A stretch of 64,000 nucleotides of DNA from Candidatus Wolfebacteria bacterium. GTDB taxonomy: Bacteria > Patescibacteriota > Minisyncoccia > UBA6257 > UBA9933. The stretch lies in contig JACPIO010000017.1 in the NCBI GenBank assembly GCA_016188075.1, positions 23,406 to 87,405 on the forward strand, written 5' to 3'. The notes below the pieces were generated by a model that ran no database searches, was not told the origin of the DNA, and saw nothing but the letters and a program-made list of their open reading frames with translations. This document shows positions 1 to 64,000 of the stretch, in pieces; positions within the stretch are counted from its first letter, which is position 1, and every line of letters starts with the position of its first letter. The translations under genes were made by a program, and so were the position numbers.

Positions 1-1367
1 TTCTCGAAGCTCAAGAAAAGGCCGCTGCCCTTCTTGAGGAAATAAAAAAGGAGGAGAAAGAAAGCAAGGTTCAGCTCGGCCGTCTCGAAGAAAGACTCAT
101 TAGAAAAGAAGAGTCGCTCGAAAAACAAGCGGCTGATTTGGTTGACCAAGAAAAGCGGCTGGGAGCGGAGATTGAAAAACTGAAAGGTTTGAAACAAGAG
201 GTTGACAGCTTGAAGCAAAATACAGTAAGAGAGCTTGAAAGAATTTCCGGCTTAAGCCGAGCCGAAGCCAAAGACCTGCTTGTTGCCAAGATTAAATCGG
301 ATTATAACGAAGAGCTGGCTCTTGCCATTCAAAAACTGGAAAGAGAAAAAAGAGACGAACTCGAGAAAAAATCTCTGGAGGTAATGACCGTGGCCATCCA
401 ACGCTACGCGCGTTCTCATGTTTCCGACATAACCACCACGGTCTTCAATCTTAAAGACGAGGATTTGAAAGGTAAGATCATCGGCCGCGAGGGAAGAAAC
501 ATCCGGGCGCTGGAGAGGGCAACCGGAGTGGAGTTTGTGATTGACGAAACGCCGGAGAGTATTCTTATTTCTTCTTTCGATCCGGCGCGCCGCGAGGTGG
601 CGAGGCTGGCTTTGGAAAAGCTGATTAAAGACGGCCGGATTCAGCCGGCTAAGATAGAAGAGAAGGTTGAAGAAGCCAAACAGGAATTAAACAAAAAAAT
701 AATGGAAATCGGGGAGGCCGCCGCTTACGAAGTGGGAATTTACGATCTGCCGAAAGAGATTATTCAGCTTTTGGGCCGGCTTCACTTCCGAACCAGCTAT
801 GGCCAGAACGTTCTTTTAAATTGCATTGAGACGGCGCATTTAGCCGCTATGATAGCCGCGGAGTTGGGTCTTGACCCGGAGGTGGCGAAAAAAGCCGGAC
901 TCCTGCATGATATCGGCAAAGCCATTGATCACGAAGTTCAAGGAAGCCACGTTGATCTCGGCAGAAAAATTCTCAAAAAGTACAACATTCAGAACGAAGT
1001 AATTGAGGCAATGGAAGCCCATCACGAAGAATATCCTTTTGCGTCGCCGGAAGCCTATATAGTGGCGGCAGCCGATGCCCTATCCGCCAGTCGTCCCGGA
1101 GCGCGGAGAGATACGATTGAAAATTATATCAAGCGTCTTGGGGAGTTGGAAAAAATCGCCGCTGGTTTTGACGGAGTAAAAAACGCTTACGCTGTTTCCG
1201 CCGGACGGGAAATAAGGATTTTCGTGGTGCCGGAAAAAATTGATGATTTCGGCGCTCTTCAGCTCGCCAAAAATATTGCCGGTAAAGTGCAGTCGGATTT
1301 AAAATACCCAGGAGAAATCAAGGTAAATGTCATTCGAGAAATAAGAGCGGTGGAATACGCCCGGTAA
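1..1367 (+). CDS. rny: ribonuclease Y (5' end cut by window edge)
   Basis: ORF 138..1367 stays open in the same frame back to nt 3 (LEAQEKAAALLEE... coiled coil). Has a KH-like GREGRNIRALE and an HD motif AGLLHDIGKA. Confidence 0.85.
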   Translation, partial: LEAQEKAAALLEEIKKEEKESKVQLGRLEERLIRKEESLEKQAADLVDQEKRLGAEIEKLKGLKQEVDSLKQNTVRELERISGLSRAEAKDLLVAKIKSDYNEELALAIQKLEREKRDELEKKSLEVMTVAIQRYARSHVSDITTTVFNLKDEDLKGKIIGREGRNIRALERATGVEFVIDETPESILISSFDPARREVARLALEKLIKDGRIQPAKIEEKVEEAKQELNKKIMEIGEAAAYEVGIYDLPKEIIQLLGRLHFRTSYGQNVLLNCIETAHLAAMIAAELGLDPEVAKKAGLLHDIGKAIDHEVQGSHVDLGRKILKKYNIQNEVIEAMEAHHEEYPFASPEAYIVAAADALSASRPGARRDTIENYIKRLGELEKIAAGFDGVKNAYAVSAGREIRIFVVPEKIDDFGALQLAKNIAGKVQSDLKYPGEIKVNVIREIRAVEYAR

Positions 1368-1395
1368 GCCATATTTGACTTTCCACAGGTTATCC

Positions 1396-1424
1396 TTGTT
1401 TTTACCAGATTTTTCCTATATAAT
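1396..1424 (+). promoter_or_regulatory. sigma70-like promoter candidate (TTGTTT-17nt-TATAAT)
   Basis: Perfect -10 hexamer TATAAT at 1419-1424 with TTGTTT 17 nt upstream; lies upstream of hup. No TSS data. Confidence 0.3.
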
Positions 1425-1451
1425 TTGGGGATAAAATAAATTGCCAAAGGT

Positions 1452-1531
1452 CGACGGGAATAGTAAATAGTAAATAGTAATTAGTAAATAGATAAGGAAT
1501 ATAAATTACTAATTACCAATTACTAATTACC
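1452..1531. repeat. inverted pair of TAATTAC-type short repeats (family member, see findings)
   Basis: agtaaatagtaaatagtaattagtaaatag ... attactaattaccaattactaattacc. The arms are reverse complements of each other. The same motif recurs at 5301, 10141, 27831, 41611, 52119 and 63068. Confidence 0.6.
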
Positions 1532-1538
1532 GATCACT

Positions 1539-1814
1539 ATGAATAAAGTTGGACTCGTTGAGGCAGTAATGAAAGCTGCTGGTTTAGAGGTAAAAAAACA
1601 AGCCACTGGCGCCGTTGATGCTGTTTTCGATACCATTACCCAAACAATGAGCCGGGGCGAAGAAGTGGCTATTGCCGGTTTCGGCACCTTTCGAGTGGCG
1701 AAGAGAGCGGCTCGAATGGGTATTAATCCCCGAACAGGCGAGAAGATTCAGATTGCCGCTTCGGTAAAACCAAAATTCCGAGCTGGGAAAGCCTTAAAAG
1801 AGGCCGTAAAATAG
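1539..1814 (+). CDS. hup: DNA-binding protein HU
   Basis: 91 aa; MNK..GLVEAV...FGTFRVAKRAARMGINPRTGEKIQIAASVKPKFRAGKALKEAV is the canonical HU/IHF fold signature. Confidence 0.9.
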   Translation: MNKVGLVEAVMKAAGLEVKKQATGAVDAVFDTITQTMSRGEEVAIAGFGTFRVAKRAARMGINPRTGEKIQIAASVKPKFRAGKALKEAVK

Positions 1815-1840
1815 AGGATTTTTAGCTCGCGAACCAAATT

Positions 1841-1870
1841 AAATAGTCCCGACCGCGGTCGGGACTATTT
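1841..1870 (+). terminator. hairpin terminator after hup (aaatagtcccgaccgcggtcgggactattt)
   Basis: Perfect 13-bp stem with 4-nt loop directly after the hup stop. A related hairpin gtcccgatcgcaatcgggac occurs at 32350. Confidence 0.5.
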
Positions 1871-2007
1871 AATTCAAGCGCCAGCAATTCCTCGCCGCTT
1901 GCGGCGAGGATGAATGGCGTAGATAGGAATTTCGGCGGAGCCGACCCTTATTGGATCGAACCCGCCCTGATGCCGCGTTCCGACTTGTCGGAACGCGGAC
2001 GGGTTCA
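1867..2007 (+). repeat. ~135-nt structured repeat element, copy 1 (long-loop variant)
   Basis: Shares TAATYCAAGCGCCAGCAATTCCTCGCCGCTTGCGGCGAGGATGAATGGCG...GGCGGAGCCGACCCTTATTGGATCGAACCCGCCCTGATGCCGCG-loop-CGCGGACGGGTTCA with copies at 7529, 16025 and 38525. Confidence 0.8.
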
Positions 2008-2493
2008 ATTTCTAATGGCTCTCTCTATTTTCGTAAGTATTTCGCGCGTTTCTTTAATTTTCTCTAATGATTCTTCGATATTGTTATTCTTTAAATTTTC
2101 CTCCGCGATTTTAAAATCATTGACTGCCTCCTGAAGCAGGATGTCGATTTTCGGACCAGGAGAAACGTTCTCCGAAGAAGGTTTATTTTGAAGAATATAT
2201 TTAATCTCGTTCAATTTAAGCTGAATCGAAGCATTAATTTCATCCGCCTGGACTACCAGAGCGTCTTTTCGGGCCTGGTGCGTAAAATAAAAAATCAGGA
2301 GAGTTGAAATAACGACTGCTCCGCCGATCTCGAGGCTGGTTTGTAAGCGAAAGGTTTTTAATACGTCAAAAAAGCGCGCTTTTTCCGCTTTGGGTCCGGA
2401 AGCCAGTATTAAAAATCGGGATCGGGCCGAATACGCCGAATCCGGCTCGATTTTCCTTAGTTCTTTTAAATAAGTTAATAAGTTTTTATTCAT
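2005..2493 (-). CDS. hypothetical membrane/coiled-coil protein, possible anti-sigma factor
   Basis: 162 aa; its start overlaps the stop of the upstream ECF sigma gene by 4 nt; one TM segment plus a coiled-coil C-terminus. Function assigned from position only. Confidence 0.45.
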   Translation of the reverse strand: MNKNLLTYLKELRKIEPDSAYSARSRFLILASGPKAEKARFFDVLKTFRLQTSLEIGGAVVISTLLIFYFTHQARKDALVVQADEINASIQLKLNEIKYILQNKPSSENVSPGPKIDILLQEAVNDFKIAEENLKNNNIEESLEKIKETREILTKIERAIRN

Positions 2494-3044
2494 GCTTCTG
2501 TTTTCACATTTAAGGTTTTTTTGAGCTTTTGGATGGCCCGGTGTTGAAGAAGTCTCACATTCTCGGGCTTTTTTTCTAAAATACGCGCGACTTCATCCGG
2601 CGAAAGCTCCTCCACGAATCTTAGAATAACAATGTCTTGTTCAATTTGATTAAGACATCTCAATGCTTCTTCTACGCGCGCAAGGTCAAGGTTTTGGTCT
2701 ATGATTTTCGAAAGATCATCGTCTCCGGTTTCTTCAAGCTCGTTATTTACCACCTCCTCGAGATCAATATGGATTTTTTTTGTTCGGTAGTAATCAATGA
2801 TTTCGTTGCGGGCAATGCGGTAAAGCCAGCTCGAGAAGGGAAAACCCTCGAACCGGTATTCGATGATTTTCTCGAATCCCTGAAGAAAAACCTGATGGGT
2901 GAGGTCCTCGGCTTCCTCACGAAGGCCTACTTTAAGATAGATAAACCGGTAAATTTGCGGTTGATAATGATCGTAAAGAAGGCCAAAAGCCTGGGCCTCA
3001 CCCTTAATGGCGTGTTTTATGAGATTTTTCTCGCCATCTAACAT
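2490..3044 (-). CDS. RNA polymerase sigma factor, sigma-70 ECF subfamily
   Basis: 184 aa; region 2 (YRFIYLKVG..EDLTHQVFL) and region 4 HTH (ELSPDEVARILEKKPENVRLLQHRAIQKLK). Confidence 0.85.
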   Translation of the reverse strand: MLDGEKNLIKHAIKGEAQAFGLLYDHYQPQIYRFIYLKVGLREEAEDLTHQVFLQGFEKIIEYRFEGFPFSSWLYRIARNEIIDYYRTKKIHIDLEEVVNNELEETGDDDLSKIIDQNLDLARVEEALRCLNQIEQDIVILRFVEELSPDEVARILEKKPENVRLLQHRAIQKLKKTLNVKTEA

Positions 3045-3157
3045 AGATAACGAAGCAGAAAGTGATTAGTTTCCGATTCGGGAAAATGTTGATTTTGGAG
3101 CGGGCCGCCCAAGTAGAACTTGGTCGAGCCTCGCTCAAAATTTTTGCAAAAATTTTG

Positions 3158-3228
3158 AGCGGGTGAAGGGAATCGAACCCTCGTACTCTGATTGGCAACC
3201 AGATGCACTGCCACTGTGCTACACCCGC
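3158..3228 (-). tRNA. tRNA-Gly (GCC)
   Basis: Reverse complement GCGGGTGTAGCACAGTGGCAGTGCATCTGGTTGCCAATCAGAG..GAGGGTTCGATTCCCTTCACCCGCT forms a cloverleaf; anticodon loop TTGCCAA. Confidence 0.85.
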
Positions 3229-3275
3229 ATTCAGTCTTCTTAATATAATCTTGTCCAACTGCTCCGTACAGGCTG

Positions 3276-3359
3276 TGGGCAGAGAGGGACTTGAACCCTC
3301 AAAGGATTACTCCCATAGCGTTCTGAACGCTACGTGTTTGCCAATTTCACCATCTGCCC
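3276..3359 (-). tRNA. tRNA-Leu (CAG)
   Basis: Reverse complement GGGCAGATGGTGAAATTGGCAAACACGTAGCGTTCAGAACGCTA + long variable arm + GAGGGTTCAAGTCCCTCTCTGCCCA; type II tRNA, anticodon loop TTCAGAA. Confidence 0.85.
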
Positions 3360-3369
3360 ATACATTTGG

Positions 3370-5070
3370 TTATTTAAACACCCTTTTCGTCTTCATATAC
3401 CACTTCTCTATAGCAGAGAATCGGTCCGAGGGCAAGGCAATAAAATTTTCTTCAAAACCTTGAAGTCCGCCGCGAATTACATAAAGGTAATTCGGCGAAA
3501 AAAGAAAGATGGCCGGAGCCTCGCCGGAAATAAGCGAGTTTAAACTGGCTAAATCTTTTCTCCGAGCCGTCTCGTCTTCGTCAGTCCGGATCGATTCCAA
3601 GAGCGCGTCGGCCAGCCGGCTTTCGTAAAGAGACAAATTCAGCCCGGGATAAAATCTTTCCGAAGAATGCCAAAAGGAAAAAGGATCGGGATTTTCGCCA
3701 AAAGTGTTTCCAAAAAGAATCATTTCATAGTCGCGAGCTTTGAGCACGCTGTTCGTAATTTCCTCGTGAGACTTCACCGAGACGTTAAGCTTCACGCCGA
3801 TTTTTAACCAGTCGGAAGCAATAAGATTCGCCGCCTCAACCAAAAAGGAATTGTCCGGCACAATTAGATTAAATTCCATTTTGGCAGTTTCTCCGGAACC
3901 GGCAATCAGCCGACCGCCCTTGTCAAGGAGCGGCCCGATTCTTTTTTCCATTATTCCCCCTTCACCCGGGCGCCAGCCGTTTTCCGTGAAAAGAGACAAC
4001 GCTTTGTCCGGCAAAATAAGAGCGGGCTCGCCGTAAGGCGCGGCCTTGTATCCCTCCATTCCGGGAAGAAGCGGCCCCTCTACTCGGAGGGCGTGATTCC
4101 CGAAAACTTTCTCAATAATTTTTTTGCGGTCAACGGCAAGCCCCAAGGCAATTCTTATATTTTTTTCTTGGAGAGCCGGAGCGGAGGCTAAATTAAAGAA
4201 AATGGCGTTGTAGCGGGGCATTCTCAAATCGTACGTCTGCTTCGCGACCGTGATTTTTTCCAAATCCGGCGCGTCGAGATTGCCCGCGCCGTCAACTATC
4301 CCCCTGTTTACCGCTTCAATCAATTCGTCCTTGCTGGGATAGAATTTGAAAATCAGATTATTCAAATACGGCCGCTCCCCTAAATAATTTTCGTTCCTTG
4401 TAAGCTGATATTGACTGATGAATCCGTCTCTTTTTTTCTCGATCGAAAGAAATTTAAACGGTCCGCTCGCGACCGGTTCCAGGTTAAAACTGGAAAGCCG
4501 GATATTGGCCGGCGGCAAAACCCCGAAGATATGCTTGGGAATCGGTCTCAAATCTTTCAAATTGTTTTTAAAGAAGGCGTAAGGAGAAGCTAATTTTAAT
4601 TTGAATTCCAATTCGCTTACTCGCTCGGTCTCCACCCCCTGCCAAGCGAGAAACAAGGGAGAACGAGTATCGGGATCCTGAATCAGATTGATCGTAAAAA
4701 TAACGTCATCGCTCGTAATCTCCACTCCATCATCCCAACGGGCATCGGGCTTAAGCCGGAGATTCCAAGATTTACCCTTGTCGTTCACCTTATAACTCTC
4801 CGCCAAATCCAAAACGTCGCTGAATAAAATTTCCGTCAAATCCCTATCCGGATCGTTCTCGCCCACCAAGACCGGATTCACAAAACTTAATTGCCCGACT
4901 ACGCCTTCGCGGTATTCGCCGCCCAAAGCCGGAATTTCTTTTGTTTTCTCGCCGATAAAATTCGCGCCAATAAAAATTCCGCTTACCGCGAAAACCAAAA
5001 GGCTGGAAGCAAAAATCAACCTCTCAAGGCGCGAAAAAATTTTCCAGATTTTAAGGATTCCCGAAAACAA
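3370..5070 (-). CDS. ABC transporter substrate-binding protein, family 5 (oligopeptide/dipeptide type)
   Basis: 566 aa; N-terminal signal/TM, SBP_bac_5-like body (…DVIFTINLIQDPDTRSPLFLAWQGVE…). Confidence 0.75.
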   Translation of the reverse strand: MFSGILKIWKIFSRLERLIFASSLLVFAVSGIFIGANFIGEKTKEIPALGGEYREGVVGQLSFVNPVLVGENDPDRDLTEILFSDVLDLAESYKVNDKGKSWNLRLKPDARWDDGVEITSDDVIFTINLIQDPDTRSPLFLAWQGVETERVSELEFKLKLASPYAFFKNNLKDLRPIPKHIFGVLPPANIRLSSFNLEPVASGPFKFLSIEKKRDGFISQYQLTRNENYLGERPYLNNLIFKFYPSKDELIEAVNRGIVDGAGNLDAPDLEKITVAKQTYDLRMPRYNAIFFNLASAPALQEKNIRIALGLAVDRKKIIEKVFGNHALRVEGPLLPGMEGYKAAPYGEPALILPDKALSLFTENGWRPGEGGIMEKRIGPLLDKGGRLIAGSGETAKMEFNLIVPDNSFLVEAANLIASDWLKIGVKLNVSVKSHEEITNSVLKARDYEMILFGNTFGENPDPFSFWHSSERFYPGLNLSLYESRLADALLESIRTDEDETARRKDLASLNSLISGEAPAIFLFSPNYLYVIRGGLQGFEENFIALPSDRFSAIEKWYMKTKRVFK

Positions 5071-5076
5071 AGTGGG

Positions 5077-5298
5077 TTAAAAAGATTGCCCGACTATATT
5101 AAAAAGCGAGAGGCCGACAAAAATCAAAGAGAGAACGACGGTGGCGAAAAAGATAACGCGCTCCAGCCCTCGGCGTTGATGATAGACCTCGCCCTCCACG
5201 CCTCCGAAAATAGAAGAGGCGCCGGAAGACCGCTCTTGAAGCAAGATCAAAGCGATCAAAAGAACGGAAACGATAATTTGAACAATAGAGATGAACAT
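5077..5298 (-). CDS. secG: preprotein translocase subunit SecG
   Basis: 73 aa, two TM helices, LLQERSSGASSIFGG...RRGLE signature. Confidence 0.8.
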   Translation of the reverse strand: MFISIVQIIVSVLLIALILLQERSSGASSIFGGVEGEVYHQRRGLERVIFFATVVLSLIFVGLSLFNIVGQSF

Positions 5299-5332
5299 AG
5301 ACGGTAATTGGTAATTAGTAATTAGAAATTTT

Positions 5333-5695
5333 TTACTTGTATACTCTTTTCACGGCAAAGTGGATTAAAAAATTCGTGAGTCCGATAATAAGCGTAGCAT
5401 AAAAAAGAGGCAAAAGTCCATTGATGGTCAAAGTGGCAGAGTAGAGGTCGAGAATGTAGAGTAATATCATATTCACCAAAATTATTCCTAGACCCAAGGT
5501 CAGAAAAATAATCGGGCCCAAAATCAGCTTGAAGACCGGACCCAGAAAGAAGTTAATAAAGGTAAAAATAGCGGCAACCTGGGTCGTTGACCAGAAGTCG
5601 GAGGGAATGCTCACGCCGGACACAAAATTGTTTACCACCCAAAAAGCGACCAGATTGGAAAAAAACGCGATAATGAACCGAGAGGCGATTTTCAT
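5333..5695 (-). CDS. membrane protein, DUF360 / phage-holin-4_2-like family
   Basis: 120 aa, 4 predicted TM helices, LGPIIFLTLGLGIILVN pattern. Confidence 0.55.
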   Translation of the reverse strand: MKIASRFIIAFFSNLVAFWVVNNFVSGVSIPSDFWSTTQVAAIFTFINFFLGPVFKLILGPIIFLTLGLGIILVNMILLYILDLYSATLTINGLLPLFYATLIIGLTNFLIHFAVKRVYK

Positions 5696-5956
5696 AGTTT
5701 TATGATTTTAGCACATCTACGTTATCCACAAAAGACGCTTTCTATATTAAGGTTTGAGATGTATAATATACAAAGGTAATCAAACCCCGTCACCTTTGGA
5801 AGATTGCGTTTCTTATAAACGCCGTGGTTTGACTATATCCGTTTTCCCAAAGACCAAATTTTGGGAATGCGGGGCTAATTAAACAAGAAACGACAATAGC
5901 GTTTACTATCTTCCAAAGGTACGGGGCAAAGGTCGAAAAAACTCGGAAACACAATT

Positions 5957-6646
5957 ATGATACTTCAAAGCTGGGCAGAAGTTACAAGCACTAACCTTCA
6001 GAGAGTCTGGGCAGGGGTTTTAGAAACACTGCCTTTAATTATCGGGGCCATTGTCGTAATTATCGTCGGACTGGTGGTTGCCTCTCTTATTAAATGGCTG
6101 GTCGAGAGCCTGATTAAAGGAATCAAGCTTGACGTTCTCCTTGAAAAATTGGGGCTCACAACCTATTTAAGCCGGGCAGGGCTAAACCTGGACTCGGGGC
6201 GATTTTTCGGCCTTTTGGTTTACTGGTTTTTAGTTATTGTTTTCGTATTGGCCGCGTCCGACATTCTGCATCTCTGGGGCTTATCAATCTTCTTGAGCAA
6301 TGTTTTGGCCTATGTCCCCAACGTAATCGCCGCCATGCTGATGATCCTCGCGGCGGTGGTGGCGGCCAAATTCCTGAAGTCGTTAGTCGGCGCTTCCATT
6401 ATGAGCGCCAAACTTCACGCTTCAAGATTCTTAGGCACTTTCACCTGGTGGGCGGTTGTCATTTTCGGATTACTCGCGGCGCTCTATCAGCTTTTGGGTA
6501 ATTCCGCCACTACCCTAATAAATACCCTGGTTACGGGCGTCATCGCGATGATTGCTCTGGCCGGCGGTATCGCCTTTGGTTTGGGCGGCAAAGAATACGC
6601 GGCGCATCTCTTGGAAAAGCTAAGGGAGCACACCGAAGAAGAATAA
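5957..6646 (+). CDS. hypothetical polytopic membrane protein (conserved TM-helix repeat)
   Basis: 229 aa, several TM helices, no catalytic motif recognised. Confidence 0.55.
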   Translation: MILQSWAEVTSTNLQRVWAGVLETLPLIIGAIVVIIVGLVVASLIKWLVESLIKGIKLDVLLEKLGLTTYLSRAGLNLDSGRFFGLLVYWFLVIVFVLAASDILHLWGLSIFLSNVLAYVPNVIAAMLMILAAVVAAKFLKSLVGASIMSAKLHASRFLGTFTWWAVVIFGLLAALYQLLGNSATTLINTLVTGVIAMIALAGGIAFGLGGKEYAAHLLEKLREHTEEE

Positions 6647-6694
6647 GCGGAGCTCCACGGGAAACGAAGGATCGCCTTTCTAGAAAGACGAAAC

Positions 6695-6726
6695 AAAAAT
6701 TCCCCGCCTTAGGCGGGGAATTTTTG
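6695..6726 (+). terminator. rho-independent terminator
   Basis: aaaaattccccgcc-tta-ggcggggaattttt followed by a T-run; lies 3' of the 5957..6646 gene. Confidence 0.7.
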
Positions 6727-6898
6727 TTGTTGACCCCAACACCAATAGTGGATAGGTTATCATAATAAAGAAAAATTTTGTATATATATTTATAATTTAA
6801 ACCAATTTGGCAGAAATATGGTTAGACGAGAATTTATCAATCCACTATTGGTGTGGGGTTGAAAAAACCCAATTTATATGCTAAGATGTTGAAAACCC

Positions 6899-7531
6899 AT
6901 GACTATTACCTGGTACGGCGAAGGCAGTTTTAAAATTCAGACCGGAGAAACCTCGCTTCTCACGGATCCGTTTGACCCTATAACAGGGCTTACTCCTCCC
7001 CGGTTTAAGCCTCAAATTATTCTCAAAACCCTGAATGCTATCGCTGATCTTTCGGCGAAGGACGCCAAAAATCGAGATGGGCTTTCCATAAACGGCGCGG
7101 GCGAATACAATCTAAGGGGCATAAATATCTTGGGCATTCCGCTCACAGAAGAATCAACCGGCAAATTTTTAAAAACCATCTATATTCTGGAAGCCGAGGA
7201 TATCCGGCTTTGTCTTCTCGGGCACCTGTCCGAAGCGCCGGAAACGGCCACTCTTCAGAAAATCGGGGAGATTGACATTCTTTTTATTCCGGCCGGCGGC
7301 AAACCGTTTCTCGATCAAAAATCAAGTTTTAAGCTCGTGAAGCAGATTGAACCCAAAATAGTCATTCCATCATTTTTTAAACTGCCGGGCCTGAAACGTC
7401 CGGCGGCCGACGTCCAAACCTTCCTCGATGAAGTGAATCACAAAAAAATAGATTCCCAAGAAAAATTATCCATAAAAAGCAAAGAGTTAAGAGAAAGCAA
7501 ATCAATGCAAATCGCGGTTTTAAAAATTTAA
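6899..7531 (+). CDS. MBL-fold metal-dependent hydrolase (UPF0173-like)
   Basis: 210 aa; LTDPFDP... and CLLGHLSE fit the beta-lactamase superfamily pattern. Confidence 0.5.
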   Translation: MTITWYGEGSFKIQTGETSLLTDPFDPITGLTPPRFKPQIILKTLNAIADLSAKDAKNRDGLSINGAGEYNLRGINILGIPLTEESTGKFLKTIYILEAEDIRLCLLGHLSEAPETATLQKIGEIDILFIPAGGKPFLDQKSSFKLVKQIEPKIVIPSFFKLPGLKRPAADVQTFLDEVNHKKIDSQEKLSIKSKELRESKSMQIAVLKI

Positions 7532-7660
7532 TCCAAGCGCCAGCAATTCCTCGCCGCTTGCGGCGAGGATGAATGGCGCGACTAGAAATCTCGGCGGAGC
7601 CGACCCTTATTGGATCGAACCCGCCCTGATGCCGCGCCGCTTGCGGCGCGGACGGGTTCA
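7529..7660 (+). repeat. ~135-nt structured repeat element, copy 2 (short-loop variant)
   Basis: See copy 1. Terminal hairpin is GCCGCGCCGC-ttg-CGGCGCGGAC here versus GCCGCGTTCCGAC-ttg-TCGGAACGCGGAC in copy 1, a compensatory change. Confidence 0.8.
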
Positions 7661-7662
7661 CA

Positions 7663-7953
7663 ATGCAAGCGATAAAAAAATTCCTCGAAAAAATTCAAAA
7701 TTCCGACGAGGCGGCGAAAAAACGCTGGGTGGCGGGCGCGAGCGCCCTTGCCATGATCATGATCATTTTTTTCTGGGCTTTCACAATGAATCCGTTAGCC
7801 GATTCGACCTCTCGTCTTCGCGGAGAGGCGGGGCCGGGTTTCTGGGAAATTTTTACAAGCGGTTTAAGAGAGGTAACGGCGTCGATCAAAAATGAATTGA
7901 AAAATCTGTCTTCAACATTAATCGAAGAGCGATCAATTACCATAGAGAAATAA
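7663..7953 (+). CDS. hypothetical small membrane protein
   Basis: 96 aa, one TM helix; its stop overlaps the gyrA start. Confidence 0.4.
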
Positions 7954-10460
7954 TGATTATGGAAAATCAAAAAAATCAGCGCGTCGAAAAACGCGAAATC
8001 ACGGAAGAATTGAAAGAATCCTATTTGAACTACGCGATGTCCGTTATCGTCTCGCGCGCTCTGCCGGACGTCCGGGACGGCTTAAAGCCGGTGCAGCGCC
8101 GAATTCTCTGGACAATGTGGGACGACGGCTTAACCCACAGCGCCAAATTTCGGAAATCAGCTAACGTAGTCGGGGCGGTTTTGGGCCGTTACCACCCGCA
8201 CGGCGATGCGGCAGTTTACGACGCTCTGGCCCGCATGGCCCAAGACTTTTCGCTGCGGTATCCTTTAGTTGACGGTCAGGGTAATTGGGGCAGCGTTGAC
8301 GGGGACAATCAGGCGGCCATGCGTTACACGGAGGCAAGACTTTCCAAGATTGCCGAGGAAACGCTTTTCGATATCGAAAAGGAAACTGTTGATTGGCAGC
8401 CGAATTATGACGCCACGCGCCAGGAACCAAAAGTTTTACCGGCCAAACTTCCCAGTCTTCTTTTAAACGGCACAATGGGCATTGCCGTGGGCATGGCCAC
8501 GAACATCCCTCCACATAACTTGGGAGAAGTCATTGATGCCGCCGACCACCTAATCGTGAATCCCAAAGCAACGACCGAGGATTTGATGAATCACATCCAA
8601 GGCCCGGATTTCCCGACCGGCGGGATTATTTACAATAAAAAAGCCATTGTCGAAGCTTATATTTCCGGCCGCGGCCCCATCACCTGCCGAGCCAAATCCG
8701 AAATCGAAGAGCGCAAAGCCGGACAATTCAATATCGTAGTTACGGAAATCCCCTATCAAATCAATAAATCCGAACTTTTAATCAAAATCGCCGAGCTCGT
8801 TAACGAGAAAAAAATTGAAGGCATCCGCGACCTTCGAGATGAAAGCGACAGAGACGGAATGAGGATTGTGATTGAACTCAAGACCGACGCGGTGCCGCAG
8901 AAAATTTTAAATCAGCTTTATAAACACACAGACCTCCAAAAAGATTTTCATTTGAATATGATTGCTTTGGTTCGGGGTATCGAACCCCAACTTTTATCCT
9001 TGAAAGAAATTTTGGCCGCCTACCTCGAACACCGAAGAGTGGTGGTGGAAAAACGAACCCGGTTCGAACTTCAGAAAGCCAAAGAAAGGGCTCATATTCT
9101 CGAAGGTTTGTCCCGTGCGCTTTCGGTCATTGATAAAATCATCGCCACCATCAAAAAATCAAAAGACCGGGACGAGGCGCGGGTCAATTTGGTAAAAAAT
9201 TTCAAACTGACGGAAATCCAGGCAACGGCGATTTTGGAGATGCGGCTTCAGACTTTAGCGGCTTTGGAACGCCAGAAAATCGAGGACGAACTCGAAGAAA
9301 AAAGAAAATTGATTATCGAGCTCGAAGCCATTCTCAAAAGCCCGGAGAAAATTCAAAAAATCATAAAAAACGAACTTCAGGAATTGAAAAAAAATTACGG
9401 CGACGAACGCCGAACCCAAGTGGTCGCAGGCGGCCTTCAAGAATTCAAACAGGAAGATTTAGTACCTCAAGAAGAAACCATTATTACTTTCTCGGAAGAC
9501 GGCTACGTGAAACGACTCCCGCCCTCAAGCTTTAAAACGCAGAAACGCGGCGGCAAGGGATTAATTGGTCAGGAAATGAACGAGGAAGACCTTTTGGCGC
9601 ATTTCATTTCCGCCGATACCCACGACAATATTTTATTTTTTACCACCCGGGGCCGGGCCTTTCAGACCAAAGTCTATGAAATACCGGTCGGCAGCCGCAC
9701 TGCCAAGGGAAAACTGATTCAGAATTTTTTGGAAATCCCCGCGGAGGAAACCGTGAGCGCCATTGTTACCTACGCGGCTCACAGACTACAGACTACCGAC
9801 TACAGTAAAAATCAGAAAGCCGTAGACCGTAGTCTGTCGACGCTAGACAATTACTTAGTAATGGCGACTAAAAATGGCTTGATAAAAAAGACTTCGCTCG
9901 CGGATTTTTCTAATGTTCGTCGGAGCGGCATTCTGGCTATGAAACTTCAAAACGACGACCAGCTTAAATGGGCAAAACTTTCTTCGGGCAAAGATGAAAT
10001 CATTTTGGCAACTGGCCGCGGACAAGCCATCAGATTCAAAGAAGCCGATCTCCGGGCCATGGGCAGGACTGCCTCCGGGGTCAAAGCCATAAGGCTAAAG
10101 AGTGGTGATTTTGTCGCTGGACTTGATATAATTAAGACAAGTTCCAAATTACCAATTACCAATTACAAATTACTTATTGTGACCGAAAATGGGTTTGCCA
10201 AACAGACTTCTTTGAAAGATTACAAAATTCAGAAACGCGGGGGCGGCGGCATAAAAACCGCTAAGGTTAATCAAAAAACCGGGCGCGTGATCGCGAGTCA
10301 AATTCTCGAAAATCAGGAAGACTTACTTGCGATCTCAACCAAAGGACAATTGATTCGAACGAAAATCGCGAGTATTCGCTTAGCGGGCCGCGCCACCTCC
10401 GGAGTGCGCATTATGAAATTAAAAGAAGGAGATAAAGTTGCCGGAATAGTATGTCTTTAA
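7953..10460 (+). CDS. gyrA: DNA gyrase subunit A
   Basis: 835 aa; [25 protein letters not shown], active-site region and C-terminal beta-pinwheel repeats. Carries in-frame low-complexity insertions at 9781-9850 and 10141-10175. Confidence 0.95.
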
Positions 10461-11725
10461 CCCGCAATCAAACAATCATCATCGGCGCCGGCGTGGTCGT
10501 TGTTATCGTCATTGTTTTGATTTTAGTCGGCGTTCTGCCCGGGCTTCAGAGCCCGACCGATAAGCCGCCGGCAGTCACGCTTACTGTCTGGGGCATTGAC
10601 GACCAGCCGGCTTTTAACGCTTTGATTGATGGTTATAAAAAAATCCGGCCCAATGCTTCAGTCCTCTACGCCCAAATCCCGGAAGCAAGCTACGAAGAAA
10701 ATCTTGTGAATTCTTTGGCGGCCGGAACCGGCCCGGATGTTTTTATGATCCCAAACGGCCTGATCCGAAAACATGGCGGAAAAATGTTGGCGGCGCCGGC
10801 AAATCAGCTTTCCTTAGGAATGCTTCGCCAGCTTTTCCCTCAAGTTGTCGAGCAAAATTTAGTGGTTCAAAATCAAATTTACAGCCTGCCGCTTTATTTG
10901 GATACCCTGGCGCTTTTTTACAACAAAGACATTTTTGACGCCAAGACCATTTCCCTGCCGCCCCAAACCTGGAAAGATTTTCAAAACATTATTCCTAAAA
11001 TTCGGGAAAATAATGAATCAAATCAGATTGTGAAAGCCGCGGCCGCGATCGGCGGATCAAAAATCAGCATTAAATCCGCCTCGGATATCTTAAATCTTTT
11101 AATGATGCAATTTGGTAATCCCAAAGTAACCACCGAGGAATCTATAAATTTTGACGATCAAGGCCTTCAAGCTTTAAATTTTTATCTCCAATTTGCGAAT
11201 CCCGTAAGTCCGTCCTATACCTGGAACGATAACTTGGGAAATTCGATTGACAATTTCAGTCAGGGAAAAACCGCGATGATTTTCGCCTACAACGGAGACG
11301 CGCCTCTAATTAAAGCTAAAAGTCCGTTTTTGAATTTCGGCATCGCGGCAATGCCCCAATTCAATTTATCCCAACCCGTAAACCAGCCGAATTACTGGGG
11401 ACTCGCTGTTTCCCGCCAAACCAAAAAAGCGGTCTGGGCATGGGATTTTATTATAAATACAACTACGAACCAATTGATTATCGAGAATTACATTCAAATC
11501 AAAGACCAGTCGCCGGGCCTCCGCACTTTAATCCAAAATTATGTTAATGATCCGAATCTCGGTGTTTTCGTAAAACAAGCCCTAACAGCCCGGGCTTGGC
11601 CCGAACCGGATCATAATTTAGTCGGGCAATCGTTTTCCAACGGCATTGCTTCGGTTTTAACCGGCCAAGTTTCGCCAAAACAAGCGCTGGATAGAATTAC
11701 CAATGAAATCAATGCGCTACAATGA
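10451..11725 (+). CDS. ABC transporter substrate-binding protein (family 1, sugar-type)
   Basis: 424 aa; N-terminal TM anchor, SBP_bac_1-like body. Confidence 0.65.
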
Positions 11726-12204
11726 AATATCAAAGATTAAAAATAAAAGATAAGATTTTTCCGTTTTTAATTTGTGTTTTTGCTTTTTGGTTTTTAATTT
11801 TTGATTTATTACCGGCGCATGCCGCCATCCTCCCTGCTCCGAGCGGTCCCGGCGGCCAATATAACTACTGCGACCTACTTCATTTAGGTCAAAACATTAT
11901 TAACTTTATCGTTTCCCTTATCTTCCCTATCGCCACGGTAATGGTTGTTGTCGGCGGAATTTTCATTATGACCGCCCGAGAAAAACCGGATCAAGCCAAG
12001 AAAGGCCGGGAAATCGCAACAGCTGCTGTGATCGGAATTCTTATTACCTTGCTCTCCTGGCTTATATTGGATACAATATTTAAAATAGTGGCTGGTAGGA
12101 GCCCGCAAGCAGGCGGCGGGCCAGCAGTAATTCAAGGGTTGGGCCGCCCATGGAACGAACTAAGATGTGGTAGCCTTCCTTATGGATCAAATCCGGGCTA
12201 CTAG
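11722..12204 (+). CDS. TrbC/VirB2-like pilin-family protein, paralog 1
   Basis: Signal peptide plus two hydrophobic helices separated by a short basic loop (…MTAREKPDQAKKGREIA…), matching VirB2/TrbC topology; first of five tandem paralogs. Confidence 0.45.
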   Translation: MKYQRLKIKDKIFPFLICVFAFWFLIFDLLPAHAAILPAPSGPGGQYNYCDLLHLGQNIINFIVSLIFPIATVMVVVGGIFIMTAREKPDQAKKGREIATAAVIGILITLLSWLILDTIFKIVAGRSPQAGGGPAVIQGLGRPWNELRCGSLPYGSNPGY

Positions 12205-12245
12205 AAATACGGATCAGGGACGTCGCAAGTCCTTAGGTTCAGAAA

Positions 12246-12650
12246 TTGGCGAAGAAAATGAACACCCAAAAATATCAAAAAATATCCATAAGTATCTATA
12301 AGTATCTTTTAATATCTGTAAGTATCTTTTTTTTGATTGCGAATGTTGTTTTGGCTCAAACCTATGACGCCGACCAAGCTGCCCGTGATCTCGCCAGAGG
12401 TTCACCAATTGACAGGCCGGAAAAAGTTTTTCTGGTTCTCAAAAAAATACTTCAGTGGACATACACCATTTTTTTTATAATGGCAGTCTATTTTCTTTTG
12501 CTGGCGGCCTTTACGTATTTGTCCGCCAGCGGTAATCCTGAAAAAATCAAAGCCGCTTCCAGCCAGCTTCTCTGGGGAATGGTCGCTATTGCCGTAGCCT
12601 TAATTTCTGTCGGGGCGGCAGCGATAATCAGGGGTTTTCTTACTCCTTAA
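12246..12650 (+). CDS. TrbC/VirB2-like pilin-family protein, paralog 2
   Basis: Signal peptide (…VVLAQT), helix - SASGNPEKIKAASS - helix. Confidence 0.5.
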   Translation: MAKKMNTQKYQKISISIYKYLLISVSIFFLIANVVLAQTYDADQAARDLARGSPIDRPEKVFLVLKKILQWTYTIFFIMAVYFLLLAAFTYLSASGNPEKIKAASSQLLWGMVAIAVALISVGAAAIIRGFLTP

Positions 12651-12694
12651 ATAAACTTCAGAGATTAAAATCGCTTGATCCTTCCAAATTTATA

Positions 12695-13120
12695 ATGAAT
12701 TTCCAAAAAATTATAAAAAATTCTAAAAAAATCTTGACTTTTTTCATCCTATTTTCCAACTTCTTGTTTCTCGTTCCGCATCCATTAGCTTTAGCGGCCA
12801 TCACTCCGGGCCAAGTTCCGACCGCGGGAGATTTAGACGTTACCCCCTCGCCGGTAAACAGCCCCCAAGACTTGGAACGGGTTACCAAGAACGCTACTAG
12901 CGGTTTTTATGTAAGTTTTTTTATTCTAGCTGTTCTGTTTATTTTAATTGCTGCTTATAAATATCTTTTTGCAATGGGAGACGTTGAAAAACTAAAAAGC
13001 GCTCGCCTTATGCTTATTTATGCGGCAATCGCTATTGCCGTGGCCTTAATGGCTGTTAGTTTCGAGCTGATTATTAAAAATTTTTTAGCTCTTCCCAATG
13101 CCGGGATCCCCAACCAATAA
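12695..13120 (+). CDS. TrbC/VirB2-like pilin-family protein, paralog 3
   Basis: Signal peptide, helix - AMGDVEKLKSARL - helix. Confidence 0.5.
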   Translation: MNFQKIIKNSKKILTFFILFSNFLFLVPHPLALAAITPGQVPTAGDLDVTPSPVNSPQDLERVTKNATSGFYVSFFILAVLFILIAAYKYLFAMGDVEKLKSARLMLIYAAIAIAVALMAVSFELIIKNFLALPNAGIPNQ

Positions 13121-13220
13121 ATAGGAAGTGTTTTATAAATACCTTGAAATTTTCTTCTTAATACCTTAAAATTAAACTATATAAAAGTAAAAAGGTCGAA
13201 ATAAACTTTATCAATCTAAA

Positions 13221-13619
13221 ATGAAATTAACAAACAACAAAAAAATCTTCATAGTCGGCGGAATAACAATTTTAACCTTATTACTAGCAACATCCGCCTT
13301 GGCCCAAAATCCTGATCCTACAACACGGACCGGCATAAGTCGTATAGCGGGAGTCCCAACAAACCCAAACGAACTCCTTACTAGGGTAGGCGACTTCGTA
13401 AGATGGGCATATATTCTCTTTTTTATTCTAGCTGTTCTGTTTGTTCTGATTGCAGCCTATACCTACCTTACAGCTGCTGGCAACCAGGAAAAAATCGATA
13501 AGGCTAAAACTATGCTGATTTACTCTGCCGTTGCGGTTGCTGTGGCCTTAATGGCAATAGTATTTAACACTATTATAGGAGGATTCGTCGGTGGTGGCGG
13601 CGCCATCCCCAATCCATAA
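13221..13619 (+). CDS. TrbC/VirB2-like pilin-family protein, paralog 4
   Basis: Signal peptide (SALAQN), helix - AAGNQEKIDKAKT - helix, Gly-rich C-terminus. Confidence 0.5.
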   Translation: MKLTNNKKIFIVGGITILTLLLATSALAQNPDPTTRTGISRIAGVPTNPNELLTRVGDFVRWAYILFFILAVLFVLIAAYTYLTAAGNQEKIDKAKTMLIYSAVAVAVALMAIVFNTIIGGFVGGGGAIPNP

Positions 13620-13776
13620 GTCATTAACTATCCCCCGCACTCTTGGTTATTTAATGGTTAGTGCGGGGCAGGGCCAAGAACGATATTTTTTATTGTTTTT
13701 CGCCCTGCCCGGTAGTAGACCCTGCCCAATTTTACGATTTAATCTTACGACTTACGATGTCGTAAATAATTAATAC

Positions 13777-14163
13777 TTGCTAATGTCTAAATTTTTTAGA
13801 AAAATTTTTTACGCAGCGGTGGTTTCCTTTTTACCGATCTTTTTTATAAGATTAAAGGTTTTCGCAACAGAGGTTGGTGGCACAAGCGGCCAAACCTATA
13901 CCCTTCAAGACCCTCTCGGCAACCAAAATATTCTTACCATCATAGGCCGGGTTATTGACTACCTAATTTACATTAGCGTTCCGCTCCTTGCCTTATTTAT
14001 TCTCTGGGGCGGTTTTCAGATTTTGGGCGCCAGAGGCGATGTGGAAAAAGTCAAAAACGGCCGGGCCACTATTCAATGGGCAGTCATCGGCTTTACGATT
14101 ATTTTAGTATCAAAAGGAGTAGCTCTTATTCTTTTAAGAATTTTGTACCCTTCTAGCCCCTAA
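13777..14163 (+). CDS. TrbC/VirB2-like pilin-family protein, paralog 5
   Basis: TM, helix - GARGDVEKVKNGRA - helix. Confidence 0.45.
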   Translation: MLMSKFFRKIFYAAVVSFLPIFFIRLKVFATEVGGTSGQTYTLQDPLGNQNILTIIGRVIDYLIYISVPLLALFILWGGFQILGARGDVEKVKNGRATIQWAVIGFTIILVSKGVALILLRILYPSSP

Positions 14164-14263
14164 TTTCTCAAAAAAGAAACCCGTCAGCCAGACAAGAGTC
14201 TCGTAGCGCGTTGCTACGGACCAAAGCCCAGCTGACGGGCAAGACCTAAAACCCGAAAGAGCA

Positions 14264-14719
14264 TTACTTCTTATCGATTGAAACCTCCGCGGCATCACCA
14301 TCGCCGCGGAGCCTGAAGTTCGTAAACTTCACAGCCCCTAACCACTGAGTGGTGTCCGCGCCAAACTCAAGCGCCGGACTCCCGTCCCATGGCAGGAGCC
14401 AAAGACGACCCTGATTCCGTGCCCGGAAGTTAGTCTGGCCAGGGAGCTTCACCCATCCCGACCAGCAATCCAATCTTAACGGGACGCGAATCTGAGGCTG
14501 CAGAAAGCTCAAATGGTAATCTTGAGCATCCCCGCAGGTTGGATATTCCGCCGCCGCCGCTACCTTGGCCGCCGCAGCCGCCTTATTTCGTTCTGCTTCG
14601 GCAGCCTTACCTCTTCCTTCCCAATAGTCGTAACCCTTGACCGCCATAACCAAAAGGGGGCCGGCGATCACAAGCGCCCAGCTAACACCCTTGATCGAAG
14701 AAGTCATCCCGATATGCAT
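14264..14719 (-). CDS. membrane-anchored protein, possible NfeD-like partner of the SPFH protein
   Basis: 151 aa, N-terminal TM segment, C-terminal beta-rich segment; 1-nt junction with the upstream SPFH gene; GC-rich. Confidence 0.4.
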   Translation of the reverse strand: MHIGMTSSIKGVSWALVIAGPLLVMAVKGYDYWEGRGKAAEAERNKAAAAAKVAAAAEYPTCGDAQDYHLSFLQPQIRVPLRLDCWSGWVKLPGQTNFRARNQGRLWLLPWDGSPALEFGADTTQWLGAVKFTNFRLRGDGDAAEVSIDKK

Positions 14720-15811
14720 TTACGGCCTCCTTCCGAGAAGAGCAGTGAGCGCAGCACTCACCACCCCTCGACTCTCGGACGAAATGGTCACTTTTTTCTC
14801 ATCGATCGTCTTCTTTACCTTATCGCGCTCGGTCTGGACGATTTCGAGCGCTTGTTCCGGCGTAAAGTTAAGGGGGGCGGCCATGAGCTCTCGAATCCTC
14901 TCGCGCACATGTTCGAGCTCAATCCGTTCAGCCTCCCTCTGCCGCTCTTCTCGTCGAGCCTTCTCGTAATCCTCCTGTACTTCTGGAGGTCGAGAGAGCT
15001 CACCAACGAGCACTTCGATAACATCAATACCCCATTCGATGGCTCGTTGGTCAGCCCGGCGTTGGATACCGTCGAGTATGAGATCCCTTGCAGCCACCGC
15101 GTCGTCATCGTTTAAAGTCCTGACGGTGGAACGCAGATTCTGTTGGACGAGCTCGACCAAACTTCTGTCGATTACCTCCTCGCCAACAGAGAGTACCTGC
15201 CCGGGGTTTTCAACCCGCCAGCGGATTGCCGACGGCTCCACGGTGATCCGAACGTTATTCGACGAAATCACGGTGAATTTATCGGCCCGAGAACTCCTTT
15301 CGCGTGCATCTACCGCCTCGGCAGCCATAATGGGCCGAGGCAATATCCAACTCCACCCCTCGGAAAGTTCGTAACGGGCGCGAACCAACCCCACTTCTTC
15401 CGGAGTTCCGTCGGGCAACGGACGTATTGCGGTAAACCGTTGCAGCAGACGTCCTCCAAAAATAGTCGGCACACCCCGGTGAGCAATGGGAATCGAGATT
15501 AATCCGGCCACTCCGAAGTAGCCGAAAACGACGAAAGCTACCCCTATATTGTAAGGCCAAGAGATAAGGGTGTATGCGACACCCGTTAATACTCCGACGA
15601 GGAGAATTCCGAGAAGAAACGACCGAACTCGGCTGAGTCTTCGGGGTTCTTCGTCACCGCCCCAAGGCGAGATCGAAGGGGCACTAGGAGGAGTAGGCGG
15701 GGTAGTTATAGCCGTTGTCGGTCGGCGCCCACGGCGCCCAAGAAGGTACCCCAACAAGGCCACGAGAAGCCCTACTACACCGACACCTATCCATGTCCAC
15801 ATCGCATCCAT
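14720..15811 (-). CDS. SPFH/band-7 (stomatin/prohibitin/HflK-C-like) domain protein
   Basis: 363 aa; two N-terminal TM helices, SPFH core and a long Glu/Arg coiled coil (EDYEKARREERQREAERIELEHVRERIREL). Markedly higher GC than the surroundings. Confidence 0.7.
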   Translation of the reverse strand: MDAMWTWIGVGVVGLLVALLGYLLGRRGRRPTTAITTPPTPPSAPSISPWGGDEEPRRLSRVRSFLLGILLVGVLTGVAYTLISWPYNIGVAFVVFGYFGVAGLISIPIAHRGVPTIFGGRLLQRFTAIRPLPDGTPEEVGLVRARYELSEGWSWILPRPIMAAEAVDARERSSRADKFTVISSNNVRITVEPSAIRWRVENPGQVLSVGEEVIDRSLVELVQQNLRSTVRTLNDDDAVAARDLILDGIQRRADQRAIEWGIDVIEVLVGELSRPPEVQEDYEKARREERQREAERIELEHVRERIRELMAAPLNFTPEQALEIVQTERDKVKKTIDEKKVTISSESRGVVSAALTALLGRRP

Positions 15812-16024
15812 CGTCCTTCTCCTTCCGACCCGTGTCGCTCTGGACGACTGGGTCTCATGCGGGTTATTAGGTTATCTTGCTCTCGCGTCCACTAAAGTGA
15901 ACGCGCACTAAGTCAAAGTACAACATCCCGAGTGTCAACTCGGAACTGCCTTAATATAAGCACAAATCGCTAAAAAAGTCAACATCTTGTTTTATTTTAC
16001 TTATTCCCCTTTTTCCCGTTTCTT

Positions 16025-16156
16025 TAATCCAAACGCCAGCAATTCCTCGCCGCTTGTATCGAGGATGAATGGCGCAACTAAGAATCTCGGCGGAGCCGAC
16101 CCTTATTGGATCGAACCCGCCCTGATGCCGCGCCGCTTGCGGCGCGGACGGGTTCA
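16025..16156 (+). repeat. ~135-nt structured repeat element, copy 3
   Basis: First hairpin variant CCTCGCCGCTTGTATCGAGG, short-loop terminal hairpin. An inverted fragment of the same element (catcctcgccgcaagcggcgagg) lies at 16564-16586. Confidence 0.8.
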
Positions 16157-16201
16157 CTCCTCCGCCAATCTTACATTAACCTTGTATTCCCCCAACTCGC
16201 T

Positions 16202-17658
16202 GCTACGTTTAAACGTAGCAGTGAGAACGTAGCAACGAGGGAGGAACGCCGACAGACGAAAAACCCAGGGGAGCAAAAACCATTAAAACTCTTTTCCTTA
16301 GGAGCCGGCTTGATGATAAATCAAACAATTCTGTCCGCTACGTTTAAACGTAGCGGCGAGGCATACATCAAAAATACAGAGAATGACCGACCGAAAGAAA
16401 TCAATCAGTTCCTCCCGTTCGTTCTCCTGCTCGAAATTAATACTCCGTAGTTAACGTTTCGCAAAATTTTAGAGTTGCGCTCGCGTCATTATCTTTCACG
16501 ACATTATCTTTTAAAACTGCCTGCTACGTTTAAACGTAGCAGGCAGGATAACCATAAAACATCCTCGCCGCAAGCGGCGAGGTATTCGGCGATTAGCGCC
16601 ATAAACAAACTTTTGAAAAGATATTCCAATCTAAAAAGATATTCCGGGCGAAAACTAAAGTTGATCAAGAAAATCCCAGCGACCCCTTCCCTTGTAGGCC
16701 GGAATTTTTCTTCTTTTGTACCGCGGTTCGCGGAATCTTAACGGAATATTTTTTAATTTCTTATCCGGGTTGATTTTTTCCCTCCTTTTTAATCCCCTTT
16801 TCACAAAACTAATGGTGTCGGGACTTACGTCAACAATTTCACCTATTTTCCGGTAAGTTAAACCGCGTTCCAAAAGCAAGAGAGTCGCCAATCTTCTTTC
16901 AAGAAGATTAATTTCGCTTCCCGAAAGAAATTTATTTAAACCGCAGAGCAAGTCTTTTTCGGAGGTTGCTCCCCTTATCTCCGTCAAGAACTTTTGCCAT
17001 GCCGCCCTCTTCAAAATCTCCCCTATGTATTTTTTATTAACATTGACCATCTTTTTATTCTTTTAACCATTACTCCGGCTCCATTCACCATTCTAACAGT
17101 CTTTTGCTAATCCTTAAATTATAAAACAAGTAATTATATATTGCTATGTTTAAACATAGCAGGTTAACTGAAAAAGAAGGGTAGAAGGGCTCCGGATTCT
17201 ATTATCTCTATATCAGCATGAGTGACGTCAGTATATCAATATAAACGATATCAGCAGAGATCATTTCGGCGCAGGACGATTCTCTTCGATCTGCTACGTT
17301 TAAACGTAGCAGACAGAGTAAGGATAATCGCAGCTTAGCCAAAAAAACCAGTCCAAATTGCAAAACTATTATTTTCTCTCCACTACGTTTAAACGTAGCG
17401 CGCAGGGTAGGAATAGACAGAAGATGGTCGAGTAACTGGCGCGAATAAACAGCGGCTCCGAATACACGACAGCCGAGAAAGCAAGAGGGGCAAATATTTT
17501 CAGAAAGCAATACTGCGAAAAATACCGCAATGCTACGTTTAAACATAGCAGCGAGACGTAAATCAACTACCTCGCGGTTAGCACTCGCAAAATTTTGAAT
17601 TTATGCTCGTAACGCTATCGTCTAACTTCTAAAATTGCACGCTACGTTTAAACGTAGC
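16202..17658. repeat. array of eight 18-bp perfect palindromes GCTACGTTTAAACGTAGC (irregular spacing)
   Basis: Cores at 16202, 16336, 16523, 17143, 17293, 17382, 17532 and 17641. Flanks extend the palindrome differently in each copy (a perfect 30-mer at 16517-16546). The copy at 17143 carries a compensatory C>T/G>A pair. Confidence 0.85.
16655..17050 (-). CDS. TrpR-like (YerC/YecD family) helix-turn-helix protein
   Basis: 131 aa; ...LTYRKIGEIVDVSPDTISFVKRGLKR matches the Trp-repressor/YerC HTH; basic C-terminal tail. Sits inside the palindrome array. Confidence 0.6.
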   Translation of the reverse strand: MVNVNKKYIGEILKRAAWQKFLTEIRGATSEKDLLCGLNKFLSGSEINLLERRLATLLLLERGLTYRKIGEIVDVSPDTISFVKRGLKRREKINPDKKLKNIPLRFREPRYKRRKIPAYKGRGRWDFLDQL

Positions 17659-17743
17659 ACGTCGCTCTAGGGCGACGAAATTTCAAAAGTGAAAGTAGGA
17701 ATAAAAATGAAAATGAGAAAGAAACGAGGAAGAAAAGATAGAA

Positions 17744-17772
17744 TTGACGACAGGCGACAATTAAATTAAATT
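17744..17772 (+). promoter_or_regulatory. promoter candidate for tRNA-Leu(UAG) (TTGACG-17-TAAATT)
   Basis: -35-like TTGACG at 17744 and -10-like TAAATT at 17767, about 8 nt before the tRNA 5' end. Confidence 0.3.
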
Positions 17773-17779
17773 AAATGGT

Positions 17780-17865
17780 GGGCGAGTGGCGGAACTGGAA
17801 TACGCGTACGCCTTAGAAGCGTATGGACTATGTCCTTGAGGGTTCGAATCCCTCCCCGCCCACCA
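17780..17865 (+). tRNA. tRNA-Leu (UAG), CCA encoded
   Basis: Type II cloverleaf: GGGCGAG/..CCCGCCC acceptor (one A-C mismatch), anticodon loop CTTAGAA, long variable arm, T-arm GAGGGTTCGAATCCCTC, then ACCA. A start at 17777 is an alternative parse. Confidence 0.75.
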
Positions 17866-17876
17866 CAGAATTATCA

Positions 17877-18161
17877 ATGTATTATGTTTACATTTTACAA
17901 AGCTTGAAAGATAATCGCACTTATGTTGGTTATACTCAAAATATCACCAACAGGTTGCATCAACACAATAATGGCGAGGTAAGGGCTACTGCAAACAGGC
18001 AACCATTCAAGTTGTTGTATCTAGAGGAGTGTCAAAACTTAATCGAAGCTAAAAGTAGGGAAAATTATTGGAAATCTGGTGGCGGCAGAAGAAAGCTTAA
18101 AAAATATTTTTTGGATGGGTTCCCGCCCCGATTATCATCGGGGCGAGGCTCGCCCAAATAG
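17877..18161 (+). CDS. GIY-YIG nuclease superfamily protein (YhbQ/UPF0213-like)
   Basis: MYYVYILQSLKDNRTYVGYTQNITNRLHQHNNG...: YVY...YVGYT...RL.QH is the GIY-YIG core. Lies immediately 3' of the tRNA-Leu gene. Confidence 0.65.
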   Translation: MYYVYILQSLKDNRTYVGYTQNITNRLHQHNNGEVRATANRQPFKLLYLEECQNLIEAKSRENYWKSGGGRRKLKKYFLDGFPPRLSSGRGSPK

Positions 18162-18165
18162 ATTT
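18128..18165. repeat. GC-rich multi-hairpin repeat (ccgccccgattatcatcggggcgaggctcgccc)
   Basis: Near-identical unit at 26919-26949, partial at 27012-27031; sits between convergent genes and probably acts as a bidirectional terminator. Confidence 0.55.
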
Positions 18166-18226
18166 GGGCGGCGAATCTCCCCCTCGGCACCTGGGTTAGA
18201 AGTTTGCGATTTAACGCGGGAAGGTT

Positions 18227-21200
18227 TTAGCGCGAGAAGAGTTTCAAAAGCTCCGCGATTTTTGTTTGAAGCAGAGAAACATTGGCTATAAGCTCCGCGG
18301 GATTGGCGTAGAGAGTGGTTGAGGTCGAAATCGGGGTTGAGGTCGCGTACGGCGGAGTCGAAGTAACGGAATAGCCTACTGCAGGAACAACCGTTATTGT
18401 ATTACCAGCTGCTGATTGAATTCCGGCCGGAATAGAGGCGTTGGAGTTTCGTCCGTAAGCCCGGATATCGGAGGCTGAACCAATGGCAAAAATGTATTGT
18501 CCGCCCGAAGAAGCTCCGCCGGAGATAAGTGGAGCGACGTCAGCTCGCAATTCCAACTCAATAGCGCTATTTTGCGGGACAATGGCCGGGATTGAAAGAT
18601 TAAAGACGTAAACCCAAGTGTCTCTATTAGTTGAACTGGCAATGATTGGTCCAGCCACCACCGTGCCGCTATTCAATAATCTGGCATTTTGGAAAGATGG
18701 CGTTGTCGCGTTGTTGGTCGAGACTGCGGTTATGGTTAAAGCGTCAACCCTAATTGGTTCGGCGGAGTTGTTGGCAAAACGAAAGGTGGCTAAACTGTTA
18801 TTGACTGATCCCATCACCACTTGCGTGGACGACGCGGTATTTGGGCTAATGGATACTCTAAGAAAGGCTGACGTATCCGGCGTGGGCGGAGGATTGCCAG
18901 TTGCTGGCGCCCCGGCAACACGGCGGCAAACATCAAATTGAAGCATTTTCTGGATTGTTAGATTCCCGACAATGCCTGTGCCATTCGGGTTAAGTCCTCT
19001 CGCGATTAGAGCATCGCGCAGGTAATCACGTTGAAATGCTTTTACGGCATCAAAGGTTGGATTAAGAATCAAGTCGAATGAGTAATGTCTATCCTCCAGA
19101 TGCCCGATAAATTGACGGATGGATGAATCCGGGTAAGCGCTTGGATTTATATATCCCAAACTCACCAAACACTCCTGGACCTGGGCTTTTTGAGTCGTGG
19201 TTAGATTTACCGCGGAAATATCCGGGTCAAGTGGGCCGCCGAATCTTCTCAATGGCAATCCAGCACCACCACTCCCTGGCCCTCCTATACCACCCATACC
19301 ACCAGCCGTACCTCCTATACCACCTGGTCCACCTCCAGATGCAGCAGCTTCTGCAGCGGCGGCCGTTGCTGCTGCCTCTGCTTGTTCCGCTAGTCCTTGC
19401 GCTCCCGCAGAAGGACCCGCGGTATCTGACGCTCCGCCGCCAGCTTGAGAAACCGTCCCTCCTGCGCCTGTCGAAGAAATAATCGGTCCTTGATTGGCGC
19501 ACAATTGATTTAATTTTCTTTTTGTATAAGTGCCGACAATGCCCGTGCCGTTTTCTCGGCCGCCAGAAGTGTAAATTTCCGAGGAAAATTGATTTTGAAT
19601 TAGTATAACCGATGACGAGGTTTGAGGCCCAAAGGTACCCAAGCCAAGAGCTTCGCTACTAGGCAAAGTAAATTGAGCAGACGGAATCGTTGCCAAACAT
19701 TGTTGTAATCGAACAACTTGGCTTCTATTGTTGTTGGGTGAATCTCGGCGCAACTCCGTTGAATCATTGTAAAGATCAAAAAGCGGTCCCCGAACTGCCG
19801 GCAAAATCTCAAAATTCAAAAGATTAGCTGTGTCAAAAACATTACTACCGGTAATCGCGGTGTGAACTCTTAAGACAAGACTGGAGAGTTCCGAAACGTC
19901 GCGGAAGGTCAAGCGAACCGAAGTACCGCGCGTCAAATCATACTGGGTTTCCGGGTTAAAACTTTCAATCCGGGCGTTTTGAGACACATAACTCCACTTA
20001 ACCCGATCACGGCAAATCTGTCCTTCTCGGCAGAAAGGGGCGGCCCAGGTAAAAGTGGCGGATTCTCCGGCGTTAAATCTGGTTTTTCCGTCCGGCAAAA
20101 GAGAGAAATTAGAGTTGCCTAAGTTGGGAACAAGGGCTTGGGCTGTGGCCGGCGAAGTTAAGGGACCAGAAGTCGGCGCGCCAGAACCAGGAGCAACTAC
20201 TCCGGGACCGCCAGTTCGCGGTCCGACTGTTACTGAAATACTTCTTCTGCCTATTTCGCCTTGGCCAAACGCGGTAGTCGAAAAAAGCGCTCTCAAAACA
20301 ATGTTGACGGTTCTCGAAGTGCTCGTGCTGTTAGTGATTAAAACTTGAGCCGGGAACAAAGTTTCGTGGAAATTATAAGGACCGTTACCTTGTCTTCCGC
20401 AGTATTCTCGGCCGGCATAACCAACGGTCACTGCGTTATCGTCATTTCCTTCACAGCCAAGAGTAATAATGGGAGAAAAACCAAGACCCGGCCGCTTGGA
20501 CGCATTCAGAGCTACCGTGGTTCCGGAATTAATTGTTATAGATGTAACTGGAGTCGGATTGCTTGCGGAGATGGCGGTAAAAGATGAAATAACCGGGCCA
20601 GAGTCAGCAACGCCCGAGTCAGGAGACGGCGCCGAAAGAGTTTGAACCACCCTAAAGATACCCGCGTTAGTGCTTGGGGCAGACCGCGCTCCGGGAATGG
20701 CAACTGGCCTCCCGCCTAACCAGTAGTAACCGTCGGGCACAATATAATACTGATCCGGCATAATCACCCCCAACGTATTTGAGCTTGCCGCTGGAGTGGG
20801 ATTAAGAGGATTACCGATAAAATACGGGTTATCGCCGTTATAATTTACAGCAATAGTGTCGCCGACTTGGGCCCCGGATCCGATATTAGCCTTGATAGTT
20901 AAAAGTCTGTAGCTGCCGCGAGGAATTCTAACCGGAGTTGTTAATTCAATAAAAGTGGCATTAAGAAATGCAGATGCTGAGAAATTTGCGCTGCCGACAT
21001 TGACTGCGCCGTTCCACAAGGTGAGTCCGTTTATAGCCCGCGGGTTGGTGCCACCGAATTTCAATCCAATCCGCCGGAGATCAATGTCATAGCTATCTGA
21101 AGCGAGACGCAAAATTGTTGTTGTAGTATTTTGGGAGTTGGCAAGAACTTCCAAGTTGCCACCGCGCGGCGAGGTATCGTCGAGAGTTATCGTAAAGGCG

Positions 21201-23047
21201 CCGGTCGTTGGAGCAGGAGTCTGGGTAGGCGAAGGAGTGGCGCCCACCGCAGAGCTTGACCCTACGGCAATGGACACGCTTTTTTGGTCGCTCAATACAT
21301 TGCTTGAGGGATTGGTATTGCTATAAACGCTGTAAGTTTTCAGAATCAGAGTAATTGTTTTTTGAGTATTGGCGCTGTTCGTTAAACGAACCAAAGCCGG
21401 AAAAGTGCTAATAATAACTCCATAAGGCCCGTTTATAACATGATTGTCCGCCGGATGATGACCGCAATAAACTTGGTTATTAGAAACCAAGACTAACGAA
21501 ACATCGCCGCTATCATTGCCCTGGCATTCAAGAGTAGCGGCGGCAACGTTTGCTTCGGAATTTAAACGGGCAGTTAAAGTATTAGATCCGCCGGAATTTA
21601 CATACGGAGAAAAGGCGCTGAAGCTTGAAAGGGCCGGCGCAGGCGTTGGAGTTGGAGTTGGTGTTGGTGTTGGTGTTGGTGTTGGTGTTGTGGCTGGCGC
21701 GCTAACCGTTATTGTGAACGGGCTAGTTTGAGCCGAACAATTGCTTTCGTCAGACGAAGCACAAGCCCAGCCGTAGAGATAATAATTGCCCGTCGCAAGG
21801 GTTGGTGAGATATTCAGGATATAAGGATTAGCTGCGCCGACGGAGGTCCGTGGAAAAGATGATACGCCATCATATCTCAAGCTAAAGTGATTGACCGTAC
21901 CACTTACGCCAAGAAAGCTAACCTGGATAGAGGTAGCGCCCTGGGTGACGGCGGAGGGGGCTGAAACCGAAGAAAGAGTTGGCGCCGGAGTCGGGGTTGA
22001 CGAGACCGGCGCGCTCACAGTCGCGGTTGTGGTTTTGTATGGAGAAGGGGTGCCGTCGTTTTTGAAAGCAGCTCCTTGGAGTTCATAAGCTCCGGCGGTA
22101 GTGGGTGTAAAAGAAATTCCGGTACAGAATCCGGTTACGGCAGTAGCAGGATTCCATACGGACGTTCCCTGAACTCTATACTGGAACCCGCAGAAATCAT
22201 TACTGGCGTACCCACTAAAGTTTACGGTCATCTGATTTCCAAGCGTCACCGAGTTCGCCGAGATACTGGTGAGGGTTGGAGTGGTTGGCGTCGGAGTGGG
22301 AGCCGGAGAAACCGTAACAGTAACCACGCTATTGCTGGATCTGCTGTTATCAGCGCCCAGGGCATAAAGAGTAAAAGTGACCAATCCGGGAGATATGCTG
22401 CTATTATTTACGGTAACGACATTACTGGAATTACTAACAACGTTGGCAGGAACATTAGGGGTAAATCCCGGAATAGAAATACTGGGGTTATCCGAAGAAA
22501 AAGAAAGCCAGCCGCTTACGGCATTTTGAGCCGAAGTGTTTAAGGTTACGTTCGATCCAGATGGAACCGTGGTTCCGTTCTGAGGCGAAGAAAGAGAGGC
22601 GGTTACCGGCGGAGCAGCGATGGTAAACGTGTCCGTGGTCGCACCAATTGGCATTGATTGGCCGTCTTTGGATCCATTCCAGTATACGTTAACGGTGTGA
22701 GTGCCGACATTATTGAAAGTGCAGGTGGCGCTATAAGATCCGCCGCAGTTATTAAGATAGGTTCCGTCGAGATTCACGGTCATTATGCCAGCAATCCCCC
22801 AATTGGAAGGCGGCTGACTCGGATAAGTTCCGGTTGAATCACTGCGATAAACCGAAGCATTGAGCGTGGCGGTACTTCCCGAGACGGTAACGGCTGTAAA
22901 GTTGCAAAAACCAAAAGTTGACAAAGTGTAGCCCGGCACCGCGGCGCATTTAGTATCGGCCTGGGCTTCTTTTGTCAAAATCCCCCCGAAAACTCCGAGG
23001 AAAACGACCGCTAATAATATAATGAAAAAATACTTAAAATTTTTCAT
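18227..23047 (-). CDS. giant secreted/cell-surface protein (1606 aa) with PG-binding-like domain
   Basis: Signal peptide MKNFKYFFIILLAVVFLGV; many Thr/Pro linkers (TPTPTPTPTPTPTPTPAP), Ser/Thr/Asn-rich beta-rich segments, a Gly-rich stretch. Near the C-terminus is a PG_binding_1-like segment (TQKAQVQECLVSLGYI...FDAVKAFQRDYL...GTGIVGNLT). Confidence 0.7.
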   Translation of the reverse strand: MKNFKYFFIILLAVVFLGVFGGILTKEAQADTKCAAVPGYTLSTFGFCNFTAVTVSGSTATLNASVYRSDSTGTYPSQPPSNWGIAGIMTVNLDGTYLNNCGGSYSATCTFNNVGTHTVNVYWNGSKDGQSMPIGATTDTFTIAAPPVTASLSSPQNGTTVPSGSNVTLNTSAQNAVSGWLSFSSDNPSISIPGFTPNVPANVVSNSSNVVTVNNSSISPGLVTFTLYALGADNSRSSNSVVTVTVSPAPTPTPTTPTLTSISANSVTLGNQMTVNFSGYASNDFCGFQYRVQGTSVWNPATAVTGFCTGISFTPTTAGAYELQGAAFKNDGTPSPYKTTTATVSAPVSSTPTPAPTLSSVSAPSAVTQGATSIQVSFLGVSGTVNHFSLRYDGVSSFPRTSVGAANPYILNISPTLATGNYYLYGWACASSDESNCSAQTSPFTITVSAPATTPTPTPTPTPTPTPTPAPALSSFSAFSPYVNSGGSNTLTARLNSEANVAAATLECQGNDSGDVSLVLVSNNQVYCGHHPADNHVINGPYGVIISTFPALVRLTNSANTQKTITLILKTYSVYSNTNPSSNVLSDQKSVSIAVGSSSAVGATPSPTQTPAPTTGAFTITLDDTSPRGGNLEVLANSQNTTTTILRLASDSYDIDLRRIGLKFGGTNPRAINGLTLWNGAVNVGSANFSASAFLNATFIELTTPVRIPRGSYRLLTIKANIGSGAQVGDTIAVNYNGDNPYFIGNPLNPTPAASSNTLGVIMPDQYYIVPDGYYWLGGRPVAIPGARSAPSTNAGIFRVVQTLSAPSPDSGVADSGPVISSFTAISASNPTPVTSITINSGTTVALNASKRPGLGFSPIITLGCEGNDDNAVTVGYAGREYCGRQGNGPYNFHETLFPAQVLITNSTSTSRTVNIVLRALFSTTAFGQGEIGRRSISVTVGPRTGGPGVVAPGSGAPTSGPLTSPATAQALVPNLGNSNFSLLPDGKTRFNAGESATFTWAAPFCREGQICRDRVKWSYVSQNARIESFNPETQYDLTRGTSVRLTFRDVSELSSLVLRVHTAITGSNVFDTANLLNFEILPAVRGPLFDLYNDSTELRRDSPNNNRSQVVRLQQCLATIPSAQFTLPSSEALGLGTFGPQTSSSVILIQNQFSSEIYTSGGRENGTGIVGTYTKRKLNQLCANQGPIISSTGAGGTVSQAGGGASDTAGPSAGAQGLAEQAEAAATAAAAEAAASGGGPGGIGGTAGGMGGIGGPGSGGAGLPLRRFGGPLDPDISAVNLTTTQKAQVQECLVSLGYINPSAYPDSSIRQFIGHLEDRHYSFDLILNPTFDAVKAFQRDYLRDALIARGLNPNGTGIVGNLTIQKMLQFDVCRRVAGAPATGNPPPTPDTSAFLRVSISPNTASSTQVVMGSVNNSLATFRFANNSAEPIRVDALTITAVSTNNATTPSFQNARLLNSGTVVAGPIIASSTNRDTWVYVFNLSIPAIVPQNSAIELELRADVAPLISGGASSGGQYIFAIGSASDIRAYGRNSNASIPAGIQSAAGNTITVVPAVGYSVTSTPPYATSTPISTSTTLYANPAELIANVSLLQTKIAELLKLFSR

Positions 23048-23090
23048 ATGTTTTTATTGTAGCAATAATAGCAAAAAATAGAAAAAATTC

Positions 23091-23378
23091 CTATCTTTTT
23101 AATTTTGCCCTAATCGCCGCTTCGATTCTATCGAGGGCATTCGGGGAGGTATTTGATGGCTTAACAGTGGTAGGTTTTGGTATTGGCGCTGGTGCTGGTT
23201 TTGGCGTTAGTATTGGGGTTGAAGTTGGAGTCGGTATAACTTGAACTAGAGGAGTCGGAGAAGCAGTTGCCGGAGCCGACCCCGGCTCTTCGGCTGAATT
23301 ATAAAAAAATCGAACAGCGAATATGCCAGCCACAATCACCGCGATCCCGATAGCAATAACAACAATTATTTTATCCAT
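23091..23378 (-). CDS. small membrane-anchored Pro/Thr-rich protein
   Basis: 95 aa, N-terminal TM helix, then a PTPT-rich linker. Confidence 0.4.
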   Translation of the reverse strand: MDKIIVVIAIGIAVIVAGIFAVRFFYNSAEEPGSAPATASPTPLVQVIPTPTSTPILTPKPAPAPIPKPTTVKPSNTSPNALDRIEAAIRAKLKR

Positions 23379-23384
23379 AAAATT

Positions 23385-23996
23385 TTATTGAGCGGCTGTT
23401 GCGGTTGGAACGCCAGACTGATTAATGGCGTTCGAATCCGCTCCATAGAGATTCTCCGTAGGCAAAGATGACCAAAATTCTGCTGCCGCCTGCTCGCCGT
23501 TACTCGAAAACGAAAGCTGAATAGAATTTATTTGCTGCGAGGCGCTGAAAGTCCGATGAAGGTTTATTGACTTAATCGGCGGAGTAAAATCTTTTACCAC
23601 GCTATTATCAACCAATTTTTTAGCAGACCAGAAAAAAGACTTAATATCTCTGTAATTGGTGGTTCCTTCGTAGTAATTATATACCGCGCTATTCAAGAGA
23701 AATCTTTCGGAGCCGCCCTGACCGCTAACTCTAATAAATTCTTCAACAAGCTGATTTTCGCCACCCCTCTTTAGATTGACAACGCCATAAAGAACCGTAA
23801 TGGGCTGGTCAACGCCACCGGCAATTTGAACTATCCAGTTCCCTGGATCAACGTTTGCTGATCTTGCGGTAAACTCGGCGGCGTATCTCACTTCAACTTC
23901 ATCAAAATCGTATCGGATGCTTTGAGCGACAGAAACGCCGCCAAAAGAAATCAGAGCAAATAAACTAAAAATAAGATATTTTGCGCTTTTGCCCAT
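23385..23996 (-). CDS. hypothetical secreted protein
   Basis: 203 aa with signal peptide (…VSVAQS). Confidence 0.45.
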   Translation of the reverse strand: MGKSAKYLIFSLFALISFGGVSVAQSIRYDFDEVEVRYAAEFTARSANVDPGNWIVQIAGGVDQPITVLYGVVNLKRGGENQLVEEFIRVSGQGGSERFLLNSAVYNYYEGTTNYRDIKSFFWSAKKLVDNSVVKDFTPPIKSINLHRTFSASQQINSIQLSFSSNGEQAAAEFWSSLPTENLYGADSNAINQSGVPTATAAQ

Positions 23997-24095
23997 AAAT
24001 TATTTAATTAAAAACCGTAGCCACTTTTCCTGACGTAATTTTAGCAGGATTCATAGCGGAAAAACAAGATGGGGCGGTTGATAACTAAGCACATG

Positions 24096-24179
24096 TGCCG
24101 GAGGAGGGAGTTGAACCCTCATGAGATTGCTCTCGCACGCTCTTGAGGCGTGTGCGTCTGCCAATTCCGCCACCCCGGC
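24096..24179 (-). tRNA. tRNA-Leu (CAA)
   Basis: Reverse complement GCCGGGGTGGCGGAATTGGCAGACGCACACGCCTCAAGAGCGTG + long variable arm + GAGGGTTCAACTCCCTCCTCCGGCA; anticodon loop CTCAAGA. Confidence 0.85.
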
Positions 24180-24256
24180 AAAATAAAAACACATATTGCT
24201 TGCGGGGTTATTTTACGCTAAAATAAAAAATTAGTAAATCGCGACTGCTTAAATTT

Positions 24257-25270
24257 ATGGAACCAGAAGAAAATTCAAACATTGCGCCTTCCTCATCCCT
24301 TATTCCCGAACCGCCGGAAAAGCCGGTATCCGCGGAAATTTCAGAGCTGGCCGCGCCAACCGAGCCGGTTTCCACTCCGGCTCCTTCTGATATTCCATTT
24401 TCTCCCCGGCCTCCGATAAATCCGCCCGCCCTAAAAAGGAAATTTCCCGAGGCGATTTTTCAGATTGAAACTGACAAAATCAAACCCAATCCGCATCAGC
24501 CGCGCCGCGACTTTGACGAAGACTCCCTAAAGGAACTGGCGGCTTCCATCCGGGAACTGGGCATTCTTCAGCCGCTCGTTGTCTCTAAAATCGAAAAAGA
24601 AACAGATCGCGGCACGGACGTGGAATACGAACTTATAGCCGGCGAACGGCGTTTGATGGCCGTGAAAATACTTGGCTGGGAAAGAGTGCCGGCAATCGTT
24701 CGAACCGTTGATTCCCAATCCGAAAAATTAGAAATGGCCGTGGTGGAAAATCTCCAGCGGTCGAATTTGAATCCGCTGGAAACCGCTCGAGCCTACGCCA
24801 AACTTCAGGACGAATTCCGGCTGACTCAAAGAGAAATCGGCGCCAAAATCGGCAAAAGCCGGGAGACGGTTTCCAACACCTTAAGACTTTTGAATCTGCC
24901 CACGGAAATCCAGGATGCCCTGGCAAAAAACCAAATAAACGAAAGCCAGGCGCGGCTCTTGCTTCAAATCGAAGACCCGAAAGAGCAGCAAATAATTTTC
25001 GAGGATTTATTAAGCCGTAATTTAAGCGTCCGAGAATTAAAATCAAGAATCCGGAAAACCAAACCCCAAAAAACTTCCGGCGAATCCGCTCCGACATTCA
25101 AAGCCACTGATCCGGAAATTCTGAATTTGGAGGAAAAATTAACGGAAATTTTAGGAGCCAAAGTGCAAATTCAAAAAACCGAAGCCGGCGGAAAAATCAT
25201 CATTGATTTTTATTCGGCGGAAGAAATCAAGGGCATTCTCCAGAAATTAAATCCTCATCCGCAAAACTAA
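24257..25270 (+). CDS. parB: chromosome partitioning protein ParB/Spo0J
   Basis: 337 aa; Pro-rich N-terminal extension, ParB box ELIAGERRLMAVKILGWERVPAIV, HTH LTQREIGAKIGKSRETVSNTLRLL. Confidence 0.85.
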   Translation: MEPEENSNIAPSSSLIPEPPEKPVSAEISELAAPTEPVSTPAPSDIPFSPRPPINPPALKRKFPEAIFQIETDKIKPNPHQPRRDFDEDSLKELAASIRELGILQPLVVSKIEKETDRGTDVEYELIAGERRLMAVKILGWERVPAIVRTVDSQSEKLEMAVVENLQRSNLNPLETARAYAKLQDEFRLTQREIGAKIGKSRETVSNTLRLLNLPTEIQDALAKNQINESQARLLLQIEDPKEQQIIFEDLLSRNLSVRELKSRIRKTKPQKTSGESAPTFKATDPEILNLEEKLTEILGAKVQIQKTEAGGKIIIDFYSAEEIKGILQKLNPHPQN

Positions 25271-25274
25271 ACCC

Positions 25275-26819
25275 CTACTTTTTTATTTTCCGCTTTTCCC
25301 GGACATTGGCCCTTATGTGCTTTTTGGCTAATTCGGTTTTGACCGACGCGAGCCACGATTCGGAGGGACGCTTGCCTTTTTGAATTAAAATCTCCACCAC
25401 GTCGCCGGACTGCAGTTTATAGTCCAAAGAAACGATTCGGCTGTTTACTCTCGCGCCGGAACATTGGTCGCCAATATCGCTATGAATATGGTAGGCGAAG
25501 TCAACGGGAGTGGCGCCGGACGGCAAGTCGATCACCGCGCCTTTGGGCGTAATCACAAAAATCCGATCGCGGAAAAAATCAATTTTTAGGGAATCCAAAA
25601 AATTTTCGGAATCCGAAAATTCTTTCTGCCATTCCCGAAGCTGTTCCACCCACGCCAATTCTTTTTTATCGGCGAACATCGGTTGGCGCGAACGATAATC
25701 GCCCGTTTCTTTTTCTTCTTCGTAAAGCCAGTGGGCGGCAATGCCGTTTTCCGCCTGTTCGTGCATTTTTTGCGTCCGAATCTGAAATTCGGTCGGGTGA
25801 TTGTCAACGCAAAAAACCGTCGTGTGAAGACTCTTGTAACCGTTGGGTTTGGGCAGGGCGATGTAGTCTTTGATGCGGCCCGGCAGAGGCGGCCAGAGTT
25901 GATGAATCACTCCCAGGGCGGCATAGCAATCCTCGACGGTCGGGACGATAATCCGCATCGCCACCAAATCGTAAATCTGATCCAAATTCATATCATAACG
26001 TTGAAGTTTTTTATAGAGACTGGCGTAGCGCTTAGCCCGAAAATCGATTTCCAAAACTTTTATTTTATTGTCAGCCAGCGTTTTTTCTATGACGGGCAAA
26101 ACCTTCTCGCGCAAGTATTTCTCCCGCTCTTCGTATTTTTCTTTAACATTTTGAATCAGCCAATCGTAATCTTCCGGATATAAAAACGGGAAGGCCAATT
26201 CTTCGAGTTCGCCGGCCAAGCTCTGCATTCCCAGACGATACGCCAAGGGCGCGTAAATTTCATAGGTTTCCAAAGCAATTCTTTTTTGTTTGGGCGGTGG
26301 GAGCGCGGCCAAAGTTTGCATGTTATGAAGTCGATCAGCCAGTTTGACTAAAACCACCCTTAAATCCCGACTCAAGGCCAAAACCATTTTTCGCAAATTC
26401 TCCGCCTGCGTTTTCGCTCCGCGATATTTGACATGGCCGATTTTCGTCACCCCTTCCACCAAAAAAGCGATTTCTTCGCCGAATTCTTTTTTTATCTCGC
26501 CCAGTCCATGGGGCGTATCTTCTATTACGTCGTGGAGCAGTCCGGCGGCGATGGTCGGCGGATCCAGCCGCCACTGAATCAACTTCATTGCGGTTTTTAC
26601 GACGTGCTTAAAATACGGTTCGCCGGTTTTTCTTTTTTGTCCCTCGTGCGCCTTCTCGGCAAAAAGAAAAGCGCGCCGCAGAAGGTCAGTAATTTGAGGA
26701 TCAATCTCTCCTCCTCTTCGCAGCGCTCTTCTTATAAAGCCGAACCCGCGAAAACCTTTTTCGCCATTGGGTTTTATCGCCGACTTTTTAAATTCTCCGA
26801 GAAAAACTTCGAGTTTCAT
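25275..26819 (-). CDS. RelA/SpoT-family (p)ppGpp synthetase/hydrolase
   Basis: 514 aa; HD domain (AAGLLHDVIEDT), synthetase domain, TGS domain. Confidence 0.85.
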   Translation of the reverse strand: MKLEVFLGEFKKSAIKPNGEKGFRGFGFIRRALRRGGEIDPQITDLLRRAFLFAEKAHEGQKRKTGEPYFKHVVKTAMKLIQWRLDPPTIAAGLLHDVIEDTPHGLGEIKKEFGEEIAFLVEGVTKIGHVKYRGAKTQAENLRKMVLALSRDLRVVLVKLADRLHNMQTLAALPPPKQKRIALETYEIYAPLAYRLGMQSLAGELEELAFPFLYPEDYDWLIQNVKEKYEEREKYLREKVLPVIEKTLADNKIKVLEIDFRAKRYASLYKKLQRYDMNLDQIYDLVAMRIIVPTVEDCYAALGVIHQLWPPLPGRIKDYIALPKPNGYKSLHTTVFCVDNHPTEFQIRTQKMHEQAENGIAAHWLYEEEKETGDYRSRQPMFADKKELAWVEQLREWQKEFSDSENFLDSLKIDFFRDRIFVITPKGAVIDLPSGATPVDFAYHIHSDIGDQCSGARVNSRIVSLDYKLQSGDVVEILIQKGKRPSESWLASVKTELAKKHIRANVREKRKIKK

Positions 26820-26892
26820 AAGGATTGTTTCTTCAATTTTTTATCCTTCTTTTTCTTTATCTTCCTTGTTTTCTCCGGCAGGGGGCGCGGAC

Positions 26893-27031
26893 GGATTTTG
26901 CCACGAGGCAAAATCGCAGCTTGGCCGCCCCGATTTTAATCGGGGCGAGCCTCGCCTGCGACTGGATTTATCCATGAAGCATAGTCGCAGGCGGGCCGCC
27001 CACTATAACGGGCGAGCCTCGCCTGCGGGCT
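26893..27031. repeat. GC-rich palindromic repeat units (…ccgccccgattttaatcggggcgagcctcgcc…)
   Basis: Units at 26893-26950 and 26975-27031 in the rel-topA intergenic region/topA tail; related to 18128-18165; a further partial unit at 27084-27110. Confidence 0.55.
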
Positions 27032-29102
27032 CATCGCTTTTTCTCTCTTTTGCATTAGAATTTTCGGTTACTTGAGGATTGACCCACGAGGCATAATCGC
27101 AGGCGGGATATTTTGAACAGCCGTAGAAAAAACGGCCGCGCTTGGTGCGTTTGCGAACCACTTCACCCTCTGCGCATTTCGGACATTTCATTTTAACGCC
27201 GTTCTCGTCCATCACCACATTTTTTATCGGCTTGGCGTTTTTGCAATCCGGAAAACCCGAGCAAGCCATGAATTTTCCGAAACGGCCGTATTTTATAATC
27301 ATCGGCTTGCCGCATTTTTCGCAATCCTCATCGGTCTTTTCTTCTATGGGTTTTTGCTTTTCCACTTCAAGATATTTTTTTTCCAAATTAACCGAAAACG
27401 GCTCATAAAATTTCCGGATGACATTTTGCCATTTTTCGGCGCCGATCGCGATTTCGTCCAATTCTTCTTCCATCCGGGCCGTAAACTGGATATCGACAAT
27501 TGTCGGGAAATGCTCGGTCAATATTTTATTTACGGCGCAGCCGATTTCGGTTGGCGCGAAACGCCGGTCTTCATTTTTAAGAACGTAATTTCTTTCCTGA
27601 ATCACCGAGATGGTCGGCGCGTAGGTGGAGGGCCGGCCGATGCCGTATTCTTCGAGCGTTTTAATAAGACTGGCTTCGTTGTAGCGCGGAGGCGGTTCGG
27701 TAAAATGCTGAGATGGCAAAACCTCAAGCAGTTTCAATTCTTCTTTTTCCGCGAGCGCCGGCAGTTCTTTTTCCTCGAATTGCGTGGGCCAAATTTTCAA
27801 AAACCCGTCAAATTTTAGAATACTGCCGGTGGTAATTAGTAAATAGTAATTAGCAATTAACGAGTTTTTGGCTTCTATCTCCACCCTTGTGGAGTCAAAA
27901 ATTGCTTGGGGCAGCTGCGAGGCGATAAAACGTCTCCAAATCAATTCGTAAAGTCTTTTTTCTTGATTATTTTCTCCCTGAAATTTTTCCGGAGCAAAGT
28001 CCGGCCGCGTGGGCCGAATAGCCTCATGCGCTTCTTGCGCCAAACGCGACTTTGTTTTAAAAAAGCGCGGGGCTTGACTCGCGTATTCTTTTCCCAATTT
28101 TTTTTCAATCCAGCTTTTAGCGGCCAGAACGGATTCGCGGGAAAGATTCACCGAGTCTGTCCGCATATAAGTGATTAAGCCGTTTTCGTAAAGACTCTGG
28201 GCGAACCGCATTGTTTGCTTAGCCGAACAGCGGAGGCGGCGAGACGCTTCCTGCTGAAGAGTCGATGTGGTAAAAGGCGGTAAGGGATTTCTTTTTAACT
28301 CTTTCTTTTCAATTTTGGAAACTCTAAAATCGCATTGCTTCAAATCAATGGCTATTTTATCCGCCTCCTCTTTTGTTTTAATTCCCAGCTTCGGAACAAC
28401 TTCGCCGTTTATTTTATGAAGCAGCGCAGTAAATTTATTTTCCGCGCCTGCCCCGAGTTTTACCGAGGGGTCGTTCCGCGCTGACTTCCGCGTTATTCCG
28501 CGCGATTGAAGCAGAGCTTCAATCGACCAGTATTCCTCCGGTTTGAAATTTTCAATCTCTTCTTCTCTTTCCGCAATCAAACGAAGCGCCACTGACTGCA
28601 CTCGGCCGGCCGAAAGCCGTCTCATCACCTTTTCCCACAAAAATGGCGAGAGTTTGTATCCCACCAAACGATCCAAAACGCGGCGCGCCTGTTGGGCGTC
28701 CACCAAACTCATATTAACTCCGCGAGGATTTTTTAAAGCTTCCTCAATGGCGGACTTGGTAATTTCGTGAAAAACGATTCTTTGGACCTTTGCCGTCCCC
28801 TCCTCATTTAATCCGAGCGCCTGGATTAAGTGATAGGCAATGGCTTCTCCTTCTCTGTCTTCGTCCGTTGCCATGATGACGGCATCGGCTTTTTCCGCTT
28901 CTTTTTTCAGCTGATTGACGCGCTTTTTGGACCTAATCGGAATGATATAGTGGGGTTCGAAATTTTTCTCAACATCAATTCCGATCTTGCTTTTCGGTAG
29001 ATCGCGAATATGACCCATGGTCGCAAGAACTTCATATTCTTTCCCAAGAAACCCTTTTAAGGTTTTTGATTTAGTTGGACTTTCCACTAAAATTAGTTTC
29101 AT
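27003..29102 (-). CDS. topA: DNA topoisomerase I
   Basis: 699 aa; TOPRIM N-terminus (MKLILVESPTKSKTLKGFLG...GHIRDLP) and C-terminal C4 zinc ribbons. In-frame insertion IANYYLLIT encoded by the TAATTAC repeat at 27831-27864. The 3' end runs into the GC-rich repeat, so the exact stop is uncertain. Confidence 0.9.
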   Translation of the reverse strand: MKLILVESPTKSKTLKGFLGKEYEVLATMGHIRDLPKSKIGIDVEKNFEPHYIIPIRSKKRVNQLKKEAEKADAVIMATDEDREGEAIAYHLIQALGLNEEGTAKVQRIVFHEITKSAIEEALKNPRGVNMSLVDAQQARRVLDRLVGYKLSPFLWEKVMRRLSAGRVQSVALRLIAEREEEIENFKPEEYWSIEALLQSRGITRKSARNDPSVKLGAGAENKFTALLHKINGEVVPKLGIKTKEEADKIAIDLKQCDFRVSKIEKKELKRNPLPPFTTSTLQQEASRRLRCSAKQTMRFAQSLYENGLITYMRTDSVNLSRESVLAAKSWIEKKLGKEYASQAPRFFKTKSRLAQEAHEAIRPTRPDFAPEKFQGENNQEKRLYELIWRRFIASQLPQAIFDSTRVEIEAKNSLIANYYLLITTGSILKFDGFLKIWPTQFEEKELPALAEKEELKLLEVLPSQHFTEPPPRYNEASLIKTLEEYGIGRPSTYAPTISVIQERNYVLKNEDRRFAPTEIGCAVNKILTEHFPTIVDIQFTARMEEELDEIAIGAEKWQNVIRKFYEPFSVNLEKKYLEVEKQKPIEEKTDEDCEKCGKPMIIKYGRFGKFMACSGFPDCKNAKPIKNVVMDENGVKMKCPKCAEGEVVRKRTKRGRFFYGCSKYPACDYASWVNPQVTENSNAKERKSDEPAGEARPL

Positions 29103-29114
29103 ATTCTATTTCTA

Positions 29115-30230
29115 TTATATAGAGATATTATATTTATAAATACCAGATTTCGAAGCTTGATGTTGAATGCTATTCCAATTTCGATTAGGCAACATTGACA
29201 AAATCTCGGTTTTGGATAAGAGGGGATAAAATTGTTTAATAACTTGTTTTTCCTTTTGCGAATAATTTTTTCTATATTTCATTTCAATTTTTATACACCG
29301 TTTTGCCGCCTGAAATTTTCTTTCTATATATAAATAAGCATTGGTATAGAGATAACCTAAGAGAGTTTTAGCAGAATTACACCGATAAGCAATGTGGCAT
29401 AAATTATACTTCCCGTCTTTAGATATAGATTTTGTAACAGTAGAGTAAATATTAAATTTTTTAAGAAAATAGTTTCGGATAAAAGTTACAGTATTTTCTC
29501 CGCCACAAATACTTAAGTTGGGATAGCCTAGTTTATCAATCGAAATGCCCCCATCTCCATCTACAATGCCGCGAATAAAATGTCTAACATATTTTCCGGG
29601 GATATCTGGAATTTTTTCGCGAAGGCTTTTTTGATAAGAAATTTTAAGAATTTTTAAATCATCAACAATTTTTTGGCTGGTAATACATAAATAGGCCGCA
29701 CTTTTAACTAAAGATATTTTATGTTGAGAAGAAAGTTCCCTTTTTATTTTTTCTAAAATATCGACATCTCGTTTTTGAACACCAAATTTCAAAGCATCGC
29801 TATATCCCTCATGCGTTCCTCTAGTAATACAGCCATCAGCCAAGGTAAAACCAAGAACATAAGCCATATTGGGCGACCACTTTTGGAAATAAGATTCATT
29901 GACGTTTATTTTTGGTTTATTAGTACTCCGTTTCAATCCCAATCTCTCTCCTTGAGCTAAGATAGCCGACCACGATCTTTTGGGTAAAAAATTTAACAAT
30001 TCGCCCTCGGTAGAATCTTTAAAATATTTTTTAAGTATTTCATTTTCTTCTCGCTGCCATAATTTTGCGGATGACAAACTAAGACTTAGGGCTTTTGCGA
30101 CTATCGTATCCCTGGTACGCCCAGGGAATTTTTCTGCTATATCTTTGACCCTGAATTTTGGATATAAGGCTATTAAGAGCTCGACTTCTTTATCAGACCA
30201 ATAATGATATTTAATACTTCTATTACCCAT
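29115..30230 (-). CDS. free-standing LAGLIDADG-family homing endonuclease
   Basis: 371 aa; two LAGLIDADG motifs (LGFTLADGC and IRGIVDGDGGIS) with flanking helical W..E..L..Y repeat modules. Very AT-rich gene between topA and dprA. Confidence 0.75.
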   Translation of the reverse strand: MGNRSIKYHYWSDKEVELLIALYPKFRVKDIAEKFPGRTRDTIVAKALSLSLSSAKLWQREENEILKKYFKDSTEGELLNFLPKRSWSAILAQGERLGLKRSTNKPKINVNESYFQKWSPNMAYVLGFTLADGCITRGTHEGYSDALKFGVQKRDVDILEKIKRELSSQHKISLVKSAAYLCITSQKIVDDLKILKISYQKSLREKIPDIPGKYVRHFIRGIVDGDGGISIDKLGYPNLSICGGENTVTFIRNYFLKKFNIYSTVTKSISKDGKYNLCHIAYRCNSAKTLLGYLYTNAYLYIERKFQAAKRCIKIEMKYRKNYSQKEKQVIKQFYPLLSKTEILSMLPNRNWNSIQHQASKSGIYKYNISI

Positions 30231-30329
30231 CTTTACATTTTAGTATATTTTGCGGGAAATTCAACGATAACGAGATTCATAAAACATAAAACATTTGCGC
30301 TTCATGCTTTATGCTTCATGATTTGTGAA

Positions 30330-31214
30330 TCATATCGTATATCCTCTTTCCGACTCCTTTATAAAATTATTGATTACCAGCATCGCGACTGTTTGACTTA
30401 CGACTTGCGGTTCCAGTTTAGTGAGCTCAATAATTTTGTCAATTCGAACCGGCTCCCCCGCCCCTTCAATAACTCTTAAAACCATTAATTGTTTCTCGTC
30501 TTTAATTTTTTGTGATTTCGTATTTTCGTATATTCGTACCTTTTCGTATTTCGTAGCCAGATTGAGGTCTTCCATTATATCTTCCGCCGAAGCAACCAAT
30601 CTCGCCCCGTCCCTGATTAAAGCGTGCGATCCCTTATAGTTGGGGTGCTCGACCGGTCCGGGAAAAACAAAAACTTCGCGACCCTGTTCAGCCGCGAGCC
30701 GCGCCGTAACCAAAGCGCCAGACTCCCTGGGAGCTTCGATTATAATGGCGGCCAAAGAAAGACCGCTTACGATTCTATTTCGTTCAAGAAATCGGTGCGG
30801 CAGGACCGGCGTCCCCGGAGAATATTCCGAGATAATCGCTCCGCCGGCTTGGAGAATCTGATTGGCTAAATTTTCATTCTGCTCAGGATAAATAGAATCG
30901 AGGCCGTTTCCAAGAACGGCAATGGTCGGCGATCCGCCGCGCAAACTGCCTTGGTGAGCCGCGGTGTCAATACCCATCGCCAAACCGCTTACGACAACGA
31001 GTCCCCGGCGCGACAAATCTTCGGCTAATCGTTTGGCCATATTTTTTCCGGCTTCGGTGGCTTTTCTCGTTCCCACAATGGCAACGCGCGGAATGTCGTA
31101 AGCGGGCAATTTCCCCAAAAAATAGAGCCCAGACGGCGCGCCTCGTATTTCCGAAAGCAAGGCCGGATAGCGGCTATCGCCCCTCTCTAAAAAATTTATT
31201 TCCGCTTTTGACAT
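30330..31214 (-). CDS. dprA: DNA processing protein DprA (Smf)
   Basis: 294 aa; ...VAIVGTRKATEAGKNMAKRLAEDLSRRGLVVVSGLAMGIDTAAHQGSL... Carries an in-frame (ttcgta)n insertion at 30521-30570. Confidence 0.85.
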   Translation of the reverse strand: MSKAEINFLERGDSRYPALLSEIRGAPSGLYFLGKLPAYDIPRVAIVGTRKATEAGKNMAKRLAEDLSRRGLVVVSGLAMGIDTAAHQGSLRGGSPTIAVLGNGLDSIYPEQNENLANQILQAGGAIISEYSPGTPVLPHRFLERNRIVSGLSLAAIIIEAPRESGALVTARLAAEQGREVFVFPGPVEHPNYKGSHALIRDGARLVASAEDIMEDLNLATKYEKVRIYENTKSQKIKDEKQLMVLRVIEGAGEPVRIDKIIELTKLEPQVVSQTVAMLVINNFIKESERGYTI

Positions 31215-31297
31215 AGACTAAAACATTGAATAATATTATAAATGAGTAAGCGCGAATTGGCGAATTCTCGCGAATATCGCAAATTAAATCTTTTGGC

Positions 31298-31825
31298 ATG
31301 CAATTCAAAAAATATTTTTTAACTCGAGTCGGAATTGATCTCGCGATCATTATTGCCGCTGCCATCCTCGCGGTCTTTATCGGCTCCGACATGCGAAACC
31401 GCGCCGCCAAAATTACTTCATTAAGAGACGACATTGATTTCTGGACTCAATCAACCGAATCCCTGGCCTTGCTCCGCGAGGACCGGGCTCGAGCCCAAAA
31501 CTATTCCGCCGAACTTCAGAATAGGTTGCCCAGCCGAGACGAGCTTTTAAATTTTTCACGGGATTTAAACATCATCGCCAATCAAAATAAGGTGGGTTTT
31601 AATTCTTCTTTGGGAAACGAAGAGAGGGGCGCCAACGATAAATTGGGCAGAGTGTCTTTTAATTTGACAGCCGAAGGCGCGCTTGATAACATTTTAAACC
31701 TTGCGAAGGGAATAAAAAACAGCCGATACTTTGTCAATACGACCAATTTCGATCTTGTGGCGAAACCCGGAGACGGTTTCCGGCTTTCTATGAACGGACA
31801 GGTATTTTCGTTTTATTCACGCTAA
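31298..31825 (+). CDS. hypothetical membrane-anchored protein (PilO-like topology, speculative)
   Basis: 175 aa; N-terminal TM helix, coiled coil, beta-rich C-terminus. Confidence 0.35.
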   Translation: MQFKKYFLTRVGIDLAIIIAAAILAVFIGSDMRNRAAKITSLRDDIDFWTQSTESLALLREDRARAQNYSAELQNRLPSRDELLNFSRDLNIIANQNKVGFNSSLGNEERGANDKLGRVSFNLTAEGALDNILNLAKGIKNSRYFVNTTNFDLVAKPGDGFRLSMNGQVFSFYSR

Positions 31826-32028
31826 TGACTAAACTATTAAAAAACAGAGAGGTAATTTTTATTGCCCTTAGCCTGCTTTTCCTTTTTCTCGTGGGACTCG
31901 CCGTCTTTTACTCCGTGAGTTTTCTTTTGGACAATTTCCAAAAAGCAATTTCGGAAAACGGGGCAACTGACCAGCAGATTTCCAAATTCAATTTAAAAGG
32001 ATTGGAAGAATTGGGAATTATAAAGTAA
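31825..32028 (+). CDS. hypothetical small membrane protein
   Basis: 67 aa, one TM helix; translationally coupled to the preceding ORF. Confidence 0.3.
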   Translation: MTKLLKNREVIFIALSLLFLFLVGLAVFYSVSFLLDNFQKAISENGATDQQISKFNLKGLEELGIIK

Positions 32029-32038
32029 GCCTTTTTTC

Positions 32039-32294
32039 GGGCGCGTAGTTCAGCTTGCCCCGCCACCTCTGGGCATGTAGCTCAGTGGTAGAGCACAGTC
32101 CTGATAAGACTGGGGTCGGAGGTTCGATCCCTCCCATGCCCACAGAGGTGGCGGGGTGAAGTAGAACGCGTCTCTGATAAAGACGAGGTCGGAGGTTTTC
32201 CCGCATTCATCCCGAACGCAGTGAGGTTAAGCAAGCGCAATCCCGCACAATCCGCCTCTGACAGATTTGTGCGGGACGATCCTTCCCGCGCCCA
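32039..32294 (+). pseudogene. tRNA-Ile(GAU)-like gene interrupted in the D-loop and T-loop (outer copy)
   Basis: 5' GGGCGCG-TA-GTTC (32039-32051) ... GAAC-G-CGTCT-CTGATAA-AGACG-AGGTC-GGAGG-TT (32164-32197) ... CGATC-CTTCC-CGCGCCC-A (32277-32294). Acceptor, D-stem, anticodon arm, V-loop and T-arm all pair. Insertion 1 (32058-32156) is the inner tRNA-Ile with 13-bp IR flanks; insertion 2 (32198-32276) has 7-bp terminal IRs tcccgca/tgcggga. Confidence 0.5.
32071..32142 (+). tRNA. tRNA-Ile (GAU)
   Basis: GGGCATGTAGCTCAGTGGTAGAGCACAGTCCTGATAAGACTGGGGTCGGAGGTTCGATCCCTCCCATGCCCA; flanked directly by perfect 13-bp inverted repeats ccccgccacctct / agaggtggcgggg. Confidence 0.85.
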
Positions 32295-32298
32295 CACG

Positions 32299-32375
32299 AA
32301 TTCCGCTAAAATTTTTAACAAAAATTTTATAGCGGAATTCAGTGTCCCGAGCGAGTCCCGATCGCAATCGGGACG
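32299..32375 (+). terminator. two consecutive hairpins after the tRNA-Ile locus
   Basis: gaattccgctaaaatttttaacaaaaattttatagcggaattc is an AT-core hairpin like the one after tRNA-Gly at 3133-3160. gtcccgatcgcaatcgggac is the same family as the hup terminator. Confidence 0.45.
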
Positions 32376-32466
32376 ACGAGGGGCTACATAAGCCACCCGG
32401 GTGGCGTATTGAATTGTATTACAAAACCCCTATCAAATTGAACCGATTTCTATTAGAATATTTAGA

Positions 32467-32838
32467 ATGGCTCTCATTCTTTACCTTGGCAATCGTTTTT
32501 TCTATCGGCTCGCCGAATTCTTCCGACATTGGTACAAAAACAGCTTCCGGATTTACGGCCACTTTGTAATTTCCACTCTTGAAAAACTCGACCAAAGTTT
32601 AGCTTGGAGAATCACTCTCAAGCACCTTTTTGAACCCCTTTATCAAGACCGCAGTTTTATCGGCTATATTTTGGGTTTCATTTTTCGAGTGGGGAGGCTC
32701 ATAATCGGCGGCGCAATCCATCTCTTCCTCATAACCATCGCCCTTCTACTCTATCTATCTTGGCTCGTCATTCCCGTTTTCATAATTTCTAAAATACTCA
32801 ATCTGCCGATCCCCATAAATATTCCAAACTTTTTCTAA
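32467..32838 (+). CDS. hypothetical membrane protein
   Basis: 123 aa; C-terminal TM helices; its stop abuts the start of the Clp ATPase. Confidence 0.35.
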   Translation: MALILYLGNRFFYRLAEFFRHWYKNSFRIYGHFVISTLEKLDQSLAWRITLKHLFEPLYQDRSFIGYILGFIFRVGRLIIGGAIHLFLITIALLLYLSWLVIPVFIISKILNLPIPINIPNFF

Positions 32839-35354
32839 TGCCAGAATTTAAGATGCAAAATTTATATCTCAAGGATGCGCGGATCGAGATGGCGACCGCC
32901 CTCCGTTTCGTCCTTCGCCTTATCACCTATTCTTTTTATACCTTATTTACGGCGGCTGTTTTATCCCTGCTCCTCACTGATATCCCCTCTCTGTTTTGGC
33001 TGGGAGTTTTGGGCGCTTTATTTTTAGCGGACAGAATGCTCCACGTTGGCGAAGCCGAGAGGACGCTCAACGACCCGGGGGCGAGCACCGACGAGACAAT
33101 CAATATTGCCAACCATCTCGCTCCAAAAACTTTATCGATTCTCGAAAGGGCGATCGAGCGGTCATCCATCACCGGAAGCAATCTCCATCTCTCGCTTCTC
33201 AAAATTTTAATCAAAGAAAAAGACGTCGCGGAGGCGCTCGCAAGATTGGAAATATCCAGCAAAGAATTTGAGACGAAGATTGACGACTTGCTGAAAAGCG
33301 AATTGACTCAAAAGATTTTTAGGGAGAAATTATTCGACGATGTCGCGGCCTTAACCAAAATTGCTTTTGTCCTCGGCCAGGCCTCGAAAGAAAAATTCAT
33401 TGAGCCCAGAGTTTTATTTGCCGCCGCCCCCCTGGCTCAAGACGCGAAACTAAACAGACTTTTCGGCGTTTTCGGAATAGATTCCCAAGATCTCCAAAAC
33501 GCGATGCTTTTCGGCCGGTTCAGCCGAGACTCTGGCTGGCTTAAAAACTTGCCGGCTTCTTTGGCTGGTTTCGCGAACAGTCCCTCGAGAATCCGCAAAC
33601 GCTTTATGAATCGCGCCTGGACAGCCCGACCCACGCCCACCCTTGACAAATACTCCATAGATTTCACCAATCTCGCGAGACGGGAAAAAATAGGATTTCT
33701 CATAGGCCACAAGGAAGAATACAATCGCCTGATTGACATTCTCTCTCGTCCGTCAAAGCCAAACGCGCTTTTAGTGGGCGACCCGGGCAGCGGCAAAGAA
33801 ACGATTATCGCTCATCTCGCTTTTAAAATCGCGAAAGACGAAGTCCCGGCGGCCCTTTTTGACAAAAGATTGATTTCTCTGCAGATCGGTAATTTGGTTT
33901 CCGGCGCCACCTCGGATGAAGTTTCGAAGCGCGTCAATGACGTCATCGGCGAAATTTTGGCGGCCGGAAACGTCATCCTGCACATTCCCGACATTCATAA
34001 TCTCACCAAAACTTCAGGGCCTCAATATCTAAGCGCGGCTGACATCTTAATCCCGGCAGTGACCACCGACGAATTTCCGCTCGTCGGCTCCACCTATCCC
34101 AGAGAATTTAAAGCAATGATAGAATCGCAAAGTGATTTTTCTTCGGCGTTTGAGATAATCCGCGTTAACGAAATAAGCGAAGAGGAAGCAACCCAAATTT
34201 TAACTTACGAGAGCTTGGTTTTGGAAAAACAATATCACCTGACAATAACCATCGGCGCCGTGAACCAAGCAGTCAATCTGGCGCATAAATATTTTCGGCA
34301 AAAATTTCTGCCGTCGAGCGCCGAAGAACTGCTGAAAGAAGCTCTGGCCTGGGCTAGCCAAAAAGGCGACCGAATCCTCCGGTCCGACGATTTGATTCAA
34401 ATCGCCGAGCGAAAAATCAACATTCCTCTTCATCGCACCAACAAAGAAGAAACGGAAAAACTGCTTAATCTGGAAAGCCTCATCCACGAAAGACTGGTTG
34501 ATCAGGAAGAAGCGGTCAAAGCCGTGAGCAGCGCTCTTCGAGAATACCGGAGCGGCCTGGCGCGCCAAGGCGGACCCATGGCGGCGTTTCTTTTTGTCGG
34601 ACCCACGGGCGTGGGCAAAACCGAACTCGCCAAAACCTTGGCGAAAATCCAATTTGGCTCGGAGAAAATGATGATCCGCTTTGACATGTCCGAATACCAG
34701 GATAAACAAAGCATCTACCGCTTTATCGGCTCTCCGGACGGCAGGATGGCCGGCAATTTGACCGAATCCGTTATTCAAAAACCCTACTCGTTAATTCTTT
34801 TGGATGAATTTGAAAAAGCCAATTCGGACATCTTAAATCTTTTTCTTCAAGTATTTGACGACGGCCGACTAACCGATAACCTGGGACGCACCATTGATTT
34901 CGTAAATACGATGATCATTGCCACTTCGAACGCGCATTCGGAATTCATAAAAACGCACATTGAAGCCCATACGCCGATGCCCGTGATCGCCGAAGAGCTC
35001 AAAAAGAAATTGACGGACTATTTCCGGCCGGAATTATTAAATCGCTTCTCCAATATAATTGTCTTTAAAACCTTAAGCCGTGAGGACATTGAGGCGATTG
35101 CGCGGATTCAGCTTAAAAACCTGGCCCAAGACGTACTCGAAACCAACGCCATCAATTTATTCTACGATGACGCCGTGGTAAAAAAAGTTGCCGAACTCGG
35201 TTTTGATCCGGTCTTCGGCGCCCGACCTTTGCGCGGCGTTATTTCCGACAAAATCCGGAGTGTTCTGGCGGAGAAAATCTTGAAAGGCGAAATCGTAAAA
35301 GGGAGCGAAATAAAAATATCCCTGGAAGCCGATGAGTTAAAATTCTCTTTTTGA
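32838..35354 (+). CDS. Clp/Hsp100-family AAA+ ATPase (ClpB/ClpC-like) with hydrophobic N-terminus
   Basis: 838 aa; Clp_N-like repeats. D1 has a degenerate Walker A (GDPGSGKE) and Walker B (VILHIPDIH, no DE). D2 is canonical (FLFVGPTGVGKTELAK; LILLDEFEKAN) and a C-terminal D2-small domain is present. Confidence 0.75.
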   Translation: MPEFKMQNLYLKDARIEMATALRFVLRLITYSFYTLFTAAVLSLLLTDIPSLFWLGVLGALFLADRMLHVGEAERTLNDPGASTDETINIANHLAPKTLSILERAIERSSITGSNLHLSLLKILIKEKDVAEALARLEISSKEFETKIDDLLKSELTQKIFREKLFDDVAALTKIAFVLGQASKEKFIEPRVLFAAAPLAQDAKLNRLFGVFGIDSQDLQNAMLFGRFSRDSGWLKNLPASLAGFANSPSRIRKRFMNRAWTARPTPTLDKYSIDFTNLARREKIGFLIGHKEEYNRLIDILSRPSKPNALLVGDPGSGKETIIAHLAFKIAKDEVPAALFDKRLISLQIGNLVSGATSDEVSKRVNDVIGEILAAGNVILHIPDIHNLTKTSGPQYLSAADILIPAVTTDEFPLVGSTYPREFKAMIESQSDFSSAFEIIRVNEISEEEATQILTYESLVLEKQYHLTITIGAVNQAVNLAHKYFRQKFLPSSAEELLKEALAWASQKGDRILRSDDLIQIAERKINIPLHRTNKEETEKLLNLESLIHERLVDQEEAVKAVSSALREYRSGLARQGGPMAAFLFVGPTGVGKTELAKTLAKIQFGSEKMMIRFDMSEYQDKQSIYRFIGSPDGRMAGNLTESVIQKPYSLILLDEFEKANSDILNLFLQVFDDGRLTDNLGRTIDFVNTMIIATSNAHSEFIKTHIEAHTPMPVIAEELKKKLTDYFRPELLNRFSNIIVFKTLSREDIEAIARIQLKNLAQDVLETNAINLFYDDAVVKKVAELGFDPVFGARPLRGVISDKIRSVLAEKILKGEIVKGSEIKISLEADELKFSF

Positions 35355-36040
35355 ATTCGCGACGAAACCCTACAATGAAAATAAAAATTGACATTAATTT
35401 AGAAAATTTCAAGATTAACCGGATTGCTAAATACCTGATACTGGCAGACTTGTTCTTCTTGGGCGGCTGGAGCTTGATTGATCCGATTTTCGCGATTTTC
35501 GTGATTCAAAAAATCGCCGGCGCCACGATTGTGACAGTGGGCATCGCCACAGCCATTACACTTTTAACCAAGTCAATTTTCCAGATACCCGTCGCGATTT
35601 ATTTGGATAAAAAAGCTGGCGAGAAAGACGATTTTTATGCTTTGGTTTTGGGTCTTATGCTTACCGGACTTACCGCGATTTTATTTGTGCTTACCAAAAA
35701 CATCGCTGTGCTTTATTTAATAGTTTTTTTGAAAGGTATGGCTTTTGGGTTATACGTGCCTTCGTGGTCAGCGATTTTTTCGCGCCATCTTGATCCGGAT
35801 CGCTATGCCTTTGATTGGTCCCTTGATAGCACCACGGCCGGACTCGCGGCCGGGGTGGCTTCGTTTACCGGAGGGATTTTGGCGAGCGTCTGGGGATTCG
35901 AAGCGGTGTTTATTTTGACGAGTGCTTTATCTTTCGCGAGCGCCTTTCTTTTATTTTTCGTGCCGAACTTAATTATTCCTCGCGCCTCATCCCAGACACC
36001 AATTATCAAAAACTACACGCCGCCAACTTTGAGCAAATGA
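35351..36040 (+). CDS. hypothetical polytopic membrane protein (MFS-half-like)
   Basis: 229 aa with about 6 TM helices. Confidence 0.4.
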   Translation: MNSRRNPTMKIKIDINLENFKINRIAKYLILADLFFLGGWSLIDPIFAIFVIQKIAGATIVTVGIATAITLLTKSIFQIPVAIYLDKKAGEKDDFYALVLGLMLTGLTAILFVLTKNIAVLYLIVFLKGMAFGLYVPSWSAIFSRHLDPDRYAFDWSLDSTTAGLAAGVASFTGGILASVWGFEAVFILTSALSFASAFLLFFVPNLIIPRASSQTPIIKNYTPPTLSK

Positions 36041-36047
36041 TCTATTA

Positions 36048-37862
36048 ATGCTCAATCAAGAACTCGCCAAAATTTTTTACGAGATCGCTCTCTACCTCCA
36101 AATGGATGAAGTGGCTTTCAAACCGCAGGCTTACGAGCGGGTCGGGGCGAGCTTAGAAAATTTATCCCAAAGCGTTGACTCTATTTATAAAAAAGAAGGT
36201 CTGATGGGACTCGAGAAAATTCCCGGCGTGGGCCGGGGCATCGCGGAAAAAATCATAGAGTACTTAGAAAACGGTCAAATTGACGAACACGAAAAATTAA
36301 AAAAGAAAATTCCGGTGAATCTGGAGGAGCTTTCAGCCATCGAAGGACTGGGGCCCAAAAGCATAAAAAAACTCTATCACAAACTCGGCGTTAAAAATCG
36401 TGAGGATTTAGAGAGTGCGGCTCGTAAACACAAAATCCGCGACCTCGAAGGTTTTGGCGAAAAAAGCGAAGAGAGAGTTTTAAAAAGCATTGAATTTTTG
36501 AAAAAATCCAAGGGCCGATTTATTTTGGGTTTTATTATGCCTGCGGTGCGCGAAATTGAAAATCAGCTTGGGCGACTTAAGGAGACTAAAAAAATCGTTG
36601 TTGCCGGCTCGGTTCGGCGCCGCAAAGAAACCATCGGCGACGTGGATATATTAATTGTCTCGGATACACCGCGACCTCTGATGGATTTTTTTATAAAAAT
36701 GCCTGAAGTGATTCAGGTTTGGGCTCATGGCGAAACCAAATCCAGCATTAAGCTTCAAAACGGCTTAGATATTGATTTAAGGGTGGTGCCGGAAAAATCC
36801 TACGGCGCGGCTCTAAATTATTTTACCGGCTCCAAAGAACACAATATAGCTTTACGGGAAATCGCTATTAAAAAAGGATATAAATTGAATGAATACGGAC
36901 TCTTTGGATACGGTAGGGGCCGAGCTTCCCGAGGTTCAACCTCCCAAATATTAAAGTCGATTCGCGAGGAGGTTGAACCTCGCAAAAATTGGCGTCAGAT
37001 CGCCGGCACGACCGAAGAGGAAATTTACAAATTACTGGGCCTTGATTATATTGAACCGGAACTGCGGGAAAACACCGGAGAAATCGAAGCGGCTAAAGCT
37101 GATAAACTACCCAAACTGATAAACTACTCTAATCTCCAAGGCGATCTTCAAATTCAAACCAACTGGACTGACGGAAAAAATTCCATCGAAGAAATGGCCC
37201 GGGCGGCAATGGAGGCTGGCCTTAATTACATCGCGATCACGGATCACAGCAAAAGATTAGCAATGACCGGCGGACTGGACGAGAAAAAAATCCAAAAGCA
37301 ATGGCAGGAAATCGACAGAGTTAATAAAAAGCTTCATGCTTCAGGCTTCAAGTTTCATGTTCTTAAAGGCAGTGAGTGCGATATTTTGAAAGACGGATCG
37401 CTTGATTTACCGGATGAAATTTTATCCAAGCTTGATGTCTGTGGAGCCGCGATTCATTCTTACTTTAACTTATCGCGCAAAGACCAGACCGAGCGATTAA
37501 AAAGAGCGATGCGAAATCCGAACGTGGATATTATTTTTCACCCGACCGGTCGAAAAATCCAATCCCGGGAGCCGTATGATTTAGATATTGACGAAATTAT
37601 CAAAACCGCCAAAGAAACCAACACGATTTTGGAAGTCGATTCTTACCCGGACCGACTGGACCTGAAAGACGAGCACATTCGAAAATGCGTGGAGGCCGGA
37701 GTCATGCTCGCGATTGATTCGGACGCGCATTCCGTAAGCCATCTCCCCTATCTTGAATACGGCATCGCGCAGGCGAGACGCGGGTGGTGTGAAAAAAAAG
37801 ATATTATAAATACAAGACCATTACCAGAGATGCTAAAATTGCTAAAAGACAAACAAGAATAA
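36048..37862 (+). CDS. polX: DNA polymerase X family protein with C-terminal PHP domain
   Basis: 604 aa; HhH motifs, Pol-beta nucleotidyltransferase core (GSVRRRKETIGDVDILIV), PHP domain (ITDHSK..., HPTGRKI...). In-frame insertion KLHASGFKFHVLKG at 37336-37370. Confidence 0.85.
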   Translation: MLNQELAKIFYEIALYLQMDEVAFKPQAYERVGASLENLSQSVDSIYKKEGLMGLEKIPGVGRGIAEKIIEYLENGQIDEHEKLKKKIPVNLEELSAIEGLGPKSIKKLYHKLGVKNREDLESAARKHKIRDLEGFGEKSEERVLKSIEFLKKSKGRFILGFIMPAVREIENQLGRLKETKKIVVAGSVRRRKETIGDVDILIVSDTPRPLMDFFIKMPEVIQVWAHGETKSSIKLQNGLDIDLRVVPEKSYGAALNYFTGSKEHNIALREIAIKKGYKLNEYGLFGYGRGRASRGSTSQILKSIREEVEPRKNWRQIAGTTEEEIYKLLGLDYIEPELRENTGEIEAAKADKLPKLINYSNLQGDLQIQTNWTDGKNSIEEMARAAMEAGLNYIAITDHSKRLAMTGGLDEKKIQKQWQEIDRVNKKLHASGFKFHVLKGSECDILKDGSLDLPDEILSKLDVCGAAIHSYFNLSRKDQTERLKRAMRNPNVDIIFHPTGRKIQSREPYDLDIDEIIKTAKETNTILEVDSYPDRLDLKDEHIRKCVEAGVMLAIDSDAHSVSHLPYLEYGIAQARRGWCEKKDIINTRPLPEMLKLLKDKQE

Positions 37863-37870
37863 AATTATCG

Positions 37871-37888
37871 GTGCAGTTAACTGCACCA
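37871..37888 (+). terminator. hairpin ggtgcagttaactgcacc after polX
   Basis: Perfect 7-bp stem directly after the polX stop; a second GC hairpin at 37920-37950 (gccccggctcgctgaatgacgaaaccggggc). Confidence 0.4.
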
Positions 37889-37975
37889 CTTTCGTTTATT
37901 GTCTTATTAAAAAAGAACGCCCCGGCTCGCTGAATGACGAAACCGGGGCTCACTGCAGGCGCGGTGCAATATCCG

Positions 37976-38317
37976 TCACGCCATTCGACGGACGCACATG
38001 ATGTTTAACTCATCCGACCAGTATCCCAAGATGAATGAGGCGTCACCGCGAGTGATGGTAACCTCCGTCGTCTCGCCTGCACGAATCTTCCCTTTCGCCT
38101 CGGCGATCTCGCTCCGAATTGCCACCTCGTCGCGTGCTTCGACGCCACCTGCTTCGAGTGACGCCGACAAGAGCAAGTGGACCAATTTCTCCAGCCGCTC
38201 TCTGACGAGTGGTGCAGGGAATTCGTCAATCCCACTCAACTTCCGCATCAAGCTACCACCGCATTCACTCACGACCGGCCTCCTTTCGGATTCTTGGCTA
38301 CAATCAATAGCCATAGG
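37976..38317 (-). CDS. hypothetical protein in a GC-rich islet
   Basis: About 113 aa from the internal Met (MAIDCSQESERRP...); the ORF-track N-terminal extension to 38485 is AT-rich and probably spurious. Local GC is clearly above the window average. Confidence 0.35.
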   Translation of the reverse strand, partial: PMAIDCSQESERRPVVSECGGSLMRKLSGIDEFPAPLVRERLEKLVHLLLSASLEAGGVEARDEVAIRSEIAEAKGKIRAGETTEVTITRGDASFILGYWSDELNIMCVRRMA

Positions 38318-38524
38318 AAAGAACTGCTTCTGGCACCATTGCCATTGCGGAAATCCTAACACGAACTTTCTATTTTTGTAAAGAAAAGTGGGAGAGATGA
38401 TAAAGGCGTAGATAATAAAAAATGAAAGAAAAAGAACAAGGAGAAAGAATAAGGAGGGGGTATGTCTGTATAGCGCACTATACACCTAAATTTGAGGTAA
38501 GATAATGACCGATATCAGAAATCT

Positions 38525-38663
38525 TTAATCCAAGCGCCAGCAATTCCTCGCCGCTTGTATCGAGAATGAATGGCGCAACTAGAAATCTCGGCGGAGCCGA
38601 CCCTTATTGGATCGAACCCGCCCTGATGCCGCGTTCCGACTTGTCGGAACGCGGACGGGTTCA
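38525..38663 (+). repeat. ~135-nt structured repeat element, copy 4 (long-loop variant)
   Basis: First hairpin is the copy-3 type (ttgtatcgag), terminal hairpin is the copy-1 type (ttccgacttgtcggaac); mosaic of the variants. Confidence 0.8.
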
Positions 38664-38990
38664 CTCTCTGAAATCTCTAAAAAATATCTAAAGCAGAAAT
38701 ATCACCCCGCCCCGCATCTCGCTGTATAGGACACTATACAGATAAAATCACCGCGAAAACTCGTCTCGTAAACCCCGTTAGAACGGGCGCTTCGCGGCCG
38801 GCTGATGGGAGCATTATACTCCCCATCAGCTATTTTATCTCTACCGCCGACAGAGTCGGCGGCGTTCTAACGGGGTAAATCTCTAAAATAAAAAATCTGT
38901 CGGTTCGCTATTCACTCTATTCCGCTGTATAGCACACTATACAGCTCAAATTGAGACGGGAAGTCATAAGCAAATCGCTTCATAAACGAA

Positions 38991-39386
38991 TTACCAATGG
39001 GGTCTGCGTCGTTCTTTTCTGATAAATCTGTATTTTCTAAATTTCAGCTTTAAGGGGTCGCGCCAGCCGGATCGGGCATTATTTTTAGTTTCAGAATATT
39101 TCCGTTTTTTCCAAACCGGTCTTTTGAAGTTGTTTTTAACAAAATTTACAGTTGCCCTTGTTACGTCCGCCCTCCTCGCAATCTCCGAATAGGAGATTTT
39201 TTCCTTCAATAGACTTTTGACCGCCAGTCGTTTTTCCATCAAGACAATTTCCTCATCGGTCAAGCCGCGCCTCAAGGCATTTTTGAGTTCGTTTTCATTC
39301 CTCGACGCCCGAAGGTTTACAAAAAATCCCTCCCAGATTTCTTTTTTAAATTTTTCATCAAAATACTTCCTACTCGTCCTGCTCAT
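38991..39386 (-). CDS. TrpR-like (YerC/YecD family) helix-turn-helix protein, paralog 2
   Basis: 131 aa; ...ISYSEIARRADVTRATVNFVKNNFKR is a Trp-repressor-like HTH; basic C-terminal tail as in 16655..17050. Confidence 0.6.
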   Translation of the reverse strand: MSRTSRKYFDEKFKKEIWEGFFVNLRASRNENELKNALRRGLTDEEIVLMEKRLAVKSLLKEKISYSEIARRADVTRATVNFVKNNFKRPVWKKRKYSETKNNARSGWRDPLKLKFRKYRFIRKERRRPHW

Positions 39387-39519
39387 CTGTATAGTATACT
39401 ATACGGTTAAAAGGAAAACAATGCCCGCAGGTCTTCCGTGGTCATACATTTTTGGCAAATTCCAAATCGCGTGATAAAATAGAAGAGGAATCCCGAGAAT
39501 TATGTTAAAATGAAAACTT

Positions 39520-40065
39520 ATGGAACAAACAAAAGGAGCAATCCGGCCGCAGCGCCGAATAAAAAAGCAGGTTGTGGCGGGTTTTGTAATTTATCGACGC
39601 ACCTCCGAGGGAATAAAATTTCTTTTATTGTATCGCCGGGGCAATTACTGGAATTTCCCCAAGGGACATTTTGACCGCGGAGAAAATAGCATAGCCACTG
39701 CGCTTCGCGAAACAGAAGAAGAAACCGGGATAAAGAAATCCGAGCTCCGAATCATTTCTGGTTTTCGAACCTACGAGCAATTTTATTTTCACCGAGGAGA
39801 CCAAAAAATTCATGATACCGTAATTCTCTATTTGGCCGAAACTCACAAAGCAGACATAAAAATCGCGGCCAGAGAACACAGCGGCTTTGCCTGGTTTCTC
39901 TACAAAGATGCTATTCGTGTTTTGGGCGATAAATATTCCGCCACGCAAGAAGTACTAAAACAAGCTCACGATTTTATTTACCGACGGCATAGCCGCCATC
40001 GCCTAAATAAGCAAAATCTAAGAATCACGACCAAAAAACACTTTCAAGAAAAAATTAGATTCTAA
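39520..40065 (+). CDS. NUDIX hydrolase
   Basis: 181 aa; Nudix box GHFDRGENSIATALRETEEETGI. Confidence 0.8.
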   Translation: MEQTKGAIRPQRRIKKQVVAGFVIYRRTSEGIKFLLLYRRGNYWNFPKGHFDRGENSIATALRETEEETGIKKSELRIISGFRTYEQFYFHRGDQKIHDTVILYLAETHKADIKIAAREHSGFAWFLYKDAIRVLGDKYSATQEVLKQAHDFIYRRHSRHRLNKQNLRITTKKHFQEKIRF

Positions 40066-40066
40066 G

Positions 40067-40460
40067 ATGGAAAAACAGGTTGAAATCGGCACATCTCCCA
40101 GCGCAGTAGCGGCTCTCGTAATATCTCCCAAGGGGATTCCTTTAATCCGCGATCCAAAAAAACCGGCGCCTCATTACTGGAAACTGCCGGGCGGGAGAAG
40201 CGGGGGAAGTAGAAGAAGAAATCGGTCTTATCTTAAAAAAAGACGAGCTCAAAATTGTCTACCGAGAAGAAAGAGAGAGCCACGCCTTTTATCTTTTCCG
40301 GGACGAGGTTTTTTCTCTGGAGGGTTTAAAATCCAAAGGCGACGAGGGCGAAGAGGTCAAATTGTTTTTACCGGAAGAATTAAAAAATCTCCCGGATCTT
40401 TTCCCGCCTCACCGAGAGATTTTAGAAGAAATCAAATTTATCCCCCACACCTATACATAG
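40067..40460 (+). pseudogene. second NUDIX paralog, frameshifted with truncated Nudix box
   Basis: Frame 2 gives ...VAALVISPKGIPLIRDPKKPAPHYWKLPGG. After about 40200 the Nudix-like sequence continues in another frame (GEAGEVEEEIGLILKKDELKIVYREE...FIPHTYT*). The box lacks the x7-RE segment. Confidence 0.5.
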
Positions 40461-40479
40461 GTGCGCGGATTTATTTAGT

Positions 40480-40824
40480 TCATTTCGCCATTTCCACGAT
40501 TTTTTCAAAAACTGCTGGCTCGTTTTTTGCCAAATCTGCCAAGATTTTGCGGTCAAGTAGAATATCGCGCTTTTTTAAGCCGGCGATGAAACGGCTGTAG
40601 CTTAGGCCGTGCAGCCGGACTCCGGGGTTAATTTGCGTTTGCCAAAGCGTCCGGAAATCCCTTTTCTTTTTTTTTCGGCCGTGGAAGGCGCGAGGCAACG
40701 CGTGAAGCAAGGCTTCCTTGGCCGCGCGTTCTTTGGATTTCCGGCCCCACCGAAAACCCTTAGTGTATTTGAGCAGACGTTCCCGCTTTTTATGGGCTAT
40801 TGTACCTCGTTTAACGCGTGTCAT
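40480..40824 (-). CDS. rplT: 50S ribosomal protein L20
   Basis: 114 aa; MTRVKRGTIAHKKRERLLKYTKGFRWGRK... Confidence 0.95.
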   Translation of the reverse strand: MTRVKRGTIAHKKRERLLKYTKGFRWGRKSKERAAKEALLHALPRAFHGRKKKKRDFRTLWQTQINPGVRLHGLSYSRFIAGLKKRDILLDRKILADLAKNEPAVFEKIVEMAK

Positions 40825-40932
40825 TTTAGCTTTTTAGCATATCGATACCAATATACAAATGTACGAATTATACTAATCACAAGCCATCGATTCATTCGTA
40901 TCATTAGTAAATTCGTATATTCGCATCGATAC

Positions 40933-41106
40933 TTACAAATACCTCTTTACTATCTTTTTTCCGATTACTTCCAATGTTCTTAATCCTTTTTTTCTTTTAA
41001 CCTGCTGCGTTCTTTTCTTAGCTAAAAAATGGCCTTGAGCCATGGCCCGCCTCAAAATTTTTCCGGTTCTGGTCACCTTGAAACGATCCGAGATAAATTT
41101 ACGCAT
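40933..41106 (-). CDS. rpmI: 50S ribosomal protein L35
   Basis: 57 aa, MRKFISDRFKVTRTGKILRRAMAQGHFLAKKRTQQVKRKK...; absent from the ORF track (below its size cut-off); completes the conserved infC-rpmI-rplT order. Confidence 0.8.
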   Translation of the reverse strand: MRKFISDRFKVTRTGKILRRAMAQGHFLAKKRTQQVKRKKGLRTLEVIGKKIVKRYL

Positions 41107-41110
41107 AAAA

Positions 41111-41597
41111 CTACTTTTTCATGATTTGCAGCATCAATCCTCTGCCTCCGAACTTCGGCTCAAAAGTTATTTGGTAGGGAACGCTAATCATTTTCATAAA
41201 TTCTTCTAACTTTTGCATAGCCCAATCCCTGTTGAATTTCTCTCTGCCCCGAAGCCGGAGCGTAATTCCCACCTTGTGCCCTTCGTCTAAAAACGACTCC
41301 GTCTTTCTCGCCTTAACCCGCAAGTCATTTTGCGCCTCTCGGACGCCTATCTGAACCTGTTTTAGTTCGCTCGCTCTCTGGCTGGCTTTTTGTTTTTGAA
41401 GTTCTTTCTCTTTCTGATAACGGAATTTATCGAAGCTGATGATCTTCGCGACCGGCGGTTTGGCGGCGGGAGCGATTTCGATTAAATCCAATCCCCGCTC
41501 TTTGGCGAGCCGGAGGGCGTCGTCTCTCTGCATTATGTCCAAATTTTTCCCGGCCTCGTCAAGCACGCGGAGTTCAGACGCGGTTATTTGATTGTTG
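41111..41597 (-). CDS. infC: translation initiation factor IF-3 (probable non-AUG, ATT start)
   Basis: IF-3 N- and C-domains. Homology extends upstream of the track's GTG start (INYRINNQITASELRVLDEAGK...) to an in-frame ATT at 41597 preceded by GGGAAAAGAG. Confidence 0.8.
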
Positions 41598-41641
41598 ATG
41601 CGGTAATTAATACTCTTTTCCCTAACTACTAATTACTAATT

Positions 41642-41990
41642 TGGTGGAGATGAGGGTATTGAAACCCTGTCCAAAAATTAACTTTAAAAATTTCTACAGG
41701 TTTAGTCCCGATGAATGAAGGATTAAGGAATGAAATCGGGACGAAAAATCCTTAATTCTTTGCCGATTTTTGTCCCCGCCAAAATTGGCAATTTAGGCGG
41801 GCTAGTCTAATTTATTACACCCGAACCTCTTGATTCAGACACCCAAGAGCGGATGCCGCTTAGGCAAAAGCGAAAGCGGGAGCTAATCTGTTATTGGCAG
41901 ATATAGTTTTGATTCGATGATTTTCAAGGTGACGAATCATCCTTGACCTGCGATTTTTAAAGATCATTTCTGTCGAGGCCTTGCATCCCC
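41642..41990 (-). ncRNA. ssrA: tmRNA (SsrA)
   Basis: 5' GGGGATGCAAGGCCTCGACAG... and 3' ...GGACAGGGTTTCAATACCCTCATCTCCACCA. G3-U70 wobble in the acceptor (Ala identity), T-arm-like hairpin. Candidate tag ORF GCC AAT AAC AGA TTA GCT CCC GCT TTC GCT TTT GCC TAA (ANNRLAPAFAFA*). Adjacent to smpB. Confidence 0.75.
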
Positions 41991-42074
41991 GCGAATTTTT
42001 CCTACGAACGAAGCGAGTAGCTGAAAAATTCAGCGCCTCGCCGAAGCAATACGTAGGCGGGCTACCGAATCTAA

Positions 42075-42512
42075 CTACAACCTTCTCCCGATTTCCCTTT
42101 CGACATCCCTTTTCTTGATCAATTCTCTCTTATCGCCCTTCTTTCGCGACTTACCCAATCCAATTTCTATCTTGATTCGGTGCGCTTTAGTATAAACTTT
42201 CAAGGGTACCAAAGTCAAGCCTTTTTCCTTTGTGCGGCCGATTAAACTTTTAATCTCGGATTTTCTAAGAAGCAGGCGCCGGGTTCTTTTGGAATCGTAA
42301 TCTGCCGGAGTATTCAAGGGTTGATAAGGCGGAATATCGGCGTTTAAAAGCCAGATTTGATTATCTTTTATGATCGCATAGGCGCCGGCCAAGTTAATCC
42401 GACCGGATTTTACGGCTTTCACTTCAAACCCGCGAAGCTCAATACCGGCTTCGTAGGCTTCGAGGATCTCGTAATCAAACCGGGCTCGTCTATTTTCGGA
42501 AAGCGTGGACAT
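42075..42512 (-). CDS. smpB: SsrA-binding protein SmpB
   Basis: 145 aa; ...RRARFDYEILEAYEAGIELRGFEVKAVKSGRINLAGAYA... Confidence 0.9.
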   Translation of the reverse strand: MSTLSENRRARFDYEILEAYEAGIELRGFEVKAVKSGRINLAGAYAIIKDNQIWLLNADIPPYQPLNTPADYDSKRTRRLLLRKSEIKSLIGRTKEKGLTLVPLKVYTKAHRIKIEIGLGKSRKKGDKRELIKKRDVEREIGRRL

Positions 42513-42608
42513 AGATTAAGTATCGAGAATTTTATGGATAGTAGCAAGCAGAAAATCGAATATAATCAAATTTTGCAATTTAGCAGCTCGTCGCTTAATA
42601 TAAATACA

Positions 42609-44327
42609 ATGCTCCAAACCAAAATCGCTGAACAATTAAAAAGAATTATAAAAGCAAAATCTGTGGAGATAGAAGTTTTCGCGCCGGAGAATCCGAAACA
42701 CGGGCATTATTCGACGAACGCGGCTTTGAAATTGGCGAAGGTTCTCAAAAAAAATCCGTTCGAGATCGGAGAAAAAATTAAGAAATTACTGGAAACTAAG
42801 AAATTTTTTGAACGGATCGAGGTGGTGCCGCCGGGATTTATCAACTTTTGGATTTCGGAGGAAATTTTAGAAACGGAGCTAAAAACAATAATAAAATCCG
42901 AGGATGACTACGGCCAATCAGAAAATCTCAAAGGCAAAAAGGTGATGCTTGAATTTACCGACCCGAATCCCTTTAAAGAATTTCATATTGGCCATTTATA
43001 CACGAATATCGTGGGCGAATCTTTGGCCAGAATTCTCGAAGCGAACGGGGCAAGGGTAAAAAGAGCCAATTATCAAGGGGACGTGGGCATGCACGCGGCC
43101 AAAGCCATTTGGGGAATAAAAAAGAAAATGGCAAGCGAGAAAATGAACTTAACTGAACTCGCCAAGCGAACGCTGGATTATCGAATTAAATTTATGGGCG
43201 TGGGATACGCGCTGGGAGACAAGGGGTTTACGGAAAACGAAGCGATCAAGCTAGAAATAGTAGACCTTAATAAAAAAATTTTCGCGCTTGATAAAGATAT
43301 TAAAGAAATTTATCAAAAGGGCCGGAAGTGGAGTCTGGACTATTTTGAAAAAATCTACAAGCGGCTGGGGACAAAATTTGATTTTTATTATTTCGAGCGG
43401 GAAGCAGGCGAGGTGGGATTCAAAATCGTAAAAGATGGCCTTAAAAGGGGGTTATTCGAAGAGAGCGATGGAGCAATTATTTTTCCGGGTGAAAAATACG
43501 GTTTGCACCGCCGGGTTTTCATAAATAGCCAAGGATTGCCGACGTATGAAGCGAAGGAATTGGGACTCGCGCCCACCAAATACAAAGATTTTAAATATGA
43601 TCTTTCTTTAATTATCACCGCCAATGAAATCATCGATTATTTTAAGGTTTTGATTATGGCTTTAAAGCAAATTTATCCGAAACTGGGGGCACGGACGCGG
43701 CATATCCCGCATGGGATGGTGCGGTTCGCTTCTGGAAAAATGTCCAGCCGAACCGGCAATGTTGTTAAAGGCGAGGATTTATTAGAAGAAGTTAAAAAGG
43801 GGGTTTTGAAAATTATCGAAAAGGGAGAACGAAAAATTTCCGCCAAAGAAAGAGGTGACGTCGCTGAAGCGGTGGCTTTGGCTGCGATAAAATACGCGTT
43901 TCTTAAAACCTCTATTGGCAGTGATATGGTTTTTGATTTTAAGAGAGCGTTGAGTTTGGAAGGCGATTCCGGGCCGTATATTCAATACACCTATGCCCGA
44001 CTAAAAAGCGTTTTACGGAAGGCGAGCGGCTGGCCGAAAAAAATTGACTTTATGCTTTTAGACACCGAACCAGAGAAGGCGGTCGTGCGGGAATTGATTT
44101 ATTTTCCGGACGCGGTCAGCCGAGCGGCCGAGAGATTGGAAACAAATATCATCACCGAATATCTTTATAAATTGGCTGGCGCCTTAAATGTTTTTTACGA
44201 AACCACGCCGATTTTGAAAGCCGACCGACCCTTGCGCGAAAACCGATTGAATTTAATCCGAGCCGCCACAATTGTCTTAAAAAACAGCCTGCGGCTTTTG
44301 GGTATCAAAGCGCCGGAGAGGATGTAG
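42609..44327 (+). CDS. argS: arginine--tRNA ligase
   Basis: Class I HIGH (EFHIGHLYTN) and ArgRS anticodon-binding C-terminus. Start placed at the Met of MLQTKIAEQLKR; the track ORF begins at 42357 and overlaps smpB. Confidence 0.85.
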   Translation: MLQTKIAEQLKRIIKAKSVEIEVFAPENPKHGHYSTNAALKLAKVLKKNPFEIGEKIKKLLETKKFFERIEVVPPGFINFWISEEILETELKTIIKSEDDYGQSENLKGKKVMLEFTDPNPFKEFHIGHLYTNIVGESLARILEANGARVKRANYQGDVGMHAAKAIWGIKKKMASEKMNLTELAKRTLDYRIKFMGVGYALGDKGFTENEAIKLEIVDLNKKIFALDKDIKEIYQKGRKWSLDYFEKIYKRLGTKFDFYYFEREAGEVGFKIVKDGLKRGLFEESDGAIIFPGEKYGLHRRVFINSQGLPTYEAKELGLAPTKYKDFKYDLSLIITANEIIDYFKVLIMALKQIYPKLGARTRHIPHGMVRFASGKMSSRTGNVVKGEDLLEEVKKGVLKIIEKGERKISAKERGDVAEAVALAAIKYAFLKTSIGSDMVFDFKRALSLEGDSGPYIQYTYARLKSVLRKASGWPKKIDFMLLDTEPEKAVVRELIYFPDAVSRAAERLETNIITEYLYKLAGALNVFYETTPILKADRPLRENRLNLIRAATIVLKNSLRLLGIKAPERM

Positions 44328-44471
44328 TTTATTTTCTAATTCGCGCGAATAGAGAATAAAAAATGCCGGCTTTTGACATAAGATAGTTTCTCAAGTAAGG
44401 TTTTTATATCCGCAAAAGGCGGATTGAATAGCAACTTGGCAACCACATAGAGGAAGAAGGGAGGAAAAGCC

Positions 44472-46079
44472 ATGCTCCAGACATTTCAGAAAGCGACCGA
44501 GCAGGCACTTGCGGCAATCCGCGAAGAGATGACCGTTCGAAAAACCACAGAGGTGTTTCTGCTTTTTACTATGGGCAGCCAGTTTGATCATCTGATCAAG
44601 ATGGCGCTCGAGAGGCTCGGAGTGTATTGTCTAGTGGCTGACCCAGCAAAGACGACCGTGGATGACGTTCGTATACTCTGGCCAACCGGGATTGTAATTT
44701 CCGGTGGTCCAGCCTCTGTCCACAGCGAACCACCACCGTTTGATTACCTCATTTTCGACCTTGGCATTCCAGTACTCGGAATCTGTCTTGGTTACCAGAT
44801 GTGGGCGAAACACATCGGCGTCGAGGTGAAGGCGGCGGACAAACGAGAATTTGGGCCGCACGATCTCGTCGTGACGAGCCCTGACTACACCCTATTCTAC
44901 GGATGTCCTCGTCGCATGAAAGTCCTCGAGAGTCACGGCGATCGGGTGGAGCCCTGTCCGCATTTCGAAATTACCGCTTCGACGGATAACGCGTTAGCGG
45001 CGGCCGCGCGGCATAACCATCTACACGGTCTGCAGTTTCACCCGGAATGCACGGAAACCGAGTACGGACCGCAGATCTTCGAGAATTTTTGTTTTCGAAT
45101 CTGCGGTGCTCGGGATCGTTACCCGGCCCAAGATGTCGCCCAGCAAAAGATAGCGCATCTCCGGGAGCAAACCCGAGACAAACGAGTGCTTTTGGCCCTC
45201 TCGGGCGGGTCGGATTCGTCGACCGTTGCCTATCTTTTGAAAGAGGCGATGCGGGACAATGGCGGAAAACTCCGCGGCGTCTATATCAAGGGTATTGACC
45301 GGCCAGATGACGAAGCTCACGCTAGGCAATACTTCGGCCACGAAGATTGGCTGGAGTTTCGAGTTGTAGACGAAACCGAAGCGTTCCTTGCGGCAGTCAA
45401 AGGCAAAACCTCGATGAGCGATAAGCGGTTAGCAATGAAGTTCGGGGTTTACCAAAGGGTTCTGGAGCGCGAAATCCAGGAGTACGCCGCCTCGCTCGTG
45501 GCGCAGGGCACGCTTTATACAGACAATAGCGAGAGCGGCCTTGGCTACACGGGTGGAGCCAGGAAGGCGGTGATCAAGCATCACCACAATACCGGCCTTC
45601 AATTCTCGGTGCCAGAACTCACGCCGCTTGACGACTGCGTGAAGGATAGCGGACGGAACATTGGCCGGTCGATCGGCGTGCCGGAAGCGTTACTCACCCG
45701 CCACCCGTTTCCGGGGCCAGGCCTCTTGCTCCGCGTTGAAGGAGAAGTAACCGCCGAGAAACTCGCGATGGCTCACTGGATCGACGACATCTACATTTCC
45801 GAACTCCGGAAGTGGAATCTCTACGATTCGGTTTGGCAAGCCGGAGCAGTGGTTACCGTCTCCACCCACACGGTCAGCATGGGAGATGATGCTGGCAGTC
45901 ACGCGGTCGTATGTCTTTGGGCAGTCTGGAGCGTAAACGGCTTTACTGCCCGATGGGCGGAACTGCCGGTTGATTTCCAACGGCATGTTTCCCGCCGAAT
46001 CACCAACGAAGTGAAAGGAGCGGGAGCGGTTACGTACCGCATCTCCGACAAGCCGCCGACCACGATTGAGTCGGGGTAA
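44472..46079 (+). CDS. guaA: GMP synthase (glutamine-hydrolysing), GATase + ATP-PPase + dimerisation domains
   Basis: 535 aa; GATase Cys (GICLGYQM) and HPE; PP-loop SGGSDSS; GMP-synthase C-terminal ...TRHPFPGPGLLLRV.../...RISDKPPTTIE. GC content and third-position GC clearly above neighbouring genes. Confidence 0.85.
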   Translation: MLQTFQKATEQALAAIREEMTVRKTTEVFLLFTMGSQFDHLIKMALERLGVYCLVADPAKTTVDDVRILWPTGIVISGGPASVHSEPPPFDYLIFDLGIPVLGICLGYQMWAKHIGVEVKAADKREFGPHDLVVTSPDYTLFYGCPRRMKVLESHGDRVEPCPHFEITASTDNALAAAARHNHLHGLQFHPECTETEYGPQIFENFCFRICGARDRYPAQDVAQQKIAHLREQTRDKRVLLALSGGSDSSTVAYLLKEAMRDNGGKLRGVYIKGIDRPDDEAHARQYFGHEDWLEFRVVDETEAFLAAVKGKTSMSDKRLAMKFGVYQRVLEREIQEYAASLVAQGTLYTDNSESGLGYTGGARKAVIKHHHNTGLQFSVPELTPLDDCVKDSGRNIGRSIGVPEALLTRHPFPGPGLLLRVEGEVTAEKLAMAHWIDDIYISELRKWNLYDSVWQAGAVVTVSTHTVSMGDDAGSHAVVCLWAVWSVNGFTARWAELPVDFQRHVSRRITNEVKGAGAVTYRISDKPPTTIESG

Positions 46080-46108
46080 GAACGGCGCTCGAGTAGCAGA
46101 ACGCATCA

Positions 46109-46143
46109 GGGCTCGACTAAGACTCTATATCTCGGTCGAGCCC
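46109..46143 (+). terminator. hairpin terminator after guaA
   Basis: gggctcgactaagactctatatctcggtcgagccc followed by ttccattttta. Confidence 0.5.
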
Positions 46144-46202
46144 TTCCATTTTTATTTAATAGAATAACGGCCTTCCTCTCAAAGTTTATCTTAAGATAAA
46201 CT

Positions 46203-46826
46203 TTATTGTCCAAAAAATTGACTAACTTTTTCAATCAATTCTTCGGGTTTATTAGCCAACGCTATTGGGTTGCCGCGGCTTAAGGTTTCTTTATCGTGAA
46301 AACCCCAGGCAACGGCAATACTTTCTACTCCGGCTTTTTCGGCTTCGCGGAGATCACCCAAGGTATCGGTTATAGAAAGGCAGTCCTCCGGCCCGACGCC
46401 GTATTTTTCGAAAATCATTTTTATTTTTTCGACCTTGCTTCGATGGATATCATTGCCCATAATTTCCGTAAAATATTGAGCGGCGTTGCGATTCTCTAAA
46501 TACTTCCGAATCGGGCTGGAGATACTTGAAGAAACAACCATTAGGATATAATTCTCGGCTAAATTTTTTATACATTCCAATATCCCTCTGAATATCGGAC
46601 TTTTCATAAGCGCGGGAACGTATCTATCGAAAAAATATTTCTCATCTTCGTCGGTCAAAGGCCGACCATTCGCTTCAGCCCAACTCTCATTAATATTGCC
46701 CTCAAAACGCCTTTTCATTTCCTCGCGAGTAAGCGATGGCTCAAACGATCTATTTACCTCATAGGCGCCCTCAAAAGAATCCACAATGACGCCGTCGAAA
46801 TCGAATAAGATAATTTGGCGATTCAT
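46203..46826 (-). CDS. HAD-superfamily hydrolase (beta-phosphoglucomutase-like phosphatase)
   Basis: 207 aa; motif I ILFDFDGVIVDS. Confidence 0.7.
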   Translation of the reverse strand: MNRQIILFDFDGVIVDSFEGAYEVNRSFEPSLTREEMKRRFEGNINESWAEANGRPLTDEDEKYFFDRYVPALMKSPIFRGILECIKNLAENYILMVVSSSISSPIRKYLENRNAAQYFTEIMGNDIHRSKVEKIKMIFEKYGVGPEDCLSITDTLGDLREAEKAGVESIAVAWGFHDKETLSRGNPIALANKPEELIEKVSQFFGQ

Positions 46827-46830
46827 AGCT

Positions 46831-47382
46831 TTACGACGTGCTTTCTTTAGAATTATTTAGGAGATTGTAAAATTTTTCTTTGAGTTTGTCGAGCTTGGGA
46901 CTAATGACAACTTGGCAATAAGGAGCGTTAGAATTTTTTTGATAATAATTCCGATGATAATTTTCCGCTTCGTAAAATTTTTCCAAAGGCTTTAATTCGG
47001 TTACCACGCGCTTGCCTGGTTGACTTAATTCTTCGATGAATTGTTTTGCTTCTTTTTCTTGCTCGGGAGTTGTATAAAAAATGATAGAACGATATTGCGT
47101 GCCCACATCGTTGCCTTGACGATTTAAAGTGGTCGGATCATGCGTGGCGAAAAAAACCGTTAAAAGATCCTGATAAAAAATTTGAATAGGATCGTATTCG
47201 AGTTTAATTACTTCGGCATGGCCAGTCTTACCACTCAATACTTCTTCATAGATGGGGTTAGTTTTTCCGCCGCCGGCATATCCGGGCACAACCGAAACCA
47301 CGCCCTTCAAGCCTTTGAAAACCGCTTCGGTGCACCAAAAGCAGCCGCCGCCAAAAACCGCGATTTCATTTTTTTCTGCCAT
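46831..47382 (-). CDS. msrA: peptide methionine sulfoxide reductase MsrA
   Basis: 183 aa; active-site GGGCFWCTE. Confidence 0.9.
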   Translation of the reverse strand: MAEKNEIAVFGGGCFWCTEAVFKGLKGVVSVVPGYAGGGKTNPIYEEVLSGKTGHAEVIKLEYDPIQIFYQDLLTVFFATHDPTTLNRQGNDVGTQYRSIIFYTTPEQEKEAKQFIEELSQPGKRVVTELKPLEKFYEAENYHRNYYQKNSNAPYCQVVISPKLDKLKEKFYNLLNNSKESTS

Positions 47383-47386
47383 AAGA

Positions 47387-49913
47387 TTATTTTCGGCGGT
47401 TCATCAACTTCTCCAGCTCGTAAACCATCTCGGTGGTTTTTATAATCGCGTCCGGGTTCAAAGACATTGATTCGATTCCTTCTTCAATCAAAAACTTGGC
47501 GAATTCCGGAAAAGTCGAGGGCGCGTCGCCGCAGATACCGACATACTTTTTGGCTTTACGGCATTTACGGATTACTTCGGCAATAAGTTTTTTTACTGAT
47601 TCGTCGCGTTCGTCGGCAATTCCTTTAATTTGGCCGCCGGCGTCGCGGTCAATGCCAACCGCAAGTTGGGTTAAATCATTCGAACCAATACTCATTCCGT
47701 CAAAAATTTTCAAAAACTCGTCGGCTAAAATGACGTTCGAGGGAATCTCGGCCATCACGTAGACTTTCAACGCAGACTCACGCTGACTTTTTTCCGCGTA
47801 GTTCCGCGTTAGTTTCCGCGTAGTTCCGCGAAAAAGTCCTTGCTTTGCCATAATGGCAAGGACTTTTTGTCCTTCCTCGGCTGTTCGGCAAAAGGGAATC
47901 ATCACCGCGATATTATCCAATCCCATTTCCTCGCGGACTTTTTTAATAGCCTTAATCTCTAAAATAAAGGCCGGCGCGAAATCCGGATGGTAATAGCGGG
48001 AGGCGCCGCGCCAGCCAATCATCGGATTCTCTTCTTGCGGTTCGTAGAGCTCGCCGCCGATTAAAGTGCGATATTCGTTAGTTTTAAAATCGGAGAATCG
48101 GACAATCACCTCTTTGGGATAAAAAGCCGCCCCGATTTTTGCGATACCATAAGCGAGTTTGTCAATATAAAATTGGGTTTTATCATTGTAGCCGATAGTC
48201 CGCTTTTCAATCTCTTTTATGATTTGTTTTAGATATTTAGTATTTTTGAATTTAGAATTTATTTGAAACTTGGAAATTGGAAATTGGAAATTCCTCTTCT
48301 TGATTTTTTCAAAATCAAGAATGAGGTTCGGATGTATTCCGATTTCCGAAGCGATAATAAACTCTTCCCGAGCCAATCCCACTCCATCGTTTGGCAAAAA
48401 CGATTTTTCAAAGGCTGTGTCCGGGGTCGCGATATTCATCGTGATTTTTGTTTTGGGCCGAGGGATTTTTTTGATATTGTGCTCGACTATTTTGAATTTC
48501 AGTACGCCGGAATAAACCAGGCCATCGCTCCCGGAACAGTCCACTGTAATCATCTCGCCGGTTTTAATTTTCCGCGTGGCGTTTTCCGTCCCCACAACAC
48601 AGGGAATTCCCAGATTGATGAATATTTTTCGTGTCTAAGATCACGCGGGCAAGGCCTGTCGCGATTTTACTCCCAACCGACGCGCCTTTGACGAGTAATT
48701 TCGGATTTCGGATTGCGGATTGCGGATTTTCTAACTTATATTCTTTTACTTTTGAATAATCGCGTTCCGCGTGAATTGTTTCCGGTCGGGCTTGGACAAT
48801 AAAAAGCTTCCCGGTTTTTCCGTCTTTGGCCCATTCCAAATCCATGGGCGTCCATTTTTTATGCCTTTTAGTATAATGTTCTTCAATTAAAACCGCCCAG
48901 CGAGCCAATTTTAGAATTTCTCCATCGTTTAAAATAAAATTTTCTTTTTCTTTTTGGGAGGTTGATACGATTTTTGTGTTTTTGATGGTTCGACGCGGCT
49001 CACCACTGGTGGTTCGACGCCGCCGACCACCAGTGCCGCTGGCTTCTCCATAAATCATCTTTCGATTTTTTACCCCCAATCTTTTATCGATAATCGGCAC
49101 AAGCGCGGACTGACGCTGACTTGACGCGGACTGACGCGAAATATCTCTGCGTAGGTCTGCGTGTAGTCCGCGTTGTTCTGCGAGTTTTGGTTTAAAAACT
49201 AAAAATTCGTCCGGCGTTACTTCGCCCTGAACAATCATTTCGCCCAAGCCCCACGAACCGTTAATGATAATTAAATCTTTGAACCCGGACTCGGTGTCAA
49301 GAGTGAATATCACGCCGGATGAACCTAAATCCGAACGCACCATTTTTTGAACGCCAACAGATAGAGCAACCTTAAAATGATCGAATCCTTTGTCGACGCG
49401 GTAAGAGATCGCCCGATCGGTAAAAAGCGAAGCCATGGCGGAGCGAACCGCGAGCAAAATTTCTTGCGAGCCCCGAATGTTTAAATACGTTTCGTGCTCC
49501 CCGGCAAAAGAAGCTCCGGGCAAATCCTCGGCCGTAGCAGAAGAGCGGACAGCCGTATCGGTATTTTTGCCGTACTTTTTTTCCATTTCGGCGCAGGCTT
49601 GCGCGATGTCTTTCTCGAGATCTTTGGGAAAATTTTTGGAACGAATTTCCTCGCGGATGAGCTTGGCGCGTTTTTCCAAATCATGAAGATTTTTTGTGTC
49701 CAATCCCTTTAAGGCAGTTTTAATAAATTTTTTTAGGCCGGTTTTGTCAAGAAAATAGCGGTAAGCAGTCGCGGTTACGACAAATCCGCCGGGGATATTA
49801 ATGCCCTTTAATTCCAGCTTTTGAATCATCTCGCCCAAAGAGGCATTTTTTCCGCCGACTTCCGGAACGTCTTTAATGGAGACCGCAGAAAGATTTTTAA
49901 TAAAAGGCTTCAT
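47387..49913 (-). pseudogene. ppsA: phosphoenolpyruvate synthase-like gene, disrupted (two ORF fragments 48564..49913 and 47387..48595)
   Basis: N-fragment has the PEP/pyruvate-binding domain and ends ...IATGLARVILDTKNIHQ. C-fragment begins at the ...ELGIPCVVGTENATRKIKTGEMITVDC motif of the phospho-His domain and continues into the TIM-barrel PEP-utilising domain. The frame changes at about 48610 and the ~55 codons that normally carry the catalytic His are absent. Several in-frame low-complexity insertions. Confidence 0.65.
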
Positions 49914-50003
49914 GGAGGCGTAATACCAATCTACGAATGCGCACGAATGATACGAATAGCTGCGAATTGATTCGTGACATTCGTATTAATTCGTAGATTC
50001 GTA

Positions 50004-51323
50004 TTATATCTTTAATACTACCATCAAATCCGCCACGTTGAAACTTTTCGGTTCGACAAAAAGCAAATCTCCGGTTTTTTCGAAAAAATGGAATGAATCG
50101 TGGTTATCCAGAAATTCTCCCTTGTCGAGATTTAAATTTCGCGCGGCCTCGATTGTTTTCGCGTCCGCGATGGCGCCGGCGGCCTCCGTCGCGTCGTGGC
50201 CATCGCTCGCGAAGGACATCATCACCGCGCCATCTTTTATGCCGGATTCGAAACTGCAGATTGCCCCTAAAACCGCCTCCATATTTCTTCCGCCTTTACC
50301 TAATTTGTGATTTTTGATAGTTACCGTTGTTTCTCCGGCAGCCAAAAAAACTTGATTCGATTTTATATTCCGCAGCATAGGCTCGAATATATCTTTTGCT
50401 TCGCCCTCTAGGGCCAGCGAGTAAATCTTACTTAAAAAGCCCAGTTTCTCCGCTTCCGCAAGCATGGCCATGACCGCGTCCTGGTTACAGACAAAAAGCA
50501 TGTTGGTTGTTTTTTTAAAAAGCGCTTTTTCTTTGGGCGTTTCAATCAAATGAAAATCCGCCGGATTCAAATTGTATTTTTTCAAAATTGTTTCCGCGTC
50601 AGCTTTTGTGGTTTCGTCAAAAACAGTGGGGCCGGACGCGATTATTCCCAAGTGATTGCCGCAGACGTCGGAAACAATCAGAGAAACGATTGTTGCTCTC
50701 GAAGCCATCTTTACTAACCCGCCGCCCTTCAAGATAGAAAGGTGTTTCCGTACCGTATTTAATTCTTCGATATTAGCTCCGGCTTTTGTCAGTTCTTTGG
50801 TAATTAAACTGGAATCTTTCAACTCTTCTTCGGAAACGCAGGTTAAGGAAGATCCGCCGCCTCCCACAAAAACAAGCAATAAATCTTCCTTAGTTAAAGA
50901 CTGGGCCAGCTTGATAATTTCTTTGGTCGCGACGATATTAGGCTCCGAAGGCAAGGGATGGGTACCTTTTAAAATTTCTAATTTCAAATTTCTGATTTCA
51001 AATTGCGGATTGCCAATATCAAGAGCGATGCCTTTTTCCAGTCGCTCGCCTAAAATATTAGCAATGGCATTGGAAGCCAAAGACGATCCCTTACCGATGC
51101 CGACCAGAAAGACCTTTTGAAATTTTGCCAAATCGATTTTAAATCCGCGATCAAAAAATAATCCCCTTGAACCAAAGTGTTTTATGACAAGCCGGTCTTT
51201 TTTCAAACTGACTTTTCGTAAAATTGCCGACTCAATCTCAATGGCCCGATAACCGGCTTCGGCGATTTTCAGGGCTTTTTCCCGTAAAGGCGTTTTCGCT
51301 AAATCTTTAAAATTGGTAATCAT
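50004..51323 (-). CDS. glycerate 2-kinase (MOFRL family)
   Basis: DUF4147 + MOFRL domains (…LLLVFVGGGGSSL…, …GGRNMEAVLGA…); start placed at internal Met (MITNFKDLAK), which avoids overlap with the ROK gene. Confidence 0.7.
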   Translation of the reverse strand: MITNFKDLAKTPLREKALKIAEAGYRAIEIESAILRKVSLKKDRLVIKHFGSRGLFFDRGFKIDLAKFQKVFLVGIGKGSSLASNAIANILGERLEKGIALDIGNPQFEIRNLKLEILKGTHPLPSEPNIVATKEIIKLAQSLTKEDLLLVFVGGGGSSLTCVSEEELKDSSLITKELTKAGANIEELNTVRKHLSILKGGGLVKMASRATIVSLIVSDVCGNHLGIIASGPTVFDETTKADAETILKKYNLNPADFHLIETPKEKALFKKTTNMLFVCNQDAVMAMLAEAEKLGFLSKIYSLALEGEAKDIFEPMLRNIKSNQVFLAAGETTVTIKNHKLGKGGRNMEAVLGAICSFESGIKDGAVMMSFASDGHDATEAAGAIADAKTIEAARNLNLDKGEFLDNHDSFHFFEKTGDLLFVEPKSFNVADLMVVLKI

Positions 51324-51333
51324 CCCCAAAAAT

Positions 51334-52101
51334 TTATTTTTTAAATAAAAGCGCTGCGCCGATAGCCGAAGAAGCTTCACCCAAGCGGCCCTCAAGGATG
51401 GGTATCCGCTTTAGGGGCGGGAGAACGCGTCTTGCCGCAGCCTGCCGAACCATGTTGATTTTAACGCCCTTGCTTGCGACTCCGCCGCCGCCCAAAACCA
51501 CCGCCTCCGGATCAAAAGCGTTTATTAAATTAGCCGCGGCAATCCCGATTATTTTACTCCGATCGCCTATTTTCAAAAAAGTCGATTTGGCGCCCAGGTC
51601 CTCCAATGTTTTACCCCCGTCAATTATCATATTGCCGAATTCTCCGGCGGTATTGTTTTCTCCGGAATAAATTTTTCCATCAATCATTATTCCTCCGCCG
51701 ATTCCGGTTCCAATAGTCAAGCTGACCGCGTTTTTATATTTCCGCGCGGCGCCCCACGCCGCCTCTCCCCGAAGAAAACAGCGGCTGTCGTTATCCACCA
51801 AAACCGACTGACAAAATTTCTCAAAAAAATTTTTAATGTTCCAGCCTTTTAAAAACGGCAAAATTTTATCGTAAAGTAAAACGCCGCGTTTTGAATCCAC
51901 TGCGCCTCTTATTCCCACTCCGATGCCTTTAATTTTTTTGCCAGCCGTAACCGAGGCAACGAATTTCTCAAGAGTTTTTAAAAAGTCTTTTTTATTTTTC
52001 GGCGTCGGTAAGACGAAATACGCCGGCTTATGCCGCTTAAAATTACTCATTAAAACCGCTCCGATTTTTGTCCCTCCGATATCGATTCCGAGATAATACA
52101 T
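51334..52101 (-). CDS. ROK-family sugar kinase (glucokinase-like)
   Basis: 255 aa; MYYLGIDIGGTKIGAVL ATP-binding N-terminus. Confidence 0.75.
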   Translation of the reverse strand: MYYLGIDIGGTKIGAVLMSNFKRHKPAYFVLPTPKNKKDFLKTLEKFVASVTAGKKIKGIGVGIRGAVDSKRGVLLYDKILPFLKGWNIKNFFEKFCQSVLVDNDSRCFLRGEAAWGAARKYKNAVSLTIGTGIGGGIMIDGKIYSGENNTAGEFGNMIIDGGKTLEDLGAKSTFLKIGDRSKIIGIAAANLINAFDPEAVVLGGGGVASKGVKINMVRQAAARRVLPPLKRIPILEGRLGEASSAIGAALLFKK

Positions 52102-52118
52102 ACCAAAATTTTTAATTT

Positions 52119-53945
52119 TTAATTATTACTAATTACTTTTTTTGCCTCTTCCCAAATAAGCGGATCGTTGTGCTTTTCTTTCAAAAGATACCACCATTCG
52201 GCGCCCCAGAGATAGTAATCTTCAAAACCAGTCTGTTTGGCATATTCTATTGTATCCCGAAAATAATCCGGACTAAAGAGGGCAATTTGTTCCTCGTAAG
52301 TTAATTCCGGAATTTCCTTCGCGCCCCACGGCTCGGCCTGAAGCTCAATCACAATAAACTTCTTTTCGTCATCGCGAGTAAGCCATCGAACCGCTCTTTC
52401 TTTTAACGGAAAATATTTTGGATCGATATGGTAATCAATTGGTCCAAGAATCGGACCGATAAAGCGCGGGTAAGCTTTCCGGTACATTGTTGTTCCAAAA
52501 ACATCGCCGGCGGCCGCCGCCTTGTGCCACAATCCAAACTCGCCGCCGTCGGTTATAAGCACCGGCCGCGATCCATCGAGATTTTTTACTATTTTAACTT
52601 CTTCTTCCAAAAATTTTTCGCCGCGGGAAGGACACTTGCCAAACATTAAAAAGGGTTCGTTTTCCACTTGCCACATTTCTATTGCCGAATCGTTCTTGTA
52701 TTTATTAACAAGTATTTCTATGTAATCCCGCAGAGCGATTTCCCGATCTCCGGTTTTTAAATTTTTTGCCCATTCCGGGATATGACATTCCGGCCAGCGC
52801 GGCGCCTTCATGCCTAAAGTTAAAATAATCTTAATTCCTTTTCCCCGGGCTTGATTAAGCTGCCAATCTAAATCGGAAAAATCATAGCTGGTTCTGTTTT
52901 TTTCAATTTTATCCCAATAAGCGACCAATCGAATTTTTTTCGGCCTTAAGTCGTCGACGATGGCCGTAAAATTTTCCCGCCAATTCAAATTCAGCTGTTC
53001 GGAAAATTTTTGAGAAAAAGTAACGCCCCATCTTAAGGGTCGGTTGGGATCAATGGCAATGCCCCGACCGTATTCCACGGAACCGAGCATTATCAATCCC
53101 GCGGCAATAAAAATAAGAGCGACAATCTTGCCCAAAAGCGCCCGGCCTCGAAATCGCTCGCGGAGCAATAACCAGCCGGCGAAAAAAACCACAATGTATT
53201 TAAAACTTTGCGTGGCGTCAACCAGGGCCGGCTGGCTTAGAAACAAAGCGTAGGAAAAAAGCAAAGAACCTAATCCGGCGTAGGCGCGGTTCATAAAATA
53301 AAGAGAATTATTGGAGATTTCGGCTTTTCCGGTTTCGGCAAAAAATCTCTTTCGCAAACGAGGAATCAAAAGAAGAATTAACACAAAGGCGATGGCGCCA
53401 AGCTTCAACCAAATAAAACCATTGATAAAGGCCGTGTTCTCAAAAACAATCTTGGCTAAAACCAAATAAAAGCCAAGGCCAAGAGCGCTGCCGACCGCGT
53501 AGATTAAAAGCGATAAGCGCTTAACCTTCCGCTCGGCAAAAAAAAGAATCAAAGTGGCAATACCCAAAAAGACAAACCCGATTATCTGCCCTAAATCCAA
53601 GGAATATTCCAAGAATATCGAACTAAGCACCAAAGTAAAAATGGGAGATAACCCGCCGATGAACGGTATGGTTTCCGACGCCTCGGTCACGACTAATCCC
53701 GAATAAAGAAGAAAAATCGAAAGCATTAAAGCCGCCCCGGCCGCAAAACAGAGCAAAATTATTTTTAAAGGCAAAAGAGCAAAGCCAAAAGGGACAAGAA
53801 CCAAGGCAAACCCGCCCACGAGCCCGAGCCAGAAAGTATAAACCCAGGGATCAAAAAACTTTCGCCTTAAAAGAATTCTGTCAAAAACCGAAGAAGTGCC
53901 GGCGATAAACTGCGAACCAACGGCAAAGGTAAGCCAGTCAAACAT
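52119..53945 (-). CDS. fusion protein: polytopic membrane domain + glycoside hydrolase (GH5-like) domain
   Basis: 608 aa; N-terminal ~290 aa with about 10 TM helices; C-terminal domain has the WQVENEP acid/base motif and a later ELQAEPW motif typical of clan GH-A. Last codons (KKVISNN*) are encoded by a TAATTAC-type repeat. Confidence 0.5.
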   Translation of the reverse strand: MFDWLTFAVGSQFIAGTSSVFDRILLRRKFFDPWVYTFWLGLVGGFALVLVPFGFALLPLKIILLCFAAGAALMLSIFLLYSGLVVTEASETIPFIGGLSPIFTLVLSSIFLEYSLDLGQIIGFVFLGIATLILFFAERKVKRLSLLIYAVGSALGLGFYLVLAKIVFENTAFINGFIWLKLGAIAFVLILLLIPRLRKRFFAETGKAEISNNSLYFMNRAYAGLGSLLFSYALFLSQPALVDATQSFKYIVVFFAGWLLLRERFRGRALLGKIVALIFIAAGLIMLGSVEYGRGIAIDPNRPLRWGVTFSQKFSEQLNLNWRENFTAIVDDLRPKKIRLVAYWDKIEKNRTSYDFSDLDWQLNQARGKGIKIILTLGMKAPRWPECHIPEWAKNLKTGDREIALRDYIEILVNKYKNDSAIEMWQVENEPFLMFGKCPSRGEKFLEEEVKIVKNLDGSRPVLITDGGEFGLWHKAAAAGDVFGTTMYRKAYPRFIGPILGPIDYHIDPKYFPLKERAVRWLTRDDEKKFIVIELQAEPWGAKEIPELTYEEQIALFSPDYFRDTIEYAKQTGFEDYYLWGAEWWYLLKEKHNDPLIWEEAKKVISNN

Positions 53946-55203
53946 TAAAATGATTTTCGATTATTTTTTTATATTCCCAGGCGCTCGGCCGGATTTTGCG
54001 CTCGAGAGTTCGATAATCAATTTCCACCAAGCCAAAGCGAGGCCAGAAACCATTGTCCCACTCGAAATTATCCGAAAGCGACCAGTGAAAATAGCCGCGG
54101 ACGGGAACGCCGCGCGCTAAAGCTCTCCCCGCGGCCTCAATGGTTTCCTTAATAAACCAAGCGCGATTTTTATCGCGCGCATCGGCCAAGCCGCTTTCCG
54201 TTATATAAATCGGCCTCTCGTAAACTTGGAGGTCCCGCAAAATGGATTCTATCCCTTCGGGATGAAGATCCCAGCCGACATCGGAGATAACTTCATTGGC
54301 GCTTCTCAATCCGTAACGGATGCGATGATGAAAGTAAAAGTTGAGTCCAATGGCGTCAATTTCGTTTTTTATTTTTTGGAGAAAACGATGATTCCAGAAA
54401 CGCTCAAATAATACTTTAAGAAAAGCGTTAACGGGGCCGCCGGACGATTTGAAATCCGAAAGGTTGCAAACGATGCCAATGGTAAACCTTGAACTGATTT
54501 TTTTCATCGCGCGGTAAGCCAACCGATGAGCCAAAATCAGAGAATTGAATCCGCGATAAAAATAAAAGAATCCATTTTTTTGAGGCGGCCGCCTCCCTCT
54601 ATAGTAAGCGTTTAAACAATAAATTTCCGGTTCGTTGATGGTAAACCAAAATTGAACATCGTTTTTAAAGGCGACGGCTAACCTTTCGGCGTAACGGACG
54701 AAATATCTTTGAAAATCTTCAGTCAATATTCCGCCCTTGTTTTCGAGCCACCGAGGCAAGGTCCAATGCCATAAAGTTACAAACGGCTCCATGTCCCGCT
54801 CGCGGAGCGCCCTAATTACTTCGCGATAATGCTCAATTTCTTTGCCGTTGAATTTTCCCTCTTCGGGCTCTATCCGCGACCACTCGATGGAAAAGCGATG
54901 GGCGTTGTGGCCCAATGATTGGGCAATATCAAAATCTTCTTTAAAGCGGTTGTAGTGGTCGCATGCTTGTCCGGAAATATAATTTTCAACTTGGAACGGA
55001 TTAGGGTGATTATTTAAAATATAATCCGGCCAGTGCTTTTTTTGCGCGCTTTGCGATAGGCGCTTTGCGTTTTGCCTTTCGAATAAAGTCCAATCATTTT
55101 GGTTGCCGCCCTCTACCTGGTGGGCTGACGTCGCCGCTCCCCAAAAAAATCCCGCCGGAAAAACAGATTTCCGGGCGCTTTTAGTGTTATCTTTAAATTC
55201 CAT
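53938..55203 (-). CDS. glycoside hydrolase family 1 (beta-glucosidase-like)
   Basis: FPAGFFWGAATSAHQVEGG, TLWHWTLPRWL, acid/base TINEPE and nucleophile region ITESGLAD (ESG in place of the usual ENG). Start placed at internal Met MEFKDN...; the track extends to 55356. Confidence 0.75.
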   Translation of the reverse strand: MEFKDNTKSARKSVFPAGFFWGAATSAHQVEGGNQNDWTLFERQNAKRLSQSAQKKHWPDYILNNHPNPFQVENYISGQACDHYNRFKEDFDIAQSLGHNAHRFSIEWSRIEPEEGKFNGKEIEHYREVIRALRERDMEPFVTLWHWTLPRWLENKGGILTEDFQRYFVRYAERLAVAFKNDVQFWFTINEPEIYCLNAYYRGRRPPQKNGFFYFYRGFNSLILAHRLAYRAMKKISSRFTIGIVCNLSDFKSSGGPVNAFLKVLFERFWNHRFLQKIKNEIDAIGLNFYFHHRIRYGLRSANEVISDVGWDLHPEGIESILRDLQVYERPIYITESGLADARDKNRAWFIKETIEAAGRALARGVPVRGYFHWSLSDNFEWDNGFWPRFGLVEIDYRTLERKIRPSAWEYKKIIENHFNV

Positions 55204-55204
55204 T

Positions 55205-56140
55205 TTAGTAGCAAATTTCACGGCCGGAAAATTTCGACTGGATTTTAATGACGCCGGCGCCGGGGACGACCTCGCCGATGATTTCGGCATCCAAAGAATG
55301 AAGCATCGGGAGGTATTGAATAGCGTCATATTTAGACATCCCCAAAATAAAACCAATGCCGCAGTTGAACGTTTGGTACATTTCCTCGTCGGTTATTCCG
55401 TGTCCGTAAATTTCATAAAATATCCGATGGGGCCGAAGGTTGTAATTAGAGCCGATGTTGATGTCGGCATCCGGCGGAAGAATATCTTTCAATTTCGTAA
55501 AAGCGCCGCCGGTTATATGCATCATTCCGTGGATATTGATTTTATCGAGGAGCGACCAAACATTTTTAAAATAGATTTTGGTCGGGAAAATAAATTCGGG
55601 CCGAGGCTCTTCGCCGAACAATTCCCGAACCTTGGTAAAACCATTCGAATGAAGACCATTGCTCGTGAACCCCACCAGAAGATCGCCGACTTGAAGCTCA
55701 TTCGCTTTTATTTCTTTCACGAAGCCAAGCATCGCGATACCGATCTCCAACCCTTCCTGGGTATCGTGAATAGCGGTTTCGCCGCGCGGAATCACAATTT
55801 GCCGCTCCCGACACTCCAAGACCAAACTGCTTAAAATTCCCAAAATGGCGTCCTTGTCGTCTCTGGGCAAAAAAACATGATCAATCAAGGCGTAAGGCAT
55901 CGCCCGCGCCATCAACATATCGTTTAAATTCATCGCCATGGCGTCAAGGACGGCGTTCTTAAAAGTTCGCCTCTTCCAGTGATAGATCCCCTTGGTGCCG
56001 ACGCCGTCCGCGTGGTGAAATTCCGGATAGAAAAATTTTTTGTAAAGCACGCCGTCTTTGACCAAGGCGTAGGGCGTTTCCCATGTTTGCCTCACCAAAG
56101 AGACAATCTCGTCTTTATAAGGCTTGGTCGGATTGTACAT
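55205..56140 (-). CDS. AIR-synthase-related (PurM-like) protein
   Basis: 311 aa; ADGVGTK motif and PurM-like N/C domains; cannot distinguish PurM from ThiL/HypE-like from sequence alone. Confidence 0.55.
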   Translation of the reverse strand: MYNPTKPYKDEIVSLVRQTWETPYALVKDGVLYKKFFYPEFHHADGVGTKGIYHWKRRTFKNAVLDAMAMNLNDMLMARAMPYALIDHVFLPRDDKDAILGILSSLVLECRERQIVIPRGETAIHDTQEGLEIGIAMLGFVKEIKANELQVGDLLVGFTSNGLHSNGFTKVRELFGEEPRPEFIFPTKIYFKNVWSLLDKINIHGMMHITGGAFTKLKDILPPDADINIGSNYNLRPHRIFYEIYGHGITDEEMYQTFNCGIGFILGMSKYDAIQYLPMLHSLDAEIIGEVVPGAGVIKIQSKFSGREICY

Positions 56141-59100
56141 TAAGAAATTTTTTTCAAGCCCATCCAGATTGGTTGATTTTCGAATTGAGTTTCGAGTTCC
56201 GCGTCAAATTTTTCTGATTTCCTAAACTCCACATTTTTCGCTCCGATTTTCAACTTAAATTGATTGACCTGCTTCCCGAGTGCTTCCCGGACCCACGGCG
56301 GCGCCTCGAGCCATAAATAAATTTTGTCTTTGGGCAAATAACCGGCCTTCTGCCGCAAATCCTGAACAATTCGAACAAAATCTCTTAAAATTCCTTCTTC
56401 GCGCAAGGCCGGAGTGATTTTCGTGTCCAGCTCGACCTCATTTTTAATTTTCGCATCGAAAATAATTTTTTTGACGTTAATTTCGTCGGCAAGAATTTTT
56501 AATAGTTCCTGATTTTTTCTAATTTCTAACTTCTCATTTTTAATTTCTAATTTCTGTAGCGGCTGCCTGATTTTGACCCTGGCTTGGGCCCGCGCTTCAA
56601 GCGCCAAAGAAGCAAGGCGCCGAATTTCTTTCATCTGATAAATCAGTTTTTTTTCGGATGGGCTTAATTTTTCTACCTTAGGCCAACCCGCCAAATGGAC
56701 CGATTCGTGATGCGCGCCCTCTGAATCCTTGTTTAATTTTAAATGCAAAAGGTCGGCCAAAAATGGCACAAAGGGCGCCGTGACTTTGGAAAGTTCGCTT
56801 AGAATAAATTGGGTCGTCGCGATTGCTTCTTTTTTATTTTTCGCGCCCCTTGAGCCATTGTCCGATTTAAATCTTTCGCGGGAGCGGCGGATGTACCACG
56901 TTGACAGGTCGTCGATAAAATCAGCGATGGGGCGAACCGCTTGGTCGAGTTCGTAACCATCCATAGCTTTTGAGACGGAACCAACCAACTCTTTAAGCCG
57001 CCCTAAAATCCATAAGTCTAAAAGATTTTTAGTCGTTTGTCGTTTGTCGTTAGTCGTTAGTATTTTCCGACCTGCGTAGATTTCGTAAAAACTAAAAACA
57101 TTTAAAAGCCGCAAAATTACTTTTTTATAAATTTCGTCCACTCCTTTTTCGGAAAAATTGAGATCTTCGGCGCGGACGGCCGGCGAAGATAAAAGATAGA
57201 AACGAAGAGTGTCAACGCCGTATTTAGCCACAATATCCATCGGGTCGGGGTAATTTTTAAGCCGTTTGCTCATTTTCTGGCCGTCTTCGGCGAGGACGAT
57301 ACCGTTTACAATCACATTTTTAAAAGCTGGCTTGCCAAAAAGAGACGTTCCTAAAACATGGAGCGTGTAGAACCAACCGCGAGTCATGTCAACTCCTTCG
57401 GCGATAAATTTCGCCGGAAAGTTCTTTTCGAATTTGGCTTTGTTTTCAAAAGGATAATGCGATTGGCCGTAGGGCATGGCGCCGGACTCAAACCAACAAT
57501 CAAAAACATACTCCACGCGCTTCATCTTGCTACCGCAGGAGCAATTAATCTCAAATTCATCAATATAAGGACGATGGAGGTCAAGCTCAAAATTATCGTT
57601 ATGCGGCAATGGAGAAAAATCCAGCCTCATCATTGCTCCGGTTTTTATAAAATCGTCTTCTTGCGCTTTTTTGATCACGACTGATTTTTTGTCGTCAGCG
57701 CCAATGGCGCCGGCCGCCATTAGCCAAATCGGATACTCGTGGCTCACAATTAAAATCTTTTTATTTTTATAACGGGAATTAATCTCATAAAGAAATTCTG
57801 TTACGCGGTTTTTCAGTTCGGTTAAATTTTCGCCTTGAGGAGGATTTTTCACGAATCTTTCTAAAAGAGGGGCGTAGGCGCGGTAATTCCGGATTGATTC
57901 GCCGTCAAACGCGCCCGTATTTACCTCGCGCAATCGCTTATCAAAAATAATTTTTTCTCTTGGCAGATTAAGCGCTTCTTTTAAGATAAAAGTTGTTTCT
58001 TTGGATCGGAAAAAGTCCGAAGAAAAAATTAAATCAATTTTTTCTTTTCGGAGTTTTTTGGCCGTCTCCCTAACCTCTTCGCGGCCGCGCGGAGTTAAAG
58101 GATACTTAGTGCTTTTTTTAACATCAGAACTTAAAACATTTAATACGTTGTGCCGAGCTTCGCCGTGCCGCATCAAAAAATATTGATTGTCGGATTTGGG
58201 AAGGGCATCCTTTAATTCCTGAAGCGAACCAATTATTTTAATTCCATTGCAGGATTTAGGATTTAGGATTTCGGATTTCCCTGCTTGGCAGCGCCAAACA
58301 GGGATGGGCGCTCCCCAATAGCGCGAACGGGAAATAGCCCAATCCGGCGCGTCCTCGAGCCCTCTGCCAAAACGACCATCTTTCAAGTGTTTCGGAACCC
58401 AATTTATTTTTTGATTATTGGAGAGCAAGTCATTTTTTATTGCCGTCACCTTCACAAACCAGGACGAGGCGGCATAATTCAAAAGAGGCGTTTCGCACCG
58501 CCAGCAATGCGGATAAGAATGAGTGATTCTTTCAGATTTAAAAAGCTTGTCTTTTTTTTCTAAAAGCTCAATGATTTTGTTGTCAGTGGACTCGTGCTCG
58601 CCCTTGGGTTTTACGGGCAAGCCGGAAAAATCTTTGACTTCCGGTTTGAACCTGCCGTCCATTCCCACGTGCTGAATAAAAGGCAGATCATATTTTTGGC
58701 CGAGGGCCATATCATCTGCTCCGAAAGCCGGTGCAATATGAACAATGCCCGTGCCTTCATCGGTTTTTACAAAATCCGCCGGATAAATCCTCCAACCATT
58801 TCTGCGTTGTTCTGCGTTTATTTCCGCGTCGTTCTGCGGTTTAGCATAATAGTCAAAAAGCGGTTTGTATTTTTTACCGATAAGATCGCGGGCGTCTACG
58901 CTTCGGACAATTTTATATTCTTTGCCAAAAACAGATTCTACGCGAGACTCGGCAAGAATATACGCGTTGCCGGGAATTTGCCCTTCGACTTTTACATATT
59001 TAACCTTTGGATTTACCGCGAGCGCCGCGTTGCCCGGCAGGGTCCAAGGAGTAGTGGTCCAAGCGAGTAAATAGTTTTTAGTTTTCGGTTTTTGGTTTTT

Positions 59101-59763
59101 GGTTTCTTCCAATTCAAATTCAACAATCACTGACGAATCCTCAATATCCTTATATCCCTGGGCCACCTCGAAATTGGAAAGGGTGGTTTCGCAGCGCGGA
59201 CAAATGTGCATTGACTTGTAGCCCTCGTAAATCAGTTTTTTGTCGTAAAGGGTCTTGAAAACCCACCAGACCGATTCGGTGTATTCCGAATCCATTGTCC
59301 GATAGTCATTTTCCATATCTACCCAACGGCCGATCCGCGGGATAATTTTTTTCCAGTCACTTACGTAGCGGAGCACTTCGTTCCGCGCCGCTTCGTTAAA
59401 TTTTCCGACGCCGAATTTTTCAATGTCTTTTTTAGTTTCGAGACTTAAATTCTGCTCGATGATATTTTCAATAGGCAAACCATGGCAATCCCAACCCCAT
59501 TTACGCTCCACGCGATAGCCTTTCATCGTTTGATAACGGGGGATAACGTCCTTAATCACGCTCGCCAAAATATGGCCGTAGTGCGGCAGGCCGGTCGCAA
59601 AAGGCGGGCCATCGTAGAAAACGTAGTCTTTCCGCGTTAATCCGCGTCCAGTCCGCGTAGTTCTGCTCTTGAAAGATTTCTCGAAAATCCGATGCTCCTG
59701 CCAGTATTTCAGGATTTTTTCCTCAAGTTCGAAGGGTTTAAGATTTTTAAGATCGCCAAACAT
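56140..59763 (-). CDS. ileS: isoleucine--tRNA ligase with an inserted histidine-phosphatase (PGAM-like) domain
   Basis: 1207 aa; HIGH (PHYGH), CP1 editing (TTTPWTLPGNAALAV), WRCETPLL..., KMSKR. An RHG phosphatase domain (LMRHGEARHN...ILIVSHEYP; about aa 527-718, nt ~57610-58185) lies between WGAPIPVWRC and DLHRPYIDEF. Several low-complexity in-frame insertions. Confidence 0.85.
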   Translation of the reverse strand: MFGDLKNLKPFELEEKILKYWQEHRIFEKSFKSRTTRTGRGLTRKDYVFYDGPPFATGLPHYGHILASVIKDVIPRYQTMKGYRVERKWGWDCHGLPIENIIEQNLSLETKKDIEKFGVGKFNEAARNEVLRYVSDWKKIIPRIGRWVDMENDYRTMDSEYTESVWWVFKTLYDKKLIYEGYKSMHICPRCETTLSNFEVAQGYKDIEDSSVIVEFELEETKNQKPKTKNYLLAWTTTPWTLPGNAALAVNPKVKYVKVEGQIPGNAYILAESRVESVFGKEYKIVRSVDARDLIGKKYKPLFDYYAKPQNDAEINAEQRRNGWRIYPADFVKTDEGTGIVHIAPAFGADDMALGQKYDLPFIQHVGMDGRFKPEVKDFSGLPVKPKGEHESTDNKIIELLEKKDKLFKSERITHSYPHCWRCETPLLNYAASSWFVKVTAIKNDLLSNNQKINWVPKHLKDGRFGRGLEDAPDWAISRSRYWGAPIPVWRCQAGKSEILNPKSCNGIKIIGSLQELKDALPKSDNQYFLMRHGEARHNVLNVLSSDVKKSTKYPLTPRGREEVRETAKKLRKEKIDLIFSSDFFRSKETTFILKEALNLPREKIIFDKRLREVNTGAFDGESIRNYRAYAPLLERFVKNPPQGENLTELKNRVTEFLYEINSRYKNKKILIVSHEYPIWLMAAGAIGADDKKSVVIKKAQEDDFIKTGAMMRLDFSPLPHNDNFELDLHRPYIDEFEINCSCGSKMKRVEYVFDCWFESGAMPYGQSHYPFENKAKFEKNFPAKFIAEGVDMTRGWFYTLHVLGTSLFGKPAFKNVIVNGIVLAEDGQKMSKRLKNYPDPMDIVAKYGVDTLRFYLLSSPAVRAEDLNFSEKGVDEIYKKVILRLLNVFSFYEIYAGRKILTTNDKRQTTKNLLDLWILGRLKELVGSVSKAMDGYELDQAVRPIADFIDDLSTWYIRRSRERFKSDNGSRGAKNKKEAIATTQFILSELSKVTAPFVPFLADLLHLKLNKDSEGAHHESVHLAGWPKVEKLSPSEKKLIYQMKEIRRLASLALEARAQARVKIRQPLQKLEIKNEKLEIRKNQELLKILADEINVKKIIFDAKIKNEVELDTKITPALREEGILRDFVRIVQDLRQKAGYLPKDKIYLWLEAPPWVREALGKQVNQFKLKIGAKNVEFRKSEKFDAELETQFENQPIWMGLKKIS

Positions 59764-60003
59764 AGCACACGAATAGCACTCGCTCGCACTTCATACTCGC
59801 GAAACACGAACGTGCCCACTCGAATAAGATTCTATAAAAATAGCGGAAAAATGAGAATTTGTCTAATTGAACTTTATTGGATTTTATGGAAAACAAAAGA
59901 GGGGTGAAAGGCAATAAGACAACGACACGCCCACAAGGGTCCCAAAATGTTTACCTCTTAAAAGATTAATCTTTTATAATATACAAACTTTTGGGGACAT
60001 TCT

Positions 60004-60912
60004 TTATTTTCTTCGCCTCCCGTGAAACGCTCGGTGAACTTCTTTCAACTCTTTATTAGTAATGTGAGTGTAAATTTGAGTGGTGGAAATGTTGGAGTGA
60101 CCCAAGAGTTCTTGAACTGAACGCAGATCCGCGCCGCCGATTAATAAATCCGTTGCGAATTGGTGGCGAAGCTGGTGCGGGGTAACGTGATCCGGAATAC
60201 CGGCTTTCCTTGTGTAAAAATTTACCAATCTCTGCACTGCCCGCGGAATAATCCGGCCTATCACCCTTGGTTGTTTGTTGTTAGTTGTTCGTTGTGAGTT
60301 TTTGCTCAAACTCACAAACATCGCTTCTTCGGCGTCACCTCTTTTATCCAAATAATTTTTGATGGCTTTTTTGGCCCGGTCGGAGAAAAAAACCACCCGC
60401 AATTTATCGCCTTTGCCCCGCACGCTGATTTCGCCTCTTTCCAAATCAAGATAGCGATTCAAACCGCAAAGTTCGGAAATCCGGAGGCCGGTGGAAAATA
60501 GAGTTTCCAAAATGGCTTTGTCCCGAAGCGAGCGCAAATCATTGCCCTTGGGTGCGTCCAGCAATCTTTCCAAATCTTTATATTCCAGGATTTCAATCTG
60601 GCGCTCCGGAATTTTCGGCAGTTCGATTTTATCAGGAGATAAAACCGGAATATCGCGCTTGATTAAATATTTTAAAAAACTCCGCAAAGCAATAATATAA
60701 TAGCTTTGGGTATTTTTTTTGATATTTCTTCGCGCTAAGTCGAGTCGAAAGTCGCGCACCGCCTCCGCCGTAACGTCTTTTTCATTTTTTATTTTCGCAA
60801 AATTTAAAAACGCCGCAAGATACCTTTCATAATTTTCCCGCGTTTTAATCGAACGATTTTTCTCGATTTCGAGGTAATTAAGGTAATCAATGAGAAGTTT
60901 ATTTATATCCAT
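60004..60912 (-). CDS. tyrosine recombinase XerC/XerD family
   Basis: 302 aa; ...LRISELCGL..., HQLRHQFATDLL, LGHSNISTTQIYTHI catalytic Tyr region. In-frame insertion at 60261-60310. Confidence 0.85.
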   Translation of the reverse strand: MDINKLLIDYLNYLEIEKNRSIKTRENYERYLAAFLNFAKIKNEKDVTAEAVRDFRLDLARRNIKKNTQSYYIIALRSFLKYLIKRDIPVLSPDKIELPKIPERQIEILEYKDLERLLDAPKGNDLRSLRDKAILETLFSTGLRISELCGLNRYLDLERGEISVRGKGDKLRVVFFSDRAKKAIKNYLDKRGDAEEAMFVSLSKNSQRTTNNKQPRVIGRIIPRAVQRLVNFYTRKAGIPDHVTPHQLRHQFATDLLIGGADLRSVQELLGHSNISTTQIYTHITNKELKEVHRAFHGRRRK

Positions 60913-61023
60913 AAGTCATGATTCAAGATTTATGATTTAGGATTTATGAAGAGATGTCGCACATTAATTTTAGCACATGCGAGTTTACTTATCTATCGAT
61001 TTGGTATTATTATGGAAATAACT

Positions 61024-62307
61024 ATGCGAGACAAAATTTTGAAAAAATTAGTGAGGGAAGAAGCAAGGCGGCAGGCGGAGACGCTTGACCTTATTCCCTC
61101 GGAAAACATTGTTTCCAAGGAAATTTTGCGGATTCTGGGGTCGCCCTTAACAAATAAATATTCCGAAGGGTACCCGGGAAAGCGCTATTATGCTGGCAAC
61201 AAAATCGTTGACGAGATCGAACTTCTGGCGCAGGAGCGGGCACGAAAGGTTTTTCGATTAGGGAAAAACTGGCATGTGAATGTTCAGCCGTATTCAGGAT
61301 CGCCGGCTAACGCCGCCGTGTATCTGGCGCTCCTCAAACCGAAAGACAAAATTATGGGAATGAATCTCTCCTCGGGCGGCCACCTTACCCATGGATCGCG
61401 CGTGAGCTTTTCCGGAAAATTTTTCACCTCTGTTCCATTTGACGTCGAGCGAGACGGATTTCTAAATTACAGCAATCTCCGAAAACTTGCCCGAAAAGAA
61501 AAACCAAAAATCATCGTGGCCGGATTTACCGCTTATCCACGCATTGTTGATTTCAAAAAATTTAGCGCGATCGCGAAGGAAATCGGTGCTTATTTAATGG
61601 TTGATATGGCGCATATTGCCGGGCTCGTAGCTTCAGGAGCGCATCCCTCGCCATTCCCTTACGCAGATGTAGTAACAACGACCACCCACAAAACTTTGCG
61701 CGGACCCAGAGGAGCAATCATATTTGTAAACAAAAATTCAAAATTCATTTTTGCGAAACAAATCCCCGGAGGGTCAAATCAAAAATCAAAATTATCAATC
61801 GCCGATGCGATTGATCGGGCGGTTTTCCCGGGTCTTCAGGGCGGCCCGCACGATAATCAGACTGCGGCTATTGCCCAATGTCTTTACGAAGCAATGCAAC
61901 CATCATTTAAAAAATACGGCTGGCAGATTGTCAAAAACGCCAAGGCGCTGGCTCGGGAATTAATAAAATTGGGTTTCAATTTGGTTTCCGGCGGCACGGA
62001 TAATCATTTAATGTTAATTGATTTAACCAATATGGGAATTTCCGGACGCGAGGCACAGGACGCACTCGAAGAAGTCGGGATTATTGTAAACAGGAATACT
62101 ATCCCTTATGACACCCGCTCGCCATTTGATCCATCCGGAATCAGAATCGGCACGCCGAGTTTAACCACGCGCGGAATGAAAGAAAGAGAAATGAAAAGAA
62201 TCGCGGAGCTAATTTATTTAACCCTGACCAAAAAAGAAAAACCGGCTCTAATCAAAAAAGAGATTCAAAAACTCTGCCAAAAATTTCCAATCGAGCGGCA
62301 GCTTTAA
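61024..62307 (+). CDS. glyA: serine hydroxymethyltransferase
   Basis: SHMT motifs (YSEGYPGKRYYAG, TTHKTLRGPRG). Start placed at MRDKILKK; in-frame A/T-rich insertion at about 61721-61800. Confidence 0.9.
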   Translation: MRDKILKKLVREEARRQAETLDLIPSENIVSKEILRILGSPLTNKYSEGYPGKRYYAGNKIVDEIELLAQERARKVFRLGKNWHVNVQPYSGSPANAAVYLALLKPKDKIMGMNLSSGGHLTHGSRVSFSGKFFTSVPFDVERDGFLNYSNLRKLARKEKPKIIVAGFTAYPRIVDFKKFSAIAKEIGAYLMVDMAHIAGLVASGAHPSPFPYADVVTTTTHKTLRGPRGAIIFVNKNSKFIFAKQIPGGSNQKSKLSIADAIDRAVFPGLQGGPHDNQTAAIAQCLYEAMQPSFKKYGWQIVKNAKALARELIKLGFNLVSGGTDNHLMLIDLTNMGISGREAQDALEEVGIIVNRNTIPYDTRSPFDPSGIRIGTPSLTTRGMKEREMKRIAELIYLTLTKKEKPALIKKEIQKLCQKFPIERQL

Positions 62308-62324
62308 AGCTACCGCTTTAAAAA

Positions 62325-63190
62325 ATGATTATTGACGGGAAAGCGATAGCGGAAAAAATTATCGCCGATTTAAAAAAACAACCAATTCCCAAAAAGATTC
62401 TGGCGGCGGTTTTGGTGGGCGAAAATGCGGCTTCGGTTTCATTTTTAAAACAAAAAGAAAAAATTGCCAAGGAATTAGGGGTAGATTTTAGAATTTATAA
62501 ACTTAGCGAAGGCCTGAAAAGCGACGGTCTGCGAAAGGAAGTTGGAAGAATCGCGAGGCAAAGTAGGGTGGGCGGGATTATCGTCCAATTACCTCTGCCT
62601 CAAGGCATAAACCGGCGATATGTTTTAAACGCCATTCCCTTGGAAAAAGACGTTGATGTTTTGAGCGAAAAAGCGCAGGAAGCGTTTCGGCTGGGAAAAA
62701 GCAAAATTTTGCCGCCGAAGCGTTTCGGCTGGGAAAAAGCAAAATTTTGCCGCCGGCAGTTGGCGTCGTTGAAGAAATTATTCATGCTTCAGGCTTCACG
62801 CTTCATGATTCACGAGTTGCCGTCGTGGGCCTTGGCTTTTTAGTTGGAAAGCCGATTTCCGAATGGCTTAGGGACAAAACCAAAGAATTGTATTTATTAG
62901 ATAAAGGCGATGATTTTTCTGTTTTGAAAAACGCTGACTTAGTGATTACTGGTGTTGGCCAAGCCGGAATTATAAAGCCCGAGATGTTAAAAGACGGCGC
63001 CGGCGTAGTTGATTTCGGGTACTCCATTGATACGGCCGGCAAAATCCACGGCGACTTCGACACTCAATTACCAGTTACTAATTACCAATTACTGCGTTTT
63101 TATACAAAAACTCCGGGCGGCACCGGCCCGATACTGGTCGCGAAACTTTTTGAGAATTTTTATAGTTTGTGCTTACATCAAAAATCTTAA
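62325..63190 (+). pseudogene. folD: methylenetetrahydrofolate dehydrogenase/cyclohydrolase FolD, frameshifted by a 38-bp tandem duplication
   Basis: Two track ORFs (62325..62843, 62747..63190) are both FolD-like. The unit gaagcgtttcggctgggaaaaagcaaaattttgccgcc is duplicated head-to-tail at 62669-62706 and 62707-62744. Removing one copy restores ...GKSKILPPAVGVVEEII.... Confidence 0.7.
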
Positions 63191-63259
63191 TTAATGAAGC
63201 ACAAAATATATCGCTGGCTACCTTAATTAAAACACTGAAAGCCAGCGATATAGGTTGAA

Positions 63260-64000
63260 TCAGGAAACGGTTTGAGTTTTCATCGCCGCCAGCGTTTTCT
63301 TTTTTATTTCCTCCAGAAGTTTTTTGTCTCCTTTTAATTTTTCGCGGCTGGCCTCCGCTCCAACTCCTAATTTTTCATTCTCGAAACTTAAAGTGTTGCC
63401 GGTTTTTTTAACAACCCCGGCCCTCAAAGCCACGTTCAAAACATCGCCTTCATAAGAAATCCCTTCGCCGTACATAATATCAAACTCGGCGATCTTGAAG
63501 GGCGGGGCCACCTTGTTCTTCGCCACTTTGGCGCGGGTGCGATTGCCAATGACGTCTTCGCCTTTTTTTATCTGGGCAATGCGTCTTAAATCAATTCTCA
63601 CTGACGCGTAAAATTTTAAGGCCCGGCCGCCCGGAGTGGTCGTCGGATCGCCATAACCCATCATTCCGATTTTATCCCGAAGCTGGTTTATAAAAATAAT
63701 CAAGGTGTTGGCGCGGTCGGCGATGGCCGTGATTTTGCGAAGACATTGACTCATCATCCGCGCCTGAAGTCCGATAAACTGGGCGCCCATTTCGCCTTCA
63801 ATTTCGGCCTTGGGAGTCAAAGCCGCGACCGAGTCAACAACCACAATGTCAATCATTTGCGACCGGACCAAACTTTCCAAGATATTTAAAGCGTCTTCCC
63901 CGGAATCCGGCTGGGAAATGATAAGATCACTAAGCTTCACTCCTAATTTTTGGGCGTACTCGGGATCCAAGGCGTGCTCCGCGTCAATGTAAGCGGCTTT
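63260..64000 (-). CDS. recA: recombinase RecA (N-terminus beyond window end)
   Basis: C-terminal two-thirds of RecA (…[11 protein letters not shown]…[20 protein letters not shown]…); homology continues to the last nt (…[10 protein letters not shown]). Confidence 0.9.

Follow-up and report, generated by a model that had tools for sequence, protein, structure and literature searches.

Heptamer and decamer tandem arrays in frame in essential genes and in intergenic hairpins of a Candidatus Wolfebacteria genome and some of its relatives

Dispersed heptanucleotide arrays are described as the STRR of Calothrix and Nostoc, the GGGAATC arrays of Xanthomonas, and the GGGACCG x4 arrays of Geobacter metallireducens (PMC4692102, PMC2700814); REP/REPIN sequences are extragenic, individually palindromic, and linked to RAYT (PMC3116915), and Rickettsia palindromic elements (RPEs) are mentioned in PMC1779305 and PMC10969869. 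Why arrays of about four heptanucleotide units are over-represented in some bacteria is an old open question. RPEs, reportedly described by Ogata et al. in 2000, are single palindromic elements of ~100–150 bp with family-wide sequence similarity that lie in frame within essential protein genes. Contingency-locus repeats vary in copy number and switch surface or restriction-modification genes by frameshift, and Elhai et al. are said to have described small dispersed repeats (SDR, 21–27 nt) of Nostoc in 2008.

We analyzed a stretch of 64,000 nt (henceforth the window) from Candidatus Wolfebacteria bacterium, a member of the candidate phyla radiation (CPR) (GCA_016188075.1, contig JACPIO010000017.1, positions 23,406 to 87,405). 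In this genome and some relatives, short tandem arrays form in-frame blocks in surface loops of essential enzymes as well as intergenic hairpins; they are little-known genomic "junk" and, for these bacteria, are without a report in the literature searched. TRF identified 74 non-redundant tandem arrays in the window against 15.8 ± 3.4 expected from order-3 Markov simulations. Arrays with a period of 7, 14, or 21 numbered 27 (18 of period 7 and nine of period 14 or 21) against 2.4 expected and a simulated maximum of 8, and those with a period of 10 or 20 numbered 11 against 2.8. The usual size is ~28–35 bp, corresponding to about four heptamers or to three or four decamers, the latter with core ACGCGGA. 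Among 88 arrays, length peaks at 28–33 bp (mode 31–32 bp, median 4.4 copies) with no monotonic decay from the 18-bp detection limit, and a preference for about four units is present. These 88 arrays comprise more than 60 canonical heptamers; many unrelated families occur in one genome, and most units were found only once in the DNA examined. Arrays of period 7 or 10 in the window are genic in 22 cases and intergenic in 6, with an intergenic density about twice the genic one. Inverted pairs of arrays are frequent and make up some of the inserts, which measure 18–66 nt and share no sequence beyond the repeat unit. Seven of the 15 window insertions missing from every compared orthologue overlap arrays.

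The gene ileS contains the following sites.
59625..59665, minus strand: ileS site 1 (aa 34–47), decamer array with core ACGCGGA plus 3 variable nt, encoding TTRTGRGLTRK
59074..59105, minus strand: ileS site 2 (aa 220–230), heptamer array AAACCAA x4.6, encoding TKNQKPKTKN
58798..58843, minus strand: ileS site 3 (aa 307–322), decamer/22-mer array with ACGCRGA core, encoding PQNDAEINAEQRRN
58251..58278, minus strand: ileS site 4 (aa 496–505), heptamer array AAATCCK x4, a 10-aa insertion
57029..57061, minus strand: ileS site 5 (aa 901–912), heptamer array ACGACWA x4.7, length-conserved
56516..56555, minus strand: ileS site 6 (aa 1070–1083), heptamer array AGAAATT x5.7, length-conserved, in a structured region

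Comparison with orthologues or solved structures confirmed insertions at aa 33–45, 220–228, 309–320, and 494–503, which most IleRS homologues are without. Site 1 adds 7 aa to the short form of most homologues, the 5-aa NDAEI segment of site 3 is missing in 98% of homologues, and the insertion at site 4, a position that has a decamer array in L081 (L081 to L086 denote compared sequences), separates C492 and C505, two nearly invariant Zn-knuckle cysteines. Sites 5 and 6 had also been claimed as insertions (57031–57060 and 56501–56560) and turned out not to be: all four orthologues checked at the DNA level have an array of some family and of equal or almost equal length at both, and repeat peptides are present there in most of 41 homologues aligned at the peptide level. 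The only segments with pLDDT below 50 in the AlphaFold model of IleRS are 34–42, 224–226, 496–502, 901–907, 969–972, and 1014–1018; four of these six are inside array sites (1, 2, 4, and 5) and the other two are small window-specific inserts. Moreover, 9 of 22 genic arrays have a variant unit exactly at the position where a perfect array would produce a stop codon. The match of the lowest-confidence IleRS loops to array or insert sites and this stop avoidance are signs of selection and agree with the original prediction that the arrays form tolerated loops, although the splitting of the C492...C505 pair means that not every array site is a featureless loop.

Five sites are found in ppsA.
49104..49186, minus strand: two decamer arrays in inverted orientation (ACGCGGACTG / TCTGCGT...), inserting 22 aa relative to L082
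48985..49040, minus strand: 24-bp tandem duplication (TGGRRRRT/TSGEPRRT) that also folds as a hairpin
48698..48729, minus strand: heptamer array AAATCCG/CAATCCG x4.6, a 6-aa insertion
48228..48292, minus strand: two adjacent heptamer arrays (TTCTAAA-type and AATTTCC), ~20 aa inserted
47770..47870, minus strand: hairpin of two ACGCWGA units opposite four TCCGCGT units, with a palindrome alongside

Insertions were confirmed against orthologues at all five. The palindrome within 47770..47870 is perfect over 13–14 nt and its L082 counterpart is imperfect, and the block at 48985–49040, which had been taken for microsatellite-like sequence, is the 24-bp tandem duplication with its hairpin. The gene is broken at ~48570–48600 by a deletion of ~43 codons, catalytic His included, together with a frameshift.

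Other genes contain the arrays below.
9781..9837, plus strand: gyrA C-terminal domain, ACAGACT array plus inverted copy, adding 19 aa relative to Mycobacterium tuberculosis GyrA
10147..10173, plus strand: gyrA, AATTACC x3.9 array that inserts exactly 7 aa (21 nt)
27832..27860, minus strand: topA, AATTACT-type heptamer array
28474..28507, minus strand: topA, decamer array with GCGCGGAA core
30515..30555, minus strand: dprA, TACGAAA-type array (period 7–10) in a linker just after the conserved domain, placed against a distant structure only
37331..37359, plus strand: PolX, GCTTCAT x4.1 array; equal length and different units in L084 and L086
50968..51011, minus strand: glycerate kinase (DUF4147/MOFRL), heptamer array AATTTGA/AATTAGA
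60270..60304, minus strand: xerC, heptamer array ACAACNA x4.4, which adds 9 aa relative to L082
61733..61791, plus strand: glyA, two weak heptamer runs (AAAATTC and AAATCAA) within a 10-aa insertion
62780..62814, plus strand: folD, GCTTCAK array; the L082 counterpart is an equally long AAAACTT array
63066..63093, plus strand: folD C-terminal part, AATTACY x4 array

The glyA runs have low TRF scores (30–32), and the 10-aa insertion is nonetheless real. The glycerate kinase site has a similar array in L083 and other families in L084–L086. A perfect 38-bp tandem duplication at 62679–62755 accounts for a frameshift in folD. The claim of in-frame insertions held for most of the blocks listed for ileS, ppsA, xerC, glyA, and gyrA and failed for two ileS sites; the reading frame is kept throughout the arrays, as had been proposed, whereas ppsA and folD are frameshifted elsewhere in the gene.

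Between genes we identified eight further sites.
1459..1539, no strand: AATAGTA and AATTACY heptamer arrays in inverted orientation, hairpin
5304..5330, no strand: AATTACY array
30299..30320, no strand: GCTTCAT array downstream of dprA
31245..31280, no strand: direct array with GCGAAT core
40841..40930, no strand: inverted pair of TACGAAT-type arrays, hairpin
41622..41643, no strand: AATTACT array adjoining the tmRNA 3' end
49921..50006, no strand: 37-nt inverted pair of ACGAAT-core arrays in the gap between the glycerate kinase gene and ppsA, hairpin
60918..60949, no strand: AAATCMT heptamer array in the xerC/glyA gap

The repeat blocks of the original prediction were nearly all recovered in place, including the intergenic ones (inverted pairs at 40841–40930 and 49921–50006, a direct array at 31245–31280). 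Arrays lie in no fewer than 12 genes of the window and in 8 or more of its intergenic sites, and independent assemblies of relatives have them too, which supports the genome-wide process that had been proposed.

The phenomenon reaches past this genome into other CPR lineages, among which arrays are patchily distributed. Independent assemblies of four origins (NCBI, JGI, ENA, and Logan) have arrays at orthologous positions, and a Peribacteria IleRS has them at the same loop sites. Orthologous loop sites have different repeat units, often at identical length, as seen for PolX, folD, and IleRS sites, and at one site of fixed length all units changed together (AAAACTC x3 vs AAAATTA x3). Many array sites are length-preserving replacements, not additions; this, the frequent inverted pairing, and the reach into other CPR lineages go beyond the original prediction. 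Sequences flanking the swapped arrays of L085 and L086 agree at 78–88% against a background of ~97–99%, and this unusual divergence means that part of the apparent unit turnover may represent imported alleles. Some units are dispersed: in the window, AATTACY has 36 matches against 4.1 expected and forms arrays at seven sites, and in L084 ACGCAGAC occurs 17 times against 0.14 expected (>100x) at seven sites, all in housekeeping genes, and AACAACC at four. Similar unit pairs make up 13.2% of pairs within genomes and 7.5% between genomes.

The explanation that we put forward, with about as much confidence as doubt, is that these are neutral or selfish nanosatellite arrays, as opposed to adaptive features of the proteins, made and homogenized by replication template switching and subsequently filtered by selection. 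Template switching during replication would account for the birth of arrays and their internal homogeneity: tandem copies could arise by strand slippage or intra-array conversion, fold-back copying would add an inverted partner and hence a hairpin, and, with no transposase involved, an array might occasionally be copied to a new site or overwrite one already present. The 38-bp folD and 24-bp ppsA duplications, the perfected quasi-palindrome, and the inverted pairs indicate that tandem and inverted duplication is active here; concerted unit change, together with the other tandem duplications and the perfected quasi-palindrome, favors slippage or conversion, and the seven-site spread of AATTACY and of ACGCAGAC in L084 favors dispersal. 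Because a heptamer array cannot grow unit by unit in an essential gene, simple slippage is insufficient for its birth, which requires a multi-unit or whole-array event; none has been sighted directly. Purely local events would not be expected to place family-specific cores at many unrelated sites, and a test for local seeds in orthologues lacking the array was not significant (p=0.057). Purifying selection spares only stop-free arrays that add a multiple of three bases and lie in permissive surface loops or between genes. The outcome would be that a few loop sites of housekeeping enzymes are re-occupied repeatedly across CPR lineages by different unit families. Template switching leaves the 7-base period, the preference for about four units, and the dispersal route unaccounted for.

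A possible, if rather doubtful, alternative is that the arrays are tiny non-autonomous mobile elements, in which an array or REPIN-like inverted pair is moved by an enzyme whose gene lies at another place in the genome, for example a reverse transcriptase or a single-strand transposase of the HUH/RAYT type, and selection keeps the in-frame loop copies. Dispersed families with a common core (the seven AATTACY and seven L084 ACGCAGAC sites), the patchy lineage distribution, and inverted doublets that look like REPINs are consistent with such elements, as is the finding that the PolX and folD arrays are identical in register at 26 of 28 positions with variant units in the same order. So is a clean 42-nt insertion in L084 that two sister genomes are without and for which a local seed is not obvious, although it has neither a target-site duplication nor terminal inverted repeats. 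Within a family, likewise, neither the termini nor the flanks of arrays are conserved and the arrays share no terminal inverted repeats or target-site duplication, and no transposase, reverse transcriptase, HUH nuclease, or RAYT is found among the 40 ORFs of the 64-kb window. The great diversity of units (>60 canonical heptamers in 88 arrays) and the many sites that change units at constant length without insertion also argue against mobile elements.

Improbable, in our judgment, is a trans-acting, template-directed "array writer" in some CPR lineages that would install or rewrite arrays of ~28–40 nt at susceptible sites; a reverse transcriptase, a nickase-polymerase, or an ectopic-conversion system with few master templates would be candidates. 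If true, it would explain the genome-specific families, the length-preserving unit replacement, and the fixed size of about four units. We are just as reluctant to regard the arrays as functional elements, namely terminator or mRNA-stabilizer hairpins, binding sites for proteins that recognize 7- or 10-bp repeats, or beneficial hydrophilic loops. Sites of fixed length have been kept for long (IleRS aa 900 and aa 1070, PolX, and folD), intergenic pairs form ~30-bp hairpins between co-directional genes, similar decamer arrays precede eight genes of a phage-like contig, and ribbon-helix-helix proteins bind heptad arrays. However, orthologous sites show no conservation of unit sequence, many unrelated unit families stand side by side in one genome, most homologues are without the insertions and presumably function normally, disorder is predicted for the inserted segments, and there is no match to an Rfam family. 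Furthermore, ACGCGGA is enriched only about twofold in the window (21 occurrences, mostly within arrays, vs 10.4 expected), unlike uptake signals or operator motifs. That the arrays are an artefact of assembly or binning, or low-complexity sequence arising by chance in an AT-biased genome, is barely credible even though the window comes from a metagenome-assembled genome and the ppsA and folD frameshifts could be assembly errors, because arrays are up to elevenfold over the Markov-3 expectation, long ORFs stay open through them, and orthologous positions are occupied in independent assemblies from the four sources.

A substantial fraction of the lineage-specific "insertions" seen in CPR proteins would be DNA-level repeat by-products and not adaptations, which matters for the annotation, alignment, and modeling of candidate phyla radiation proteins. 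The inserts also provide a natural map of loop-permissive sites in essential enzymes, one of them between the Zn-knuckle cysteines of IleRS. Because the arrays are patchily spread among genomes that are small, it is feasible to look by comparison for the replication or repair factor, or the enzyme, that is responsible.

Several known classes of repeats differ from these arrays. They do not match MITEs, since the L084 insertion is without terminal inverted repeats or target-site duplication and arrays of one family have no common ends, or a DNA uptake signal, given the modest ACGCGGA count (21 vs 10.4) and the coexistence of many unrelated units. Like contingency-locus repeats they are short, slippage-prone tandem units in coding regions, but they lie in ileS, gyrA, topA, glyA, and similar genes with frames intact. 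They resemble the Nostoc SDR in being dispersed, shorter than 50 nt, and apparently mobile without a known enzyme; SDRs are unique sequences and not tandem arrays. As in REP/REPIN, the repeats are short, highly repeated, and dispersed, with inverted doublets that form intergenic hairpins; unlike REP/REPIN, single arrays are non-palindromic and mostly intragenic, and no RAYT gene is present among the 40 window ORFs. RPEs share the in-frame presence of non-coding-type repeat DNA within essential genes, tolerated at surface positions, whereas the arrays here are 20–45 bp (inserts of 18–66 nt, vs the ~100–150-bp RPE palindrome) and consist of tandem sub-repeats, sometimes in palindromic pairs, with similarity limited to the unit. 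STRR and the 4x7 arrays have in common with ours a 7-nt head-to-tail unit, the preference for about four units, and many dispersed copies per genome, and the Geobacter arrays are genic as well as intergenic, as here; the mechanism is unexplained in those systems too. Units shared by many loci, a trait of STRR, are represented by AATTACY (seven sites) and AACAACC (four in L084), most units occurring only once in the DNA examined. STRR and the Xanthomonas and Geobacter arrays consist of one or few G-rich units, are mostly intergenic, and have been explained by G-quadruplexes. This basis is ruled out for the window arrays, and AT-rich arrays that cannot form G-quadruplexes argue against it as a general explanation. 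In contrast to STRR and the 4x7 arrays, those described here have AT-rich and very diverse units without G-tracts, lie mostly inside housekeeping genes (22 genic vs 6 intergenic), include a decamer class of core plus spacer as well as inverted pairs, and belong to a small-genome CPR host.

Tandem Repeats Finder (TRF) arrays cover nearly all of the low-complexity blocks that the original prediction had located in the window. After overlap removal, 74 arrays remained, compared with 15.8 ± 3.4 in sequences simulated from an order-3 Markov chain of the window. Arrays of period 7, 14, or 21 were found 27 times (2.4 expected, simulation maximum 8) and arrays of period 10 or 20 were found 11 times (2.8 expected under the order-3 model), and the array observation is statistically real. 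Pooling the window with related loci gives 88 period-7 arrays, with a median copy number of 4.4 and a modal length of 31–32 bp, well above the detection limit of 18 bp. No Rfam family covers the arrays, and a frequent arrangement is an array facing its own reverse complement, which gives a hairpin. The following classes and inverted pairs were distinguished in the window:

Heptamer arrays: many units, for example AATTACY, AAATCCK, AGAAATT, ACGACWA, AAACCAA, and GCTTCAT
Decamer arrays: conserved core ACGCGGA or ACGCAGA plus three variable bases
ACGAAT/GCGAAT-core arrays: period 8–10
Inverted array pairs between genes: 1459–1539, 40841–40930, and 49921–50006
Inverted array pairs inside genes: gyrA 9781–9837; ppsA 47770–47830 and 49104–49186

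The predicted gene names were borne out by Pfam, with matches of ileS to tRNA-synt_1 and Anticodon_1, of ppsA to PPDK_N and PEP-utilizers_C (spread over two ORFs), and with further support for dprA, xerC, glyA, gyrA, topA, clpB, a PolX, argS, guaA, and others. A search of 40 window ORFs revealed no transposase, reverse transcriptase, or HUH nuclease. The window comes from a Candidatus Wolfebacteria (CPR/Patescibacteria) genome. The IleRS ORF (56140–59763, minus strand, 1207 aa) is 100% identical to a Wolfebacteria protein at NCBI and its next relative is only 66% identical; an exact look-up of this IleRS in public contigs gave no match. When 40 homologues were aligned, IleRS residues 36–40, 221–226, 311–315, and 494–503 were missing from 62–98% of them, and in alignments to solved IleRS structures the first three segments are gapped and the fourth comes at the end of the matched stretch. 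Two other segments that had been read as ileS insertions, aa 900–912 and aa 1070–1085, are not insertions in this sense, as homologues show no length difference there; most of the 41 aligned homologues carry repeat-derived peptides at these positions, all four orthologues examined at the DNA level have a repeat array, and the peptides vary (KAKSLKLKA, TTNDKRQTT, KTINYKLKT, LKIKNQKSKIK). The insertions proposed for ppsA, xerC, and glyA were recovered as window-specific relative to L082, at five sites in ppsA and with lengths of 9 aa in xerC and 10 aa in glyA; L082, a syntenic relative, itself holds inserts missing from the window. Relative to Mycobacterium tuberculosis GyrA, gyrA has two insertions, one of 19 aa and one of 7 aa, the latter corresponding to exactly three heptamers, and the dprA array lies just beyond the conserved domain. 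Ten genes or gene parts were screened for window-specific insertions. Of 15 insertions that are 4 aa or longer and missing from every orthologue compared, 7 overlap with TRF arrays, and the others include hairpins or plain duplications.

Several further features of these genes and of the window were recorded:

IleRS aa 529–691 (57691–58179, minus strand): complete histidine-phosphatase domain (His_Phos_1, RHG motif), an insertion flanked by the editing/CP region and by the KMSKS half of the catalytic domain; the fusion is present in 120 of the 120 best homologues listed (Wolfebacteria and other Parcubacteria)
ppsA 48560–48600: two overlapping ORFs, one extra base shifting the frame and about 43 swivel-domain codons missing, the catalytic His among them (TSHAAI in L082); the gene is a pseudogene, or else the region was misassembled. 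The orthologue in the related contig L086 has a LAGLIDADG intein in the swivel domain
folD 62679–62755: perfect 38-bp tandem duplication that shifts the frame, the C-terminal domain going on in another frame to about 63260
argS 42483–43859: ArgRS about 95 aa longer than the L084–L086 orthologues, a longer N-terminus included, with four window-specific insertions of 10–14 aa each, none of them a tandem array or a hairpin
PolX 36906–36993: 26-aa window-specific insertion folding into a highly stable hairpin, GAGGTTCAACCTCC / GGAGGTTGAACCTC, at about −39 kcal/mol; this insert is palindromic and of another kind than the tandem arrays
1851–2022, 7510–7681, 16006–16177, and 38507–38678: four copies of a dispersed repeat of about 172 nt, 68–87% identical, one starting beside a perfect 19-nt palindrome (1837–1874)
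16200–17660: palindrome GCTACGTTTAAACGTAGC in seven to eight copies, irregularly spaced at 89–770 bp among small ORFs
38464–39413: palindromic motif CTGTATAG-N-CACTATACAG in four copies, about 200–460 bp apart
29115–30230 (minus strand): free-standing ORF between topA and dprA with a weak LAGLIDADG_3 match

The arrays survive in frame, free of stop codons and restricted to loops. For 9 of the 22 genic arrays a perfect consensus array would hold an in-frame stop, and a single deviating unit lies exactly there (e.g., KS*ILNPK to KSEILNPK). An AlphaFold2 model of IleRS (residues 1–1200, 54 sequences, mean pLDDT 84) has pLDDT below 50 only at 34–42, 224–226, 496–502, 901–907, 969–972, and 1014–1018. 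The predicted tolerance of loops for arrays is sustained by the four of these six segments that lie within array sites, the remaining two being small window-specific inserts. The array at 1070–1083 lies in a strand-turn region that is folded with confidence in the model and whose length is conserved. The insert at 494–503 lies between the nearly invariant C492 and C505, where homologues have a CxxC pair.

Comparison of orthologue DNA revealed that a single site can hold differing array families. At IleRS aa 494 the window has a heptamer array and the comparison locus L081 a decamer array, and three array families occur among four orthologues at aa 900. The PolX site is of equal length and reads LHASGFKFHV in the window, LTTNNQQLRV in L084, and KCQRSNVKCR in L086; the folD sites similarly have differing units with no length difference. 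The units of an array change together, as in AAAACTC x3 versus AAAATTA x3. Within the closely related trio L084, L085, and L086, L084 has a clean 42-nt decamer array that the other two lack, with neither a target-site duplication nor terminal inverted repeats. Array families differ between L085 and L086 at several sites; however, the few hundred bases around the swapped arrays are only 78–88% identical against a background of about 97–99%. The case for rapid in situ turnover between these two is weakened, because such divergent flanks fit imported alleles, and recombination of this kind or local hypermutation may cause part of the apparent turnover. Relative to L084 and L086, L085 has a 27-nt palindromic insert (CTGTTGCGAAGCAAC...; 9447–9473) nested in an IleRS heptamer array, which suggests that existing arrays are safe landing sites for further small insertions.

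Unit families are dispersed within a genome. The AATTACY pattern has 36 matches at seven sites in the window (4.1 expected), and ACGCAGAC occurs 17 times in 23.7 kb of L084 (0.14 expected), at seven separate sites inside housekeeping genes. The window PolX and folD arrays have the same order of variant units, with 26 of 28 positions matching. More than 60 different canonical heptamers are present among the 88 arrays, similar unit pairs make up 13.2% within genomes versus 7.5% between them, and arrays of one family share no common flanks or ends. AATTACY x4 is also present in giant-virus bins. A metagenome scan for ACGCAGAC(NN)ACGCAGAC matched 120 contigs, and many of these hold more than one array or arrays in inverted pairs; unit counts obtained with the chaining rule used ranked 2 > 3 > 4, and the four-unit peak was not reproduced. 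ACGCGGA decamer arrays were found in eight high-GC viral contigs, in one of which eight arrays precede genes, but two scrambled control cores matched 8 and 3 contigs. Because scrambled cores match contigs too, the viral arrays are no evidence of a conserved element and support no claim of one shared across lineages. The high-GC phage-like contig L089 (IMGVR_UViG_3300031999_000479) contains eight arrays of (GAACGCGGAT) x3–4 (e.g., 3234–3271, 3713–3742, 4533–4572, and 4960–4997), with an array just upstream of a gene's ribosome-binding site in all three intergenic regions inspected; these may be a phage regulatory repeat.

We surveyed period-7 array density around ileS in 80 species-representative genomes. 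Most, non-CPR genomes included, are near background (0–0.9 per 10 kb), whereas the window has 3.4 per 10 kb and a few have a window-like density:

Patescibacteria bin L003: 4.7 per 10 kb
Wolfebacteria fragment L013: 6.5 per 10 kb
Peribacteria bin L026: 7.2 per 10 kb

The Peribacteria IleRS ORF is intact, with arrays at about aa 773, 900, and 968 in what, judged by eye from the translation, appear to be the loops used in Wolfebacteria. The observation in the original prediction holds, and the genome-wide process it postulated is supported, reaching further than was envisaged, into some other CPR genomes.

The arrays are in excess, recur at the same sites, change their units in concert, form dispersed families, and lack transposon hallmarks. 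We infer that they are neutral or selfish DNA generated by replication template switching. Intra-array conversion would homogenise the arrays, copying would now and then carry them to permissive sites, whether new or already occupied, and selection would filter them. The perfect 38-bp duplication in folD is accompanied in the window by one of 24 bp in ppsA and by a perfect palindrome whose L082 counterpart is imperfect; all three indicate that tandem and fold-back copying are active. A local-seed test based on the longest common substring between array and array-less orthologous sequence gave a combined p = 0.057 over eight cases and was not significant. Template switching does not explain why the period is 7 bases or why arrays have about four units; no stepwise growth of a heptamer array is possible in an essential gene, and the presence of family cores at many sites suggests that dispersal is real. 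The main rival is a non-autonomous mobile nano-element that depends on an unseen enzyme for its movement, a reading to be set against the missing transposon hallmarks. Artefact and functional readings are less likely, and a DNA uptake signal was rejected for its low enrichment and the many unit families.

The arrays do not fit the definitions of MITEs, REPINs, or contingency loci. Rickettsia palindromic elements (RPE) are selfish DNA tolerated in frame; the window arrays are similar to them in effect but differ from them in length and sequence family. Full-text literature searching found no report of such arrays in CPR/Patescibacteria. Tandem heptanucleotide arrays that prefer four units are known from Xanthomonas and Nostoc, where they are mostly intergenic and are attributed to G-quadruplex formation (PMC4692102), and Geobacter metallireducens has 49 GGGACCG x4 elements within and between genes (PMC2700814). 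The window arrays are like these in unit size, unit number, and dispersal, but they are AT-rich, without G-tracts, very diverse in their units, accompanied by a decamer class and inverted pairs, and mostly inside essential genes. They are best regarded as a further form of the little-understood dispersed heptanucleotide arrays, here riddling the housekeeping genes of some CPR bacteria.

Follow-up and report, generated by a model that had tools for sequence, protein, structure and literature searches.

A histidine phosphatase nested in isoleucyl-tRNA synthetase and its linkage to ileS in Parcubacteria

Does the isoleucyl-tRNA synthetase (IleRS) of a Candidatus Wolfebacteria bacterium contain a second, complete enzyme, and what might such an enzyme do for its host? 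The question is raised by a gene in a 64-kb stretch of contig JACPIO010000017.1, called here the window. A preliminary description had read this gene as a single 1207-aa IleRS interrupted by a histidine-phosphatase (HP) domain. The gene and its synthetase signatures are as follows.

56140..59763, minus strand: ileS, encoding the 1207-aa IleRS that hosts the HP insert (open reading frame, TIGR00392, Pfam, PDB relatives)
59572..59583, minus strand: HIGH signature (HYGH, aa 61-64; motif position)
58519..59163, minus strand: CP1, the editing domain, spanning roughly aa 201-415 (limits taken from the analogous domain of C. albicans IleRS)
57262..57276, minus strand: KMSKS signature (KMSKR, aa 830-834; motif position)

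The reading frame contains neither stop nor frameshift and does encode one protein of 1207 aa, as had been claimed. The product is 100% identical to an NCBI entry named 'class I tRNA ligase family protein [Candidatus Wolfebacteria bacterium]'. It passes the TIGR00392 ileS equivalog cut-off (863.9 bits against 621.4) and its top PDB relatives are IleRS chains. Pfam domains follow in the order tRNA-synt_1, His_Phos_1, tRNA-synt_1, then Anticodon_1 and DUF5915, the last at the C-terminus of an enzyme of the type-2/eukaryote-like class. The catalytic body, the HIGH and KMSKR signatures and CP1 are common to this protein and the IleRS of T. thermophilus (1ILE) and C. albicans (6LDK); the anticodon-binding domain and the type-2 C-terminal extension are likewise those of type-2 IleRS. 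In an alignment of 76 relatives (A3) the HIGH and KMSKS signatures are invariant or nearly so (K830 and K833 are invariant), and W235, T236-T238, W240 and H342 of CP1 are invariant. The CP1 editing motifs WTTTPWT, GTGIVH and EGTGIVHIAPAFG are intact. Judged from its sequence, the product is a complete class Ia isoleucyl-tRNA synthetase. The window also holds a tRNA-Ile(GAU) gene, at 32071-32143.

The position of the insert is defined by three further features.

58249..58290, minus strand: CP3 zinc knuckle, N-terminal half (C492...C505; Cys conservation)
57583..58191, minus strand: branch-1 HP globular domain, aa 525-727, nested in CP3 (PF00300, AF2, Foldseek)
57535..57543, minus strand: CP3 zinc knuckle, C-terminal half (C741-S-C743; Cys conservation)

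The motifs quoted earlier are all present: WGAPIPVWRC (aa 483-492), LMRHGEARHN (530-539), ILIVSHEYP (670-678) and DLHRPYIDEF (728-737). Alignment to canonical IleRS, proposed at the outset as a means to fix the insertion point, locates it in the CP3 loop. With T. thermophilus 1ILE, residues 12-500 of the query align with 12-470 and residues 727-1061 with 488-819; with the human enzyme, query residue 492 corresponds to residue 473 and 728 to 498. Where canonical IleRS have 18-25 residues, which form the CP3 loop of type-2 enzymes such as 1ILE and 6LDK, the window protein has about 227-236 and carries an HP of about 205 residues instead. On balance about 205-210 aa are gained, and the original estimate of about 190 aa was slightly low. 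The interval first assigned to the insert (57610-58185, aa 527-718) lies inside the domain, which is now placed wider, at aa 525-727. Free-standing HP homologues span this same range, last strand included.

C492, C505, C741 and C743 are each conserved in at least 90% of the sequences of alignment A3. The pair C741/C743 aligns with the 'ACACGG' region of T. thermophilus IleRS, an enzyme whose CP3 has a zinc motif (PMC7191050), and the window protein has a putative Cys4 zinc knuckle in CP3 as the T. thermophilus protein does. The 10-residue extra loop between C492 and C505 is specific to the window protein; relatives have CxxC there. Read from these alignments, the HP takes the place of the CP3 loop that separates the N- and C-terminal parts of the Cys4 zinc knuckle, in the second Rossmann-fold half.

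The candidate catalytic residues of the inserted domain are listed below.

58162..58170, minus strand: RHG motif (R532, nucleophile H533, G534; motif position, conservation)
58006..58008, minus strand: R586, second phosphate-binding Arg (SSDxxR; conservation)
57925..57927, minus strand: E613, putative proton donor (LRExNxG; conservation)
57739..57741, minus strand: H675, second catalytic His (VSHE; motif position, conservation)

The segment matches His_Phos_1 (PF00300) over aa 529-691 with E=2.2e-29 and 103 bits, past the gathering cut-off of 21.7, which bears out the family named in the preliminary description. In 164 embedded copies the residues of the RHG motif are conserved in 99% (R), 100% (H) and 92% (G), E613 in 96% and H675 in 99%; R586 is found in 100% of these and of 42 free copies. 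E613 is presumably the proton donor, by analogy with PhoE/dPGM. As a set, R532, H533, N539, R586, E613 and H675 are 95-100% conserved in the embedded copies, and the free-standing homologues retain the same set. Identity of relatives to the window protein is 52% over the HP domain, against 56% over the editing domain and 50% over the anticodon domain; by this measure of sequence identity the HP domain is as conserved as the other two. AF2 models of the HP domain alone reach pLDDT 97.0 and pTM 0.93. For an 1100-aa chain the values are 87.5 and 0.85, with blocks of the HP domain at 91-97 and pLDDT below 50 only at residues 497-502.

A Foldseek search with the HP model gives probability 1.00 to many HP structures. 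The best are small HP phosphatases (TM 0.7-0.76), and every structural neighbour is an active small phosphatase. PspA (4IJ5), PhoE/YhfR (1H2E), GpgP Rv2419c (4PZ9), HFP (9MMH) and CobC (6E4B, 6NRU) have the fold predicted for the insert (TM 0.68-0.76). The RHG/R/E/H constellation and a size of about 200 aa are common to the insert and the small branch-1 HPs, and both are without the long insertions and tail of the mutase type. The insert differs from them in having 'SHE(Y/D)P' after the second His, where 'SHG' is usual, and in its tie to an aminoacyl-tRNA synthetase (aaRS), which either encloses it or is firmly linked to it in the genome. Profile match, structure prediction and conservation all agree with the earlier proposal of a catalytically complete HP inside IleRS, and the insert is apparently a complete and active branch-1 histidine phosphatase.

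No known HP subfamily could be assigned, all curated NCBIfam models scoring far under their cut-offs. Identity with dPGM was rejected (dPGM_arch 89.3 against 225, pgm_1 27 against 81.7, GpmB 56 against 261); Foldseek alignments with mutase chains are longer and gapped, with rmsd 4-7 A. CobC (70.7 against 162.9), PspA (60.6 against 350) and SixA (30.1 against 74.5) were rejected as well. The Foldseek matches are scattered over many specificities, at 18-26% identity. The third-best NCBIfam match, at 68 bits and far under its cut-off of 326, is NF005567, the RNase H/acid phosphatase (Rv2228c/MSMEG_4305). There too a branch-1 HP is joined to an enzyme of nucleic acids, and what the phosphatase acts on physiologically is likewise unclear. 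However, that fusion is end-to-end and involves another partner enzyme and another lineage, whereas the HP is nested in IleRS. A precedent for an IleRS with an additional catalytic domain is NF040702 'ileS_w_GNAT', which differs in its acetyltransferase fold and in the position of the domain; against this model the window protein reaches 324, where 1999 is required, and no GNAT domain is present in it. In one relative (P0218) an N-terminal part of IleRS occurs together with both HP and GNAT.

Related genomes were compared for IleRS with and without the insert, as had been suggested, and both kinds exist. All 120 closest IleRS clusters (53-100% identity) carry the HP domain; HP-bearing clusters come from Wolfebacteria, Niyogibacteria, Yonathbacteria and other Parcubacteria. 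Elsewhere the HP is encoded upstream of an insert-less ileS. Among the best 150 representatives of the insert at 50% identity, 103 are linked to IleRS, one is linked to ArgRS and 44 are short free proteins. A GTDB search with a tighter HP alignment (A2) as profile gave 80 loci with the closest HP relatives. A free HP gene lies directly upstream of an insert-less ileS in 44 of them and the HP is embedded in ileS in 24; linkage to ileS in one form or the other holds for 68 of the 77 informative loci. The gap from HP stop to ileS start is within +-30 nt in 38 of the 44 upstream loci (median -4). The two-gene version is also that of Candidatus Microsyncoccus archaeolyticus (L071), a relative grown in co-culture. 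The gene order argS-HP-ileS occurs in two independent assemblies, and three protein clusters are ArgRS-HP fusions with the HP at the ArgRS C-terminus. The ArgRS of the window (42357-44327) is neither fused nor adjacent to an HP, and no second HP copy was found in the 64 kb.

Both IleRS sequence subtypes show both arrangements, and the junction is always the same. One IleRS of the upstream arrangement (L002) nests among IleRS of the embedded type, and the nearest IleRS relative of an embedded one (L074) has the upstream arrangement. Measured by similarity of the IleRS bodies, these placements imply that the arrangement switched at least twice while the HP-IleRS linkage persisted. The polarity of the change (embedded first or upstream first) was sought in a neighbor-joining tree of 124 HP domains and abandoned: the forms interleave, and a tree built from 187 highly divergent columns is not reliable. 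Adjacency of a gene to ileS may be historical, as for the ribF-ileS order in Proteobacteria.

A subclade of free HP genes has moved away from ileS and argS. Its members keep the catalytic residues, so that the enzyme is evidently able to function without adjacency. A MazG-like pyrophosphohydrolase gene beside the relocated HP was discarded as a functional clue; it occurs only in L075 and L081, and the other relocated loci have unrelated neighbours. The charge of the domain was dropped as a hint of RNA binding. The median pI is 9.2-9.8 in aaRS-linked copies and the relocated copies are acidic, but a comparison with phylogenetic control found the sister 'upstream' clade to be as acidic as these, which makes the difference a lineage effect.

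The preliminary description knew of no report of such an architecture. This holds for the literature: the HP-IleRS link was not found in full-text searches or in a 2026 preprint on IleRS evolution, and a nested HP is absent from the solved IleRS structures compared and from the published IleRS found in the literature search. It does not hold for public databases, where the architecture is widespread and has gone unremarked.

Embedded in IleRS, preceding it or fused to ArgRS in relatives, the HP looks like an unstudied partner of a tRNA-charging enzyme. That it is a catalytically competent branch-1 histidine phosphatase and a dedicated partner of IleRS in Parcubacteria is a claim to which we give about even weight. 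The two would then act as a single unit, either within one chain or as partners in a complex, and the HP would strip phosphate from a ligand of the synthetase itself rather than from an unrelated metabolite. Our preferred substrate, put forward tentatively, would be a blocking 2'/3'-terminal phosphate or pyrophosphate at the acceptor end of tRNAIle, whose removal would render the tRNA chargeable. Next in order would come PPi or an adenine nucleotide that the synthetic site generates or binds. The substrates suggested in the preliminary description, tRNA 2',3'-cyclic or 3'-phosphate ends or a nucleotide, would be in keeping with these results. It is possible, if doubtful, that the HP is an aaRS repair or quality-control domain that acts on tRNA and clears A76 of a 2'/3'-phosphate or pyrophosphate right before charging. 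Such a block might stem, for example, from damage by a nuclease or modification by a toxin, and Parcubacteria would join end-healing to aminoacylation either in cis (CP3-nested) or in trans (translationally coupled). In vitro, the branch-1 members Det1 and YOR283w release the terminal phosphate of ssDNA and of ATP (PMC2737285); together with the match to the RNase H/acid phosphatase, this makes a nucleic-acid or nucleotide substrate plausible. Against it, the closest characterised relatives, PspA, PhoE, GpgP, HFP, CobC and TIGAR act on small molecules. In the ArgRS-HP fusions the HP sits at the anticodon-binding end, a long way from the acceptor end, which is at odds with an activity confined to the latter, and there is no obvious reason why tRNA-end repair should be specific for Ile.

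The insert may instead be an ordinary small-molecule phosphatase that is merely co-expressed with ileS, the nesting serving stoichiometry or stability with no mechanistic coupling. It would carry out housekeeping dephosphorylation, e.g. of a sugar-phosphate, phosphoserine or ribitylamino-uracil-phosphate. We give this a limited but real chance: the nearest relatives in sequence and structure are small-molecule phosphatases, even if no curated cut-off is reached, the HP is free-standing in many species and in one subclade stands beside unrelated genes, and CP3 is structurally variable and tolerates insertions (PMC7191050). However, an in-frame insertion inside an essential enzyme is hard to gain by drift, and this one is retained over several Parcubacteria candidate phyla and two IleRS subtypes. 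The linkage has outlasted at least two rearrangements and a second aaRS, ArgRS, has been fused. Moreover, a degenerate IleRS paralogue (L011), without CP1 and the HIGH and KMSKS signatures, has RPG in place of RHG, the phosphatase nucleophile being lost along with the decay of the IleRS motifs. Toxin kinases are known to inactivate class I aaRS by phosphorylation at the ATP site (HipA/GltX, HipT/TrpS). An HP tethered in cis beside the KMSKR-bearing Rossmann half could be a protein phosphatase (SixA/PGAM5-like, acting on phospho-His/Ser/Thr) that protects IleRS, and in some lineages ArgRS, from inhibitory phosphorylation close to the KMSKS/ATP site, e.g. by HipA-type toxin kinases or Hanks kinases. 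This we consider improbable. The weak SixA match, though present, is far under its cut-off, the top structural matches include no SixA-like chains, and the conserved neighbourhood of the HP showed no kinase gene.

A non-catalytic role is a little harder still to credit. The phosphate pocket would then grip a phosphate of tRNAIle (5'-phosphate or backbone), or the domain would be a structural brace. The leucine-specific insertion of LeuRS presumably lies at the corresponding point, between the WGxPxP strand and the Rossmann half with KMSKS, and class Ia insertions at this position can be required for aminoacylation; the whole-chain pTM of 0.85 suggests a fixed docking in the model. However, the bacterial LeuRS insert is small and non-enzymatic, whereas that of the window is to all appearance a complete enzyme. 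The nucleophile His and the putative proton-donor Glu are conserved as strongly as the phosphate-binding Arg residues, so that turnover is expected rather than binding alone, and free-standing homologues keep the full catalytic set. The last group of explanations, in which the feature would be a chimera of the assembly, a pseudogene with a frameshift, an intein or a selfish mobile insertion, is effectively refuted. The source is a metagenome-assembled genome, and the local GC content falls to 0.35 inside the insert, the flanks being at about 0.45. The reading frame is nevertheless uninterrupted and the insert highly conserved, and a frame created by sequencing error, a possibility considered from the start, is refuted: more than 100 independent clusters, drawn from NCBI, JGI, ENA and Logan assemblies, show this architecture. 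The earlier statement that intein motifs are lacking stands: no Hint, intein or endonuclease Pfam domain was matched, and the conserved junctions ('...KSGNKYF' and 'PLPHNxNYELDLHRP') are not intein-like, the residue after HN in the latter being neither Cys, Ser nor Thr. The suggestion of a selfish domain insertion was not upheld, in view of the lack of mobility features, the retained catalytic residues, the free gene abutting ileS and the ArgRS fusion.

Aminoacyl-tRNA synthetases are among the best-studied enzymes, and work on each kind of accessory domain in them (editing, tRNA-binding, signalling) has grown into a field of its own. A conserved and apparently intact phosphatase in the catalytic core of IleRS would imply a phosphate-removal step tied to the charging of tRNAIle. 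To our knowledge, current schemes of the aminoacylation reaction contain no such step. The Parcubacteria, to which this ultra-small bacterium belongs, and other Patescibacteria form a large and poorly understood bacterial branch with minimal genomes, in which a retained domain is unlikely to be idle. Should the HP act on the tRNA end, it would represent a new class of tRNA quality control; should it act on a metabolite, the nesting of an unrelated enzyme in an essential synthetase would be a rarity.

The ileS gene of the window is an uninterrupted open reading frame, and its translation contains all the motifs that the preliminary description had assigned to a single isoleucyl-tRNA synthetase (IleRS). 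A motif search of the protein placed them, along with HYGH and KMSKR, as follows, with the borders of the histidine-phosphatase (HP) domain as set in the present analysis:

56140..59763, minus strand: ileS, ORF translation of 1207 codons
aa 61-64: HYGH
aa 483-492: WGAPIPVWRC
aa 525-727: HP domain
aa 530-539: LMRHGEARHN
aa 670-678: ILIVSHEYP
aa 728-737: DLHRPYIDEF
aa 830-834: KMSKR

Pfam recognizes tRNA-synt_1 (two stretches), His_Phos_1, Anticodon_1 and DUF5915, and the whole protein passes the NCBIfam ileS equivalog model (863.9 bits, cut-off 621.4). The His_Phos_1 profile (PF00300) matches aa 529-691 with E=2.2e-29, its 103 bits lying above the cut-off of 21.7. The presence of such a domain inside this IleRS is thus confirmed. 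The segment originally delimited, 57610-58185 (aa 527-718), does lie inside the domain but its borders were too narrow. NCBI holds an identical protein under the name 'class I tRNA ligase family protein [Candidatus Wolfebacteria bacterium]'.

The insertion point was fixed by alignment to canonical IleRS, as had been proposed. The flanks align cleanly to solved structures. For Thermus thermophilus IleRS (1ILE), query residues 12-500 correspond to 12-470 and residues 727-1061 to 488-819; residues 473 and 498 of human cytoplasmic IleRS correspond to query residues 492 and 728. Canonical enzymes therefore have 18-25 residues where the window protein has about 230. The replaced segment belongs to the CP3 subdomain, which covers residues 473-534 of C. 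albicans IleRS and carries a zinc-binding motif in T. thermophilus (PMC7191050). HP is nested in CP3, within the Rossmann-fold half leading into KMSKR. C492/C505 and C741/C743, at least 90% conserved among relatives, flank the insert on both sides, so that the phosphatase hangs between the two halves of the Cys4 knuckle, which therefore pins its N- and C-termini together. In all embedded copies the junction directly follows the knuckle element 'IGSxx(D/E)L'. The first cysteine pair (aa 492-505, window 58249-58290), CxxC in relatives, is here spaced by 12 residues (CQAGKSEILNPKSC). The 10-residue loop between these two cysteines is private to the window protein, and only here, at residues 497-502, does the pLDDT of the AlphaFold model fall below 50.

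The architecture is recurrent. PF00300 is present in all of the best 120 IleRS clusters listed (53-100% identity, 1035-1352 aa), drawn from NCBI, JGI, ENA and Logan assemblies. They are labelled Wolfebacteria, Niyogibacteria, Yonathbacteria, Pacebacteria or Parcubacteria, that is, the Parcubacteria group of Patescibacteria. The catalytic residues hardly vary among 164 embedded copies (R532 99%, H533 100%, N539 95%, R586 100%, E613 96%, H675 99%), and G644-E645 and R653 are likewise conserved. Identity to the window protein across 76 relatives is 52% for the phosphatase region, compared with 56% for the editing domain CP1 and 50% for the anticodon-binding region; the insert is conserved as well as accepted functional domains and is under selection. 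AlphaFold2 models residues 1-1100 with pLDDT 87.5 and pTM 0.85 (pLDDT 91-97 in 10-residue blocks across the phosphatase), and the phosphatase alone with 97.0 and 0.93. No intein, Hint or nuclease domain was detected by Pfam in the window protein, nor do the conserved junctions resemble those of inteins, in agreement with the preliminary description. Its suggestion of a selfish insertion is not supported, given the essentially invariant catalytic residues, nor does an ORF created by sequencing error fit an uninterrupted frame shared across assemblies. Artefact, pseudogene, intein and selfish element were rejected on these grounds, and we regard an artefact or selfish insertion as extremely improbable.

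By sequence and fold, HP belongs among the small branch-1 phosphatases of about 200 aa. Its nearest relatives include the phosphoserine phosphatase PspA (4IJ5/4IJ6), PhoE/YhfR, mycobacterial GpgP and 'hydrolase 1', the riboflavin-pathway HFP, CobC and TIGAR, with TM-scores of 0.68-0.76 but only 18-26% identity. All curated NCBIfam family models missed the domain widely: dPGM_arch (89 bits, cut-off 225), CobC (71, 163), RNase H/acid phosphatase (68, 326), PspA (61, 350) and SixA (30, 74.5). HP is a superfamily member that falls into none of the specificity groups characterised so far. It resembles a phosphatase more than a mutase and, judging from its sequence, is a complete and conserved predicted phospho-histidine phosphatase.

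With the insert as query, a full HMMER scan of 1.84 billion representatives gave 61 matches at E<=1e-30. Among the best 150 matches, 103 share a polypeptide with IleRS, one with ArgRS, 44 are short free proteins (about 190-215 aa) and two are odd fragments. GTDB species genomes were scanned with free-standing HP queries, which confirmed 315 loci. The best 80 are nearly all labelled Patescibacteria, the label of the 'uncultured Candidatus Saccharibacteria' binchicken bins being the depositor's, and are arranged as follows:

44/80: separate HP ORF directly upstream of an insert-less ileS, same strand (argS directly upstream in 27/44)
24/80: HP embedded in ileS
3/80: contig end just downstream of HP
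9/80: other arrangement

HP is thus physically linked to ileS in 68 of the 77 informative loci among these 80. In 38 of the 44 upstream loci the HP stop lies within +-30 nt of the predicted ileS start (median -4), as is typical of genes coupled in translation. Both arrangements occur in each IleRS subtype ('GPPTANxxPGIHH' and 'GPPFATGxPHYGH'). The IleRS body of one upstream-type locus (L002) falls inside the embedded-type clade, at 64% to L028, and that of embedded L074 is closest to upstream-type L073 (59%), implying at least two changes of arrangement with linkage kept throughout. In many Parcubacteria-group species HP is firmly tied to IleRS at the genetic level, either in cis or in trans.

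Several loci and proteins depart from these arrangements. In L011, a normal IleRS+HP gene (4522-8064) is followed in tandem by a second paralogue (8083-11112, 1009 aa) that has lost CP1, with degenerate HIGH and KMSKS and an RHG to RPG change in the phosphatase. It is probably a pseudo-enzyme; this single case suggests that the two activities decay together. Protein cluster P0157 (1087 aa) is an IleRS fragment with a duplicated insert (tandem His_Phos_1 at 541-697 and about 745-901). P0218 (1066 aa) comprises the N-terminal part of IleRS, whose CP1 region contains a match to an IS200-like Y1 transposase (aa 340-461), then His_Phos_1 (680-854) and a C-terminal GNAT acetyltransferase (949-1063). 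It lacks the anticodon domain and the half bearing KMSKS, and could represent either a chimera or a new architecture. A 116-aa MazG-like NTP pyrophosphohydrolase (identified by eye) directly follows free HP in L075 (6614-6964) and L081 (5401-5748). This neighbour is confined to these two closely related loci, in a subclade where HP has left the ileS neighbourhood.

A second synthetase is also involved. Three clusters (P0257, P0271, P0272) among 120 Patescibacteria ArgRS listed carry a fused HP, the other 117 lacking it. In P0257 the order is Arg_tRNA_synt_N, tRNA-synt_1d, DALR_1, His_Phos_1, with HP at the C-terminus, and the other two have it as well. These HP domains fall in one clade with the IleRS insert, to which they are 35-38% identical. 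At the fusion locus L001, which lacks ileS, argS-HP (6001-8070) directly precedes recO. A genome whose ArgRS is closely related has smpB (reverse), argS (forward), a free 200-aa HP gene, an insert-less 942-aa ileS beginning one base past the HP stop, and recO, an order found in two independent assemblies. GNAT acetyltransferase and NUDIX hydrolase genes, adjoining the IF3-L35-L20 operon, lie a few kb upstream of argS-HP-ileS in L002 (2937-3888) and in L003. The relevant window genes are:

41642-41990, minus strand: tmRNA gene, just upstream of argS
42357-44327, plus strand: ArgRS, 656 aa
53938-55356: GH1-like glycosidase ORF, after the AIR-synthase-related gene
55205-56140, minus strand: AIR-synthase-related (PurM/ThiL-like) gene downstream of ileS, its start overlapping the ileS stop by one base
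60004-60912, minus strand: XerC/D-type tyrosine recombinase, upstream flank of ileS

The window ArgRS shares only 28% identity with its 514-aa counterpart in the argS-HP-ileS clusters. Its gene lies 12 kb from ileS on the opposite strand, so this order is not kept in the Wolfebacteria genome. Elsewhere, 18227-23047 (minus strand) holds a very large ORF (1606 aa) for a small-genome organism.

HP and IleRS would act as one unit, HP working on one of the synthetase's own ligands; whether HP is an IleRS-coupled phosphatase in this broad sense we judge evenly balanced. Because the linkage is IleRS-specific, tRNAIle or IleRS itself is favoured over ATP, AMP and PPi, which are common to all synthetases. 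The preferred substrate would be a terminal 2'/3'-phosphate or pyrophosphate that blocks the acceptor end of tRNAIle, a proposal we judge less likely than not. It is favoured because the equivalent insertion site of LeuRS hosts a domain needed for aminoacylation. It is also favoured because branch-1 members can strip terminal phosphates from nucleic acids, and from ATP, in vitro (PMC2737285).

Against these readings, the characterised relatives of HP are all small-molecule enzymes, one free-standing subclade is no longer near ileS, and the ArgRS fusion sits at the anticodon end of that enzyme. A metabolite phosphatase uncoupled from IleRS is a possibility we take seriously while doubting it. 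A protein phosphatase protecting the ATP site appears unlikely, and a non-catalytic phosphate-gripping or structural module slightly more so.

Host and guest are each ordinary, a type-2 IleRS and an ordinary-looking histidine phosphatase; the novelty is their combination. The architecture has been public since the 2015 groundwater genomes (e.g. Wolfebacteria GW2011 entries, UniRef), with Pfam matches already precomputed. A full-text literature search found no paper describing it, in line with the preliminary description, and a 2026 preprint on IleRS domain evolution does not mention it. The NCBIfam families ileS_w_GNAT, another IleRS with an added enzyme domain, and bifunctional RNase H/acid phosphatase are partial precedents only. 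The conserved triad of operon, insertion and fusion makes a concrete case, open to test, that tRNAIle charging in a major uncultivated lineage is associated with an as yet unknown step.
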